This document shows positions 1-64,000 of a stretch of 64,000 bases of DNA, piece after piece. The stretch covers positions 62,001 through 126,000 of the forward strand of contig NIVC01000567.1 of the NCBI GenBank assembly GCA_002269645.1, in the 5' to 3' direction. Source of the DNA: Macrostomum lignano (lineage: Eukaryota). Within the stretch, counting starts at the first letter, position 1. Each line of letters opens with the position of its first letter. The position numbers and the translations under genes are program-made. A model generated the notes under the pieces. That model was not told where the DNA came from, made no database searches, and was given only the letters and a program-made list of their open reading frames with translations.

Positions 1-1920
1 GTCTTAATGATGTCTATACAGGTGTCTTAATGATGTCTATGCAGGTGTCTTAATGATGTCTATACAGGTGTCTTAGAGACGTAGACAGGTGTCTTAATGA
101 TGTCTATACAGGTGTCTTAATGATGTCTATGCAGGTGTCTTAATGATGTCTGTACAGGTGTCTTAGAGACGTAGACAGGTGTCTTAATGATGTCTATACA
201 GGTGTCTTAGTGACGTAGACAGGTGTCTTAGTGATGTCTGTACAGGTGTCTTATTGATGTCTGTACAGGTGTCTTAGTGATGTCTATACAGGTGTCTTAA
301 TGATGTCTATGCAGGTGTCTTAGTGATGTCTGTACAGGTGTCTTAGAGACGTATACAGGTGTCTTAATGATGTCTATACAGGTGTCTTAATGATGTCTAT
401 GCAGGTGTCTTAATGATGTCTGTACAGGTGTCTTAGAGACGTAGACAGGTGTCTTAATGATGTCTATACAGGTGTCTTAATGATGTCTATGCAGGTGTCT
501 TAATGATGTCTGTACAGGTGTCTTAGAGACGTAGACAGGTGTCTTAATGATGTCTATACAGGTGTCTTAGTGACGTAGACAGGTGTCTTAGTGATGTCTA
601 TACAGGTGTCTTAGTGATGTCTATACAGGTGTCTTAGTGATGTCTATACAGGTGTCTTAGTGATGTCTATACAGGTGTCTTAGTGATGTCTATACAGTTG
701 TCTTAATGATGTCTATACAGGTGTCTTAGTGACGTAGACAGGTGTCTTAGTGATGTCTGTACAGGTGTCTTAGTGATGTCTATACAGGTGTCTTAGTGAT
801 GTCTATACAGGTGTCTTAATGATGTCTATACAGGTGTCTTAGTGATGTCTATACAGGTGTCTTAGTGATGTCTATACAGGTGTCTTAATGATGTCTATAC
901 AGGTGTCTTAATGATGTCTATACAGGTGTCTTAGTGACGTAGACAGGTGTCTTAGTGATGTCTGTACAGGTGTCTTAGTGACGTAGACAGGTGTCTTAGT
1001 GATGTCTGTACAGGTGTCTTAGTGATGTCTATACAGGTGTCTTAGTGATGTCTATACAGGTGTCTTAATAATGTCTATACAGGTGTCTTAGTGATGTCTA
1101 TACAGGTGTCTTAGTGATGTCTATACAGGTGTCTTAATGATGTCTATACAGGTGTCTTAATGATGTCTATACAGGTGTCTTAGTGACGTAGACAGGTGTC
1201 TTAGTGATGTCTGTACAGGTATCTTAGTGGTGTCTATACAGGTGTCTTATTGATGTAAACAGGTGTCTTAGTGATGTCTATACAGGTGTCTTAGTGATGT
1301 CTATACAGGTGTCTTAGTGATGTCTATACAGGTGTCTTAGAGACGTAGACAGGTGTCTTAATGATGTCTATGCAGGTGTCTTAATGATGTCTGTACAGGT
1401 GTCTTAGAGACGTAGACAGGTGTCTTAATGATGTCTATACAGGTGTCTTAGTGACGTAGACAGGTGTCTTAGTGATGTCTGTACAGGTGTCTTATTGATG
1501 TCTGTACAGGTGTCTTAGTGATTTCTATACAGGTGTCTTAATGATGTCTATGCAGGTGTCTTAATGATGTCTGTACAGGTGTCTTAGAGACGTAGACAGA
1601 TGTCTTAATGATGTCTATACAGGTGTCTTAATGATGTCTATGCAGGTGTCTTAATGATGTCTGTACAGGTGTCTTAGAGACGTAGACAGGTGTCTTAATG
1701 ATGTCTATACAGGTGTCTTAGTGACGTAGACAGGTGTCTTAGTGATGTCTGTACAGGTGTCTTATTGATGTCTGTACAGGTGTCTTAGTGATGTCTATAC
1801 AGGTGTCTTAATGATGTCTATACAGGTGTCTTAGTGACGTAGACAGGTGTCTTAATGATGTCTATGCAGGTGTTTGTGGCGTACACGGGTGTCTTATTGA
1901 CATAAACAAGTGTCTTAGTT
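1..1920. repeat. Minisatellite of mixed 23-bp (GTCTTAATGATGTCTATACAGGT) and 21-bp (GTCTTAGAGACGTAGACAGGT) units, open at the window start
   Basis: Directly visible tandem units sharing the core ACAGGTGTCTT; the array decays near 1860-1920. Confidence 0.97.
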
Positions 1921-3357
1921 GTGCCTTAACAGTTGCCATATGGCGCCCAGTTTGGTGTCTTAAAAGCTTCAAAATGAGTGCTACAGAAGCTGTTCCAAGA
2001 AAACCTTGTCCTAGGTAAGAGAAATCTATCTCGGGCCGAGTTGCCACTCACGATGCGCCCCTATTCCTTGCATGCATGGGAGTGTAATATGCAAGCCTAC
2101 ATAGCCGCGGCGAAATCTTCAGTTCGTGCAATCAATAAGCGTGAGTCCCTGTCTTGCGGTACCCCGAGATGTTCGCCCAGTTGGGCAGAACGACTGAATT
2201 CACACTGATTCGATTCGGAGTACGCATGCAATTTTTGCAGGTTGCTAGGGATATTATAGATATTCAGATACATTTTACTAAAATATTTATATGACCATAA
2301 TGATAGTTAGCAACGCCTTCGAGGATATTGTCCTACAATCAGCGCAGAGGCCATTCCGCCCAAGCTGCAAATGAAGCCCCAAGCTCTGAGGTGGCTTCAT
2401 CAGAAGGGAGAAGTTGTGACGCAAGACCTCTTTGTCAGCCTCGTAAAAGTAACGCTCCAGGACAGCATAACAAATTCAGGATACTAAAAAATATTACAGA
2501 CACCAATGAACTGAAACTGTTTACAACGGAAACTAAAAATAGGGCAAACTGCTACAAAAGCAGTTCACATCAGCAACACTAACGCTCAGAATAGATAAAG
2601 TCCAAGTAGTTTATTAAGCTGGCAACTTAATCCAATTTTCCCGAATTCCAATTTCAGCAGTCTAATTTAAAGAATCCTCTCTATTCACACTATCGGAGTG
2701 GCGCAGCCATCCATCTCCTGGCTAATCTGGGTCTTAGCTTATTATCGAAATTGGACACCGCAGCAGCTCTATAGAACCGAACCGCAATAACCGCCAAGTA
2801 AACACGTCCAGTTCGGTCCACCGCGCCCGGGGCCTGCCAGGCATTTTACCCCAAATATCGATCAACTTCGAGCCGCAGTTTCAATGTTGCGAGCTAACCA
2901 AATCGCTCGAATAGTTGTTGGAGTGACGGACAGGCTATAGCCTGGGTCACTGTGGGACCGGAGCAACCAATCATTCCCTGAGGAGTCGATAGAATCTTCA
3001 CAAGGAAGGAAAGAGAGACAGTGGGGGAATCAGAGGGGAGCTGTGCGGGAGACACACAGGATTGGCATCCCGTCTCCGAGAAACTAAACAGCCAGTCAGC
3101 AGCATCGAGCGACTGGCTAATACAGACTGGACGTCAGCGTCACCCCTTTGAAACTCTCTCCTCCAATCGATTCCTACCAAAAAAACAGCTACCCCCCCTT
3201 AGTTCCAGCGCCCCCATCTGCTTCCCCACCCCGCCCTCTATTCTACATAATTCCCCAGCTGTGGCGTTGCCGGAACTCCTCAGAAAAATTCTAGCTGCTT
3301 GTTTTCAGGCTCTATAGCCCACGATCTCTCTTCACTTCATTTTTGTTCTACTAAACT

Positions 3358-4698
3358 ATGCAGCCTCAGGTAACTCAGCCTGTGTCAGCAATGCTGGAGA
3401 ATAAGACAAGCTCGCTTTCGGGCCCGCACCCGATGCTATCGGATCCGAGATTCCTAGCCAGCCTGCAGTCAGCGCTTGAGTCCATGGCCTACAATGAAAC
3501 TGTAGCTAGGAAACTGGCTGCACCATTCTATCGAAGCATGATAGCGATGTACAGTCTGGTGTCTCTCGTCGCCGTGATTGGCAACTTCCTCATGCTCTAC
3601 GCGATCCTGTCCACCTGGAGTCAGAGGAAAAGTCAAAACCACCGGTGCTTCTATCTGAATTTGATTGTCTGCGACCTGCTGGTGGCCCTGATCATCCTGC
3701 CAGCCACCTGCGCCGATCAAATTGACAATCGATGGTACCTGGGCGAGTTCGCCTGCAAGCTGCGTCACTCGATGAGCGTAAGCCTCATGTGTAGCAGCGT
3801 GTTCACCCTCACCAGCCTGAGCTGGTTGCGTAGTCTTGGCGTTAGCAGGCACACGGCGAGCTGGCTGCAGGACGGAGGTCGGAAGCGAGCTCGCAACGAG
3901 CTGCTCACCATCGGTGGCATCTGGCTGGCGTCTCTGGTCATCTCGGTACCAGTAGCTCGAGTTTCCATTGTCGAAAGAAGCACTGAACAGAAGTTCTCTC
4001 AACAGTTCGGAGTCCGAATTAACTGGCCAGTGTGCACGGAGAACTGGAGCCTCATCGGCCAGTCGGCTACGCCTGGAAACTCCTCGACATCAAGTCCCGA
4101 ACGAGGGCCGGAGTTCTGGTACGGTCTGGCTGTGCTCAACCTGGTCTGCCTGCTGCCTCTGCTCAGCCTGGCGGTGGCTTACTTCCGCATCTGCCGGGCC
4201 ATCTACGTGTCCAACAGGATTCTAAACGTGCACAAACGCTACGAAGCCATGATGATGTCGTGCAGCTATCAGAACTCGGACACGACTCTGGTGCGACTGT
4301 CCAGCATCCGGCATCACTTTTCACTGGCGTCAACTTGCAGCGCTTTGAATCGACGAAAACGGGTGGCAACGTCCAGGAGGATGTTTCTGCTCGGAGTGGC
4401 CCTGGTCCTGATATTCGCTGTCACCTGGCTGCCCATGCAATGCCTGCAGCTCTACCGGTCCAGCTTGGTCCCGGATTCTCGCGGCAACGATGCCGAACTC
4501 ATGCACAAACTAGTGTTAGTTTTTCACCTGCTGGCGCTGACTAATTGCCTGTTCAATCCGTACTTTCTCGTGGCAACGCACTCGCTCTACAGGAGAACCA
4601 TTCGTCGCCTTGGCAACCAGTGTCGCTGCTGCTGCGGCTGTAGAATTACCTGGAACTTCGGCCACGGACTGGACAGAATTGAAATGCAACAATTGTGA
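3358..4698 (+). CDS. Intronless rhodopsin-family (class A) GPCR, neuropeptide-receptor-like, 446 aa
   Basis: Seven hydrophobic segments; TM1 GN (VIGNFL), TM2 NLIVCDLL, W...CK before TM3, ECL2 Cys (PVCTENW), TM5 LAVAYFRI, TM6 VTWLP, TM7 NCLFNP. The DRY and NPxxY motifs are atypical (LRS, NPYFL). Confidence 0.92.
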   Translation: MQPQVTQPVSAMLENKTSSLSGPHPMLSDPRFLASLQSALESMAYNETVARKLAAPFYRSMIAMYSLVSLVAVIGNFLMLYAILSTWSQRKSQNHRCFYLNLIVCDLLVALIILPATCADQIDNRWYLGEFACKLRHSMSVSLMCSSVFTLTSLSWLRSLGVSRHTASWLQDGGRKRARNELLTIGGIWLASLVISVPVARVSIVERSTEQKFSQQFGVRINWPVCTENWSLIGQSATPGNSSTSSPERGPEFWYGLAVLNLVCLLPLLSLAVAYFRICRAIYVSNRILNVHKRYEAMMMSCSYQNSDTTLVRLSSIRHHFSLASTCSALNRRKRVATSRRMFLLGVALVLIFAVTWLPMQCLQLYRSSLVPDSRGNDAELMHKLVLVFHLLALTNCLFNPYFLVATHSLYRRTIRRLGNQCRCCCGCRITWNFGHGLDRIEMQQL

Positions 4699-5204
4699 AT
4701 TGCCTGTTATTTTTGTTTTAGTGCTCCGGTCGTAAACACTGCATGATTTTTGTTGCAAAAGTGGCTGAGTCCATTTCAATGTATGAAGCTTTAACTTTGA
4801 ATTGTTATTTAAACCATCAGATCGCACCTGGATCCCATTCAGTCATTCCATATTGATTCTACGATACGCGAATTTAAACATACATTTACCGCTTTTTGCG
4901 AGTCAAATCATATTGATTAAAGTCATGCTCCATTGTTGTTGACAAATATTAAAAGCTTTCTCTGTTAAAACGCAAATATACTAATGTCACGCGCCAACTA
5001 AAATGAACTTTTCTGACAGTATAATTTCTGGTCCTCGTGGCACCGAAAATGGCCAAAATGGAGAGGCAAAATCGAGGTCAAATTGAGAGCCTACCAGACC
5101 TGTGGCAGTCAGGAGAAGTAGCTATTGAAATATGCATAAGTCACTCTTCTGAGAGAAGAAATTAGAGGGATTGAAGTTGAACTAGGAGAGTGCAAATGTA
5201 TGCA

Positions 5205-5482
5205 GCCTGGCTAGACTGGGTGTCAGACTGGCTAAACTGGGTGTCAGACTGGCTAAACTGGGTGTCAGACTGGCTAAACTGGGTGTCAGACTGGCTAAAC
5301 TGGGTGTCAGACTGGCTAAACTGGGTGTCAGACTGGCTAAACTGGGTGTCAGACTGGCTAAACTGGGTGTCAGACTTACTAAACTGGGTGTCAGACTGGC
5401 TAAACTGGGTGTCAGACTGGCTAAACTGGGTGTCAGACTGGCTAAACTGGGTGTCAGACTGGCTAAACTGGGTGTCCGACTG
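5205..5482. repeat. 21-bp minisatellite GACTGGCTAAACTGGGTGTCA, about 13 copies
   Basis: Visible tandem units; accounts for the periodic ORFs 5182..5502 and 5190..5495. Confidence 0.97.
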
Positions 5483-6054
5483 GGCAGACCTGTAGCAGTC
5501 AAGAGAAGTAGCTATTGGATTGTGTCAGAAACTACGTGTCAAAGGAGCCCAAGTGAGTGTCAGACGAGATAAACTGTATTTATATGTCGCTGCCAGATGC
5601 ATAAAAAGTTCAGTAGCACCAAAGAGGCACCCAAAACCCACCCAATAGCCTTCATGAAAACGTGAGCGGCATTTTCCTTAAAAGTCTGTGAGATAACTTT
5701 CATTCTACCGCCAAAGTGTTTGTTCACAATGTATCAATGAATCACATATATATTGTATATGCCAAGTCACGAACGCATTTCCGCCGCACAGAAATGAGAG
5801 ATTGGTGCGCTTTCACAGCCAGCTAAAACTATTGTAGCCAGAAACTGCTACCAAGCTAACGCCGCGGTTTCCTTTAACTGACGGAATTCGGGGTTAATGA
5901 TTAAGTGCAGTCGGTGTTTGGTGGGGCAGAAAGGCAAATCCTTATTAGTTTTATCTTTTGGGAGGCTGAGCTAAGGTTGACAGATTGACAGGCTCCATCA
6001 GCTTCGTCATTGGACCTCATTAAAAAAGAGGAACCGATTTGATTATACCTACTA

Positions 6055-6840
<786 letters not shown>

Positions 6841-7187
6841 ATTGCCTTTTGAGTAAAATAAAAAGACATTAGGAATTACTGTGTACTTTTCAGACACTCA
6901 AACGAGATTGGTTAAAGTCAGTATAATTCCATTTGCCCGGCAGTGTGAACAGCTGACGCTCACTCCCAATTTTACTTGTCAGTCTGGTCACTTCAATATA
7001 GACCGTCGTGAGTGAGTGAGTGAGTGAGTGAGTGGGTACTCAAATTTTGATTGAATTTTTCACTCCTGATTCAATTGGAGTTGCCGGGGCTACGGAAAAA
7101 CTTCTATGACCTGAAGACTTTGCTTTCCATAAGTCAATCTTTCTTATTTGGAGTATTTAAGGCCATTCTGCTGCACGAATATTGAAG

Positions 7188-7290
7188 CTAGGAATGAAGA
7201 GTATGAAGGGCTAGGAATGAAGAGTATGAAGGGCTAGGAATGAAGAGCATGAAGGGCTAGGAATGAAGAGCATGAAGGGCTAGGAATGAA
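7188..7290. repeat. Short 23-bp tandem repeat CTAGGAATGAAGAG(T/C)ATGAAGGG, about 4.5 copies
   Basis: Visible tandem units. Confidence 0.9.
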
Positions 7291-7872
7291 GTCGCATCGG
7301 AGTCGGCCTAATTGACCTAATATGAAGCTTGGGAGAAAAAAGAAAGGGAGGGAGAAGGGGATAGAGGAAAAGAGAAGGGCGGTGATCCAGCTGCACTGCA
7401 CTAATTAGTTGATGCAGGAAGCTGGTCTACAGCTATCTAGCATTTTCAGTCCTATTGGAATTAGTTCGTTAAATACCGAAAAAGTCCATCAAACTGCTGC
7501 GTATATATGATGACAGAAGCCGGTGCACTGCACTTCAATAACGAATATAGCTCGCGTGTATTTGTTCTTCTAAGACAAATAATTTAGTGATTTCCTAGAC
7601 AAGCCTAAGCTATAACCCCTGATGATGTAGTTAACTGAGCCAAACAGTATTGACCAGTCCAATGTCCTGAAACAAGTTTGTTTCTGCCGTATATGGAAAC
7701 TGTCCATGGCTGGCACAGATGCTTTGCTGTGTTACGGTCTTGACCATAAACAAAAGTATACAATAGGGATGTATGTGCTTTTCCTCTGAAGTATTTTTTC
7801 GAGCTTGACGTTTTTTAAATTCTTTATTTGTTAACTGCAACATAGTCTGTGGTGAAAATGTAATGCGGACGA

Positions 7873-8449
7873 GGCACAGAGAAGGAAAGGCAAAGGCACA
7901 TATGGGAGAGGGGAAGGCACAGAGGGGAGAGGGGAAGGCACAGATGGGAGAGGGGAAGGCACAGAGGGGAGAGGGGAAGGCACAGAGGGGAGAGGGGAAG
8001 GCACAGAGGGAGAGGGGAGGCACAGAGGGGAGAGGGGAAGGCACAGAGGGGAGAGGGGAGGCACAGAGGGGAGAGGGGAAGGCACAGAGGCGAGAGGGGA
8101 AGGCACAGAGGCGAGAGGGGAATGCACAGAGGCGAGAGGGGAAGGCACAGAGGGGAGAGGGGAAGACACAGAGGGTAGAGGGGAAGACACAGAGGGGAGA
8201 GGGGAAGGCACAGAGGCGAGAGAGGAAGGCACAGAGGCGAGAGGGGAAGGCACAGAGGCGAGAGGGGAAGGCACAGAGGCGAGAGGGGAAGGCACAGAGG
8301 GGAGAGGGGAAGACACAGAGGGGAGAGGGAAAGGCACAGAGGGGAGAGGGGAAGACACAGAGGGGAGAGGGGAAGGCACAGAGGCGAGAGGGGAAGGCAC
8401 AGAGGGGAGAGGGGAAGGCACAGAGGCGAGAGGGGAAGGCACAGAGGGA
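7873..8449. repeat. 21-bp purine-rich minisatellite GAGGGGAAGGCACAGAGGGGA
   Basis: Visible tandem units; accounts for ORFs 7631..8473, 7831..8442 and 7863..8453. Confidence 0.96.
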
Positions 8450-9112
8450 GTAAGTATGAACTATGATGTGCATGTGACAGGTACTAAAAAGAAGAACTTT
8501 GAAAATGATTATTTAGTCAAGGCAGCAGAGCAATGCAGATCACTAAATATAGTTACTCGCAGAGCAACGCAAAAATAGGAGAGGGAGGCACTTGTTTCTG
8601 CCGACATGCAAAAATTAACGCGGTGTCTTCATGCATAGTGCTTGACCAAATTTGGAGTAGACCTACTGTGTTTGACAAAAGCTGGAAAATGAGAGAGCAG
8701 AGGATAATTGTTAGTCAGCTAAGAGAAATCTTTCAGTCACGGCCTCTTTGTGACGTCACCGAACTTGGAACTTTAAAATGGCGAAATCATTTGTCTACTG
8801 AGTGAGTGGCTTACAGCATTAACTGAGTCCTAATGGAATTAATTGCTTAATAACGCGTGTTGAAATTGTTGTCTAATACACACTGTATCCTATCTCTAAT
8901 TGATTAATCAGATAGGATTAATTAATTAATTGCAGAAACGAAATGAAACCATTTGCTTCTAGGCAAATGGTAGCAATTAATTTTATTAGCAAAGAAATTT
9001 ATGGGATTTTAATCCATCTTAAACTGATCATACTACACTGATTTCTTCAAAACAAGTATGTGCTATGGTTTTTAAACTGGTACCCGTGTTCTTAGAAATA
9101 CAATCTGGTGAA

Positions 9113-9435
9113 AATTCTTAGAAATTCAATTTTGCACCGATTCTTAGAAATCTAATCAAGCGCCGAGTCTTAGAAATCTAATCAAGCGCCGATTCTTAGA
9201 AATCTAGTCAGGCGCCGATTCTTAAAATCTAATCAAGCGCCGATTCTTAGAAATCAAATCAAGCGCCGATTCTTAGAAATCTAATCAAGCGCCGATTATT
9301 AGAAATCTAATCAAGCGCCGATTCTTAGAAATCAAATCAAGCGCCGATTCTTAGAAATCTAATCAAGCACCGATTCTTAGAAATCTAATCAAGCGCCGAT
9401 TCTTAGAACTACAACCTGGCGCTATTTCCTAGAAA
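9113..9435. repeat. 26-bp minisatellite GATTCTTAGAAATCTAATCAAGCGCC
   Basis: About 11 visible units with degenerate flanking copies. Confidence 0.95.
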
Positions 9436-9733
9436 TCAGATCTGGTAGTTATTGTAGTAGAAGAGTTAGTATTTGTTCTATAATTCCATTTAGTTTATCG
9501 CCTACTAGCAGTAGTATTGTTGACTCGTATTCTCCTATTCTGCTATTGTTTGTTTGTTTAGCCGATAGCTTCTTTGTTCATCGGATTGTTACTTTGTTAA
9601 TTGATACATTTTGCATCACAAGTAAATGAATCACAAGCAGACCCAGGGGTTCACGTCTATCATGAGTTCAAAGAGGCCTTAGTGTTGTTGGACTGACTGT
9701 GCTCCGGCGGCGGCAACCCATCCGCGGCTTTTG

Positions 9734-10652
9734 GCGGACAGCCCACAGACAGCTCCAAAGTCAGCGCACGGACAGCCCACAGACAGCTCCAAAGTCAGCC
9801 CACGGACAGCCCACAGACAGCTCCAAAGTCAGCGCACGGACAGCCCACAGACAGCTCCAAAGTCAGCCCACGGACAGCCCACAGACAGCTGCAAAGTCAG
9901 CCCACGGACAGCCCACAGACAACTCCAAAGTCAGCCCACGGACAGCCCACAGACAGCTCCAAAGTCAGCGCACGGACAGCCCACAGACAGCTCCAAAGTC
10001 AGCCCACGGACAGCCCACAGACAGCTGCAAAGTCAGCCCACGGACAGCCCACAGACAACTCCAAAGTCAGCCCACGGACAGCCCACAGACAGCTCCAAAG
10101 TCAGCGCACGGACAGCCCACAGACAGCTCCAAAGTCAGCCCACGGACAGCCCACAGATAGCTGCAAAGTCAGCCCGCGGACAGCCCACAGACAGCTCCAC
10201 AGTCAGCCCGCGGACAGCCCACAGACAGCTTCAAAGTCAGCGCACGGACAGCCCACAGACAGCTCCAAAGTCAGCCCACGGACAGCCCACAGACAGCTGC
10301 AAAGTCAGCCCACGGACAGCCCACAGACAACTCCAAAGTCAGCCCACGGACAGCCCACAGACAGCTCCAAAGTCAGCGCACGGACAGCCCACAGACAGCT
10401 CCAAAGTCAGCCCACGGACAGCCCACAGACAGCTGCAAAGTCAGCCCACGGACAGCCCACAGACAACTCCAAAGTCAGCCCACGGACAGCCCACAGACAG
10501 CTCCAAAGTCAGCGCACGGACAGCCCACAGACAGCTCCAAAGTCAGCGCACGGACAGCCCACAGACAGCTCCACAGTCAGGGCACGGACAGCCCACAGAC
10601 AGCTCCACAGTCAGCCCACGGACAGCCCACAGACAGCTCCACAGTCAGCCCC
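9734..10652. repeat. 34-bp minisatellite CGGACAGCCCACAGACAGCTCCAAAGTCAGCCCA
   Basis: About 27 visible units; accounts for ORFs 9699..10160 and 9731..10657. Confidence 0.97.
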
Positions 10653-11063
10653 TGTAATAGCATAGATTTGGCATGAGTTTTGAATTACGAGCTACATTAA
10701 AATGAAGACAATGGACAGGTTTAAAAGCATTTCAATAAAAATTGAAACAAAAATGGGTGAAACGACTAGAGTTCAGATATAATAAATAGCGTATGGCTTT
10801 ACACACATTTTACAATGGTCAGTTCACATCTCTAAAAACACCGAAACCTACTGATAGCGTCGATAGTGTCTGAACTGCGCATATGGTCTTCCTAGAATGT
10901 TAAGGGCGTGGCAAATTTCGACAGACTCGCAGTTTAATTGTCTGTCTCTGTAGCATTTAAATCGTTGAATTCAATCTATAACTGGTAACTACAAGTGTTA
11001 TTAAAAAGGCATCGCAATATATAGAGCACTTCCAACATCCGACAGAATTCGATTCTGATTAAA

Positions 11064-13400
11064 ATGCCAGCCAAAGGCATCGGTGCGCATCGAAAAACGC
11101 TTCTCTTAGTAACTGCCCTGGTGGCAGCAGTGCTGATTGCAGTCTCACTGGCCATTCTGCTGTCTCTGCTGCTGCGATCTGCCCCTGACAATGGAAACGC
11201 CGGAGTTGAAGACAAGTCAAACTACCGACTGCCAACCGACGTGAAGCCAGTGAGCTACGCCCTGACCCTTGCTCCGTTTATTTACTCGAACATTCGTGAT
11301 GATTGCTACTTCACTGGCAGTGTCTCCATCGCTGTTGAAGCTGTTAACGACACTGACATGCTCAGGTTGCACTCCGTCCGATTGGAAGTTCCAACAGTGC
11401 GGGTGCGAAACAGCACAGGTGGTGACGTCAGTGTAGAGAAAATTGAGGAAAATGTGGAGAAACAATGGCTGACCATTAAGCTGGGCGAGCCGCTTCGGGC
11501 CGGCGAGACCTACACAGTGCTGATCGACAGATTCAAAGGAAAATTCGTGAAGAATGGAAAAACTGGACTCTACTTGAGCAGCAGTTATTCTGAGAACAGC
11601 ACAGAATACTATCTGGTATCATCGCAGCTTGAACCAACCCATGCTAGAGAAGTTTTTCCCTGCTTTGATGAGCCAGCAATGAAGGCGGAGTTCAATGTCA
11701 GTTTGGTCAGAGGCAGAGAATTCACTGCTCTGAGCAACATGCCAATCAAATCCTCATCCTTAGTACCTGGAAACACCTGGTTTCCCAACTCTGCGGAACC
11801 CAAATCTGTAATAAAAGACGATTTCGAGACAACTCCGACAATGTCTACCTACACCCTGGCCTTCCTGGTGGCGAAGTTTCAATCCATCAGTCTTACCGAC
11901 AGCAATGGACGAGTTTTTACCAACTGGCTGCCACCAGAGCTGGTCCAGAAATCCAACTTCACTCTTTCTCTAGCTGCTAAAGCCATCGGAGCCTTTGAGA
12001 AGCTGCTCAACGTGACCTATAAAACGAACATTACCAAGCAAGCAGGGGTTCCTTTGCTTAACTTTGCGGCGATGGAGAACTGGGGACTCATAATTTACCA
12101 GCAGAATATCCTTGTGTACGATGAGAATACTACCACAACAAAATCAAAACTATCAAACGCTCTCACCGTGTCTCACGAGATCGTCCACCAGTGGTTTGGG
12201 AACCTGGTTACTATGAAATGGTGGAATGAAATCTGGCTCAACGAAGCATTTTCGATATTCTACAGCTATCTGGGGCTCGATTTATGGGGCTCGGAGTCGG
12301 ACTTGGACAGTCATTTTGTTGTGGATCAAAAATATAAGCATGTTATGAACCTCGAACGAAAACGTTATAAAGTTCACCCGATCCAGATGAACGTCTCAAC
12401 ACCAACGGAAATTGATGGTCTTTTTGACTACATTGTATATTACAAAGGTGGCTCCGTAGTTCGAATGATGCACAACTCCATCGGCGCTCGCGTGTTTGGC
12501 GCTGCCGTGTCCAGCTACATCAGGAAGCACAGCTACTCAAACTCTGGCTCGGAAGATTTTTACTCCAGTCTAAATGAGCAGCTGCGGATTCACAAGCAGA
12601 GCCTGGACGCTGAAACGGTGATGAGTTCGTGGGTCAAGCAGGTAGGCTATCCACTGGTGACTTGCTCCATGGAAAATGGCTCGCTGCTTCTCAGGCAGCA
12701 GGATATTGTAAGCCTCAGTCATAAGGAGAAGTCCAACCTGACCTGGAGTATTCCCATCACTGCCATGACCAACTTGAACCATACCGGATGGAGCAGATCG
12801 GAGGTGGCGCACCTGGTTCACTGGATGAGAGGCGAGACGCTAAGGCTGCCCTTGGACTCATCTACGGATTGGTACCTGATCAACCTGAGGTCGAGCGGGC
12901 ACTATCAGGTGAATTATGACAGACAGAACTGGGACAGACTGGCTACTCAGTTAACAACAGATCACACAGTGTTCACACCTGCTGACAGAGCCAGTCTGAT
13001 ATATGACAGCTTCACCTTGGCATCTCTAGGAATAATTGATTACTCTGTGCCGTTGAAGATCGTCACGGGATACTTGGAGAATGAAACCGAGTTCGCACCT
13101 TGGGCCGTATTTTGGAGCAACTTGAAGAAAATGACTTCCTCCGTTCTGCCAGTAAAAACTGTGAAGCGCATCGCTAAAAAAGTTTTCAATTATGTCACAA
13201 CTGTCACTCCGAAGGCATCGCCGTTGGTTGGGATGCTGGCTGAGTTGACAGCTCGCGAGACTTGCGACCGAGATTTTACCTATTGCATCAACTTCGCCAA
13301 AGATGAGTGCAATAAATGTAAGGTCGAGAACTCGACTTGTCTAAAAAATCCGGACATCTCTGAGGATATTACAGGGTACAAATGTAAAACAGGAAAATGA
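11064..13400 (+). CDS. Intronless M1-family zinc aminopeptidase (aminopeptidase N-like), type II membrane anchor, 778 aa
   Basis: N-terminal hydrophobic anchor; YRLP, SQLEPTHAREVFPCFDEP, AAMENWG (GAMEN motif), HEIVHQWFG...WLNEAF (HEXXH-X18-E), YYKG catalytic Tyr, GHYQVNYD..NW, and DRASLI of the C-terminal helical domain. Confidence 0.96.
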   Translation: MPAKGIGAHRKTLLLVTALVAAVLIAVSLAILLSLLLRSAPDNGNAGVEDKSNYRLPTDVKPVSYALTLAPFIYSNIRDDCYFTGSVSIAVEAVNDTDMLRLHSVRLEVPTVRVRNSTGGDVSVEKIEENVEKQWLTIKLGEPLRAGETYTVLIDRFKGKFVKNGKTGLYLSSSYSENSTEYYLVSSQLEPTHAREVFPCFDEPAMKAEFNVSLVRGREFTALSNMPIKSSSLVPGNTWFPNSAEPKSVIKDDFETTPTMSTYTLAFLVAKFQSISLTDSNGRVFTNWLPPELVQKSNFTLSLAAKAIGAFEKLLNVTYKTNITKQAGVPLLNFAAMENWGLIIYQQNILVYDENTTTTKSKLSNALTVSHEIVHQWFGNLVTMKWWNEIWLNEAFSIFYSYLGLDLWGSESDLDSHFVVDQKYKHVMNLERKRYKVHPIQMNVSTPTEIDGLFDYIVYYKGGSVVRMMHNSIGARVFGAAVSSYIRKHSYSNSGSEDFYSSLNEQLRIHKQSLDAETVMSSWVKQVGYPLVTCSMENGSLLLRQQDIVSLSHKEKSNLTWSIPITAMTNLNHTGWSRSEVAHLVHWMRGETLRLPLDSSTDWYLINLRSSGHYQVNYDRQNWDRLATQLTTDHTVFTPADRASLIYDSFTLASLGIIDYSVPLKIVTGYLENETEFAPWAVFWSNLKKMTSSVLPVKTVKRIAKKVFNYVTTVTPKASPLVGMLAELTARETCDRDFTYCINFAKDECNKCKVENSTCLKNPDISEDITGYKCKTGK

Positions 13401-14769
13401 TTTGCATCACACACCGTATCCAAAGCTGCCGTGCGAACAATTGAAAACACAGAAACGATGAAATATTATATCGGAATTACATTAAAAGTCCATATACTAA
13501 TATGTAGTAGTAGTATATAACAACGACAACCAAAACTGCACCCACCTTCCGCCGGCCATGAGTGGCCACAGAAAGGGGAAGATGTCAGGGCACAAGACTT
13601 AAGGCCGAACTTTAAAAAAAATCAATAGCTGCACTTAACTGTGAGATTTAAATATAATGTGTTATTAACAGTCAATTTACTATTAATTTTTTGTTTTATG
13701 TTTAACTAGAACAGTCGAGATGTTTACAATGGATTGTATACATTGTTAAAAAATTATAACACTTAGCTCTATTAGACCTTTTGGGTGGAACAGTTTACTA
13801 TTTTATTCACGATAACTTTAGTTATACTTATCTGCGTATTTAATTGTAAAAAAACTTTTAATAGACTCCCAACAAGCCCCGCTCCTTAAAAATACAATTG
13901 CCTCAATTGATAGCTCGTAGATACTTTAATAATTATAGATGGGTGATAGGCCACTCAGCACATTTGCGTGTAATCTACTCTCAGTCCAGTAGTAAGTTAA
14001 ACAGAAGCATTTTACGAGCGTAGCTAATGTATTTTTAAAAGCCTACAAGGCTTAGACTTACCCCCACGGGCCCCACCCAGCTTAAACCCTCCAACCGCGC
14101 CTTTGTACACTAACCCCGTCCCGTTCCAATTTTTATTGCCCTCTCTCGGAATTCCAGCCTAAAGCTGCCATGTACATTTCAGTGGACTGGCTCATGTACA
14201 TTATGGCTGAACCAATTAGCAAGCTGCTTACGTCCGCAGGCTTGGGGCTTCTAAACTTATCAAAGCCATTTCAGCTGCCTTTATTTTTATAAAATAAGCT
14301 TATGTATTCTTCTTTGTACTGAACTGAAAGTAGAAAGCACTTTTACAATGTATATATTTTGTTTAGTATTTGTAGTTGATAGTGGGTAGAAGGTAGCTTC
14401 TCGTGTGACTGAACGGCCAAGGTACCCTGAGCTAAACTTTTAGCAGCTCCGCGGACATTTTTATAGGTATACACAACAAAGGTGTGGCCACCAACCAGTG
14501 ACTGCATACAAAAAGTACACCCGAGATGGGATCCCAGCCTGCTACTACGGAGCCATTTTGGAGCCATGCTTAGACTATTTTTTGCGAAGGGACTCTGTGA
14601 GTGGTACATGCAGACTTGCAACAGAGGATTTTTTATCTAGAGCGCGGTTCCCAAAAGGAGGCCTCAGTAATTTCCTAATTCCCCAGGATTCTGCTTCTGC
14701 GGTCAATCTGGAATTGATGATTGAACGGGATAGCTAAGCCGAGGATCAAAGACGATCTCACAGTGCTGT

Positions 14770-14965
14770 TAGGCACAGATGAGTCACCTGTTAGACACAG
14801 AGGAGGCCCCTGTTAGACACAGATGAGTCACCTGTTAGACACAGATGAGTCACCTGTTAGACACAGAGGAGGCCCCTGTTAGACACAGATGAGTCACCTG
14901 TTAGACACAGAGGAGTCACCTGGGATACACAGAGAAGTCACCTGTTAGACACAGGATCAACCTGT
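14770..14965. repeat. 22-bp minisatellite GAGTCACCTGTTAGACACAGAT, same family as 59385-60516
   Basis: About 8 visible units, matching the unit of the 59.4 kb array. Confidence 0.93.
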
Positions 14966-15401
14966 TATGATTCTTTTACTATTGAATAATGAATGAGCTG
15001 AAAGAATTAAAAGTACATGCTGCAAGAAAAATGCTTAAAGTGATTAATTATGCAAACAGCCTTGAGTAGAACAGGATTTTATTGAGAAACATCAATAAGC
15101 AATAAAATGAGGAACACTTAGTTGAAATCCTAAAGAAATGAAGTGCTTTACTCAGTCCGGAAGCGGCTGCTTCAGAGAGACGAAGTTTTTAAAAGTTTTT
15201 CAAAAAAGTGTCAGAACAAAATCTTGTTTAACTGAGCAACAGATTTAAATAGTCAAATTGAATTTTGAACACATGAGCCCGATTTAAAACGATGACTGAA
15301 AAGGAGAAAAAACTGAAATAAAAACGGAACCCAATTAACCAAGTCAAAAATTCAATTCACTTTTTTGTTTTAATCAGCCAACAAGTTAAAACAAATTTCG
15401 A

Positions 15402-17912
<2,511 letters not shown>

Positions 17913-18370
17913 ATTGTATTTCTACAGTGAAAATAGATAACTTAGAGAAATTCCTTGCTGGCTTAAAACCCTGGACTGCTTGCGCATATTTATACATTGA
18001 AGACAATAAAGAGTATCGACTCCCATTAGAGCCCTGAAGCCGCTAAGCTGCCAAGGACAGGAGTTTATTGATCTGTCAGAAATATGGAAAAAACCATTTG
18101 CAAACCAGCTAGGATATTGAAGTCACGCGCGGGCTTCCGAAAATTTCCGAATACAATGGCTAATTGATCCAGTGTGGGGGTTGGGTCACTAGCAGCTTTA
18201 ATAGCCAGAGAATATTTATTAGTCATAACTCTTGACAACCGGTTGGGCAAGTTGGCCAGTTAATAACAATTTTTTAACTGACTGTCGGAACTTCCAAACT
18301 TGTTGACGTTTTACGAGGTAATACTGAGCTTCAACCGGTATGTGTGAGCCCCGGTACGACCTGCCCTTCC

Positions 18371-19842
18371 AGGGGCGGCTTCAGCGAGACTTCAGGGGCG
18401 GCTTCAGCGAGACTTCAGGGGCGGCTTCAGCGAGACTTCAGGGGCGGCTTCAGCGAGACTTCAGGGGTGATTCTTAGTGAGGTGTTCAGGGGCGAATCTT
18501 AGTGAGGGGTTCAGGGGCGATTCTTAGTGAGGCTTCAGGGGGATTCTCATTGAGCGATTCTTAGTGAGGGTTCAGGGGCGATTCTCATTGAGCGATTCTT
18601 AGTGAGGGTTCAGGGGCGATTCTTATTGAGCGATTCTTAGTGAGGGTTTAGGGGGATTCTTATTGAGCGATTCTTAGTGAGACTTCAGGGGTGATTCTTA
18701 GTGAGGTGTTCAGGGGCGAATCTTAGTGAGGTGTTCAGGGGCGAATCTTAGTGAGGGGTTCAGGGGCGATTCTTAGTGAGGCTTCAGGGGGATTCTCATT
18801 GAGCGATTCTTAGTGAGGGTTCAGGGGCGATTCTTATTGAGCGATTCTTATTGAGCGATTCTTAGTGAGGCTTCAGGGGGATTCTTATTGAGCGATTCTT
18901 AGTGAGGCTTCAGGGGCGATTCTTATTGAGCGATTCTTAGTGAGGCTTCAGGGGCGATTCTTATTGAGCGATTCTTAGTGAGGGTTCAGGGGCGATTCTT
19001 ATTGAGCGATTCTTAGTGAGGCTTCAGAGGCGATTCTCATTGAGCGATTCTTAGTGAGGGTTTAGGGGCGATTCTTATTGAGCGATTCTTAGAGAGGGTT
19101 CAGGGGCGATTTTTATTGAGCGATTCTTAGTGAGGCTTCAGGGGCGATTCTTATTGAGCGATTCTTAGTGAGGGTTCAGGGGCGATTCTTATTGAGCGAT
19201 TCTTAGTGAGGCTTCAGGGGCGATTCTTATTGAGCGATTCTTAGTGAGGGTTTAGGGGCGATTCTTAGTGAGGCTTCAGGAGCGATTCTTAGTGAGGCTT
19301 CAGGGGCGATTCTTATTGAGCGATTCTTAGTGAGGCTTCAGGGGCGATTCTTAGTGAGGCTTCAGGGGCGGTTTTAGTGAGTTATTCAGGGGCGATTCTT
19401 AGTGAGTTATTCAGGGGCGATTCTTAGTGAGGCTTCAGGGGCGATTCTTATTGAGCGATTCTTAGTGAGGCTTCAGGGGCGATTCTTAGTGAGGCTTCAG
19501 GGGCGGTTTTAGTGAGTTATTCAGGGGCGATTCTTAGTGAGTTATTCAGGGGCGATTCTTAGTGAGGCTTCAGGGGCGGTTTTAGTGAGTTATTCAGGGG
19601 CGATTCTTAGTGAGGCTTCAGGGGCGATTCTTAGTGAGGCTTCAGGGGCGGTTTTAGTGAGTTATTCAGGGGCGATTCTTAGTGAGGCTTCAGGGGCGGT
19701 TTTAGTGAGTTATTCAGGGGCGATTCTTAGTGAGGCTTCAGGGGCGATTCTTAGTGAGGCTTCAGGGGCGGTTTTAGTGAGTTATTCAGGGGCGATTCTT
19801 AGTGAGTTATTCAGGGGCGATTCTTAGTGAGTGGTTCAGGGG
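18371..19842. repeat. Compound minisatellite of 23/24/38-bp units beginning CAGGGGCG (e.g. CAGGGGCGATTCTTAGTGAGGCTT)
   Basis: Visible units whose type changes progressively along the array. Confidence 0.96.
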
Positions 19843-21084
19843 CAATACTTCCTCAACGCCAAAAAATGCACAAACGAAGGAAGAGAAAGTGACAAAAAGA
19901 ACAAAGTCAAGTTAAGTTGAATTTTTTAGCTTCGAATTTTGATTTTTCATTAGGCGTGTCTACAAATATGCATATATGGTATGAAGTATATAAATTTATT
20001 TATAATAGCTGCTATAATGGATACAATATTTGAATTAACTAACAGTAAAAGAAAAACAAAAGTTTTGTAAAAATTAAAAAGTTAATTATAGGCAATTATA
20101 TTGTACCCACTTTTAAAGAGCTTCAGTTTCCAAAAGAATTAGTCATAAAAAGGTTTGTATATTACTGAATTACATAATTAGTAGTCAATAAGTAATGCAA
20201 AAGTTTTAATTAATAAGTTTTGCTTTACATGCATGCTTCAGCTCGTAGCAGATTTACTCGTAGCAGATTAAAACAAACAAAATGAACTGATTTTATACAC
20301 ATGCCCGCACTATACTACTGCATTAGCAACAGATGAATTGCATTTTTTTTATTGCAGAAGCCCTAAAAATGATAATTATACATTATGCATAAAATTATTA
20401 CAATTAAAACGACACCAATATTAAAAAATGAACAAATACCCTAGCAGTGCTACTGACACGAAAAGCTGCAAAATTTTCTTCTTTTGTATTTTCTGACAAA
20501 CGATGCAAAAAAGAAAAAGCCAGTCAGGTAAAAAAGAAGAAGCTAAAGAAGCTCAGGGTCAATGATTTTAACAGAACCTAATTTGTTTAAAAGCGCGCAT
20601 AACAGCAATAAGCAATTGCAATAATAACTAATGCAAATCAGTCAGTACCGCCTTTTTCTACGTAGTAAATAGTAATGACACTAACATGCTCGAACTAGCT
20701 ACTTATAGTAGAAAAATGTTAAAGCACAATAGAAAGCATTTAACGCAAAAAACCAATTACAAACGTTAACTTTTTTTGAGATTCGGTACGCCAGTGGAAA
20801 ATGGTATTTATCAGCATTGCACATTTATACTACTGTACAATTTCAAAACAAATAAGTAAGTTGAAACAAATTTTCATGCAGAAATTAGTTTAAATTCAAG
20901 TTCTCTTATCAGTGTGTAAAATTCAAAACCACAGGAAAAAACTAAAAACAAAAGAAATACATAATATCAATAAAACTAACAAACTAATTATAATCAAAAT
21001 TAAATTATTTCATTTAATTTTTTACTTTTTAATTTAATTTGATTTTATTAACGTTATATATTAAAATTTATATATTATAATATT

Positions 21085-22952
21085 TTCAGTTTGGGGCGTT
21101 TCTAAATATACTTTGTCTACGGGGATTCTAAATATATTTAGTTTAGGGGCGATTCTAAATTTATTTAGTTTAGGGGCGATTCTAAATATATTTAGTTTAG
21201 GGGCGATTTTAAATATATTTAGTTTAGGGGCGATTTTAAATATATTTAGTTTAGGGGCGATTTTAAATATATTTAGTTTAGGGGCGATTCTAAATATATT
21301 TAGTTAAGGAGCGATTTTAAATATATTTAGTTTAGGGGCGATTTTAAATATATTTAGTTTAGGGGCGATTCTAAATATATTCAGTTTAGGGGCGATTCTA
21401 AATATATTTAGTTTAGGGGCGATTATAAATATATTTAGTTTAGGGGCGATTCTAAATATATTTAGTTTAGGGGCGATTCTAAATATATTTAGTTAAGGGG
21501 CGATTCTAAATATATTTAGTTTAGGGGCGATTTTAAATATATTTAGTTTAGGGGTGACTCTAAATATGTTTAGTTTAGGGGCGATTTTAAATATATTTAG
21601 TTTAGGGGTGACTCTAAATATATTTAGTTTAGGGGTGACTCTAAATATATTTAGTTAAGGGGTGACTCTAAATATATTTAGTTTAGGGGCGATTTTAAAT
21701 ATATTTAGTTTAGGGGTGACTCTAAATATGTTTAGTTTAGGGGCGATTCTAAATATATTTAGTTTAGGGGCGATTCTAAATATATTTAGTTTAGGGGCGA
21801 TTCTAAATATATTTAGTTTAGGGGCGATTCTAAATATATTTAGTTTAGGGGCGATTCTAAATATATTTAGTTAAGGGGCGATTTTAAATATATTTAGTTT
21901 AGGGGCGATTCTAAATATATTTAGTTTAGGGGCGATTATAAATATATTTAGTTTAGGGGCGATTCTAAATATGTTTAGTTTAGGGGCGATTTTAAATATA
22001 TTTAGTTTAGGGGCGATTCTAAATATATTTAGTTTAGGGGCGATTCTAAATATATTTAGTTTAGGGGCGATTATAAATATATTTAGTTTAGGGGCGATTC
22101 TAAATATATTTAGTTTAGGGGCGATTCTAAATATATTTAGTTAAGGGGCGATTTTAAATATATTTAGTTTAGGGGCGATTTTAAATATATTTAGTTTAGG
22201 GGTGACTCTAAATATGTTTAATTTAGGGGTGACTCTAAATATATTTAGTTTAGGGGTGACTCTAAATATATTTAGTTTAGGGGTGACTCTAAATATATTT
22301 AGTTTAGGGGTGACTCTAAATATATTTAGTTTAGGGGCGATTCTAAATATATTTAGTTAAGGGGCGATTTTAAATATATTTAGTTTAGGGGCGATTTTAA
22401 ATATATTTAGTTTAGGGGTGACTCTAAATATGTTTAATTTAGGGGTGACTCTAAATATATTTAGTTTAGGGGTGACTCTAAATATATTTAGTTTAGGGGT
22501 GACTCTAAATATATTTAGTTTAGGGGTGACTCTAAATATATTTAGTTTAGGGGTGACTCTAAATATATTTAGTTTAGGGGCGATTCTAAATATATTTAGT
22601 TAAGGGGCGATTTTAAATATATTTAGTTTAGGGGCGATTTTAAATATATTTAGTTTAGGGGTGACTCTAAATATGTTTAATTTAGGGGTGACTCTAAATA
22701 TATTTAGTTTAGGGGTGACTCTAAATATATTTAGTTTAGGGGTGACTCTAAATATATTTAGTTTAGGGGTGACTCTAAATATATTTAGTTTAGGGGCGAT
22801 TCTAAATATATTTAGTTAAGGGGCGATTTTAAATATATTTAGTTTAGGGGCGATTTTAAATATATTTAGTTTAGGGGTGACTCTAAATATGTTTAATTTA
22901 GGGGTGACTCTAAATATATTTAGTTTAGGGGTGACTCTAAATATGTTTAGTT
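21085..22952. repeat. 27-bp minisatellite TTTAGGGGCGATTCTAAATATATTTAG
   Basis: About 69 visible units, with GGGGTGACTC variants. Confidence 0.97.
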
Positions 22953-23314
22953 TATTATTTTAAAAAACTGTTTATGAATTAGCAGGCTTAAATGGCTAAG
23001 GCTTGGTCAAGTATGGCTAATCTTATGGCTTTTTTTAAAGAAAAAACTAAATAAACAATTAAAAAACACAGAAAGAAAACAAAATCGACTTGAAAATATC
23101 GAGCAATAGGATAGTGTAGGATATTTAAATAAATTCTTATAATTTACAATTAAAATTGCAGCAGTTAAACAAACAAGCCAAACAAACAAACAATATTATT
23201 GCAGAGATCCGTGACAAATTTTATAACTTCAAAATAGAACAGACCAAGCATGTTAATCTTATTCACTACTTGTGATAGTAGAATATAGTGAGAATTTAAG
23301 GAAACATCAATTTT

Positions 23315-25259
23315 TTATTGCCAAACTGGGGCCGGGTGTTTCCAAGCCACGGTTGCCGTGGAAACCGTGGGCGCCATGCCGCTAGCCGAGGATGCGAAGC
23401 TGTGCGACATCTGCGACTGCTGAGGCTGCTGGCTGAGAGGATGGACGCCAACTGAGGACTGCGACGTTGGAGGTATGGTCATGGGGATGGAGCTGCGACT
23501 GCGCGACGAGGCTGAGCTGCTGTCTGAAAACAAGATGTATGATTCTCAGAAAATAAGATCATGTATGATTCTTAGAAAACAATATCATGCATGATTCTTA
23601 GAAAAAGGTATCAACTTTGATTCTTAGAAAATAAGATCAACTATGATTCTCAGAAAATAAGATCAACTATGATTCTCAGAAAATAAGATCAACTATGATT
23701 CTCAGAAAATAAGATCATGTATGATTCTTAGAAAATAAGATCAACTATGATTCTCAGAAAATAAGATCAACTATGATTCTCAGAAAATAAGATCAACTAT
23801 GATTCTCAGAAAATAAGATCATGTATGATTCTTAGAAAATAAGATCAACTATGATTCTCAGAAAATAAGATCATGTATGATTCTTAGAAAATAAGATCAA
23901 CTATGATTCTCAGAAAATAAGATCATGTATGATTCTTAGAAAATAAGATCAACTATGATTCTTAGAAAATAAGATCAACTATGATTCTTAGAAAATAAGA
24001 TCAACTATGATTCTCAGAAAATAAGATCATGTATGATTCTCAGAAAATAAGATCATGTATGATTCTTAGAAAATGGTATCAACTATGATTCTTAGAAAAT
24101 AAGATCAACTATGATTCTTAGAAAATAAGATCAACTATGATTCTCAGAAAATAAGATCAACTATGATTCTCAGAAAATAAGATCAACTATGATTCTCAGA
24201 AAATGAGATCATGTATGATTCTTAGAAAATAAGATCAACTATGATTCTTAGAAAATAAAATCAACTATGATTCTTAGAATATAAAATCAACTATGATTCT
24301 TAGAAAATGAGAGCATGTATGATTATTAGAAAATGAGAGCATGTATGATTATTAGAAAATGAGAGCATGTATGATTATTAGAAAATGAGAGCATGTATGA
24401 TTATTAGAAAATGACATTGTGTATAATTCTTAGAGAATGAGATCACGTGTGATTCATAGAGAATGAGACCACCAGTGATTCTTAGAAATGATAAGATCAG
24501 TTGACATTATTCAAAAATTAGATTAGGGTGATTCTTGCAGAATTAAACAAGGGCACCTTTATTAGTGATGAGGCATTTCTTAGAAATTGAAATTAATTAG
24601 ATCGATTCTTACAACAGGAATGAAATATGTAACGTCTTTTAAAATGACTAATAAATCTAGTTCTTCTAAAGCATCTATTATGCGTGAATAGGATCCACTA
24701 CCGAACAATATGAAAAGTTAAAGTACACTATCAAAGTCACATATATCAGAGGTAGTATTGCGATTAATATTAGTAGTACTAGTAAAACGCTTTGCAATTT
24801 TTTAACAGATGTAAACTACTTTGATTCTACAACTGCTTCTACTAGAACTACTACTACTATTACTACTACTATTATAATAACATTACTACTCCTACTACGA
24901 ATACTACTAATGCTACTACTAACTAGAATCGAGTAGTGTCAAGTGTCACAAGGAGTCAAGAAACTAAGACATTAGAAGGATTTTCATAGCACAACACCAA
25001 ATGCTACAGACCGCACAAAAGTGACTCGAACCCACCTGAATTATCGCTAACAACTGTAGTTGAATTAGCCGGAGGCATGACACCGCCAATCATGCCAGTC
25101 TGCTGCTGCTGTTGCTGCTGCTGCATCAGCACACTGCTGTATTGGCTCAGACCCTCAGAATCAGTAGTGCCGTACAGACTGGGGTAGCTGGGCGGCGGAG
25201 CGCCCCAGGTTCCTTGAGGCGGCGGAAGCGGAATCTGATGATGAAGTTGATGCTGCTGT

Positions 25260-25292
<33 letters not shown>

Positions 25293-28200
25293 GAGGACAT
25301 TAATCCCATAGGATACTGCTGAGGAGGCTGGGGCTGCGGCATGCCCAAATCGGCGCCGCTGTCCATCAGGTTGAGCTTGGACATGCCCATAGTAGGCAGT
25401 GGAGCCTGGGCAGAGTCCAGCATCGTGTGCAGATGAGGCTGGTGCCCGGCGCAGTCTCCGAATACATAATAGCACTGCTCGGAGAAGCTCACTTTATTCA
25501 CTGTGTGGCGAATATAACCCCGCTTCAGCATCTCCAGCGCCATCTTGCGGGCCTCTTTGCGTTCTGAGAAGCCTTCGACTCGGGAGTAGAGCCAGTCAAC
25601 CAGATCTGAACCTGGAGGTGGCGGAAGGTACCAATTAGATGGGGAGTGGAGAATAACAAAGAAAAATCTTGAGGAATAACTAGGAGGTAGAGAAAGTAGA
25701 CAGAGAATGAGAAGTAGATGGTTGAAAAGAAGAAAGATAGAGACTGAGTGGGAGATGGGTGAGAAAGTAGATTGAGAATAAGAAGCAGATGGGTGAGAAA
25801 GTAGATAGACAATAAGAGGTAGATGGGTGAGAAAGTAGATGGAGAATAAGAGGTAGATGGATGAGAAAGTAGATAAAGTATAAAATGTAGATGGGTGAGA
25901 AAGTAGATAGAGTATAAGATGTAGATGGGTGAGAAAGTAGACTCAGAGTTAGATAGAGGATAGACGAGAAAAGATATAGAGACCGGGAGAGAGATCGGTA
26001 ATAGAACTACTTGGACTACCGACATGTAGCGTAAAAAACTACACAGAGGCGCAAATCAATATTTAAAACAATCAGGTCACACAAACACTAACCGATAAAA
26101 GCCTTGGGTATGGTGATCTTCAGCCAAGTTCGGTCGCGAACCTCCAGTCCAGAGTCCGGCAGTGCCATAGCCTTGACAATGGTGATCAGATCGGTTCTGG
26201 TAGTCAGGGGCGGCATCAGCTCCTCGGCTGTGTAGCGCTCAGACTCGGGCAGAGAGCAGGACGATGTGCTCACGCTGGCCGCTGCAATTTGGGGTTGGGA
26301 CTTTGTTATAATCTCCTATGAGGAATCTAATCCCTACTTAATAATCTCCTATGAGGAATCTAATCCCACTTGATAATCTCCCATGAGGAATCTAATCTCA
26401 CTTGATAATCGCCCATGAGGAATCTAATCTCACTTGATTGTCTTCCATGAGAAATCTAATCTCACTTGATAATCTTCCATGAGGAATCTAATCTCACTTG
26501 ATAATCTTCCATGAGGAATCTAATCTCACTTGATAATCTTCCATGAGGAATCTAATCTCACTTGATAATCTTCCATGAGGAATCTAATCTCACTTGATAA
26601 TCTTCCATGAGGAATCTAATCCCACTTGATAACCCCTGTAAGGAACCAAACCCTTCCCAATGAAACCATCTTCCCAGAGACCCCGACGCCACTCACCAGT
26701 AACAGTCAACCGGCTATCGCACAAGTTCTCGCCGCCCATACAAGAGGCCGCAGGCGTAACCTGAGATGACCCGCCGCCGGACACACCGCTAGCCCCGGCA
26801 GAGCTGGGGTCCTGTCGCATAGCATTAGTGTGCAGTACCCAGGCCCTCGGATCGATAGGCCTGACAGGCTCCTCTCTAGGCACTCTCAGATAGTCTCTGG
26901 AGTCCCAGCACTTGGCCACCACCAGAGTAATCTTGCCCGGCTTCTGAACCTGTTCGCGTAGAATTCGAACAGCTTCGTCATTTTCTAAATTTTCAAAGGT
27001 GACGCCGTTCACCTCTAGGAGCATGTCGCCTGGCTGGATGCTGCCTTCGCGTTCCACAGCGCCGCCGCGCATGATTGAACCGACGTAGATGCCTCCTGAG
27101 CCGCCGTTGACTGCCGGGTGGCCAACTATGCTGATGCCGAGGAACTGCACCGCGTCCATGTCCAGCTCCACCGTTTGCACGTTTAGGGAGAAGGCTGACT
27201 CTGTGATGCTGCTGAATGAGGAGGTCTGGAGTGGGGGGGGGGGTTTAAGGGTGATTTTTAATGGCTTTGTAGGCGATTCTATGGGAGCTGAGGGGCGATT
27301 CTCGAAGGGAGCTGAGGGGCGATTCTCGAAGGGAGCTGAGGGGCGATTCTCGAAGGGAGCTGAGGGGCGATTCTCGGAGGGAGCTGAGGGGCGATTCTCG
27401 AAGGGAGCTGACGGGCGATTCTCGAAGGGAGCTGAGGGGCGATTCTCGAAGGGAGCTGAGGGGCGATTCTCGGAGGGAGCTGAGGGGCGATTCTCGAAGG
27501 GAGCTGACGGGCGATTCTCGGAGGGAGCTGAGGGGCGATTCTCGGAGGGAGCTGAGGCTGACGGAATTGCAAGTATCTAATAGCTGGAATGGCTCAAGTC
27601 TGTTTCCTCCTCACCCTGCTAATAGGCGGTCCCCGTCGCCGCCGGTTCTGTCGCTTCCGATTCTGCAGACTCAGCCGTCCGTGAGGCCCGCCGCCCATGG
27701 AGTAGGTGGTGTTGGTGGCGCTGCTGAACCGGCTGCTCTCGGCGTCGTCTTCGCTGTCGAAAAACGAAGTGGTGTCCAAATCGCTTGACAGCATGCTGCT
27801 GGCCGACTCGTAGGTTGCCGATTGGGAGCCGCCAGCCTGGTTGCCATGGTGATGGTGGTGATGATGCCGGGAGTTGTACACTCGACCAACGTTGATTCGC
27901 TGGGCTGTCAATGCGAGGATAGAATAATTTCATGGACTGTTGATTTCTAATTCATGGACAGTTGATATTCATGGACTATTGATATCTAATTCATGGACTG
28001 TTGATTTCTAATTCATGGACTGTTGATATTCATGGACTATTGATATCTAATTCATGGACTGTTGATTTCTAATTCATGGACTGTTGATATTCATGGACTA
28101 TTGATATCTAATTCATGGACTGTTGGTTTCTAATTCATGGACTGTTGGTTTCTAATTCATGGACTGCTGATTTTCAATTCATGGACTATTGATATCTAAT

Positions 28201-31200
28201 TCATGGACTGTTGGTTTCTAATTCATGGACTATTGATATCTAATTCATGGACTGTTGGTTTCTAATTCATGGACTGTTGGTTTCTAATTCATGGACTGTC
28301 GATTTCTAGTTCATGGACTGTTGACTTCAATCAGCTCACCATGCTGTTTATAATCGTTGAAACTTCTCAATGGCGCAACCCGGTCGCCTCGCTGGGAGGC
28401 GCTGTAGACGCTCTCGGAGTCTGTGCAAGAGTCGCAGCCATTGTCGTCTGCTCCGCCAGCAGCAGAACCACTCGCTCCAGCGCCTGCGGCGCCACCTCCG
28501 CCGCCGCGTGCACCATCGACAGACTGCTGCTGCTGCTGCTGTTGACCGTCGGAGTTAACGCTGCCTTCTGCGTCGGCGGAAACCAGCTAAAAATTGTTGG
28601 GGGGGGGGGGACTTGCATTAAGTTTGTCACCATTGATCAAGTCTCAGGCGCTTGGAACAGAGGCCTAATTTGGCGCCAGAAGAATCTGAAGATTTACCGC
28701 CTAGAATTGAGACTGGATTTGGCGCCAAAGAAACTGAAGATTTACCGCCTAGAATTGAGACTGGATTTGGCGCCAAAGAAACTGAAGATTTACCGCCTAG
28801 AATTGAGACTGGATTTGGCGCCAGAAGAATCTGAAGATTTTGCCGCCTAGAATTGAGACTGGATTTGGCGCCAAAGAAACTGAAGTATTTAACTGCCTAG
28901 AATTGAGACTGGATTTGGCGCCAAAGAAACTGAAGATTTTGCCGCCTAGAATTGAGACTGGATTTGGCGCCAGAAGAATCTGAAGATTTTGCCGCCTAGA
29001 ATTGAGACTGGATTTGGCGCCAAAGAAACTGAAGATTTACTGCCTAGAATTGAGACTGGATTTGGCGCCAGAAGAATCTGAAGATTTTGCCGCCTAGAAT
29101 TGAGACTGGATTTGGCGCCAAAGAAACTGAAGATTTACTGCCTAGAATTGAGACTGGATTTGGCGCCAAAGAAACTGAAGATTTTGCCGCCTAGAATTGA
29201 GACTGGATTTGGCGCCAGAAGAATCTGAAGATTTTGCCGCCTAGAATTGAGACTGGATTTGGCGCCAAAGAAACTGAAGTATTTAACTGCCTAGAATTGA
29301 GACTGGATTTGGCGCCAAAGAAACTGAAGATTTTGCCGCCTAGAATTGAGACTGGATTTGGCGCCAGAAGAATCTGAAGATTTTGCCGCCTAGAATTGAG
29401 ACTGGATTTGGCGCCAAAGAAACTGAAGATTTTACCGCCTAGAATTGAGACTGGATTTGGCGCCAAAGAAACTGAAGATTCTAGCGTTTAATTGTCCTGG
29501 TCTTATAAGACTGTTTATATTGTGATTAAAATTGCAAATACATTTCGATTTAAAAGAAGCATAACTTACCCAAGATACAACCCGACCATTGCAACATGGC
29601 AGATTTGCATTATCGTCTGTGATCTCCTCTTTAACCACTCTAAAATTGAATTGAAAAATAATACATGCCAGTAATTAAAATGCAATGATACGATATAAAA
29701 TACCGACATTGATGTAAACACAGTACAGAAAAAAACTTGTCTTTTGGAAGTTGCTTCTTTTAGTTTTATTTTGCGTTAAACTTTCTAAACAAAATCAAGT
29801 TTTTTTTATTCTGTCTAATAAATTGTAAAAAAATATTGTTATTTCATTTTTATTTTATAATTAGAGTATGGCACTGATTGTCCACATAGTACTATAGACT
29901 ATAGCTCTGTTCTTATTTACATTGGTACAACTGTTGTTGAGATAGGCTTTCTATAAAGTATAAAACAATAAAATTAGATACAAATGTTAAAAAATACCTA
30001 AATGTGACTAGTAAAATGATTTCAATTATACAAATTTTAATAAAGCTACATAAATAGTCTATGAGAAATTTTCCATATTCATTCTTACTTAGTTCTTTTA
30101 TATTATATTAGTTTTTTGTAGATTTTAAACAAAGCATTTTATTATTATAGCATAGCTATTACAAAAAGTTATAGCATTCATTAGAATATTTTGGACAATA
30201 AGCCATTTGCTTTCTATAATCACTTTGTATCCTAGTAGGAAATAATTGTCCTAGCAAAATCCACACTTCTAATATGCCAAGTGATAATTGGCAGCAAGAT
30301 CACTATAGTTTGATCTTTAACTAGCACTATGATACATTGCTAGCCAAATGATTGTTGACCACATGTATTGCAGGAAAATAAATGTCAACAAAAACATAAA
30401 AAGTAAACTTTGTTTAATTCTAGCCAATGCGTTTCGTCAAACACAAGACGTCGTCAGGGCAAATTCAATCAACCTAAGATCACACCACCAATATATTTAA
30501 GCAAAAATCACTGTACAGTCCAGAGGCGGGTCAAAACAGTCCGGTAGAATTAAGAAAGTGCCAAGTACACAACAAAGTGAGAGAGAGAAAAAAAATAAAT
30601 AGGCACAGCTCTGTTCACAGTACTCTTAGCTCATGCTCCACCCCATTGCCAGCAAGCTGTACATTCAGGTTGGGTTTGTGCATTCTGATATACGAAGCTT
30701 TAATAATCTTAAGCTTATGGTCAAATTTGCACCCATCCAGCACTTTAAAGAGCTGAATCGGTTCACTGTCACAGCATTTTTTACAAACAAGCAGATGGTC
30801 ATTAATTGCAGAGCTTTTTAGCCAATGTTCCCTAGCTCTAGTGTGCAGGTGTCGCTTTGTTTTTCCAATGTAAGAAACGCTCTGATCCTCAAAGCAGCGA
30901 AATTGGTAAACAACACCAGCTCTTTGAGCAAGTGGAACAGCTGACTTGAGCCTGCTAGCATAGCGTCCGATCTTTTCGGTGCAAAACACAATCCTAACGG
31001 TGCACTTAAAACATTTGCTATATGTTTTCTCAAGTTTTTTCTTGAAGTCAAGTGTTTTGAAAAAATGTTCTCAAGCGTTCTTGAAAGAACTTGAGAAAAT
31101 GTTTAGCAAATGGCTTAAGTGCACCGTTAGGATTGTGTTTCGAACCGAAAAGATTAAAAAGAATTTAGTTCTAGTTAGTTAGGTCAATAATGTTCCAAAG

Positions 31201-34200
31201 CAAATTTGCTATAGTGCAAAAGGACAGGTTTACAATAGAAAATTTTATTATATACCAAGGCTGGTTGTCATACATCATTGATACTTGCAAGTGCTCTTTA
31301 TTTTATGCCACTTATACCAAATATATCATTGGTATTAGTCATGGTATGCTACTATGATAGTACTTAATTCTAGCTGATATGCTAATTAAAAAAAATTATT
31401 TTTGAAAATGAAATTCTTTTTTATAATTAAAATACATTACATGTTTTGATCATTTTTGTCATAAGAAGGTATATCTTAATACCTTTGTATTCTATTTGTT
31501 TGTTTTTGTTTTAGTCCTGCATTTTTGCAATTATTTAAAAAATGAAAATTTACCTCATTAAATACTGTTTGGACTCTAGAATGAAATTCATCCTTTAAAT
31601 AAATATGTTATGTAGAAAGTAAAAAATTAATTGTGCATATATAATAGCAATACCTTATTTCCAGGAAATGCTGTTTTTTAAATTAGTGCACAATGAATTT
31701 CTTTTGTTTTACTATACAAAATTTATATTTTTGAGTTATAAAATTTGTTTAAATATGTGATTTTCTTAGTATAAATGGTAACTGGTTGTTTTGCCCATAA
31801 ACTAGTTTTGCCATGGACATTTTAGCCCCTACACCATTTTGCCCACAGACCATTTTTCCATAGACTGTTTTGGCCATGGACCATTTTTTAACTTTAAAGT
31901 TTTAAACTCTGTGCTTTGATTTTCAATTTTGATGACAAATCTTATTTTTTCAATGTTTCTGGCTTTACCTTGCTATAACTAAAACCTTTTCTTATCCTCA
32001 GCTATTCAAATTGGCTTTAATTGTCACACTTTCAAAAGGAATAACTTAAAAAAACTTGTAATAATTCACAATTGTAATAAACAAAATTGCAATAACACAT
32101 TTGTTGTAGCAACAATTCAGATCATAGTTTTTTTATACATTAAAACTAAAGATTAGCATGGAAAAAGGAAAATAAAGATACAAGAATGGCTGTATCTCTA
32201 AATTACATAATCACCATTTTGCCAAAATGCCTATAGCCAAACTGGTTTATAGGCAAAACGACTGGAATTTGTATAAATAGGAGCATATTTTAGGAATAAA
32301 AGGATAACTTGTTCATTAGCTATAAGCTCAAAATGTGTTCAATAACTGATTTTTAGATCATTACTTATTTCTCCGAGTTCTAAGATTATTGTGAAGGTTG
32401 GAAGCTCATTCAAAAAGAATATTAAGAATAAGGGCTATGACTTTCTAATCTTAGTAATGCCTAGACTGGAGAGAAAGTATATGTACCAATAAGACTGCTC
32501 AGGCAATAATTATATATTAGATGCTACTAGAATGCTATCAGAATATTACTAAAATTAGGATTAATAGGACAATAAGATTTGGTTACTGTACAACTTTGGT
32601 GGCATTTAGTGAGATTATCCCAAGGACAGAAAGAATCCCTATGATAACCTTGGTGTTAGCTATGGAATGGAATCATTTAATATAAAGTTAGCCTTCCAAC
32701 ACATATTCAAAATAGTGTTCTGCCATAATTACGGCTACGGCTACGGCAAATTACGGCTACGACACTTTTGAAGCCGTATTTTCATTACGGATTACGGTTA
32801 CGGACATATTTTGAGCTTACGGTTACGGTTACGGATTACGGAGATTTTTCTAGACTTGCCGTAATTGGTAGCCGTAACAAAAATTATTTATTTTTAACTG
32901 TTTAGTGTTATAAAAGAATTTTTTTATATCAACTTCAACCAGTTTTCATTTTGCTTTACTAGTTATTATTATTTTTTACATTTGTTAAGTTTCTAAATAT
33001 CTACGAAACTTTTTGAAAATGAAAAACGCTTTTTTTCACGAATTTTCTCATTAGGCATACGGCATAGCATAGCATAGCGATAGCATGATAGCAGCGAGAC
33101 AGAGAGAGCCAGTCAAAGCCTACAAGAGACTAAGAATCTGGCATTCTTATTTCTTAGCCATATGTAGCATTTAACTCCTTAGCATAAAAATAGGATATTA
33201 GATTTAGATTATGAGGATAAGGATGAAAGAATATTAATAAGGAAATACTAAATAAATACTAATAGGATAAGAATATGAATTATGATTGAAAATTGATTGA
33301 AACCAAAGAAGACAATACAATAGACAATGCAATAAAATGAAAAAGAAAAAATGTAACATGCAATTTCTTAGTCATCGGAAATTTTGAAGCAGTTTTATTT
33401 GAACAAATTCAAATATTTATTTAATGATATTAAACATACACATTGACCTTGGCACGTCAGTCATATATTCATATTGTAGCGAAACAAAACAGAATCACGA
33501 CACAGAAAACTGAAAAAGGCACCAAGCACACAATTGCATACAACAATGCTAAAAAATACTTAGATAAAGATATTATATTTACGAAAAAATAAATGAATAT
33601 TAATGCATGAACGAACAATAAGTAGGTTTTATTGCTATCCTTTTATCCTTTTTATCTGTCCTTTTCTGTCTGCCCCACTTTTCATGCAAAAATATCAATT
33701 TTGTTATACATTACGGCTACGGTTACGGCAAATTACGGTTATGGACTTTTTTAGCCCGTAATGACGGCAAAATTCGGCTACGGAAGTTGCTTCTTTCTTA
33801 CGGCTACGGTTACGGTTATGGAGGTCAAAACTCGCGGCGGCGGAATACTAATTCAAAACTTCAATAATTTTTTTTCTTTGGCTTTAAAGCAGCTTTAATA
33901 AATTTATATTAGTGTTAGAGTTACTACTGATATAATTAAATCTAACAAATGTGTTTTTTGGCAAAAATTATTTGTTTTATATGCTTTGTTGATATTTTTT
34001 GTTCCGCACATTTGATATTTAAAATATACCTTGGCTTATACAAGTTATTGTCATAGCCTATATAAGAATTGTTTTATATTATAGCTGATATATAATAGGC
34101 TATAATTGAAATTTAATTATCATTGTATATAGGAGTCTTTTTGCATTACAACACATTTGGTTTGACAAAAAACTTGATGCTATAAAAAGTCTAAGATTAA

Positions 34201-34885
34201 GAAGAAGTCTATGAAAAAATTGATAGCAAGAATTTGAAGTTTTTTATCTTTTTTTTATATCTCTAGTTTAGTATATATATATATATATTATAGTGTATCA
34301 TTCATATATAAATTAGATATATTTTTTCAGTTCCTAACTTTTTTCTTGATTACGCCTAGGCCTATATAGCTTTTGTTTCATAGATATCATTTCTATGGTA
34401 TCCATGCTTTTTGGTACCTATGCTTTTTGTACAAATTAAAGTTTGGTCAATGATGAAGCAAAATTTATATTTTTAGTATACTAGATTAGATTCTCAAAGT
34501 TTAAGACTGCCAAGAATTATGTAGACAAAGCTAAAACTAGTAAAAGAAATAAGGTTCTAACTAGGCCTATCTAAATCTAATAAAAGTTTAAAAAATGTAG
34601 TTTCAAAATTTTTAATTTATAAATTTATAATAACCAGAATAAGCAGAACTAGTTATCACTATCATTATCAGTTCATTAAGACATTGACTCAATTGAGTTT
34701 TATATTTTACAAAACAAGACTTACCCAAAATCAGCATCAACTGATTTAAAGAAAAATTTATAGTTAGGTCGATTCAGCTCATTTTTAAAATCGCCCAGAG
34801 TTGCTTTTTCAGGTGGAATTGGCAATCTGATCAAGTATGGTGTGTCCTCATCATCAATGTGATAAATTATTTTTGTTTCCTCCAT
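23315..34885 (-). CDS. DVL: Dishevelled (DIX-PDZ-DEP), 8 predicted exons: 34885-34725, 29639-29570, 28586-28340, 27904-27615, 27225-26697, 26281-26093, 25611-25036, 23523-23315 (756 aa); read-through of exon 7 to the stop at 25004 would give 697 aa
   Basis: Exon 1 (not in the ORF track) reads [54 protein letters not shown]; 70-bp exon 2 [23 protein letters not shown]; then [30 protein letters not shown]...[24 protein letters not shown], and [26 protein letters not shown]...[19 protein letters not shown]. All junctions are GT/AG and phase-compatible. Exon 8 is the least certain. Confidence 0.95.
23535..24420. repeat. 26-bp minisatellite ATGATTCTCAGAAAATAAGATCAACT in Dvl intron 7
   Basis: Visible units starting about 12 bp from the acceptor of the putative last exon. 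Confidence 0.96.
25700..25990. repeat. Degenerate ~34-bp repeat GTAGATGGGTGAGAAAGTAGATAGAGAATAAGAG in Dvl intron 6
   Basis: Recurring GTAGATGGGTGAGAAAGTAGA core. Confidence 0.85.
26305..26630. repeat. 32-bp minisatellite ATGAGGAATCTAATCTCACTTGATAATCTTCC in Dvl intron 5
   Basis: About 10 visible units. Confidence 0.94.
27284..27560. repeat. 24-bp minisatellite GAGCTGAGGGGCGATTCTCGAAGG in Dvl intron 4
   Basis: About 11 visible units. Confidence 0.96.
27929..28325. repeat. 22/17-bp minisatellite TTCATGGACTGTTGATTTCTAA in Dvl intron 3
   Basis: Visible units filling almost the whole intron. Confidence 0.96.
28655..29480. repeat. 48-49-bp minisatellite GCCTAGAATTGAGACTGGATTTGGCGCCAAAGAAACTGAAGATTTTGCC in Dvl intron 2
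   Basis: About 17 visible units. Confidence 0.97.
30417..30468 (-). ncRNA. Degenerate minimal type I hammerhead ribozyme motif of the Penelope-like element
   Basis: Minus strand reads GCC-CTGACGA-C-GTC(ttgtgttt)GAC-GAAA-CGCATT-GGC: intact core boxes, 3-bp stem II, GCC/GGC stem I. Stem III is one substitution from the palindromic AACGCGTT. Confidence 0.6.
30417..31153 (-). mobile_element. 5'-truncated Penelope-like retroelement relic: GIY-YIG endonuclease C-terminal ORF (30989-30615), 3' hammerhead-like motif and 5' inverted duplication
   Basis: GVVYQFRC...[16 protein letters not shown]...SAINDH...KPNLN matches the PLE GIY-YIG pattern and terminal position; CTGACGA...GAAAC motif at 30423-30460 (-); ~73-bp inverted repeat at 30971-31043 / 31081-31153. 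Confidence 0.85.
32713..33850. mobile_element. Non-autonomous hAT-type DNA transposon, 1138 bp, in Dvl intron 1
   Basis: Perfect 8-bp TSD ATTCAAAA (32705-32712 and 33851-33858); imperfect 12-bp TIR TAGTGTTCTGCC / GGCGGAATACTA (10/12); clustered TACGG subterminal repeats at both ends; no transposase ORF. Confidence 0.9.
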
Positions 34886-36806
34886 TTAGAAAACAGATGG
34901 TTAGGCCTAACCCTGTACTGATATCCACACCACAGGCACAGGCAGATAGTTTTAGAATATCTGCAAAGAATTTTATCAGAGTCTAGTTAGGCAAATATAG
35001 TACTGCTAGAAATCAGTAAAATAAGCCCGAAAAGTAAAATCTGGGCACAAAATCGGCCTAGCGTTGTGACTTTAGGCCTAGTCTTTGGTGACTCGCCAGA
35101 TGCTATCAATATGAAGACGAAGACCCAGCTACACAGAACAGAACTAACTTAACTATGTTGAAGCCATTAATCACAATAATCAATACTCTGCAAACTGATA
35201 ATTACAAGAGTGAAAAAAACAGAAAAAATAGCAATAATTGAAAATAACCTCACAAAGTCAAGACTACTATGCCTACGCTACGTACCTCACTGCAGTTTAC
35301 GCTAGCGGTTGAGTCATTTGACCTACTTAATTATCCAAGAAGTTCAAAAATTAGAAAAATAAACTATTAGATTTCTAAAATTTTAACTAAAACTAAATAC
35401 ATTTGAAAAAATTGTTTTTGAACAGAAAGATTCAAGTCTAGAAATCAGTTACAGAAAATTTGTTTTAAATAGTATTTAATTAACCGGCTTCTTGAACGCT
35501 TTTTAACAAATTATTTAGAAATTGAAATCTTACACCAGAGTCCATATCTAGTAAGCTGACACCCGTTGGCCTGAGTGATTTTTAGTCTCCTAACTAAGCA
35601 GCAATAAAAGCCACCACACACAGCATTGCAAAACAGAGGCAGCGATTCATGTCCCAGGTGTCTAGGAACGTGCAGAGTACTGCATGTACGTTTATAGGAT
35701 CTTAGACGTTAAATATAATTGCACGCTTTTTTGAGAGACAGCTAGGACGCTGTGTGCACAAAACGACGAAAGGCATTACAATTCCCGAATCCCCACAAAC
35801 ACATGCCTAGCCTGTATTCGCTGCATTCCGCTGCATGTCGATCGGATATTCATCAACTGCATGTACATGTATGCATCGCGACAAGATCAAATCAATTATA
35901 GAGCTATAAGAAAGGAACGATAAAAGAAAGATCAAAAGATAAACGTACACGTACTGGAGTCTCCGCCCCTAATTCTATTAAAAGCTAGCAACAAAATTTT
36001 GTGCTGAAAATGAGTCTGCCATCAATATATCGATCCATGTAATGTATTTTTTTTCGGTACAACCTAGCTGCCTCCTGAAATTTTCAAAGAAACATAGTTT
36101 CCCATCATTCTAATTGAGTATTCCTTGTTGGGCAGACCCGTATACCAAGCCGAGATTGTATAGTTTTTGCCTTAAATCATGTGACGGAACATGAGATCAA
36201 ACTAGCCCACAGAGTCGCTGACAATTGGACCCCGGTAGTCGATTTTCGAAAACATGATGCATGCTTGATTGCTCGCATAGTAAAGTACTGTTGAAGTTTT
36301 AAGTATGCACGACTTTTTAGTTTTAGGTCCGCTTTAATTCTCCGAATTGGAATTTCTACGGATCACTAGTAGTGCAGACTACACCACACCTACACGGTGA
36401 AATAATTAAAAAGTGAAGAAACTAAAAAGCAACGCAATATAGTAAAACTGATAGTACATGTGCAGCATTGTACATCGATGCATCGATGTATTGATATACA
36501 TGTACATGTGTAGCTATACGATGCGCTTGATGCAAGGCAAAGCTTTCTGGCTAAAAAAACAAGCGGTTAAAACGTGAAGAAGTTGGTTTTTAGAATACAA
36601 GAAAAATTGCTATATTACTTACTAATTATTAGATCGAACAGAGAATTTCCTCAAATCACTGTTTCAAACGGCTTAGAACGGCTTAGAAGGTCAATATATA
36701 TATAGATTACGATTTTTTCAACGCACAACTGCATTCCTAACGTATTAATGCTTAGACATCAAGCGCGCAGTAAATATTATTCCCAGCTAATCGATTATAG
36801 CGAAAA

Positions 36807-38633
36807 TTATGTCTCCAACTCAGTCACACTGATGGTCGCCAAAGAATCGTTTCTGCTTCGATGGTGCTGCTTGGCATTCTTGTCATAGCCATCAGCATCT
36901 CTAGAGTCCTTGTCAACTCTAGACTGTTCGGTAGCTATTTTCTTGGCATTTTTACGATTACAAGCCTTAGAGACAGCGATAAAGCTCGCAATCAGACAAT
37001 CGTGAAGGAGTTCAACAGCTTCCAGCATGGTCAGCAGCGAGCAGCCAACGTAAAGACCGAGTAATCCACCTGTGTCAGCGATCAGGTTGGTCAGGTCGTA
37101 GGACTTTTCGATCTGAACAGCTGAACCAAAACTCTTGCTTGTAAATATTCGAACTCGGATGACCTGATCATTTAGGTAGCTACTTCCAATAACGATATTG
37201 TGCGTAGTTAGATTGTTTAGCATTGAGCCAGCCACTTTGATCATGTCTTCATAGCCAGGAAATTGATAATGTGGAAAATAGTACTGCTTCATCTTAACTA
37301 ATTCCTGAAATCTAGCGAGAATATCGCGTTGAAAGGACGAAAATATCCGAGGCCAGTTACTAAACGAGTATCTGTACCTGAAACGGTCCGTCTGGCAAGG
37401 TCGCAGATCAGTGCAGTACTGCTGAATCGCCTTCTGATCCAGAGAAAGACTTGAGTAGACTCCATTGATCAAATCATTAAAAAACCGTGCGGGCGAGATC
37501 TGACCACTGAAAACACGACTGGCATTACGGCAGTTGCTAAGGTTACCGAACTTACGCTCTCTAGGCAGCAGGTGACTCACACAGCCACTCCGCTCCATCA
37601 TCAGCCGGTTGCTTCGTTCAGCACGGCAAAGGGACTCACTGAATGCATAGGTGATCTCCGTGTAATCGAACGGACTGATGATGCGACTGGGCTCAGGGCT
37701 ACTCGAGCACTGCATTCCTTTGCCGAGAATGAGCCTCTCAATCTCGAGGTCGATTCGATATTCCTTGCCCGAGCTGAGCTGAATCATGGACTGGGAGTCC
37801 GGGTAGTGACCAGGTCGAGCAAAGTAAACATTTACACCGGACGCGCCTTCCAGGTTGATTCCATTTTCAAAATCCCATGCGAGAAAGTTTATTCCAGTAG
37901 AGTTTGCGATCGGAATGGGGAGCAGTGAGGAGTTCTTGGGGAAGTCAAAGAATGCCGCATCCAAGAAGAGACCGACTTCCAGGTAACTGCCCTCAGTGCT
38001 CAGGATTTTTCTCTGGTCTGTAGTGGGCTCAACGCGAATGCAGTTTAGCTCAGATGGACTGTAAAACTCAGTTGCAGGAACTGCATTTAGTTGCATGCCG
38101 TTTATCGTTGTCAAAAAAAGCATTTGAAGCAATTTATGACCTAGGCTTTTGCTTATGAGATGATATTCAATGGTTGACAAGAGCGACATAGCAAATAAAG
38201 CTGCTTTAGTTTGGTTATGAGCCACTCCCATCAGTCCGGTGAGCTGAGTGACATAGCTGTTCAGCATGGCTGTGCTGTTGGGATCCAGGATGTACGGATA
38301 ACTGCCCGACATGTTGGCCTTGTTGCAAATGATCAGATCGGGGAACTCGAACTCCACCGAGTTCTGCTGCAGCGTGGTGGTCTCTGGCTGCTCGTTGAAG
38401 GTTTTGATGAAGCTCTGCACCTGTGTGACAAAGCCGGTAAGGCAGAGCGCGAAGCCGACAAGCCAGATGACCTTGACGTAGATCGGACGGGACCCCACAA
38501 GTCTTCCGAGGCCGTGAGCCGTGGTGTCGCTCAGCCATGAGTGCACAGGCTCCCCCAGAACAGCCAGCGGGCGGTCTTTGGGCTTTTTTCCAGGAAAATC
38601 TGATTTCCCGGTTTCCCGCTTTCCATGTGACAT
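36807..38633 (-). CDS. Intronless DEG/ENaC (amiloride-sensitive sodium channel family) subunit, copy 1, 608 aa
   Basis: Pre-TM1 TTAHG motif, TM1 VIWLVGFALCL, FPDLIICN, extracellular cysteines, SFSNWP, TM2 LIADTGGLLGLYVGCSLLTMLE. Confidence 0.93.
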   Translation of the reverse strand: MSHGKRETGKSDFPGKKPKDRPLAVLGEPVHSWLSDTTAHGLGRLVGSRPIYVKVIWLVGFALCLTGFVTQVQSFIKTFNEQPETTTLQQNSVEFEFPDLIICNKANMSGSYPYILDPNSTAMLNSYVTQLTGLMGVAHNQTKAALFAMSLLSTIEYHLISKSLGHKLLQMLFLTTINGMQLNAVPATEFYSPSELNCIRVEPTTDQRKILSTEGSYLEVGLFLDAAFFDFPKNSSLLPIPIANSTGINFLAWDFENGINLEGASGVNVYFARPGHYPDSQSMIQLSSGKEYRIDLEIERLILGKGMQCSSSPEPSRIISPFDYTEITYAFSESLCRAERSNRLMMERSGCVSHLLPRERKFGNLSNCRNASRVFSGQISPARFFNDLINGVYSSLSLDQKAIQQYCTDLRPCQTDRFRYRYSFSNWPRIFSSFQRDILARFQELVKMKQYYFPHYQFPGYEDMIKVAGSMLNNLTTHNIVIGSSYLNDQVIRVRIFTSKSFGSAVQIEKSYDLTNLIADTGGLLGLYVGCSLLTMLEAVELLHDCLIASFIAVSKACNRKNAKKIATEQSRVDKDSRDADGYDKNAKQHHRSRNDSLATISVTELET

Positions 38634-39699
38634 AGCGTCGCTTGAAGACTCTGTGGATCAGTGAGCATGTAAAATTAATATTGTTCACTTTTGCAAAGTA
38701 TACTACAGCATTTAAAACTGTTTATTTAAAAATGACTTACTCACTTTTCAGCTAGGGATTGATTGCCGCCGCAGTTTGTTACTGTATCTATCTTTCTAGT
38801 CTATTCACCAGAATGTGTTTGTTCTACTCTCTGGAAAATCTTTTCTCTTCTTTTATAGGCTGTGACTCGCGGAATATCTGTCTCGAAGCCATGGTAAAAA
38901 TGAAGTGGAACCAGTGCAAAGTGATGCCTCTACTAAGTGTGCACTTCGTGGCTTTGAGGGAACAATAGGGGCAATATACAAATTATGGACTGCCGGATGT
39001 TTCCCGGCCAAAAATTAAGTCCATGATGTATTTTACCATTCTCTCTGATTGACCTCTGCTGTACTGTCGAACGAAGGCCAATATATGCATCTAAATTGAC
39101 AATCGAATTAATATAGTAAGCTGTTTCCATAGTAACAGAAAATAAACGACCAGAGAAGAGAGCATGCAATTTTGAGGCAATTGTTGTTGGCTTATTCGCT
39201 GCAGTTTAGATAATTTGCTTGATTGCCTGACAATTACATCTATGCTTTGACACAAAGATTATGGAAATGTGTATGGCTTACATTGTTCAGGAGTAATTAA
39301 AAGTAATTACTGAAACAATATGGACAACGGACGATCCTCTTTGACAGAAAACCATGCAGTATAAGACAATTGCCGAAAATCACTTACATCTAGGTATTCT
39401 ACTCAAGTCTATTTTTTAGCATTGATTGCAGAAATTAAGTTAAACATCATGAAGCTGCACACACAATAGCGCAAATGCTTAGACAGCCCCTAATCAGATT
39501 AATTCTAATATTGGCTTGTCAGTTAGAGCAAATGAGCATTTTTGCAGTGCTATTGTTATCCGCATTGTAAATTACAATGAATTTCTATGTCAAACAGTTA
39601 ATAGCAATTTACCAACGTATTGTTAATATTTGATGGAGCTGCTCATATATATACTGGCAAAGAACTGGTACTTAACTGAAGTGTTTACTACGCTCATTA

Positions 39700-39771
39700 G
39701 CGTAGCCAGGAATGCGAAATTTCGCACTTTGCCAGCCGGCGCAGCCCACCCCCTTGCCCCCCTGGCTACAC
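39700..39771. mobile_element. Internally deleted MITE relic related to the 41392-41953 element, opposite orientation
   Basis: GCGTAGCCAGGAA at the left end and CCCCCTTGCCCCCCTGGCTAC at the right end are reverse complements of the two ends of the 41.4 kb element. Confidence 0.7.
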
Positions 39772-39994
39772 AGACGGGAGGACGTTTTCATTGCAGGAAT
39801 AATAATAAAAATTCTAAACGTGTTAATCAGTTAAGCAAACAAGCAAAAATCGAAGTAACAAATTTATTTCCAAGACAATGTAGAGAACTTAGTAGATGCA
39901 TTTAATTGATATCAATTGCAAGGACTTGCTACTAAGGAAGAAAATAAAGCAACACACGTAAATGGTGCAGTTGTGATTTCTAGGTGAGTTCTAG

Positions 39995-41037
39995 GCTTGA
40001 GGAGCATTGAGGTATCTGCCTTCAGTCCTGCGCTGCGAAGTTGTTCAACCGGATGCTGTTATCGCGGTTGCAGCCGGTGCTGGATCCGTACCTGCGTCCT
40101 GAGCAGAATGGCTTCCGGGCCACATCGCGGCACGCTGGCGCCGTTCCTGTTCGTTCTGGTGCTTGACTGGGTGCTGCTGACCGCTCTTCCTACCAACGAT
40201 GACGGCTTTCTGTTGCGGCGAAGCGCGGTCGACGTCAACCAAAGAGGCGGCTCAGCGTGCTTGGCTACACCGACGGTCTCGCCCTGCTGTTCTCAACTGT
40301 CGAGGGCGCCCAGAGACAACTGGACAAGCTAGTTTCTGTTGCGGCGAGTGTCGGCCTGATGATCACACGGAGAAAACCGTCGTGCTCTGCGTGCCGGACG
40401 ACATCGAGGCTGCGATCTTGTGCCGAGGTGCTGATGGACAGGTGACAGAGCTTCCGCGTTGTCAGCAGTTCGTCTAATTCGGCGGTCTGGTTCCCGGCGT
40501 CCGCGAGGATTTGCGGCGTCGCCGCGGGCTTGCCTGGGCTGCCTTTCGTTCTGTGAGGGCGGTCCTGCAGTCTGAGGCCCTGCCTGACCGCCAGAGGGCG
40601 GCGCTGTTCCAGGCGGTGATCGAGACCTTCCTGCTGTACAACGCCGAGACCTGGACGCTGACGGAGTCGCTCGAGCAACAAGTTGACGCAGCGCACGCTG
40701 GCCTGCTGCGCGCCGCCTTCAAGATCGGCTACGAGCGAGGAACCAACGAGGCTTTGTATCATCGCGCCGGCCTGGTCCGTCCAAGCAACCTGTTACGCCG
40801 TCGGCGACTCCAACTGGCAGGCCACATCATCCGCGTCGAGACGTACTGCCCACAGCCGGTGCAGGAGGCGCTGCTGCTAACGCTGCAGGCAGCCTACCGG
40901 CGGGGGCAGGCGCGCACTCGGCATTTCGTTGACTGCCTGCTGGCTGACGCCCGGATTCGGCCGGCCGCGTGGCGTTCATTCGTGGCCTGGCCTTGAAGCG
41001 CGCACTGTGACGCTGAACGCGTATTTTGTTGTTGTTT

Positions 41038-41087
<50 letters not shown>

Positions 41088-41116
41088 ATTGTTGTTGTTG
41101 TTGTTGTTGTTGTTGT
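39995..41116 (+). mobile_element. Decayed RTE-clade non-LTR retrotransposon 3' fragment (RT domain pieces) ending in a (GTT)n tail
   Basis: Translations RGICLQSCAAKLFNRMLL..LRPEQNGFR, GTLAPFLFVLVLDWVL, LGYTDGLALL (YADD region), FLLYNAETWTLT...LQLAGHIIR; stops and frameshifts present; (GTT)n at 41025-41116 just after the ORF end. Confidence 0.88.
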
Positions 41117-41391
41117 AGGTTGGATATTATAGTAGCATTCCCTAGTCAACAACACGTACATGTATATAAAATGCCAATTTCACTATTTCAATCCAATAAA
41201 ACATGACAATAGTACGAGAAAAGAAGCATAAACTGAAACAGAGCGCCTTTTTTGACTGGATCGATCTAAACTGATTCTATTTTTTTAACCGTGGCATGTA
41301 GAAGCTAAGGCTATATTTTGATAAAATGTTCACACTTAATTCCAATTTGATGTACATGGATAAAAATATTACAATATAACTGCAGGAGCCT

Positions 41392-41953
41392 CCTGGGCGT
41401 AGCCAGAGGGGGGGGGGCAAGGGGGGCCGGGGCCCCCCCCCCAATCACCAACTCTGGCCTTGGCGCCCCCCCCCCCTAAAAGAAACTGGCGCCCCCCCCC
41501 TAAAAGAAACTGGCGCCCCCCCCCTAAAAGAAACTGGCGCCCCCCCCCTAAAAGAAACTGGCGCCCCCCCCCCTAAAAGAAACTGGCGCCCCCCCCTCTA
41601 AAAGAAACTGGCGCCCCCCCCCTAAAAGAAACTGGCGCCCCCCTATAAGAAACTGGCGCCCCCCTAAAAGAAACTGGCGCCCCCCCTATAAGAAACTGGC
41701 GCCCCCCCTCTAAAAGAAACTGGCGCCCCCCCTAAAAGAAACTGGCGCCCCCCTATAAGAAACTGGCGCCCCCCCTAAAAGAAACTGGCGCCCCCCCTAT
41801 AAGAAACTGGCGCCCCCCTAAAAGAAACTGGCGCCCCCCCCTATAAGAAACTGGAGCCCCCCCCCCTAAAAGAAACTGGCGCCCCCCTATAAGAAGCTGG
41901 CGCCCCCTAACTCACGGCCCCCCCCCCAATCAAAATTCCTGGCTACGCCCCTG
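41392..41953. mobile_element. MITE with hAT/Tip100-like ends carrying an internal minisatellite
   Basis: Ends CCTGGGCGTAGCCAG and CTGGCTACGCCCCTG are inverted (13/15); flanks GCAGGAGC (41382-41389, 2 bp from the left end) and GCAGGAGG (41954-41961) resemble an imperfect 8-bp TSD. Confidence 0.78.
41460..41910. repeat. ~22-26-bp minisatellite CTAAAAGAAACTGGCGCCCCCCCC with variable C-run, inside the MITE
   Basis: About 18 visible units. Confidence 0.95.
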
Positions 41954-42712
41954 GCAGGAGGGCTACGGCTACTCTGATGCAACGCTTCGGCAACATCGTT
42001 CTACAACGCCAGAGCTGACGGCAATTCTGCATGCCCATTCCACACTGACTCCTAAGCACAGACAAGCGCGCCAATACTGTACCCAGGCACAGATGCACTG
42101 ATACACACACTCGCAACAGAATGTACCGCGTCACCGACTTTCTAATCATCCGGCATGTACATTCTCTGTGACTTGGGGGCTGGCCCTCATGGGTGGGAAC
42201 TGGGAAGCACACAACAGCCTCCTGGCTTCAAAAGGTTAACTAGATTTCAAAACAACGCTAAGATCACATTGAACACATTTTCCAATAAGAAACTGTTTAA
42301 GTTATGTTGTAATGGAATTAGTTTCGAATTCATGTAAAACATGCGCTGTAAGTGTTGCTAAAAAGCGATTTTAGAATACCAAATAAAATACCTATGATTA
42401 TAGAAGCATAATTAGTCCAATATTTAGTAGAAACAATTAGCTTCTTGGAGGATCATAAATGAATTGGATTCGTCTGAAGGACGTTCCTACGACCTAAAAA
42501 ATACGTGTTCGAGACGTCTAACTTTCGGTTGGATTTGTAAATTTGTTATACGGGCTCAGCTTTGAAGTATCAAATTTATTGTCTCGTTTCTCTTACGTCA
42601 TATGTAGTTTCTAGTGCATGAGAGGGAGACATTCCTGCTCTACTGCAATGCGTCATAATTCACGATAAAAGCTAAAAAACTTTAAACCAAAGTGCGAAAA
42701 ATTGAAAATTTA

Positions 42713-44263
42713 CGAGGGGTGTTGCAAAAGTTTCTGGATTTCCTTTAGGCAAATTTCTCAACGCAATGATAACAAGGGAAATTTCTGGGTAATATTCTAA
42801 AACGATTGGTCAAAAGCAGTAAAGGAACACATTATTATGTTTTATTAGTGTCAAGCGTAACAAAAAGCAACAATTTAAAACACGTTGCAATCAATCAGTG
42901 TCCCTTCATCATAAATCAATGTACCAAAGTTCCAGCTGCCATCGATCCCTACCAATCACTATCACTGTCACTGATGTCGTTCTTTCTGTCTGGCCCGGCA
43001 CTGTTGCACTCCACATATTCACCGTTAAATGCCATACACTTCAGATAGCGTTCGATCAGATTGTCAAACCCAGCCTTCCAGAAGCTGGAGTCCAGCTGGT
43101 GCAGCGATGCGTTAGCGGCGTCAATGACCTCCTGACGTGTCGTGAAAACTTGCCCACGCATTGGCAACTTTATTGGACCGAAGAGATGGAAGTCGGCAAT
43201 CGCGAGGTCGGGGCTGTAGGCTGGGTGACTTAGCTGACGAAAGCCCAGCTCTTCCACCTTGGCGCGAGTGCGAGCAGCGGCATGCGGACGCGCGTTGTCC
43301 CAAAGGATGAACGGCTTCTGACGCATGATTCGGCGCTTGGATAGAAAGGCAGCACGCAGTTGCTCGAGCTGGTTAATCACATAGTCGGCATTGATTGTCT
43401 GGCCCTGCGGCAGGTAGTCGACGAGTAGCATGCCTCGCGCATTGAACCACACTGCACATGATGTTCTGGGTCCAGGCCGACTTCATGGCCTTTGTGTGTG
43501 GGTGCCGTCCCTTTGGCCCCCACTGCATCGACTGCTGCTTTGTCAGTGGATTAAACATTGCAGCGGCGTCTCGTCCATTGTGATTACAAGCTCCTTGAAC
43601 TTCTCATCACCAAGCTCGTTCCAGACAGCCCAGTTGTCTGCCGAACATCGCACCCGTGCTTTTTTGTGTTCTTCTGTCAGCTCTCGTGGCACCCACTTAG
43701 CGCAAATCTTCGACCAGCCGTGGCGTTATAGAATGCGACTCACAGACAAGCAGTGAACGCCGCACACACTCTCCACTTCACGCACACATGCAGATGGGTT
43801 TGCCTCCAAATATTGGAGCACGGCAGCCGCATTGTTGTCACCTGTGCTGGAACGCGGACGGCCAGAGCGAGCAGCATCAGCGACGCTTGTTTGACCATCA
43901 GTAGCAAGTCAATGGTGGGCAAACACCTGTGTGCGACCCAACGCATAATCACCGAAAGAAGTGCAAACTTCGTTAAAAGTCTGCGTTGGTGTCTTACCTA
44001 TGTGCTGACATGCCATAATAAAGTAACGTTGACTTTCTTTCGAATCAAAATCTGAGTGATTTTTTGGTCGGCTCATTCTCCGAGTGAAATCGTGTGAAAT
44101 AACATAGACCCTCAGGCTTAACTTGGCTCTAATGTAGGCTGTGTTTGTCCTAGTCATGCAAAATTTTAGCCTGGCACGTATTAATAACCAAATAGTTTAT
44201 GGATAAAAGCTCATCCAAATCTGATAAGAATTGTGCTTTAGCAAACACTAGTCCGGAAACTTT
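42713..44263 (-). mobile_element. Decayed mariner (DD34D) transposon; transposase pseudogene about 44076-42949
   Basis: HTH region MSRPK...QRYFI, GRPR, WVPREL, ITMDET, WDNARPH, HPAYSPDLAIAD; internal stops and frameshifts; TA followed by TIR CGAGGGGTGTTGCAAAAGTTTCTGGA at 42711; only the inner part of the opposite TIR (TCCGGAAACTTT) remains at about 44252-44263. Confidence 0.93.
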
Positions 44264-44523
44264 AGAAAATTTGAAAGAAAAAATATTTCTGGGAGACAGA
44301 TATATGTATTCGCATCCAATTGGTCCTTTTATAACTACTTAGCATTATTAGTAGTGTAAATGCATTTTTCAACTGTTCAAAGAAGATTTTCGTGCTGAAA
44401 CTCACCAAGTCATCTTCATGCTGTGACAATTTTGTATGACTACTACTTTTCTTTTGTTGATGAGTCGTGCAGCTGTCTATCAGGATTATGAAGTAGTATT
44501 GGTTTTGTCAGCCTAACTGAGAA

Positions 44524-44797
44524 TAAAGCCATCCAAAGTGAGAATCCTGCCTACGCTGACTGCGAAGGGCCTGGCTGTGTGCAGCCTTAGTCTATGGGCC
44601 ATAGACTATAAAGGACAAGCAAAGTGATAAAAAGCCATCCAATGTGAGAATCGATTGGTCTTTTAAAACTTTGCTTGTCCTTTATAGTCTATGGCTCATA
44701 GACTAGGCTGAACGCAGCTAGGCCCTTCGTATTCAGCGTAGGAAGGATTCTCACATTGGATGGCTTTTATCACTTTGCTTGTCCTTTATTGTCTATA
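44524..44797. repeat. Foldback structure: ~100-bp inverted repeat arms (44524-44625 / 44668-44769) with extra partial units
   Basis: Arm 2 is the reverse complement of arm 1 with scattered mismatches. Confidence 0.9.
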
Positions 44798-45511
44798 TAG
44801 AGCCAGCACAAAGCCAAGAGCGACAAGCGACAAACCAAGGAGGGAAATTCAAAGCGTGTGAATATAGTCGTGTGAAACTTGAATATTAAGGATTAAAGCA
44901 AAATAGTGGAAAACTTAATCTTATTAACAAGTCAACCAGTACATGCAGAAATATAATTAAGTAGAAAAAATAAATACCAATAATTACTTTGCAAAGACTT
45001 TCAAAAAGACAGAACACTGAGAGATGTACAAGAACTCAAGCCGTAACAATACAGTCCTTGATTAATGCAGCCCTTTAAGTAAATAAAATTATTTCAGAGC
45101 GAGGCGAGCTGTATTAAAAGTTAAATAATGCTAATGGTACGCTAATAGGCCTGTAAATTATTTCGCTCATGCAAAACAGAAGTGCATATTCATGCAAATA
45201 TGAGCTAGAAGAAGCTGTACTCCGCAATGGTACTGCTTCCTGAATAGAGGCAAATATTTGGCTTAGGTATGTTTGCTTTTAGCTGCCTAAGCACTAATGT
45301 ATTTGAGCCAATGTCAACGTCTGCTGTGTATTTAACACTCTTGGCTTTGAAGTATTTGACATTTGAGTGACGTAGCATTCCTATAACTGAGTGAAATTCT
45401 TCATTTATTGACTTATGGCATCATCATAATAACTAAATACATGTAGCTACAGCGATATGTTTGTGTTAATGTTTACCAAATTGCGCTCGAAGTAATTCCT
45501 TTGTCTGCAAC

Positions 45512-47239
45512 CTAGCTTTGCAACCAAAGTTCATGACTCAACGTTGAGTTTCGTCCCTTCATTAACTTTCGTTGATCGATAGCCGAAGTCGCAGCCGAGC
45601 TGCAGGCGATCAGACAGTCGTGAAGGAGTTCAACAGCTTCCAGCATGGTCAGCAGCGAGCAGCCAAGGTACAGACCGAGTAATCCACCTGTGTCAGCAAT
45701 CAGGTCGATAAAACTATACGACTTCTCAATGAGAACTGCTGAGCCGAGACTCTTGCCGGTGTACACTCGAATTCGCATCATTTGGTCTTGCAAGTAATTC
45801 GAGCCGACAACTATATTGCGGGTGGTCAAGTTATTCAGCAAGCTATTGGTTATGTTCAAGACTTCATCATAGCCAGGAAAATGCGCAGCGGGATTTTCTA
45901 GCATTTTCTCCTGAACGCGATACTGAAATTCCGGCTAGAAGGTCGCGCTGAAAAGCGGAAAAGACTCGTGGCCAGTTGCTAAACGAGTAGGCGTACTTGA
46001 AACGGTCCGTCTGACAAGGCCGAAGTTTGGCGCAGTATTGATGAATGGCATTCTGATAATTCCAATATGAAGCTGGGTTGTTTTCTTTGAAAAACTGTTC
46101 AGCCGACGCCTGACCTGTGAGAACGCGGCTGGCATTCGAGCAGCTTCGAGCGTGGATAAACTTCCGATCGCGAGGTAACAGGTGACTCACACAGCCGCTT
46201 TGCTGCATCATGAGCTGGTTACTTCGTTCGGCCCGACAAAGGTACTCGCTAAATGCATAGGCCGTCTCGGTGTGATCGTACGGACTGATGATGCGACTGG
46301 GCTCAGGGCTACTCGAGCACTGCATTCCTTTGCCGAGAATGAGCCTCTCGATCTCGAGGTCGATTCGATAGTCTTTTCCAGCGCTGAGCTGAATCATGGA
46401 CTCGGAGTCCGGATAGTGACCAGGTCGAACGAAATAAAGGTTTACACCAGATGCAGTCTCGGGTTTAATGCCATTCTCAAAGTCCCATGAAAGAAAGCTC
46501 AGCTTTGATGTGTTTATTGTTGCAATCGGCAGTAGTGACGATTTTTTTGGGAATTCAAAAAATGCACCATCCAAAAATAGTGTCATCTCTAAATAGCTGC
46601 CCTGATTGCTCAGCTCTGGTCGCTGCGATGGCGTGGGCACCAGGCGAATGCAGTTAAGGTCCCTAAAGCTGTGAAACGGTATTTCCCCAACTGGTGCTTT
46701 TGGCGAGCCGTTCAAGATCAGCATGAAAAGAAACTGCTTCATATGATGACCCAGTTTGTCGCTTATAAGGCGAAATGGCATTGTGGATAGAAGAATGCTT
46801 GCCAACCTGGCTGCATCAAAAAATTTTTAGGTGACCCACCAAAGGCTAAAGTAAGACTTTTGACATAGCTGTTTATTTCGGCTGTGCTGTTGGGATCCAG
46901 GATGTACGGATAACTCCCTGACATGATGGCATTGTTGCAGATGACCAGATCGGGGAACTCGAACTCCACCGAGTTCTGCTGCAGCGTGGTGGTCTCTGGC
47001 TGCTCGTTGTAGGTTTTGATGAAGCTCTGCACCTGTGTGACAAAGCCGGTGAGGCAGAGCGCGAAGCCGACAAGCCAGATGACCTTGACGTAGATCGGAC
47101 GGGACCCCACGAGTCTTCCGAGGCCGTGAGCCGTGGTGTCGCTCAGCCATGAGTGCACAGGGTGCGATAGAATCTTCTTGATTCCTTTCGGTTGACAGCC
47201 TGGATTCGTTGATTCGACAACTTGCTGTTGCTCTGTCAT
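45512..47239 (-). pseudogene. DEG/ENaC subunit copy 2, split into three ORFs by two 1-bp indels (pseudogene or sequencing error)
   Basis: ORFs 47239-46763, 46805-45867 and 45904-45512 are collinear with copies 1 and 3; frameshifts at an A6 run (about 46818-46823) and at TTCC (about 45929-45932). Confidence 0.8.
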
Positions 47240-49317
47240 CGTGAGTCTGGAATGCAGTGTTTTTTTTATGATGTTCCAATGCTTGGGCTATACGAGATCT
47301 GTTTGCAGTTGCAATTGAGACTAAAGGCATGTTTTTGCGAATGATAGATACAGTTGAGGTTTCGTACACTGAAGTTCGTATCCAATTATCGTGGGATTAA
47401 AAGTCTTGGTATTGTCACTGGAATTCTATGATTTTTAATTTTCACTATCAATATGTCAAGAATTGTTAGGCTTACCTTATTTAAATGTTATCCTATCTTC
47501 GTATGCAACGCTGGTGATAAAAATTTTTTTAAGTTCTGTGGCTTGAGCGGGTTCAAGTTAAACCGTCACTTGCTATTTAATACTCTCTTTTTGCCATCAT
47601 CACGAATGTTGTCAGCGATAGGGAGCTAATGGAATGACAAACAATAGATTATTAAACAGTTGAATATCAGGCATAAAGCATGTGCGAGTGACTTATTGAC
47701 ACTAACAGCTTCTCTAGACTGCAATTAGTTAGCAGACTATCAGACCTGATCAGGCCTGAAGCTATTCGACCTATCTTGTCTGTACTTATCCCTCTGTAAA
47801 TTTGCATGGGAGTTATGATATGTTTAATCAAGCTGGGAAGTCGTTGACCTCATCAATTCGACAATATCAAATTGCAATGCTAATGCCGTTCACAACACTG
47901 TAGCCAGCCAGTTGCCTTTTATTGAAACAGATCAAATTTATTACTTCAGTGTCCTAATTTCCAAAGTAAGGACCGTAATTAACACGTAGCTTGTATTCCT
48001 CAAAAATGGATGACTATGGGTTATAGCTTCCATGGAGAAATGAAATGGAGGAGGACACTACGCTCTGTTTTCTTAGAAATGAGAGGATGGCCGGTAGAGT
48101 CGTTGCATGGAGTTTCGGCCATAAACAATTCGAGTATTATTTGCAAATAATCGAGCAAAAAATCCAACGTTTCGTGAGCTGACTAAATGCAAGCGATACG
48201 ACAGATATTCGTTCGTTTCCGGGCCTGTGTTATCGCGTTATCGTGTGTAAGAAGCCGCCGGTTACTCTCTGACTTACTGTACTATTATTAAAAGTGCATT
48301 ATCTGCCTCTAATTTATTCCTTAAAAGGGCACGCTCTAAGTGGTCAATTAAGTCCAAAACTCTCGAAAAAATTTTCACGCTTTTGTCTGATTTTAAACAA
48401 CTCAACAACCTCCAGCTTTTATTTCCAAGAAACTTGAGTGTGGTGTCCTTCTACTTGAGTTGTCCATGTAGCGATCATCAGCTTCTGAACTTTTTATGGA
48501 TTTTATTGACAAGTTTATCTTGAAGAAAGAGTTTAGAACAGTTTAAGTTTTGCCTAAACTTTTAAAGCAATTTCTCAGACAAAACATTTGCCCACGGAAA
48601 AGTATGACTAATGGAAATAGAGAGTTCAATTTATGATTTTCTCATTGCACTGTTGTATGCATTTGGATACTTTTGATGGTAATATTACCGATATCAATCC
48701 AGTTCTCTATGGCGCTGCGTGTAATAAAAACACCTGTCAGTCTGTTCAAACAATTAGTATGAACAATTATAGACTTCAGAAATAGCTAGTAAGCTAGTCT
48801 TGGGTGAATAAAAAACGGTTTATTATTTTTTCGGCTTCAATTTCGCTACTGACGGGAACGACAGTCATTATTATAAACTGAAAAAGTTGCTGAAAACCGA
48901 ATAAGAAAGGGTAAAAGTACAAGAGGGTAGAATGGTGTAAGAGCAGAAATTCAATTAGTGGGCAAAACGTGAAGAGGTGCATTGTAAAGTATTGCGATAT
49001 TTTGGGCAAAAGATCGATTGATTAGTAAAATTAATTAAAACAGTAAAATAAGCAAGGGATCTTGATTCTAATCAAGAATCAGAATTACAACTTCGAATGT
49101 TTTATCAGTTCCAATAATTTGTTGACTAAATGGGCTTGAACACTATTGAATTCTTGTACATGCAAATAACAGACAGTAAACAAAAAAATAAAGAAATTCT
49201 GAAGTTTTTGTTTCCTTAAAATCGATTCGGCTACATGATTTGGCAAATTATAGCTTAATAACAGTAAACAACATTATATAGATTTACTGAATCAGTATTG
49301 TTATACCTGGACAAACC

Positions 49318-51123
49318 CTAAACTTCTAGGTCAGTCACACTCACATTCGCATCGTCGTCTTGCTGATGACGCTCGGCCGCAGCTCTGTCCGTCGTGTCAC
49401 TCTCCATCTCATCGGACTGTCTCCCACTGTTAGCAAAATTTCTTCCATTGAGGGCCGTTGATGCGGTCGAGAAGCAGGCGAGCAGGCAGTCGTGAAGGAG
49501 TTCAACAGCTTCCAGCATGGTCAGCAGCGAGCAGCCAAGGTACAGACCGAGTAATCCACCTGTGTCAGCAATCAGGTTGATCAAATCGTAGGCCTTTTCA
49601 ATCTGAACCGCTGAACCAAAGCTTTTCACAGTGTGCAGCCGTATACGCATCAGCTGGTCATGCATGTAACCCGAACCGATAACTATGTTGTGCGTGGTCA
49701 GGTTATTTAGCATTGAGGTAGCTATATTGCTCAAGTCATCGTAACCAGGAAATTGTACACCAGGAAAAGTGCTCCTTTTTAGCTGAACTAACGTCTGAAA
49801 GTGTTCAATAATTTCGTGCTGAAATGACGATAGAATGCGGGGCCAGTCGCTGAAAGAGTAGGTGTACTTGAAAATGTCAGTCTGACAGGGTCTTCGCTGG
49901 GTGCAGAACTGCTGAATCAACTTCTGGTCCAGATTCGTACTAAAATAAGCCCCTCTTTCTATTTCACTAAAAAACTGACCGACTGACACCTGACCACTGA
50001 AAACTCGACTGGCGTTCATGCAGTTGCTGGTGTTGATAAACTTCCGATCGCGAGGTAACAGGTGACTCACACAGCCGCTTTGCTGCATCAGGAGCTGGTT
50101 ACTTCGTTCAGCCCGACAAAGGTACTCGCTGAATGCATAGGCCGTCTCGGTGTTATCGAACGGACTGATGATGCGACTGGGCTCAGGGCTACTCGAGCAC
50201 TGCATTCCTTTGCCCAGAATGAGCCTCTCAATCTCGAGGTCGATTCTATAGTCTTTTCCAGCGCTGAGCTGAATCATGGACTCGGAGTCCGGATAGTGAC
50301 CAGGTCGAGCAAAGTAAACATTGACTCCGGCTCCAGAATCTAAGTTAATGCCATTCTGAAAATCCCAGGCGAGAAAGTTTATTCCAGTTGAGTTTGCGAT
50401 CGGAATGGGGAGCAGTGAGGAGTTCTTGGGGAAGTCAAAGAATGTCCCATCCAAGAAGAGACCGACTTCCAGGTAACTGCCCTCAGTGCTCAGGATTTTT
50501 CTCTGGTCTGTAGTGGGCTCAATGCGAATGCAGTTTAGCTCCGATGGACTGTAAAACTTTTTTGCTGGAACGATGTCCCTGTGAAGACCGTTAAGAATTG
50601 TCAAGAAGAGAAACTGCAACAGCTGATGACCCATGGCCTGACTAACCAGTCGGTAAGGCATGGTTGCCAGAAGGGTCTTGGCTAGAATGCCAGTATACAA
50701 TTGATTTGGTGGCACGCCCATCATCCCGATGAGCTGAGTGACATAGCTGTTTATTTCGGCTGTGTTGTTCGGGTCTAGAATGTACGGATAACTGCCCGAC
50801 ATGATGGCATTGTTGCAGATGACCAGATCGGGGAACTCGAACTCCACCGAGTTCTGCTGCAGCGTGGTGGTCTCTGGCTGCTCGTTGAAGGTTTTGATGA
50901 AGCTCTGCACCTGTGTAACAAAGCCGGTAAGGCAGAGCGCGAAGCCGACAAGCCAGATGACCTTGACGTAGATCGGACGGGACCCCACAAGTCTTCCGAG
51001 GCCGTGAGCCGTGGTGTCGCTCAGCCATGAGTGCACAGGCTGCGCCAGAAGTACTCGGAGTTGTTCGCTGGTCTGTTTTGATTCTTTTTCGGTGAAATTT
51101 TCATCAGAATTTTCCTGCTTCAT
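49318..51123 (-). CDS. Intronless DEG/ENaC subunit, copy 3, 601 aa
   Basis: Same motifs as copy 1 (TTAHG, FPDLVICN, SFSDWP, LIADTGGLLGLYLGCSLLTMLE). Confidence 0.93.
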   Translation of the reverse strand: MKQENSDENFTEKESKQTSEQLRVLLAQPVHSWLSDTTAHGLGRLVGSRPIYVKVIWLVGFALCLTGFVTQVQSFIKTFNEQPETTTLQQNSVEFEFPDLVICNNAIMSGSYPYILDPNNTAEINSYVTQLIGMMGVPPNQLYTGILAKTLLATMPYRLVSQAMGHQLLQFLFLTILNGLHRDIVPAKKFYSPSELNCIRIEPTTDQRKILSTEGSYLEVGLFLDGTFFDFPKNSSLLPIPIANSTGINFLAWDFQNGINLDSGAGVNVYFARPGHYPDSESMIQLSAGKDYRIDLEIERLILGKGMQCSSSPEPSRIISPFDNTETAYAFSEYLCRAERSNQLLMQQSGCVSHLLPRDRKFINTSNCMNASRVFSGQVSVGQFFSEIERGAYFSTNLDQKLIQQFCTQRRPCQTDIFKYTYSFSDWPRILSSFQHEIIEHFQTLVQLKRSTFPGVQFPGYDDLSNIATSMLNNLTTHNIVIGSGYMHDQLMRIRLHTVKSFGSAVQIEKAYDLINLIADTGGLLGLYLGCSLLTMLEAVELLHDCLLACFSTASTALNGRNFANSGRQSDEMESDTTDRAAAERHQQDDDANVSVTDLEV

Positions 51124-54100
51124 ATCGATTGAAAGCCAGATGATTTCAATGAAAATTTTGGGAAATGCGCGAGATTTATCTTGTCTATTCCTGCAGTGTC
51201 TTTTCCAATGGCGCTCCTCGGATTAGCTAGCTACATGTATATATTTATTGGGCTTCGTTAGTTCTCAAGGTTGCCCTAAAGAGCTTCTTGGCAAAAGACA
51301 AAGAATTAAATATTGTTCCTGGGACTGTCAGGGAAGAGCCTTTAAGCACCTTGCTTTCTTTCTTAATTCTACTTCTTGCCTATGTTTGCATTTCTGAATG
51401 CAGCTAGCTCTGTTGCTCACGGCCTTTGTTAAACAAAAGAATTCATGCATTGCAGCTGTGTAGCTGTCTACAGACGTCTTCTAACGACAGACTTTTCATA
51501 ATGCTGTTGTTTGTTAGCGGTATGGTTTTGAATGTCAAATAAGGGAATAAAAATACGTGATTTCTTTGAGTCTTTGTCTGTCAGTCAATAATTTTGTTTC
51601 TCTGATATCAGGTGGGTATATAAATGCATAATCACTTATAACAACCACAGTTTTTGCTACGAGTATGAACGTTTATATTTAATAATACAATTTATCATAT
51701 AGAGCCGGACGTAAAAAATACACTACCGTGCATGACGATTGATACGGAGTGCCATTTTTTGGAGGATCTTGCCGTCAATAGCATGTTCGTTGGCCAGCAG
51801 AAGCTGCGCTTCTCTTCTGATTTGAAGTTTAAAGGGCCTGTCAACTTAAGCTCACAAAGTGGAGTCCTTAATTACCTACTTGCTTGTTCTCTCCTATCCC
51901 AATTCCAAATTTCGTCACTTTTTTTGCCAAACCCAGCTTCCTGGCTCCGAGTCCGGGCTTTATGAACTTAAGCTGACAGGCGATTCTGAGCCAACCTACA
52001 TGACGGACACCCGGCTATGGTTCGGTGCAGCGGCATCTGTCAGCAGCTTCTTCCAGCCCTCCAGTTCATGATGCTCAAGCGCAAGTTCTGCAACTTCACA
52101 GCTTTGCATGAACGATTTTGACTTTCCTGGGTCGTTGACTGATTGCCGGCGCTTTTCTCATTGTCAACCGGCAACAGTGCGTAGAGCTGACAGCATCTAG
52201 TTCAGCACTAAGTCCGGGCTCATGAGCTTGCCAAGTGCCAAAGTCGAAGAGTTGCAAATTTTCATCAACCAGTTTGCATCAACCAGACAAAATGTAATTT
52301 TTAAAAATGAAGGCACAAAAACTATATGCATTTTTGTATTTTCCAATCTTCTGAACTCTTTAGAAAGCTTATATTCTAAAGACGATGCAGCATTTAGTGC
52401 AGCTCAAAATTTGGTGACTGGGGTGCTGGCGCAGTTCTTCTTTTTTGCTAGCGGCTCTTGCCAGTTATCGTTCTTCTGCTCGCGATTTCTGCTTTGGCTT
52501 TGGCTAAGGCTTTGTACACTCCATCCTGCTTTCGCCAGCTCTTTGTCGTGTTCATTGTTCTGCTCTTTGTTGGGTGGAGGCTGATGGCAAGCAGCTTACA
52601 TGTGCTGTCATTTTCTGAGGTGAACATCGGAACTTCTGTGCGATTTGTTTTTCTAGCAATATTCGATGTGATGAGTGTGCAGCACATTTTATACGAGCAT
52701 ATAATGAAAAACTGAGATATTGTCATTTGACGGCCGGAAATCAACTGCCGACGATTTAGGTTAGTGTTAGGGTTAGAGTTTACGTTAGGGTCGTGGATTA
52801 AGCTAGGTTTAATAGTAGAGTTAGGTTTAGGGTTATGACTATAGATGGCAGTCAAGTTGCCGCAGTCCTATGTCATCAATAGTCAGGTTTCTAGCAACAG
52901 GTATAGGCTGGAGCACATCGCTTGTGATCTTGTGAAGTCACAAGGAGTGCAACGTAATACTGCACTGGCTTAAAGTTACGGGTAGTAACAATGAAGCATT
53001 GTTAATTACCAGGAAAATGGTTAACTATTGACTGTTGAGGCAAAAGCTTACCTGTGCACTTGGCTCTACCATGATGTCCTCTGTTTGAACAATTGGAATA
53101 TTAAGAGCGTAATACCAGGGTATATGCACCTGTAATAACTAATATTGTTTGCCAAGTGAGATGCGAGCAAATGGTTAGTCTGGTTAAACTTGTAACCGAA
53201 TGGTTCTTTGTCTGTGTTTGAAGCAAATTCAGCGTCAGTCAATAAGAAAGTGAACAGTGTGTTACCCCAAGTCTGGCCAGGTAATTTTAGAAACAAGAAC
53301 TGCTAGAAATCTTGCAATACTTTTAAATCTTTCTGTGTAGTCCTGGCAGCTATTTTTTGTTATAATGCATAGAAAATTGATTGATTGATTATTCTTTCTA
53401 AGAATTACAAACGATATCATAACTAAATGGCCCACAAAGAACCATGTTGCTAATTCAGAGAACTGTATTCTACTCGTGCTCAGGCCTCTGGGTATTTCCT
53501 AGACAACTTGAAGTACAACGCCTGTTTAAAAAGCATCCTAACAACCTCATTTACCAATAAAAATTCACAAACAAGACAAAGACAAAGCAAGACAAATTGT
53601 CGCAAAAATATTTGTCGTCAAAAGCTCTGACGCCACTATAGTACCTCGTAAGGCTGTCTGTGTTTACATCTGTGCAGTCTCGCGTCTTTAGCTCCCTTAT
53701 CCCAAATCCAAATGCCTCGCTACTCTACTGCTTTCTACTAAAAGAATCATTTTGACTTTCAAATTTGCGTCATCATTGCGGACTCATTTTCTGTCAATTC
53801 TCCAAGAAGCAGATGTGATGGAAATTCACTCTTCTTTTCTATCTATTGCCCTACACATTGTGCTGCGGTGTCGCACAGGGAGATCCGATGGTGCCGATGT
53901 CCGCAGCGCGGTCTCCCTCCGGAGAGTCCAGAAAGTGGATGGTCGCTCGCCCAGTAGTGCATAGATGGCGGACGAGCTGGCAGAAATTCTCGGACCTGAA
54001 AACATCGGAGAGTACGCTCATAATTAAACAGCTTTCAGCGAAGCGATGCCATGGCAAAACAGCCACGGCCTGAAAGGGCCCATGATTACTGCCTGATGTC

Positions 54101-54828
54101 CTTGCGGTTGAGTCCAAGCAGGGCCCTGCGGAGGGCGGGGGAAGGACAGGGGACAGCCGCGCGGGATTGCCGGCAGTCGGGGGCAAGGAGAGGTGGAAGC
54201 CACCTACTGGTTGATCCGAGTGGTGAATGGTGGTGGGGTGGGGCCACGGCGACCAGTAAAAGACCCGGTCGAGCCAGCCTTGGCCAGGCGATAGGCCAAC
54301 TTTTACCGTAGCCCCAGCTCCTATAGAAGCCCGGGGACATTCTATAGGAGCTTCAGGAGGACAATTCGTACCTTAATGACACCTTAGGGACGCCAAGGCT
54401 CGTAGCATTCTCTCGAAAGTCAAGTTTGGCGTGTTGCTAATTGCTAATAAAAGTAAATGTTGCGTGTAATAGAGTGTACTCAACACTAGGACAGTTTAGT
54501 TAGTGCATAATAAAATTGATGCTTCGTGATTTTATACAGACTGCCATTGTATTTTTACTGCATCCACTTTTTGGAGGTGTAAAAAGTGATATTTGTAGAG
54601 CTTTATAAGTCAAAAGCGCCAAATACATTGTAGTTCTATAAAAATATTTTATTTGAAAACTATTTGACGAAGCGAATGAGATCAAATTAGTCTGTTACAT
54701 GTGCAATTTGGCAAACTATTGAACCATTTCGATTTACATACTCGAAATTTTAATTTGAAAATTAATGCACTTTGACAACAAGTCCGGCAAACTTGATTAC
54801 AAAATATAGTTTGTTATAATCAGTCAAA

Positions 54829-57800
54829 TTAATCAACGGCAAAATGCTTTCGAAACAAATCCGGGTGATGAACGCGGAACTGATTCAGTCTATCCTGCCT
54901 GGCTTGCTCATTGCTGCCAGCCTCCTCTAGCAGACGCTGCATCAAATCAACCAGAGCAGCTTCCGTTGTTATTCGACTCGTCCGTTGAGTCTCTTCCGTT
55001 CTGAGTAGATTTCCTGGCTGCTCCTGCGACTGCGCCTGTTTGGGCATCAGCGTCAAGCGTTGCTGCCGCTTCCGAAGTCGCGACAGCAGCTTGGCGCGCT
55101 GGTAAATGTCCATGGGCAGGCGGAACAGCCGGCGCCAGTTGCCCAGAGCCAAGCTGAACAAGCAGCGAACTCGCTGACGCCACTGCCGGATGCTGGACGA
55201 TGCAGCTGCTGAGCGATCCTTTGGGTGTGGGTTTTTTGAGGGTTGGAAAAAGGTTAAGTGATTTTAATAAGCGATGTCAGATCCACTGTAGCATCGATGC
55301 CTACAGAATCGTCATTTGTCAGTGCTTCACGACATCGTGAAAAATCTCCAAACACGAGGGGGCGTTGACCCAGTGGTCTAGTCGCGGCTCTCAGATGTAC
55401 CAGCGGCCCAGGCTCGATTTCAAGTGCAGTCACATTAATTTGGAACTGAATTAGAATCTCGGCTTGGCTCTGCTCGTGCAACTAACGCCCTTAAGAGGGC
55501 CAACCCTCAAGGCGCTTGTGTGCCTGCTCAGGGGAGTCGGTGGAATGGACAGTGATGCCTCTAGTCGGTTGTGTGACAATGTCGCTTAAAGGGCGCCAGG
55601 GTGCACACAGCCCTTGCCATTGAACACTAACAAACTAAACCTCGCGACTTCAGCAACTCTTTATTCATTCAACAGAAAAGAGGTTTTACCGCATTCTCGT
55701 GTCGCAGCTGTTGCCAAGCCCAGCCGTGTCGAGAGTCGGCTAGAAGCAGCTCGGCAAGTTGATTCAGCAAGTGCTGCTGTTGCTGATCCTGATCCTGATG
55801 ATCCTGATGACAGCAGCATTGCACGTAAGCTAGCAGGTTCTCAGACAGTTGGCGATGCCGAAGACTAAGCAGACAGAATGCCATTTGCAGTACCCGACAG
55901 AAAAACTCGGATTCTTCGCTGGTTGACAGCGGTGGCGGTGACGGCTGGACCAGTAGCGCTGCGAAGACGTGACGCAGCTTCGACCAGCCGAGAGGATCCG
56001 GCAGCCGACCCAGCAAATTAATTAACCGCTGCAGCGTCAGAGGATGCCTGCTGGGCGAGTTGCGTCCGCCGCCAGTTGCTTGCAAGTCGTGAGCGAGTTG
56101 GCTGGCCAAAAATTCGCGAAACTTCGGCATTGACGATGAGCTCGACGGAATGGACGCTGTCGGAAACATTAATGACTGGCAGCGGCGCTGCTGCTGAGGT
56201 GGAATTGAGGCGTGCTGCTGAAGGTCTAGGAAGCTTGACGTTGCGCAGCGAGAGCCACGTCGAGGTGACGCCGGTTTAGTGGCAGAATCCGACTGAGGCT
56301 CTTCCATGTGAGCCAGCTCGTCAATCACTGGCAGGTCAATCAGGCGTAGCAGACGCTGCAGGCACAAATGATGGATGCACTCGTCCAGGTAGGAGGTGGC
56401 GTTCGATGGATCGTGGCAAGTGTAGAGCTCATCTAAAAGGATGCAACAGTATAGCTCGCTGAAATTCCTTCATCTACTCAATTAACATTGTTAGTTAGTT
56501 CTGCCATTTAGTTACCTTGGCATTTCCAGAAATCCAAGTACTGATACGGAATTCGCAAATATTTTATTTAGTAACCAACATTTCAGTCATTTTCAGACAG
56601 TCACCAACACGTCAGACATCTCCAGACAGTCACCAACACGTCAGACATCTCCAGAAAGTCACCAACACGTCAGACATCTCCAGACAGTCACCAACACGTC
56701 AGACATCTCCAGACAGTCACCAACACGTCAGACATCTCCAGACAGTCACCAACACGTCAGACATCTCCAGACAGTCACCAACACGTCAGACATCTCCAGT
56801 CTGTCACCAACACGTCAGACATCTCCAGACAGTCACCAACACGTCAGACAGCCACCAACACATTAATCACGATTCCCGTTTAAAGTATAACTCAATACTG
56901 AGCACTAAATACTCGTACCTCTCAAAGTGATCTCAAGGGCCGAAATCGATGCATCGCCTCGACCATCCGTCTGTTCGATGAAGCCTTTCGGCCTCGATAT
57001 CTCAGCGAAGCCGCCTCCTCCATCTTTGCGTCGTTTTTCCACTGGAGAATCGTCGCCTCGGTATTGGTTGTGCTGTGACGAATCGACTGACTCGATGTCA
57101 ACCTTCGCTGCGCCAGAAACGACTTGTTCTTCTTCATCAACGACGTGCTCTTCGTCGAGTTGTTCGTCAAGCTCGAGTTCAAGGCCTCGGCCAGTGCCAG
57201 CCAGGCAGGAGGCGGAGCGGACGTGCTGCAGTCGGCTGGACAGTCGGCTGGGGGCGCCGCGAAGCAGCCCGCGCACCGCCTGGCCACCGCCGGTCAGCAA
57301 TCGGCGGAGCAGCTTTTTGGGAGGGAGAAAAATGATTCGACAGAAATGCACGGATTTTACTACTACTAGTGGTAACCATTTTGGGAGCTTTAAAACAGTT
57401 TTAAAAAGCTTAGCGTTTCTCCAAAGAGTTGGGCGACCCTCTAATGAGTTTGGCGCCCCTCTAATGAGTTTGGCGCCCCTCTAATGAGTTTGGCGCCCCT
57501 CTAATGAGTTTGGCGCCCCTCTAATGAGTTTGGCGCCCCTCTAATGAGTTTGGCGCCCCTCTAATGAGTTTGGCGCCCCTCTGACGCCCCTCTAATGAGT
57601 TTGGCGCCCCTCTAATGAATTTGGCCCCCTCTAATGAGTTTGGCGCCCCTCTAAGTTTGGCGCCCCTCTGAAGTTTGGCGCCCCTCTAATGAGTTTGGCG
57701 CCCCTCTAAGTTTGGCGCCCCTAATGTTTGGCGTCTGAGTTTGGCCCTCTAATGAGTTTGGCGCCCTCTAATGAAATGAGTTTGGCGCCCCCTCTAATGA

Positions 57801-58959
57801 GTTTGGCGCACCTCTAATTTGGCGCCCCTCTAATGAGTTTGGCGCCCCTCTAATGAGTTTGGCGCCCTTCTAATGAGTTTGGCGCCCTCTAATGAGTTTG
57901 GCACTCTAATGAGTTTGGCGCCCCTCTAATGAGTTTGGCGCCCTCTAATGAGTTTGGCGCCCTTCTACCCCCTCTAATGAGTTTGGCTCTAATGAGTTTG
58001 GCGCCCTTCTAATGAGTTTGGTACCCTCTAATGAGTTTGGCGCCCTTCTAATGAGTTTGGCACCTCTCTAATGAGTTTGGCGCCCCTATGAAGAGTTTGG
58101 CGCCTCTCAAATAAGTTTGGCGCCTCTCTAAGAACTTTAACGCCCCAAAGGGCATTACCTTGACCTGTTTTAGCCGAAGCCCAGATGCATAATTTTTGTG
58201 TTGCATGTCGAATTTCTGTCCAGAATCAGCCTCAGCAGTCGAGCCAACTTCAACAAACGGCTGTACAGAAGGACTCGAAGTGTTCAGCCGATAAAACCTG
58301 TTGCTTTTGGCTTCAAATTTGGTAGAATTTGAGCTGCCGCCGCAGGAGAGGAGGGTGCCGGAGTCCAATAGGCCTTGACAGACAGACTGAGCTCGAGAGT
58401 GACTGTCCGTCTGGCTGACTGATGCTGACGCTTCAGACGATGTCAGTTGAAGGTATTCAATAGCAGCGGTGTGCAGCTGCTTGCCTGAACGTTTCAGATC
58501 AGTTTGAATTGAGGGAAACAGGCAGCCAAGGAGCTGCTTCCACTGGCGAGTGGCTCTGAACTGCTGCTGGCTTCCTGTGGATGAAGGACGACGGTTTTAA
58601 TAACTGCAATATGTATCGGCTTCCTCAGTGTCAGCTGTTAGTGTTAGATAGCAATGTGTCAGCTGTTAGATAGCAATGTGTCAGCTGTTAGATAGCAATG
58701 TGTCAGCTGTTAGATAGGAATGTGTCAGCTGTTGCACAGGATTGTGTCAGTTGTTAGGCAGCAAAACCAATTTACACAGGTATTTATTCTCATAAAATAG
58801 TGTTACCTGTTCGACCTTTTACATGTTAGATGTTGAGATAATTGTAAGCTGACAGAAATCCCAATGAAAGGAGAGAATTCACTCACGAAGTCCTGAACTG
58901 GGTGCCTCTGAGGAGGCATCGCAAGAGTCCTCAAAGTCAGTCTGTCCGATTGTGAACAT
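54829..58959 (-). CDS. DEPDC1/DEPDC7-like protein (N-terminal DEP, C-terminal RhoGAP-like region), 5 exons: 58959-58887, 58574-58159, 57312-56919, 56432-55690, 55218-54829; 671 aa
   Basis: Hand-assembled GT/AG junctions with compatible phases (1, 0, 1, 0). QFRATRQWKQL, AQSVCQGLLDSG...KFEAKSNRFYRL (DEP-like), NWRRLFRLP and terminal LNQFRVHHPDLFRKHF resemble DEPDC1/7 as recalled; not database-verified. Confidence 0.78.
55358..55640 (+). mobile_element. Candidate tRNA-derived SINE in intron 4 of the DEPDC-like gene, antisense to it
   Basis: A-box-like TGACCCAGTGG (55366-55376), B-box-like GGCTCGATTTC (55411-55421) at tRNA-like spacing, about 200-bp body and an A/C-rich tail (AACACTAACAAACTAAAC). 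No TSD found. Confidence 0.55.
56590..56862. repeat. 29-bp minisatellite CAGACAGTCACCAACACGTCAGACATCTC in DEPDC-like intron 3
   Basis: About 9 visible units. Confidence 0.95.
57428..58130. repeat. 20-bp minisatellite CTCTAATGAGTTTGGCGCCC in DEPDC-like intron 2
   Basis: Visible units; many small indels in the distal half. Confidence 0.95.
58627..58750. repeat. 22-bp short tandem repeat GTGTCAGCTGTTAGATAGCAAT in DEPDC-like intron 1
   Basis: About 5 visible units. Confidence 0.88.
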
Positions 58960-59384
58960 TTTTAAAAATATTTTGAAACATTTTGTGAAATTAGAAATAG
59001 CGAGGCTTTTATAACGACTGGGCATGTGTCAGGGAGGGTTGTGCAATTTATCATGCAACAAAAGCGATAGTTTTTTTAAATGGATGCACGATGGACTCGC
59101 AGGCTCATAAATCATTTGGTCAGTTGTTCTGTCGATGTACATATGGATATGTACGATTGAGGTGTGTACAGCATGATCTACATTGCAACGAATATGGTTT
59201 TAAAAGCTAAGTAGTTGTGCAAGTGACTTGTAACTTTCTTCTATTGTACCTTTTTGATGTATTCTAATTGATTAACTCTAATTAAAAGGAAGTAGTTATT
59301 TTTAATTAGAAAAAGTAATTACCTTTAATTAAAGAGAAGTAATTACGGTAAATTAGAGAAGAGAATTAATTAATTAAAAAAGTG

Positions 59385-60516
59385 AGGAGGAGTCACCTGT
59401 TAGACACAGATGAGTCACCTGTTAGACACACAGGAGTCACCTGTTAGACACAAAGGAGTCACCTGTTAGACACAGAGTAGACACCTGTTAGACACAGATG
59501 AGTCACCTGTTAGACACAGAGGAGTCACCTGTTAGACACAAAGGAGTCACCTGTTAGACACAAAGTAGTCACCTGTTAGACACAGAGTAGACACCTGTTA
59601 GACACAAAGGAGTCACCTGTTAGACACAGAGTAGACACCTGTTAGACACAAAGGAGTCACCTGTTAGACACAAAGGAGTCACCTGTTAGACACAGATGAG
59701 TCACCTGTTAGGCACAGATGAGTCACCTGTTAGACACAAAGGAGTCACCTGTTAGACACAGAGTCTAGACACCTGTTAGACACAGAGGAGTCACCTGTTA
59801 GACACAAAGGAGTCACCTGTTAGACACAGAGAAGACACCTGTTAGACACAGATGAGTCACCTGTTAGACACAGATGAGTCACCTGTTAGACACAAAGGAG
59901 TCACCTGTTAGACACAAAGTAGTCACCTGTTAGACACAGAGTAGACACCTGTTAGACACAAAGGAGTCACCTGTTAGACACAGAGTAGACACCTGTTAGA
60001 CACAAAGGAGTCACCTGTTAGACACAAAGGAGTCACCTGTTAGACACAGATGAGTCACCTGTTAGGCACAGATGAGTCACCTGTTAGACACAAAGGAGTC
60101 ACCTGTTAGACACAGAGTCTAGACACCTGTTAGACACAGAGGAGTCACCTGTTAGACACAAAGGAGTCACCTGTTAGACACAGAGAAGACACCTGTTAGA
60201 CACAGATGAGTCACCTGTTAGACACAGATGAGTCACCTGTTAGACACAAAGGAGTCACCTGTTAGACACAAAGTAGTCACCTGTTAGACACAGAGTAGAC
60301 ACCTGTTAGACACAAAGGAGTCACCTGTTAGACACAGAGTAGACACCTGTTAGACACAAAGGAGTCACCTGTTAGACACAAAGGAGTCACCTGTTAGACA
60401 CAGATGAGTCACCTGTTAGACACAGATGAGTCACCTGTTAGACACAAAGGAGTCACCTGTTGGACACAGAGTCTAGACACCTGTTAGACACAGAGGAGTC
60501 ACCTGTTAGACACAGA
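59385..60516. repeat. 22-bp minisatellite GAGTCACCTGTTAGACACA(GAT/AAG) with a 354-bp higher-order period
   Basis: Visible units; the marker variant GAGTCTAGACACC recurs at 59761, 60115 and 60469. Confidence 0.97.
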
Positions 60517-61152
60517 AACTTGTAAAACTGACTTCTTGGATATTCTAAATATTTTTTAGTTCCCTGTAAATCCCTGGTAAACAAGAGGCCTGACAATTAT
60601 GAAAGAAACATCGATAATAACTCATTTCTTACAGGTCTCGGGGGTCACGGATACCATAAAAATCGATAGAAGAAAACAAGCAAAAAATCGCTTGCACAAT
60701 TGCAACTTGATTTCGATAGAATTTATTTCTGCTTTTAACAACCCGCCACGTCCTGTGAATAAGTACCTAATGACACTCTAGTAGTACGTACCCCATGGGA
60801 TTAGAAATTACGAGCGTAGGAGCTCTTACTCCCACTCGATCGGTATAAAGGACGAATCGAAAAATCCGTAATTTTCAATCAGTCGATTTTCTCAACGCAA
60901 GTACAGCCGAAAATGTCGATTTTTTAACGTTTGCCAATTTTACAAACTATTTTTTTTCTACAGCCTGGCTACTCTACTTGTTAGTAGTGCAAACATTTAC
61001 ATGTACGCCGGGAATTATGAGTATCGAGAGAGCAAGAATCAATTGCTCATCGGTGAATTATTAGAGCCGATCTTGTATGTTGTATCTGCTCAGAAGTCAG
61101 CGGAATGGGCAGAGTTGCCGTCAGTCAGCGCTTATTCTTTATTCTCACATAG

Positions 61153-61327
61153 AATTAATCTAAGAACACCCAGTTACTCCAGCTGCATCTTTGACTATTT
61201 AACTGTCGACCCGCTGGGCCTGAGGCTGTGCGGTCAGACGGTTCCGAGACCTCTGACTGTACCAGGTGGCCGATTCCAACTGAGCTTTCGAGCCTTATTT
61301 AAGGATGGCAATGGTGCTGAACGTCCG
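61153..61327 (+). CDS. Probable exon encoding the C-terminal half of a CUB domain; gene boundaries unresolved
   Basis: CIFDYLTV...RLCGQTVPRPLTVPGGRFQLSF fits the CUB pattern C.YDYL...CG..P....L.F; pyrimidine-rich acceptor ending CACATAG and donor CCG/GTATGA. Confidence 0.6.
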
Positions 61328-61687
61328 GTATGAAATGGGAATCCTTTTTTTAAATTTTCATTGCGATACTACTATGAGTATTTTAATTAAAAAAATCTGT
61401 AAAATCTAAAAATAAAGAATTTTGTGATTTTACTTTAAGCGCCAATGACTGTAAAAGTGTTATTATAATATCAGTGTTAAGGACTACTAGTTCTAATACT
61501 CAAGGACAACTAATTAAAATATTCAAGGACTACTACATGTAATTTAAATGGTCAGGCAACTACTAATTTTTAACTCACAGCCTCCGACATCAAAGTCACC
61601 ATTGCCAACGCAGCACCCAAGCACCTGCGGCATTTCGGCTGTAGGCGATTATCTTTTTCTTAGAAAACCAGCGGATTTCCTATTCAC

Positions 61688-62290
61688 CAATCCGCTCTCT
61701 CCTGTTCACTAATCCGCCCTCTCCTGTTCACTAATCCGCTCTCTCCTTTTCACTAATCCGCTCTCTCCTGTTCACTAATCCGCCCTCTCCTGTTCACTAA
61801 TCCGCCCTCTCCTGTTCACTAATCCGCTCTCTCCTGTTCACTAATCCGCCCTCTCCTGTTCACTAATCCGCTCTCTCCTTTTCACTAATCCGCTCTCTCC
61901 TGTTCACTAATCCGCCCTCTCCTGTTCACTAATCCGCTCTCTCCTGTTCACCAATCCGCTCTCTCCTGTTCACCAATCCGCTCTCTACTCCAATCCGCTC
62001 TCTACTCCAATCCGCTCTCTACTCCAATCCGCTCTCTCCTGTTCACCAATCCGCTCTCTACTCCAATCCGCTCTCTACTACCAATCCGCTCTTACCCCGA
62101 TCCGCTCTTTACTCCGATCCGCTCTCTACTCCAATCCGCTCTCTACTCCAATCCGCTCTCTACTCCAATCCGCTCTCTACTCCAATCCGCTCTCTACTCC
62201 AATCCGCTCTCTACTCCAATCCGCTCTCTACTACCAATCCGCTCTTACCCCGATCCGCTCTTTACTCCGATCCGCTCTCTACTCCAATCA
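61688..62290. repeat. Minisatellite switching from a 22-bp unit (TAATCCGCTCTCTCCTGTTCAC) to a 17-bp unit (CAATCCGCTCTCTACTC)
   Basis: Visible units with a shared AATCCGCTCTCT core. Confidence 0.95.
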
Positions 62291-62774
62291 AGTTTCTGCT
62301 ATAACCCGATCTCTACCCAATGTACTTTTTAAGGAATTTTATCTAGGCAAACAAAATCGCGCCAACTTAAATCTTGAAATCCAATTTCAGCCGTCAAAGT
62401 TTGCGGAGTCTACGCCAGAGCTGACGGAGAGATCAAACGCTGGATTGAATTGGTGACTGGACGTCCCCTGTGAACTCGCTGAATAATATTAGCCATGCCC
62501 TTACTGTGCTACTAGTCAGTAAGCTATTGAAAAAATCAAATAAAGTTTTGATTGTTCCTGAGATAAACAATAGCTCTATTAATTGTTAATGATTTATTTT
62601 TTCATATGTTCCAATTCTTTTTCCTATTTTTCATCTGTAATAGCAAGAAAATGATATTTTAAAGCATTAAAGTACATTTGATTTTATGAGCTGAAGTACT
62701 GTAAAAATAAAATATACAAATTTAGCTTCATTCCTGTCATTCTCTTTTTGTTGCTCTCTTGACTCTCTCACACT

Positions 62775-63480
62775 TTTCCTGTCACTCTCTTCCCGCTCCT
62801 CTTTTCCCGTCACCGTCCTTATCGTCACTCTCTTTCCGTCACTCTCTTCCCGTCACTCTCTTCCCGGTCCTCTTTTCCCGTCACCGTCCTTATCGTCACT
62901 CTCTTTCCGTCACTCTCTTCCCGTCACTCTTTTCCCGTCACTCTCTTCCCGTCACTCTTTTCCCGTCACTCTTTTCCCGTCACTCTCTTCCCGTCACTCT
63001 TTTCCCGTCACTCTTTTCCCGTCACTCTTTTCCCGTCACTCTCTTCCCGTCACTCTTTTCCCGTCGCACTCTTTCCGTCACACTCTTCCCGTGCCTCTCT
63101 TCCCGTCACTCTCTTCCCGTCACTCTCTTCCCGTCACTCTCTTCCCGTCACTCTCTTCCCGTCACTCTCTTCCCGTCACTCTCTTCCTGTCACTCTCTTC
63201 CCGTCACTCTCTTCCCGTCACTCTCTTCCCGTCACTCTCTTCCCGTCACTCTCTTCCCGTCACTCTCTTCCCGGTCCTCTTTTCCCGTCACCGTCCTTGT
63301 CGTCACTCTCTTCCCGTCACTCTCTTCCCTTCACTCTTTTCCCGTCACTCTCTTCCCGTCACTCTTTACCCATCACTCTCTTCCCGTCACTCTCTTCCCG
63401 TCACACTCTTCCCGTCACTCTCTTCCCGTCACTCTCTTCCCTTCACACTCTTTCCTTCACACTCTTCCCGTCACTTTACC
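62775..63480. repeat. 14-bp minisatellite TCACTCTCTTCCCG
   Basis: Visible units; accounts for ORFs 62759..63661, 63091..63585 and 63297..63644. Confidence 0.96.
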
Positions 63481-63554
63481 TGTCACTATCTTCCTGGCAC
63501 TCTCTTCCTTTCACGCATTACCTGTCACTCTCATTCACTCTCATCCTGTCCCTC

Positions 63555-64000
63555 TCACTCTCTCCAGCTGTCATCCTGCCTCTGAAAATTGGAGCCCTCA
63601 GGTTCGGGCAGGAACAGGGCCAATATTTGATCATTTTTCATTAGCAGCTCGGCTTGAATAATTTTACCCTTGCGAGTCAACTGAAGGCGTCGCACAAACG
63701 AATGCACTTTGCTCAAGTAGCTGCAGTCGGTTCTCATATGGTTGAAGTACTTGAACAAGCAGTTGGATTGGAAGTCTCTACCATAGACAGCCGTGAGGAA
63801 CCGGTCCGGCTGGTTGGGCGCCGGCAGTAAGTACGGGCCGAACGGACGAACTCGCAAAGGATAAACGTAGTCAATGGGAAACTTCCGCGGAGCTTCCTGT
63901 CTGTCATAAACGCGTCCTTTCACTCTGCCGAAAAAGAAGTCCACAATTGTTTTGCACTGTTTTCTCGCGCTGAGATTTTGGCCAACTAATCCGCATAGGA
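63555..64000 (-). CDS. 3' part of a probable LicD/fukutin-family nucleotidyltransferase-fold protein, 5'-partial
   Basis: The frame stays open to the window edge; IVDFFF followed by VYPLRVRPFGPYLLPAPNQPDRFLTAVYG resembles the LicD/FKTN/FKRP pattern FPL...F.G...PAP..P..YL...YG. Confidence 0.55.
   Translation of the reverse strand, partial: LCGLVGQNLSARKQCKTIVDFFFGRVKGRVYDRQEAPRKFPIDYVYPLRVRPFGPYLLPAPNQPDRFLTAVYGRDFQSNCLFKYFNHMRTDCSYLSKVHSFVRRLQLTRKGKIIQAELLMKNDQILALFLPEPEGSNFQRQDDSWRE

Follow-up and report, generated by a model that had tools for sequence, protein, structure and literature searches.

Three tandem DEG/ENaC genes of the flatworm Macrostomum lignano very probably form an ancient triplet that has been homogenised repeatedly by short-tract interlocus gene conversion. 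The genes are intronless and lie on the minus strand of contig NIVC01000567.1 (assembly Mlig_3_7, GCA_002269645.1), within the 64-kb stretch of DNA analysed here (the window). The copies are built of blocks, with low dS inside the tracts, incongruent nearest neighbours from block to block and dissimilar flanks.

36807 to 38633, minus strand: copy 1, intact single-exon DEG/ENaC ORF of 608 aa
40187 to 43452, no strand assigned: spacer between copies 1 and 2 with repeat and transposon debris (GC-rich dispersed repeat, (TTG)n array, 24-bp tandem array, mariner-type transposase remnant)
42949 to 43452, no strand assigned: the mariner-type transposase remnant (Pfam Transposase_1, E = 5.4e-08)
45512 to 47239, minus strand: copy 2, DEG/ENaC spread over three ORFs (frames -1, -3 and -1), C-terminal tail shorter
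49318 to 51123, minus strand: copy 3, intact single-exon DEG/ENaC ORF of 601 aa

The Pfam ASC domain (PF00858) spans copies 1 and 3 end to end (E = 1.5e-39 for residues 35-542 of copy 1 and E = 1.2e-34 for copy 3), and an in-frame stop is located 9 codons 5′ of the copy 1 ATG. The HG and GxS motifs are retained in both intact copies, as are the conserved cysteines. FaNaC was the best match in a profile search against the PDB (7yvb, E = 8.5e-83; ASIC1, E = 5.7e-51) as well as the best structural match (TM 0.60/0.68); when the AlphaFold model of copy 3 (pLDDT 85.5, pTM 0.80) was submitted to Foldseek, FaNaC and ASIC led the list, with FaNaC 8on8 on top (E = 3e-25). The triplet belongs to a divergent flatworm DEG/ENaC clade to which FMRFamide-gated channels are nearest. 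Gene models for the three copies were found in neither M. lignano annotation in the protein collection searched. In the spacer between copies 1 and 2, tandem arrays were detected by TRF at 41026-41116 and 41469-41907, and the segment 40187-40832 is an 86% match to L002. An aminopeptidase gene is also encoded in the window.

The initial annotation had described three intronless paralogues. All three are intronless, but only copies 1 and 3 are intact, copy 2 being broken by two frameshifts.

46816 to 46826, minus strand: frameshift 1 of copy 2, one base lost in an A5T6 homopolymer run
45932 to 45936, minus strand: frameshift 2 of copy 2, one base gained in GCCGG, original frame regained

The ORF pieces of copy 2 (46763-47239, 45867-46805 and 45512-45904) are colinear by tblastn, and without the two junction codons they yield 565 stop-free codons. 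Translated in three frames, copy 2 shows ...GGSPKNF in the ATG frame at the first frameshift, while the homologous ...DAARLASILLSTMPFR resumes in another frame; at the second, ...FQRDLLA is followed by EFQYRVQEK... in the next frame. The frameshifts compensate each other in this assembly; they either mark a pseudogene of very recent origin or stem from indel errors of PacBio reads.

Tracts were called by maximal-segment analysis on a MAFFT alignment of the three copies, and dS per block was recomputed on a protein-guided codon alignment, which reproduced the values. Three blocks are homogenised among all copies.

38268 to 38551, minus strand: block B (HG motif, TM1, beta1-beta2) of copy 1, 98.1% identity to copy 3 and 96.8% to copy 2
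46861 to 47161, minus strand: block B of copy 2 in the maximal-segment alignment
50739 to 51041, minus strand: block B of copy 3 in the maximal-segment alignment
37670 to 37818, minus strand: block F (central palm/beta-ball strands) of copy 1, 94.6% identity to copy 2, within the 404-bp tract of copies 1 and 3
36997 to 37087, minus strand: block I (TM2, G-C-S motif) of copy 1, 3-4 differences from copies 2 and 3 in ~90 bp
45615 to 45705, minus strand: block I of copy 2, 100% identity to copy 3 over 91 bp
49487 to 49577, minus strand: block I of copy 3, 100% identity to copy 2 over 91 bp

Near-identical TM1, central and TM2 blocks in all copies had already been proposed, and they were recovered at or very near the positions first given, with low dS. 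Block B is 96-98% identical for every pair (dS 0.03-0.09), with 38-41 of its 42 4-fold sites identical versus 10-17 of 28-34 in block H; dS is ~0.22 for the three-way block F and 0.04-0.3 for block I. The AlphaFold model places TM1, beta1-2 and the HG motif in block B, the strands of the central palm/beta-ball in block F, and TM2 with the G-C-S filter motif in block I. The homogenised three-way blocks are thus the pore and scaffold parts, in agreement with the earlier view that pore and assembly modules are kept uniform. The three-way tracts sit on the most conserved segments of the family, the information content being 1.61 bits for B, 1.27 for F and 2.37 for I, ~1.0 for blocks D and G and 0.5-0.9 elsewhere.

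Two further tracts are specific to one pair of copies.

37665 to 38068 in copy 1 versus 50155 to 50558 in copy 3, minus strand: 404-bp tract in the maximal-segment alignment
37878 to 38068, minus strand: block D (beta-ball/upper palm and loop) of copy 1, common to copies 1 and 3 only
50368 to 50558, minus strand: block D of copy 3, copy 1-like
46155 to 46428, minus strand: blocks F and G of copy 2, one 274-bp tract with 97.1% identity to copy 3
50035 to 50308, minus strand: blocks F and G (palm strands, beta10, thumb helix alpha4) of copy 3, copy 2-like

As first noticed, one block is common to copies 1 and 3 only, with copy 2 divergent (block D, dS 0.08 between copies 1 and 3 versus 1.4-1.7 to copy 2), and another to copies 2 and 3 only, with copy 1 divergent (block G, dS 0.08 versus 0.9-1.25 to copy 1). 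In block D, 27 polymorphic sites in succession are concordant, a length that none of 10,000 permutations reached. Copy 3 changes from copy 1-like to copy 2-like between 50309 and 50293, and, as a correction to the initial annotation, the block of copies 1 and 3, the central block and the block of copies 2 and 3 abut one another.

Constraint at the nucleotide level (from codon usage, from an overlapping frame or from an RNA element, for example) might instead keep the blocks identical, with no conversion at all. Blocks B, F and I are indeed the most conserved protein segments, and an alternative-frame ORF is open over block B in all three copies. We consider this explanation extremely unlikely: 4-fold sites are identical at 90-100% within tracts versus 36-52% outside, and blocks D and G are near-identical in one pair but saturated against the third copy, a pattern that constraint cannot yield. 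Moreover, the changes in block B are synonymous in 12 of 20 cases in the main frame versus 0 of 20 and 4 of 22 in the alternative-frame ORF. Folding gave no structural RNA signal in block B of copy 3 (z-score -0.21), and no Rfam family matched.

Sliding identity and dS vary from block to block, and GENECONV-like tests show that the tracts exceed chance. In GENECONV-like permutations the tracts of copies 1 and 3 and of copies 2 and 3 were equalled in 0 of 10,000 cases (p < 1e-4), and with third codon positions only in 0 of 10,000 and at p = 0.0008; the triplet walk of copy 3 was equalled by 13 of 20,000 permutations. Of the residues that the three copies have in common, 132 of 152 in three-way blocks are encoded by one and the same codon, versus 41 of 108 in variable blocks (87% vs 38%; Fisher p = 1.3e-16), and none of 100,000 permutations clustered the identical codons in so few runs. 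Together with the opposite nearest neighbours of adjoining blocks, the permutations and the codon-identity test reject uniform divergence. Outside 36982-38560, 45596-47172 and 49468-51050 no DNA similarity among the copies was found. Termini and flanks, the former described earlier as hard to align, could not be aligned at all, and the variable blocks are saturated at dS 1.4-2.3; hence the copies diverged long ago.

The same observations bear on two other histories, both of them very improbable, in which copy 3 is a hybrid formed by unequal crossing-over, or the genes were duplicated recently and diverged donors elsewhere in the genome replaced their variable blocks. The genome abounds in paralogues and repeats, and copy 3 is copy 1-like upstream and copy 2-like downstream of the switch at 50293-50309. 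A crossover hybrid should, however, be copy 1-like throughout upstream and copy 2-like throughout downstream, flanks included, which does not hold for blocks A, C, H and J or for the flanks. Recent duplicates should have similar flanks and termini, and none were found. As for donors, no protein exceeded 32% identity among the annotated proteins of a collection covering both M. lignano annotations.

We assign slightly less probability still to an artefact in which mis-joining made a chimera of copy 3, or Pilon homogenised the paralogues through mis-mapped short reads. Mlig_3_7 is a Pilon-polished Canu assembly of PacBio reads with only 64% error-free bases by REAPR (PMC5730564), scaffolds chimeric between subgenomes make up 36% of the assembly length (PMC10733133), and the copy 2 frameshifts fall within a homopolymer and a short GC stretch. 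Nevertheless, the patches, at 90-400 bp, are far shorter than reads and switch back and forth several times in 1.6 kb, and the documented chimerism joins subgenomes diverged by ~2% rather than paralogues ~40% different. Blocks that are 55-65% identical are too unlike for short-read mis-mapping, and 0-11 private differences remain per tract, whose balance of synonymous and non-synonymous changes resembles that of coding sequence. A few rare in-tract differences could be polishing artefacts, given a Pilon-polished PacBio assembly and three ~2%-diverged subgenomes (PMC5730564, PMC10733133).

Recurrent segmental gene conversion among the three paralogues, as originally suggested, is well supported by dS, permutations and incongruent neighbours. 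The three copies would have separated long ago, after which stretches of ~90-400 bp would have been copied non-reciprocally among them several times, leaving at least five visible tracts: three common to all, one of copies 1 and 3 and one of copies 2 and 3. Copy 3 had been called a chimera; its mosaic of copy 1-like and copy 2-like segments stands, but the direction does not, as copy 3 as donor to copies 1 and 2 fits equally well. Private changes in shared blocks number 3 in copy 3, 8 in copy 2 and 14 in copy 1, and copy 3 may have been the hub of exchange. Three sequences taken without an outgroup are compatible with more than one direction, number and order of events. The tracts (dS about 0.03-0.25) probably mostly predate the ~2% divergence of the M. 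lignano subgenomes.

As had been noted, GC is higher in the TM1 block than in the divergent blocks (block B: GC 0.58, GC3 0.81; variable blocks: GC3 0.46-0.58), but the case for conversion as the cause is weakened. The TM2 block is homogenised yet has a GC3 of only 0.53-0.59, and the genes of the nearest annotated M. lignano paralogues, PAA61607.1 and PAA81733.1, which are distant and unconverted, have a GC3 of 0.78-0.87 over their whole length, versus 0.56-0.59 overall for the window genes, so that block B looks typical of the family. The variable blocks are the ones poor in GC3, and GC-biased conversion is not clearly seen.

Selection for a constant and variable design, the initial annotation's idea of a combinatorial sensory repertoire, in which conversion of pore and assembly modules is favoured for putative heterotrimers while finger, beta-ball and thumb diversify for ligand or mechanical sensing, appears rather unlikely. 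It would agree with three-way tracts in TM1, palm core and TM2, with pairwise tracts in extracellular parts (beta-ball/upper palm, thumb alpha4), and with the motifs and cysteines kept in both intact copies. However, dN/dS in the variable blocks is ~0.1-0.25 except for one noisy pair, indicating purifying selection; at values of ~0.2 there is no sign of diversifying selection. Passive homology-dependent conversion predicts the tract positions equally well, because the tracts coincide with the most conserved segments of the family. The absence of gene models from the annotations searched and the frameshifted copy also speak against such a design. Under short-tract conversion, exchange would last where purifying selection keeps the copies pairable and fade where they have diverged, and a constant pore and scaffold with variable peripheral modules could result without selection for shuffling.

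The window genes resemble the FaNaC structures (7yvb, 8on7-8ona) in their HG and GxS motifs, in their cysteine framework and in having additional helices ahead of beta11, but identity is only 17-18% and the filter motif of the window genes is G-C-S. Three M. lignano channels from a FaNaC-adjacent M. lignano/phoronid branch were unresponsive to FMRFa and related peptides (bioRxiv 10.1101/2022.03.23.485451). Reports of gene conversion among DEG/ENaC genes were not found in the literature searched. Conversion has been raised as possibly acting in chemoreceptor clusters, for gustatory receptors only, in work on Tetranychus urticae, which has a lineage-specific clustered expansion of more than 100 mostly intronless ENaC genes (PMC5203786). 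Like these, the window genes are highly divergent, lineage-specific, intronless and clustered; pseudogenes and transposon insertions accompany the mite genes, as a possible pseudogene and transposon debris do here. Unlike the triplet, the mite genes belong to another phylum and exceed 100, and an ENaC mosaic was not described there (PMC5203786). PAA61607.1 (Mlig010186) and PAA81733.1 (Mlig031004) belong to the same family as the triplet, with 25-32% identity to copy 3. Their genes have two introns and are each the sole DEG/ENaC within 10 kb on either side, whereas the window genes are intronless and in tandem.

Mosaics produced by interlocus conversion are known from tandem families such as the primate red/green opsins, RHD/RHCE, the globins and clusters of olfactory and gustatory receptors. 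The triplet resembles them in its linked same-strand paralogues, in short tracts of near-zero dS inside old divergence, in segment-wise incongruence, and in tracts concentrated on conserved regions, with functionally distinct regions remaining dissimilar; it differs in that the comparison here comprises three copies. The triplet is a clear but ordinary example of conversion between tandem paralogues.

Three DEG/ENaC genes, copies c1, c2 and c3, are arranged head-to-tail on the minus strand:

36807-38633, minus strand: c1, an intact single ORF of 608 aa
45512-47239, minus strand: c2, three ORF pieces in frames -1, -3 and -1
about 46816-46826, minus strand: first c2 frameshift, a base missing within an A5T6 run
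about 45932-45936, minus strand: second c2 frameshift, an extra base in GCCGG, by which the original frame is regained
49318-51123, minus strand: c3, an intact single ORF of 601 aa

Both c1 and c3 match the Pfam family ASC (PF00858) at full length (E = 1.5e-39 and 1.2e-34, profile positions 3-455 of 455 in both), and so do the c2 pieces. A profile built from c1, c3 and their M. lignano relatives matched the structures of FaNaC (E = 8.5e-83 and 1.4e-73) and ASIC1 (5.7e-51). The AlphaFold model of c3 is confident (pLDDT 85.5, pTM 0.80), with TM1 predicted as helix 51-81 and TM2 as helices 514-530 and 532-559; Foldseek searches with this model returned FaNaC first, then ASIC and then ENaC (E 3e-25 to 7e-15). 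In c3 numbering, the conserved cysteines are C103, C198, C309, C336, C351, C368 and C413. The HG motif before TM1 reads TAHGL (H40-G41) and the G/S-x-S motif of TM2 reads LGCSLL (G530-C531-S532); residues G41, G530 and S532 are invariant or nearly so in the family alignment. On profile and model evidence, the membership of the trio in the DEG/ENaC (ASC) family can be regarded as secure and a function as cation channels is predicted. By sequence profile and predicted fold the genes appear nearest to FaNaC, at 17-18% identity, and they are not classed as FaNaC. FMRFamide-type peptides elicited no response from three M. lignano channels of the branch adjacent to FaNaCs (bioRxiv 10.1101/2022.03.23.485451).

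The two compensating single-base frameshifts of c2 are 880 bp apart, and these two sites aside, c2 can be read through 565 codons with no stop. In the blocks that it shares with other copies, c2 has 5 synonymous and 3 non-synonymous private changes, which give no sign of relaxed constraint. The frameshifts could be either residual long-read (PacBio) indel errors or the mark of a very young pseudogene.

The three coding sequences were aligned with MAFFT and divided into blocks A to J, from the N- to the C-terminus, by sliding-window and maximal-segment analysis; structural elements were mapped on the c3 AlphaFold model. Synonymous divergence (dS) was calculated according to Nei-Gojobori, and a protein-guided codon alignment gave the same values.

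Table. Blocks of the DEG/ENaC trio, in c3 residues
A, 1-27: unalignable; N-terminal tail
B, 28-111: near-identical in all three; HG motif, TM1 (helix 51-81), beta1-beta2; dS 0.03-0.09 in all pairs
C, 112-187: divergent; finger helices; dS 1.4-2.3 (range for C and H)
D, 188-252: near-identical in c1 and c3 only; beta-ball/upper-palm strands and a low-confidence loop; dS 0.08 for c1-c3, 1.4-1.7 against c2
E, 253-266: divergent; low-confidence loop
F, 267-322: near-identical in all three; central palm/beta-ball strands; dS about 0.22 in all pairs
G, 323-362: near-identical in c2 and c3 only; beta10 and first thumb helix; dS 0.08 for c2-c3, 0.9-1.25 against c1
H, 363-510: divergent; remaining thumb with three helices as in FaNaC, beta11-12; dS 1.4-2.3 (range for C and H)
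I, 511-545: near-identical in all three, c2 and c3 exactly identical over 91 bp; TM2; dS 0.04-0.3 in all pairs
J, 546-601: unalignable; C-terminal tail

The blocks delineated in the initial annotation were recovered almost to the base. Block D joins c1 with c3, blocks G and I join c2 with c3, and the variable blocks show a star-like relationship. D, F and G adjoin one another in c3, which switches from c1-like to c2-like between positions 50309 and 50293. No block is common to c1 and c2 and absent from c3; the longest exclusive c1-c2 run spans 5 sites (p = 0.085). DNA similarity ends within the coding sequence at both ends of each gene (36982-38560, 45596-47172 and 49468-51050), and none of the flanks of the three copies can be aligned with each other.

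Divergence is not uniform along the genes, as seen both by sliding-window identity and by dS per block (0.03-0.25 in the tracts versus 1.4-2.3), amounting to a more than 15-fold dS contrast among blocks within a single 1.8-kb gene. Where all three copies encode the same amino acid, the codon itself is identical at 132 of 152 positions in the three-way blocks versus 41 of 108 in the variable blocks (Fisher p = 1.3e-16). Identical codons form strong clusters, with as few runs in none of 100,000 permutations. Likewise, 38-41 of 42 four-fold degenerate sites are identical in block B versus 10-17 of 28-34 in block H. In GENECONV-style permutations, the observed lengths of the c1-c3 and c2-c3 tracts were not reached in any of 10,000 trials; with third positions alone, the result was 0 in 10,000 for c1-c3 and p = 0.0008 for c2-c3. 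These run-length permutations were used in place of an initial triplet-walk statistic, in which unequal numbers of the two step types cause a bias, as became clear from tests treating c1 or c2 as child.

Saturation of the background, together with tails that cannot be aligned and flanks that are not alike, shows that the triplication is old; the low-dS tracts would have been copied later from one paralogue to another. This mosaic very probably arose by recurrent interlocus gene conversion in short tracts. This mechanism had been proposed in the initial annotation and is supported by the discrete low-dS tracts, the incongruence of adjacent segments and the presence of patches without transfer of flanks. 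The pattern fits non-reciprocal transfer: several patches alternate within 1.6 kb, and there is no similarity outside the core of the coding sequence. Flanks this dissimilar contradict a scenario of recent duplication and later diversification from outside donors. The flanks also speak against c3 being a hybrid gene formed by crossing over, in which the likeness to the parental copies should extend into the flanking DNA; c3 shows no such likeness.

Constraint at the nucleotide level could be invoked to explain the near-identity of blocks, but it cannot render a block identical in one pair of copies and leave it saturated against the third. For block B, an RNA element was considered and discarded, as RNA folding gave z = -0.21, hence no signal of structure, and the 16-kb region had no Rfam match. 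A stop-free alternative frame of 140-189 codons extends over the TM1 block in all copies (38218-38721, 46830-47396 and 50681-51100, minus strand). Dual coding was rejected as well: 0 of 20 and 4 of 22 changes in block B are synonymous in two alternative frames versus 12 of 20 in the main frame. Because substitutions in it are almost all non-synonymous, the alternative frame seems to have arisen incidentally from the high GC content and homogenisation of the sequence.

An artefact of assembly or polishing has to be weighed too. The assembly Mlig_3_7 was generated from PacBio reads of the free-living flatworm M. lignano, line DV1, with Canu and polished with Pilon (PMC5730564). It contains three subgenomes, S, L1 and L2, that are roughly 2% apart at the SNP level, and scaffolds chimeric between subgenomes make up 36% of its length (PMC10733133). 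The chimerism known from Mlig_3_7 is between these roughly 2%-diverged subgenomes (PMC10733133), whereas the patches of 90-400 bp in the trio alternate within 1.6 kb between sequences that are 55-65% identical elsewhere, a pattern for which such an artefact fails to account. Two loci are colinear with positions 1-23000 of the window: L003 (NIVC01000245.1:633404-655740), 92-99.8% identical, and L004 (NIVC01003579.1:25717-47420), reversed and 93-98% identical. They are presumably the copies of the other two subgenomes and differ from the window mostly in the lengths of tandem-repeat arrays; the comparison covers sequence up to about 14 kb short of the DEG/ENaC cluster. Going by this colinearity, counterparts of the trio would lie near NIVC01000245.1:669-685 kb and at the beginning of NIVC01003579.1. 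A more diverged paralogous region is represented by L002, in which the aminopeptidase is 84% identical, and by L005, the locus of a Dishevelled paralogue.

The initial annotation had described c3 as a chimera. The succession of a c1-like and a c2-like part in c3 stands, but direction is not recoverable from three sequences: c3 may have been put together from c1-like and c2-like segments, or it may have been the donor of block D to c1 and of block G to c2, and the two readings are equally compatible with them. Private changes in shared blocks number 3 in c3, 8 in c2 and 14 in c1; the low count in c3 fits a role as hub and gives no direction. We also tried a two-event history, with a c1-c3 tract over alignment columns 578-981 followed by a c3-to-c2 tract over columns 828-1101. 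It fits poorly in block F, where c1 differs from both c2 and c3 at 7 of 43 sites (columns 843-885), which calls for a history of three or more events.

Across 94 distant homologues, the segments of highest conservation are those in which the three-way tracts lie. The information content is 1.61 bits in block B, 1.27 in F and 2.37 in I, about 1.0 in D and G, and 0.5-0.9 in the blocks that were never homogenised. Purifying selection would keep the paralogues alike in such segments, allowing heteroduplexes to form and conversion to go on, while it would stop in segments that had drifted apart. Tract positions of this kind are what homology-dependent conversion gives passively. Alternatively, the architecture of constant and variable parts could itself be selected, conversion keeping co-expressed paralogues identical in their pore, palm-core and TM modules so that they mix freely in heterotrimers, while beta-ball, finger and thumb are kept different or swapped as cassettes. 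We consider this unlikely. If true, one neuron type would gain combinatorial ligand or mechanical sensitivities (the initial annotation had spoken of a combinatorial channel repertoire), and an ion-channel family would follow a constant-region/variable-region logic. Diversifying selection is not evident in the variable blocks, with dN/dS of about 0.1-0.25, a crude estimate given the saturated dS.

The elevated GC content noted earlier for the TM1 block was confirmed (GC3 0.81 in block B, 0.46-0.58 in the variable blocks). Its reading as a footprint of conversion is weak, because distant, unconverted M. lignano paralogues have a GC3 of 0.78-0.87 throughout and the homogenised TM2 block I reaches only 0.53-0.59. 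Block B may keep the usual composition of the family, the rest of the trio genes having decayed towards the AT-rich surroundings; GC-biased repair could also contribute.

The spacer between c1 and c2 measures 6.9 kb and is full of repeat debris (40187-44796), while that between c2 and c3 is only about 2 kb. Features of the long spacer and of the remaining window are:

within the c1-c2 spacer: GC-rich (57%) dispersed repeat carrying ORFs on both strands; L002 contains it as well, at 86% identity
41026-41116: (TTG)30 array, c1-c2 spacer
41469-41907: 24-bp tandem array, c1-c2 spacer
42949-43452: mariner-type transposase remnant, c1-c2 spacer
44525-44796: inverted repeat of roughly 245 bp, c1-c2 spacer
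3358-4698, plus strand: rhodopsin-family GPCR gene, long single exon, 446 aa, Pfam 7tm_1 E = 7e-31
11064-13400, plus strand: M1 aminopeptidase gene, long single exon, 778 aa
25004-27180, minus strand: Dishevelled exons (PDZ exon 26590-27180, C-terminal exon 25004-25543)
54829-56367, minus strand: ORFs of 232 and 110 aa with coding-like composition, GC3 0.59
5901-6897, 7631-8473, 9699-10657, 16928-17558, 21200-22950, 59387-60516 and 62759-63661: long minisatellite arrays

The GPCR and aminopeptidase genes are single-exon genes in a genome with a mean of about five introns per gene. A UniRef fragment from M. lignano matches the Dishevelled exons at 99% identity, and the protein search matched no NCBI gene model for this copy. 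With a Dishevelled exon and the ORF at 55669-56367 as combined query, only a UniRef fragment and an 84% paralogue (locus L005) were found; there is no DEG/ENaC gene within 10 kb of the latter. Neither a Pfam match nor a relative in the protein collection turned up for the ORFs at 54829-56367, which may represent an unannotated gene downstream of the cluster. The minisatellites, which yield spurious repetitive ORFs such as (SIYL)n, are consistent with the reported share of tandem repeats of 15% of the M. lignano genome. The 22-bp array found at 59.4-60.5 kb is also present beside the aminopeptidase gene in L003 and L004, a spot at which the window lacks it.

An exhaustive HMMER search of a collection including the NCBI and UniRef M. 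lignano gene sets found no protein more than 32% identical to the trio, and its top six relatives were all M. lignano proteins. A word-indexed protein search with c3 gave no match, and c1 has no entry as a called gene. Hence, the trio and any subgenome copies of it are unannotated. The Mlig_3_7 annotation is transcriptome-based, with about five introns per gene on average (PMC5730564), and the absence of the trio from it suggests low or very restricted expression.

These results provide a clean, quantifiable case in which concerted evolution is confined to pore and scaffold modules, in an ion channel predicted to be trimeric. Mosaics of this type can mislead whole-gene trees built for lineage-specific DEG/ENaC expansions, which makes per-block analysis necessary. 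Moreover, three channel genes missing from both M. lignano gene sets of the collection searched are flagged for annotation. With its c1-type beta-ball and c2-type thumb helix, c3 offers a natural chimera for structure-function work, and transgenesis exists in M. lignano. Knowledge of gene conversion itself is unchanged by the trio.

The nearest annotated M. lignano paralogues, PAA61607.1 and PAA81733.1, have two introns each and are each the sole DEG/ENaC gene within 10 kb on either side, whereas the genes of the trio are intronless and in tandem, and unusual in being both at once. Intron loss or retrocopying are possible origins. At the paralogue loci (L006 10001-12579, L007 10001-12387), the first intron falls at the equivalent of c3 residues 69-71, within TM1 in the middle of block B, and the second at roughly residues 368-399, just past the end of block G. 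Tandem paralogues that evolve in concert tract by tract, as mosaics, are a classical observation, with opsins, RH genes, globins and chemoreceptor clusters among the examples. In the spider mite, lineage-specific ENaC expansions are intronless and clustered, and include pseudogenes and transposon insertions (PMC5203786). No report of gene conversion in DEG/ENaC genes was found in the literature searched. The trio is a new case of a familiar kind of process, in a family that had no earlier documentation of it.
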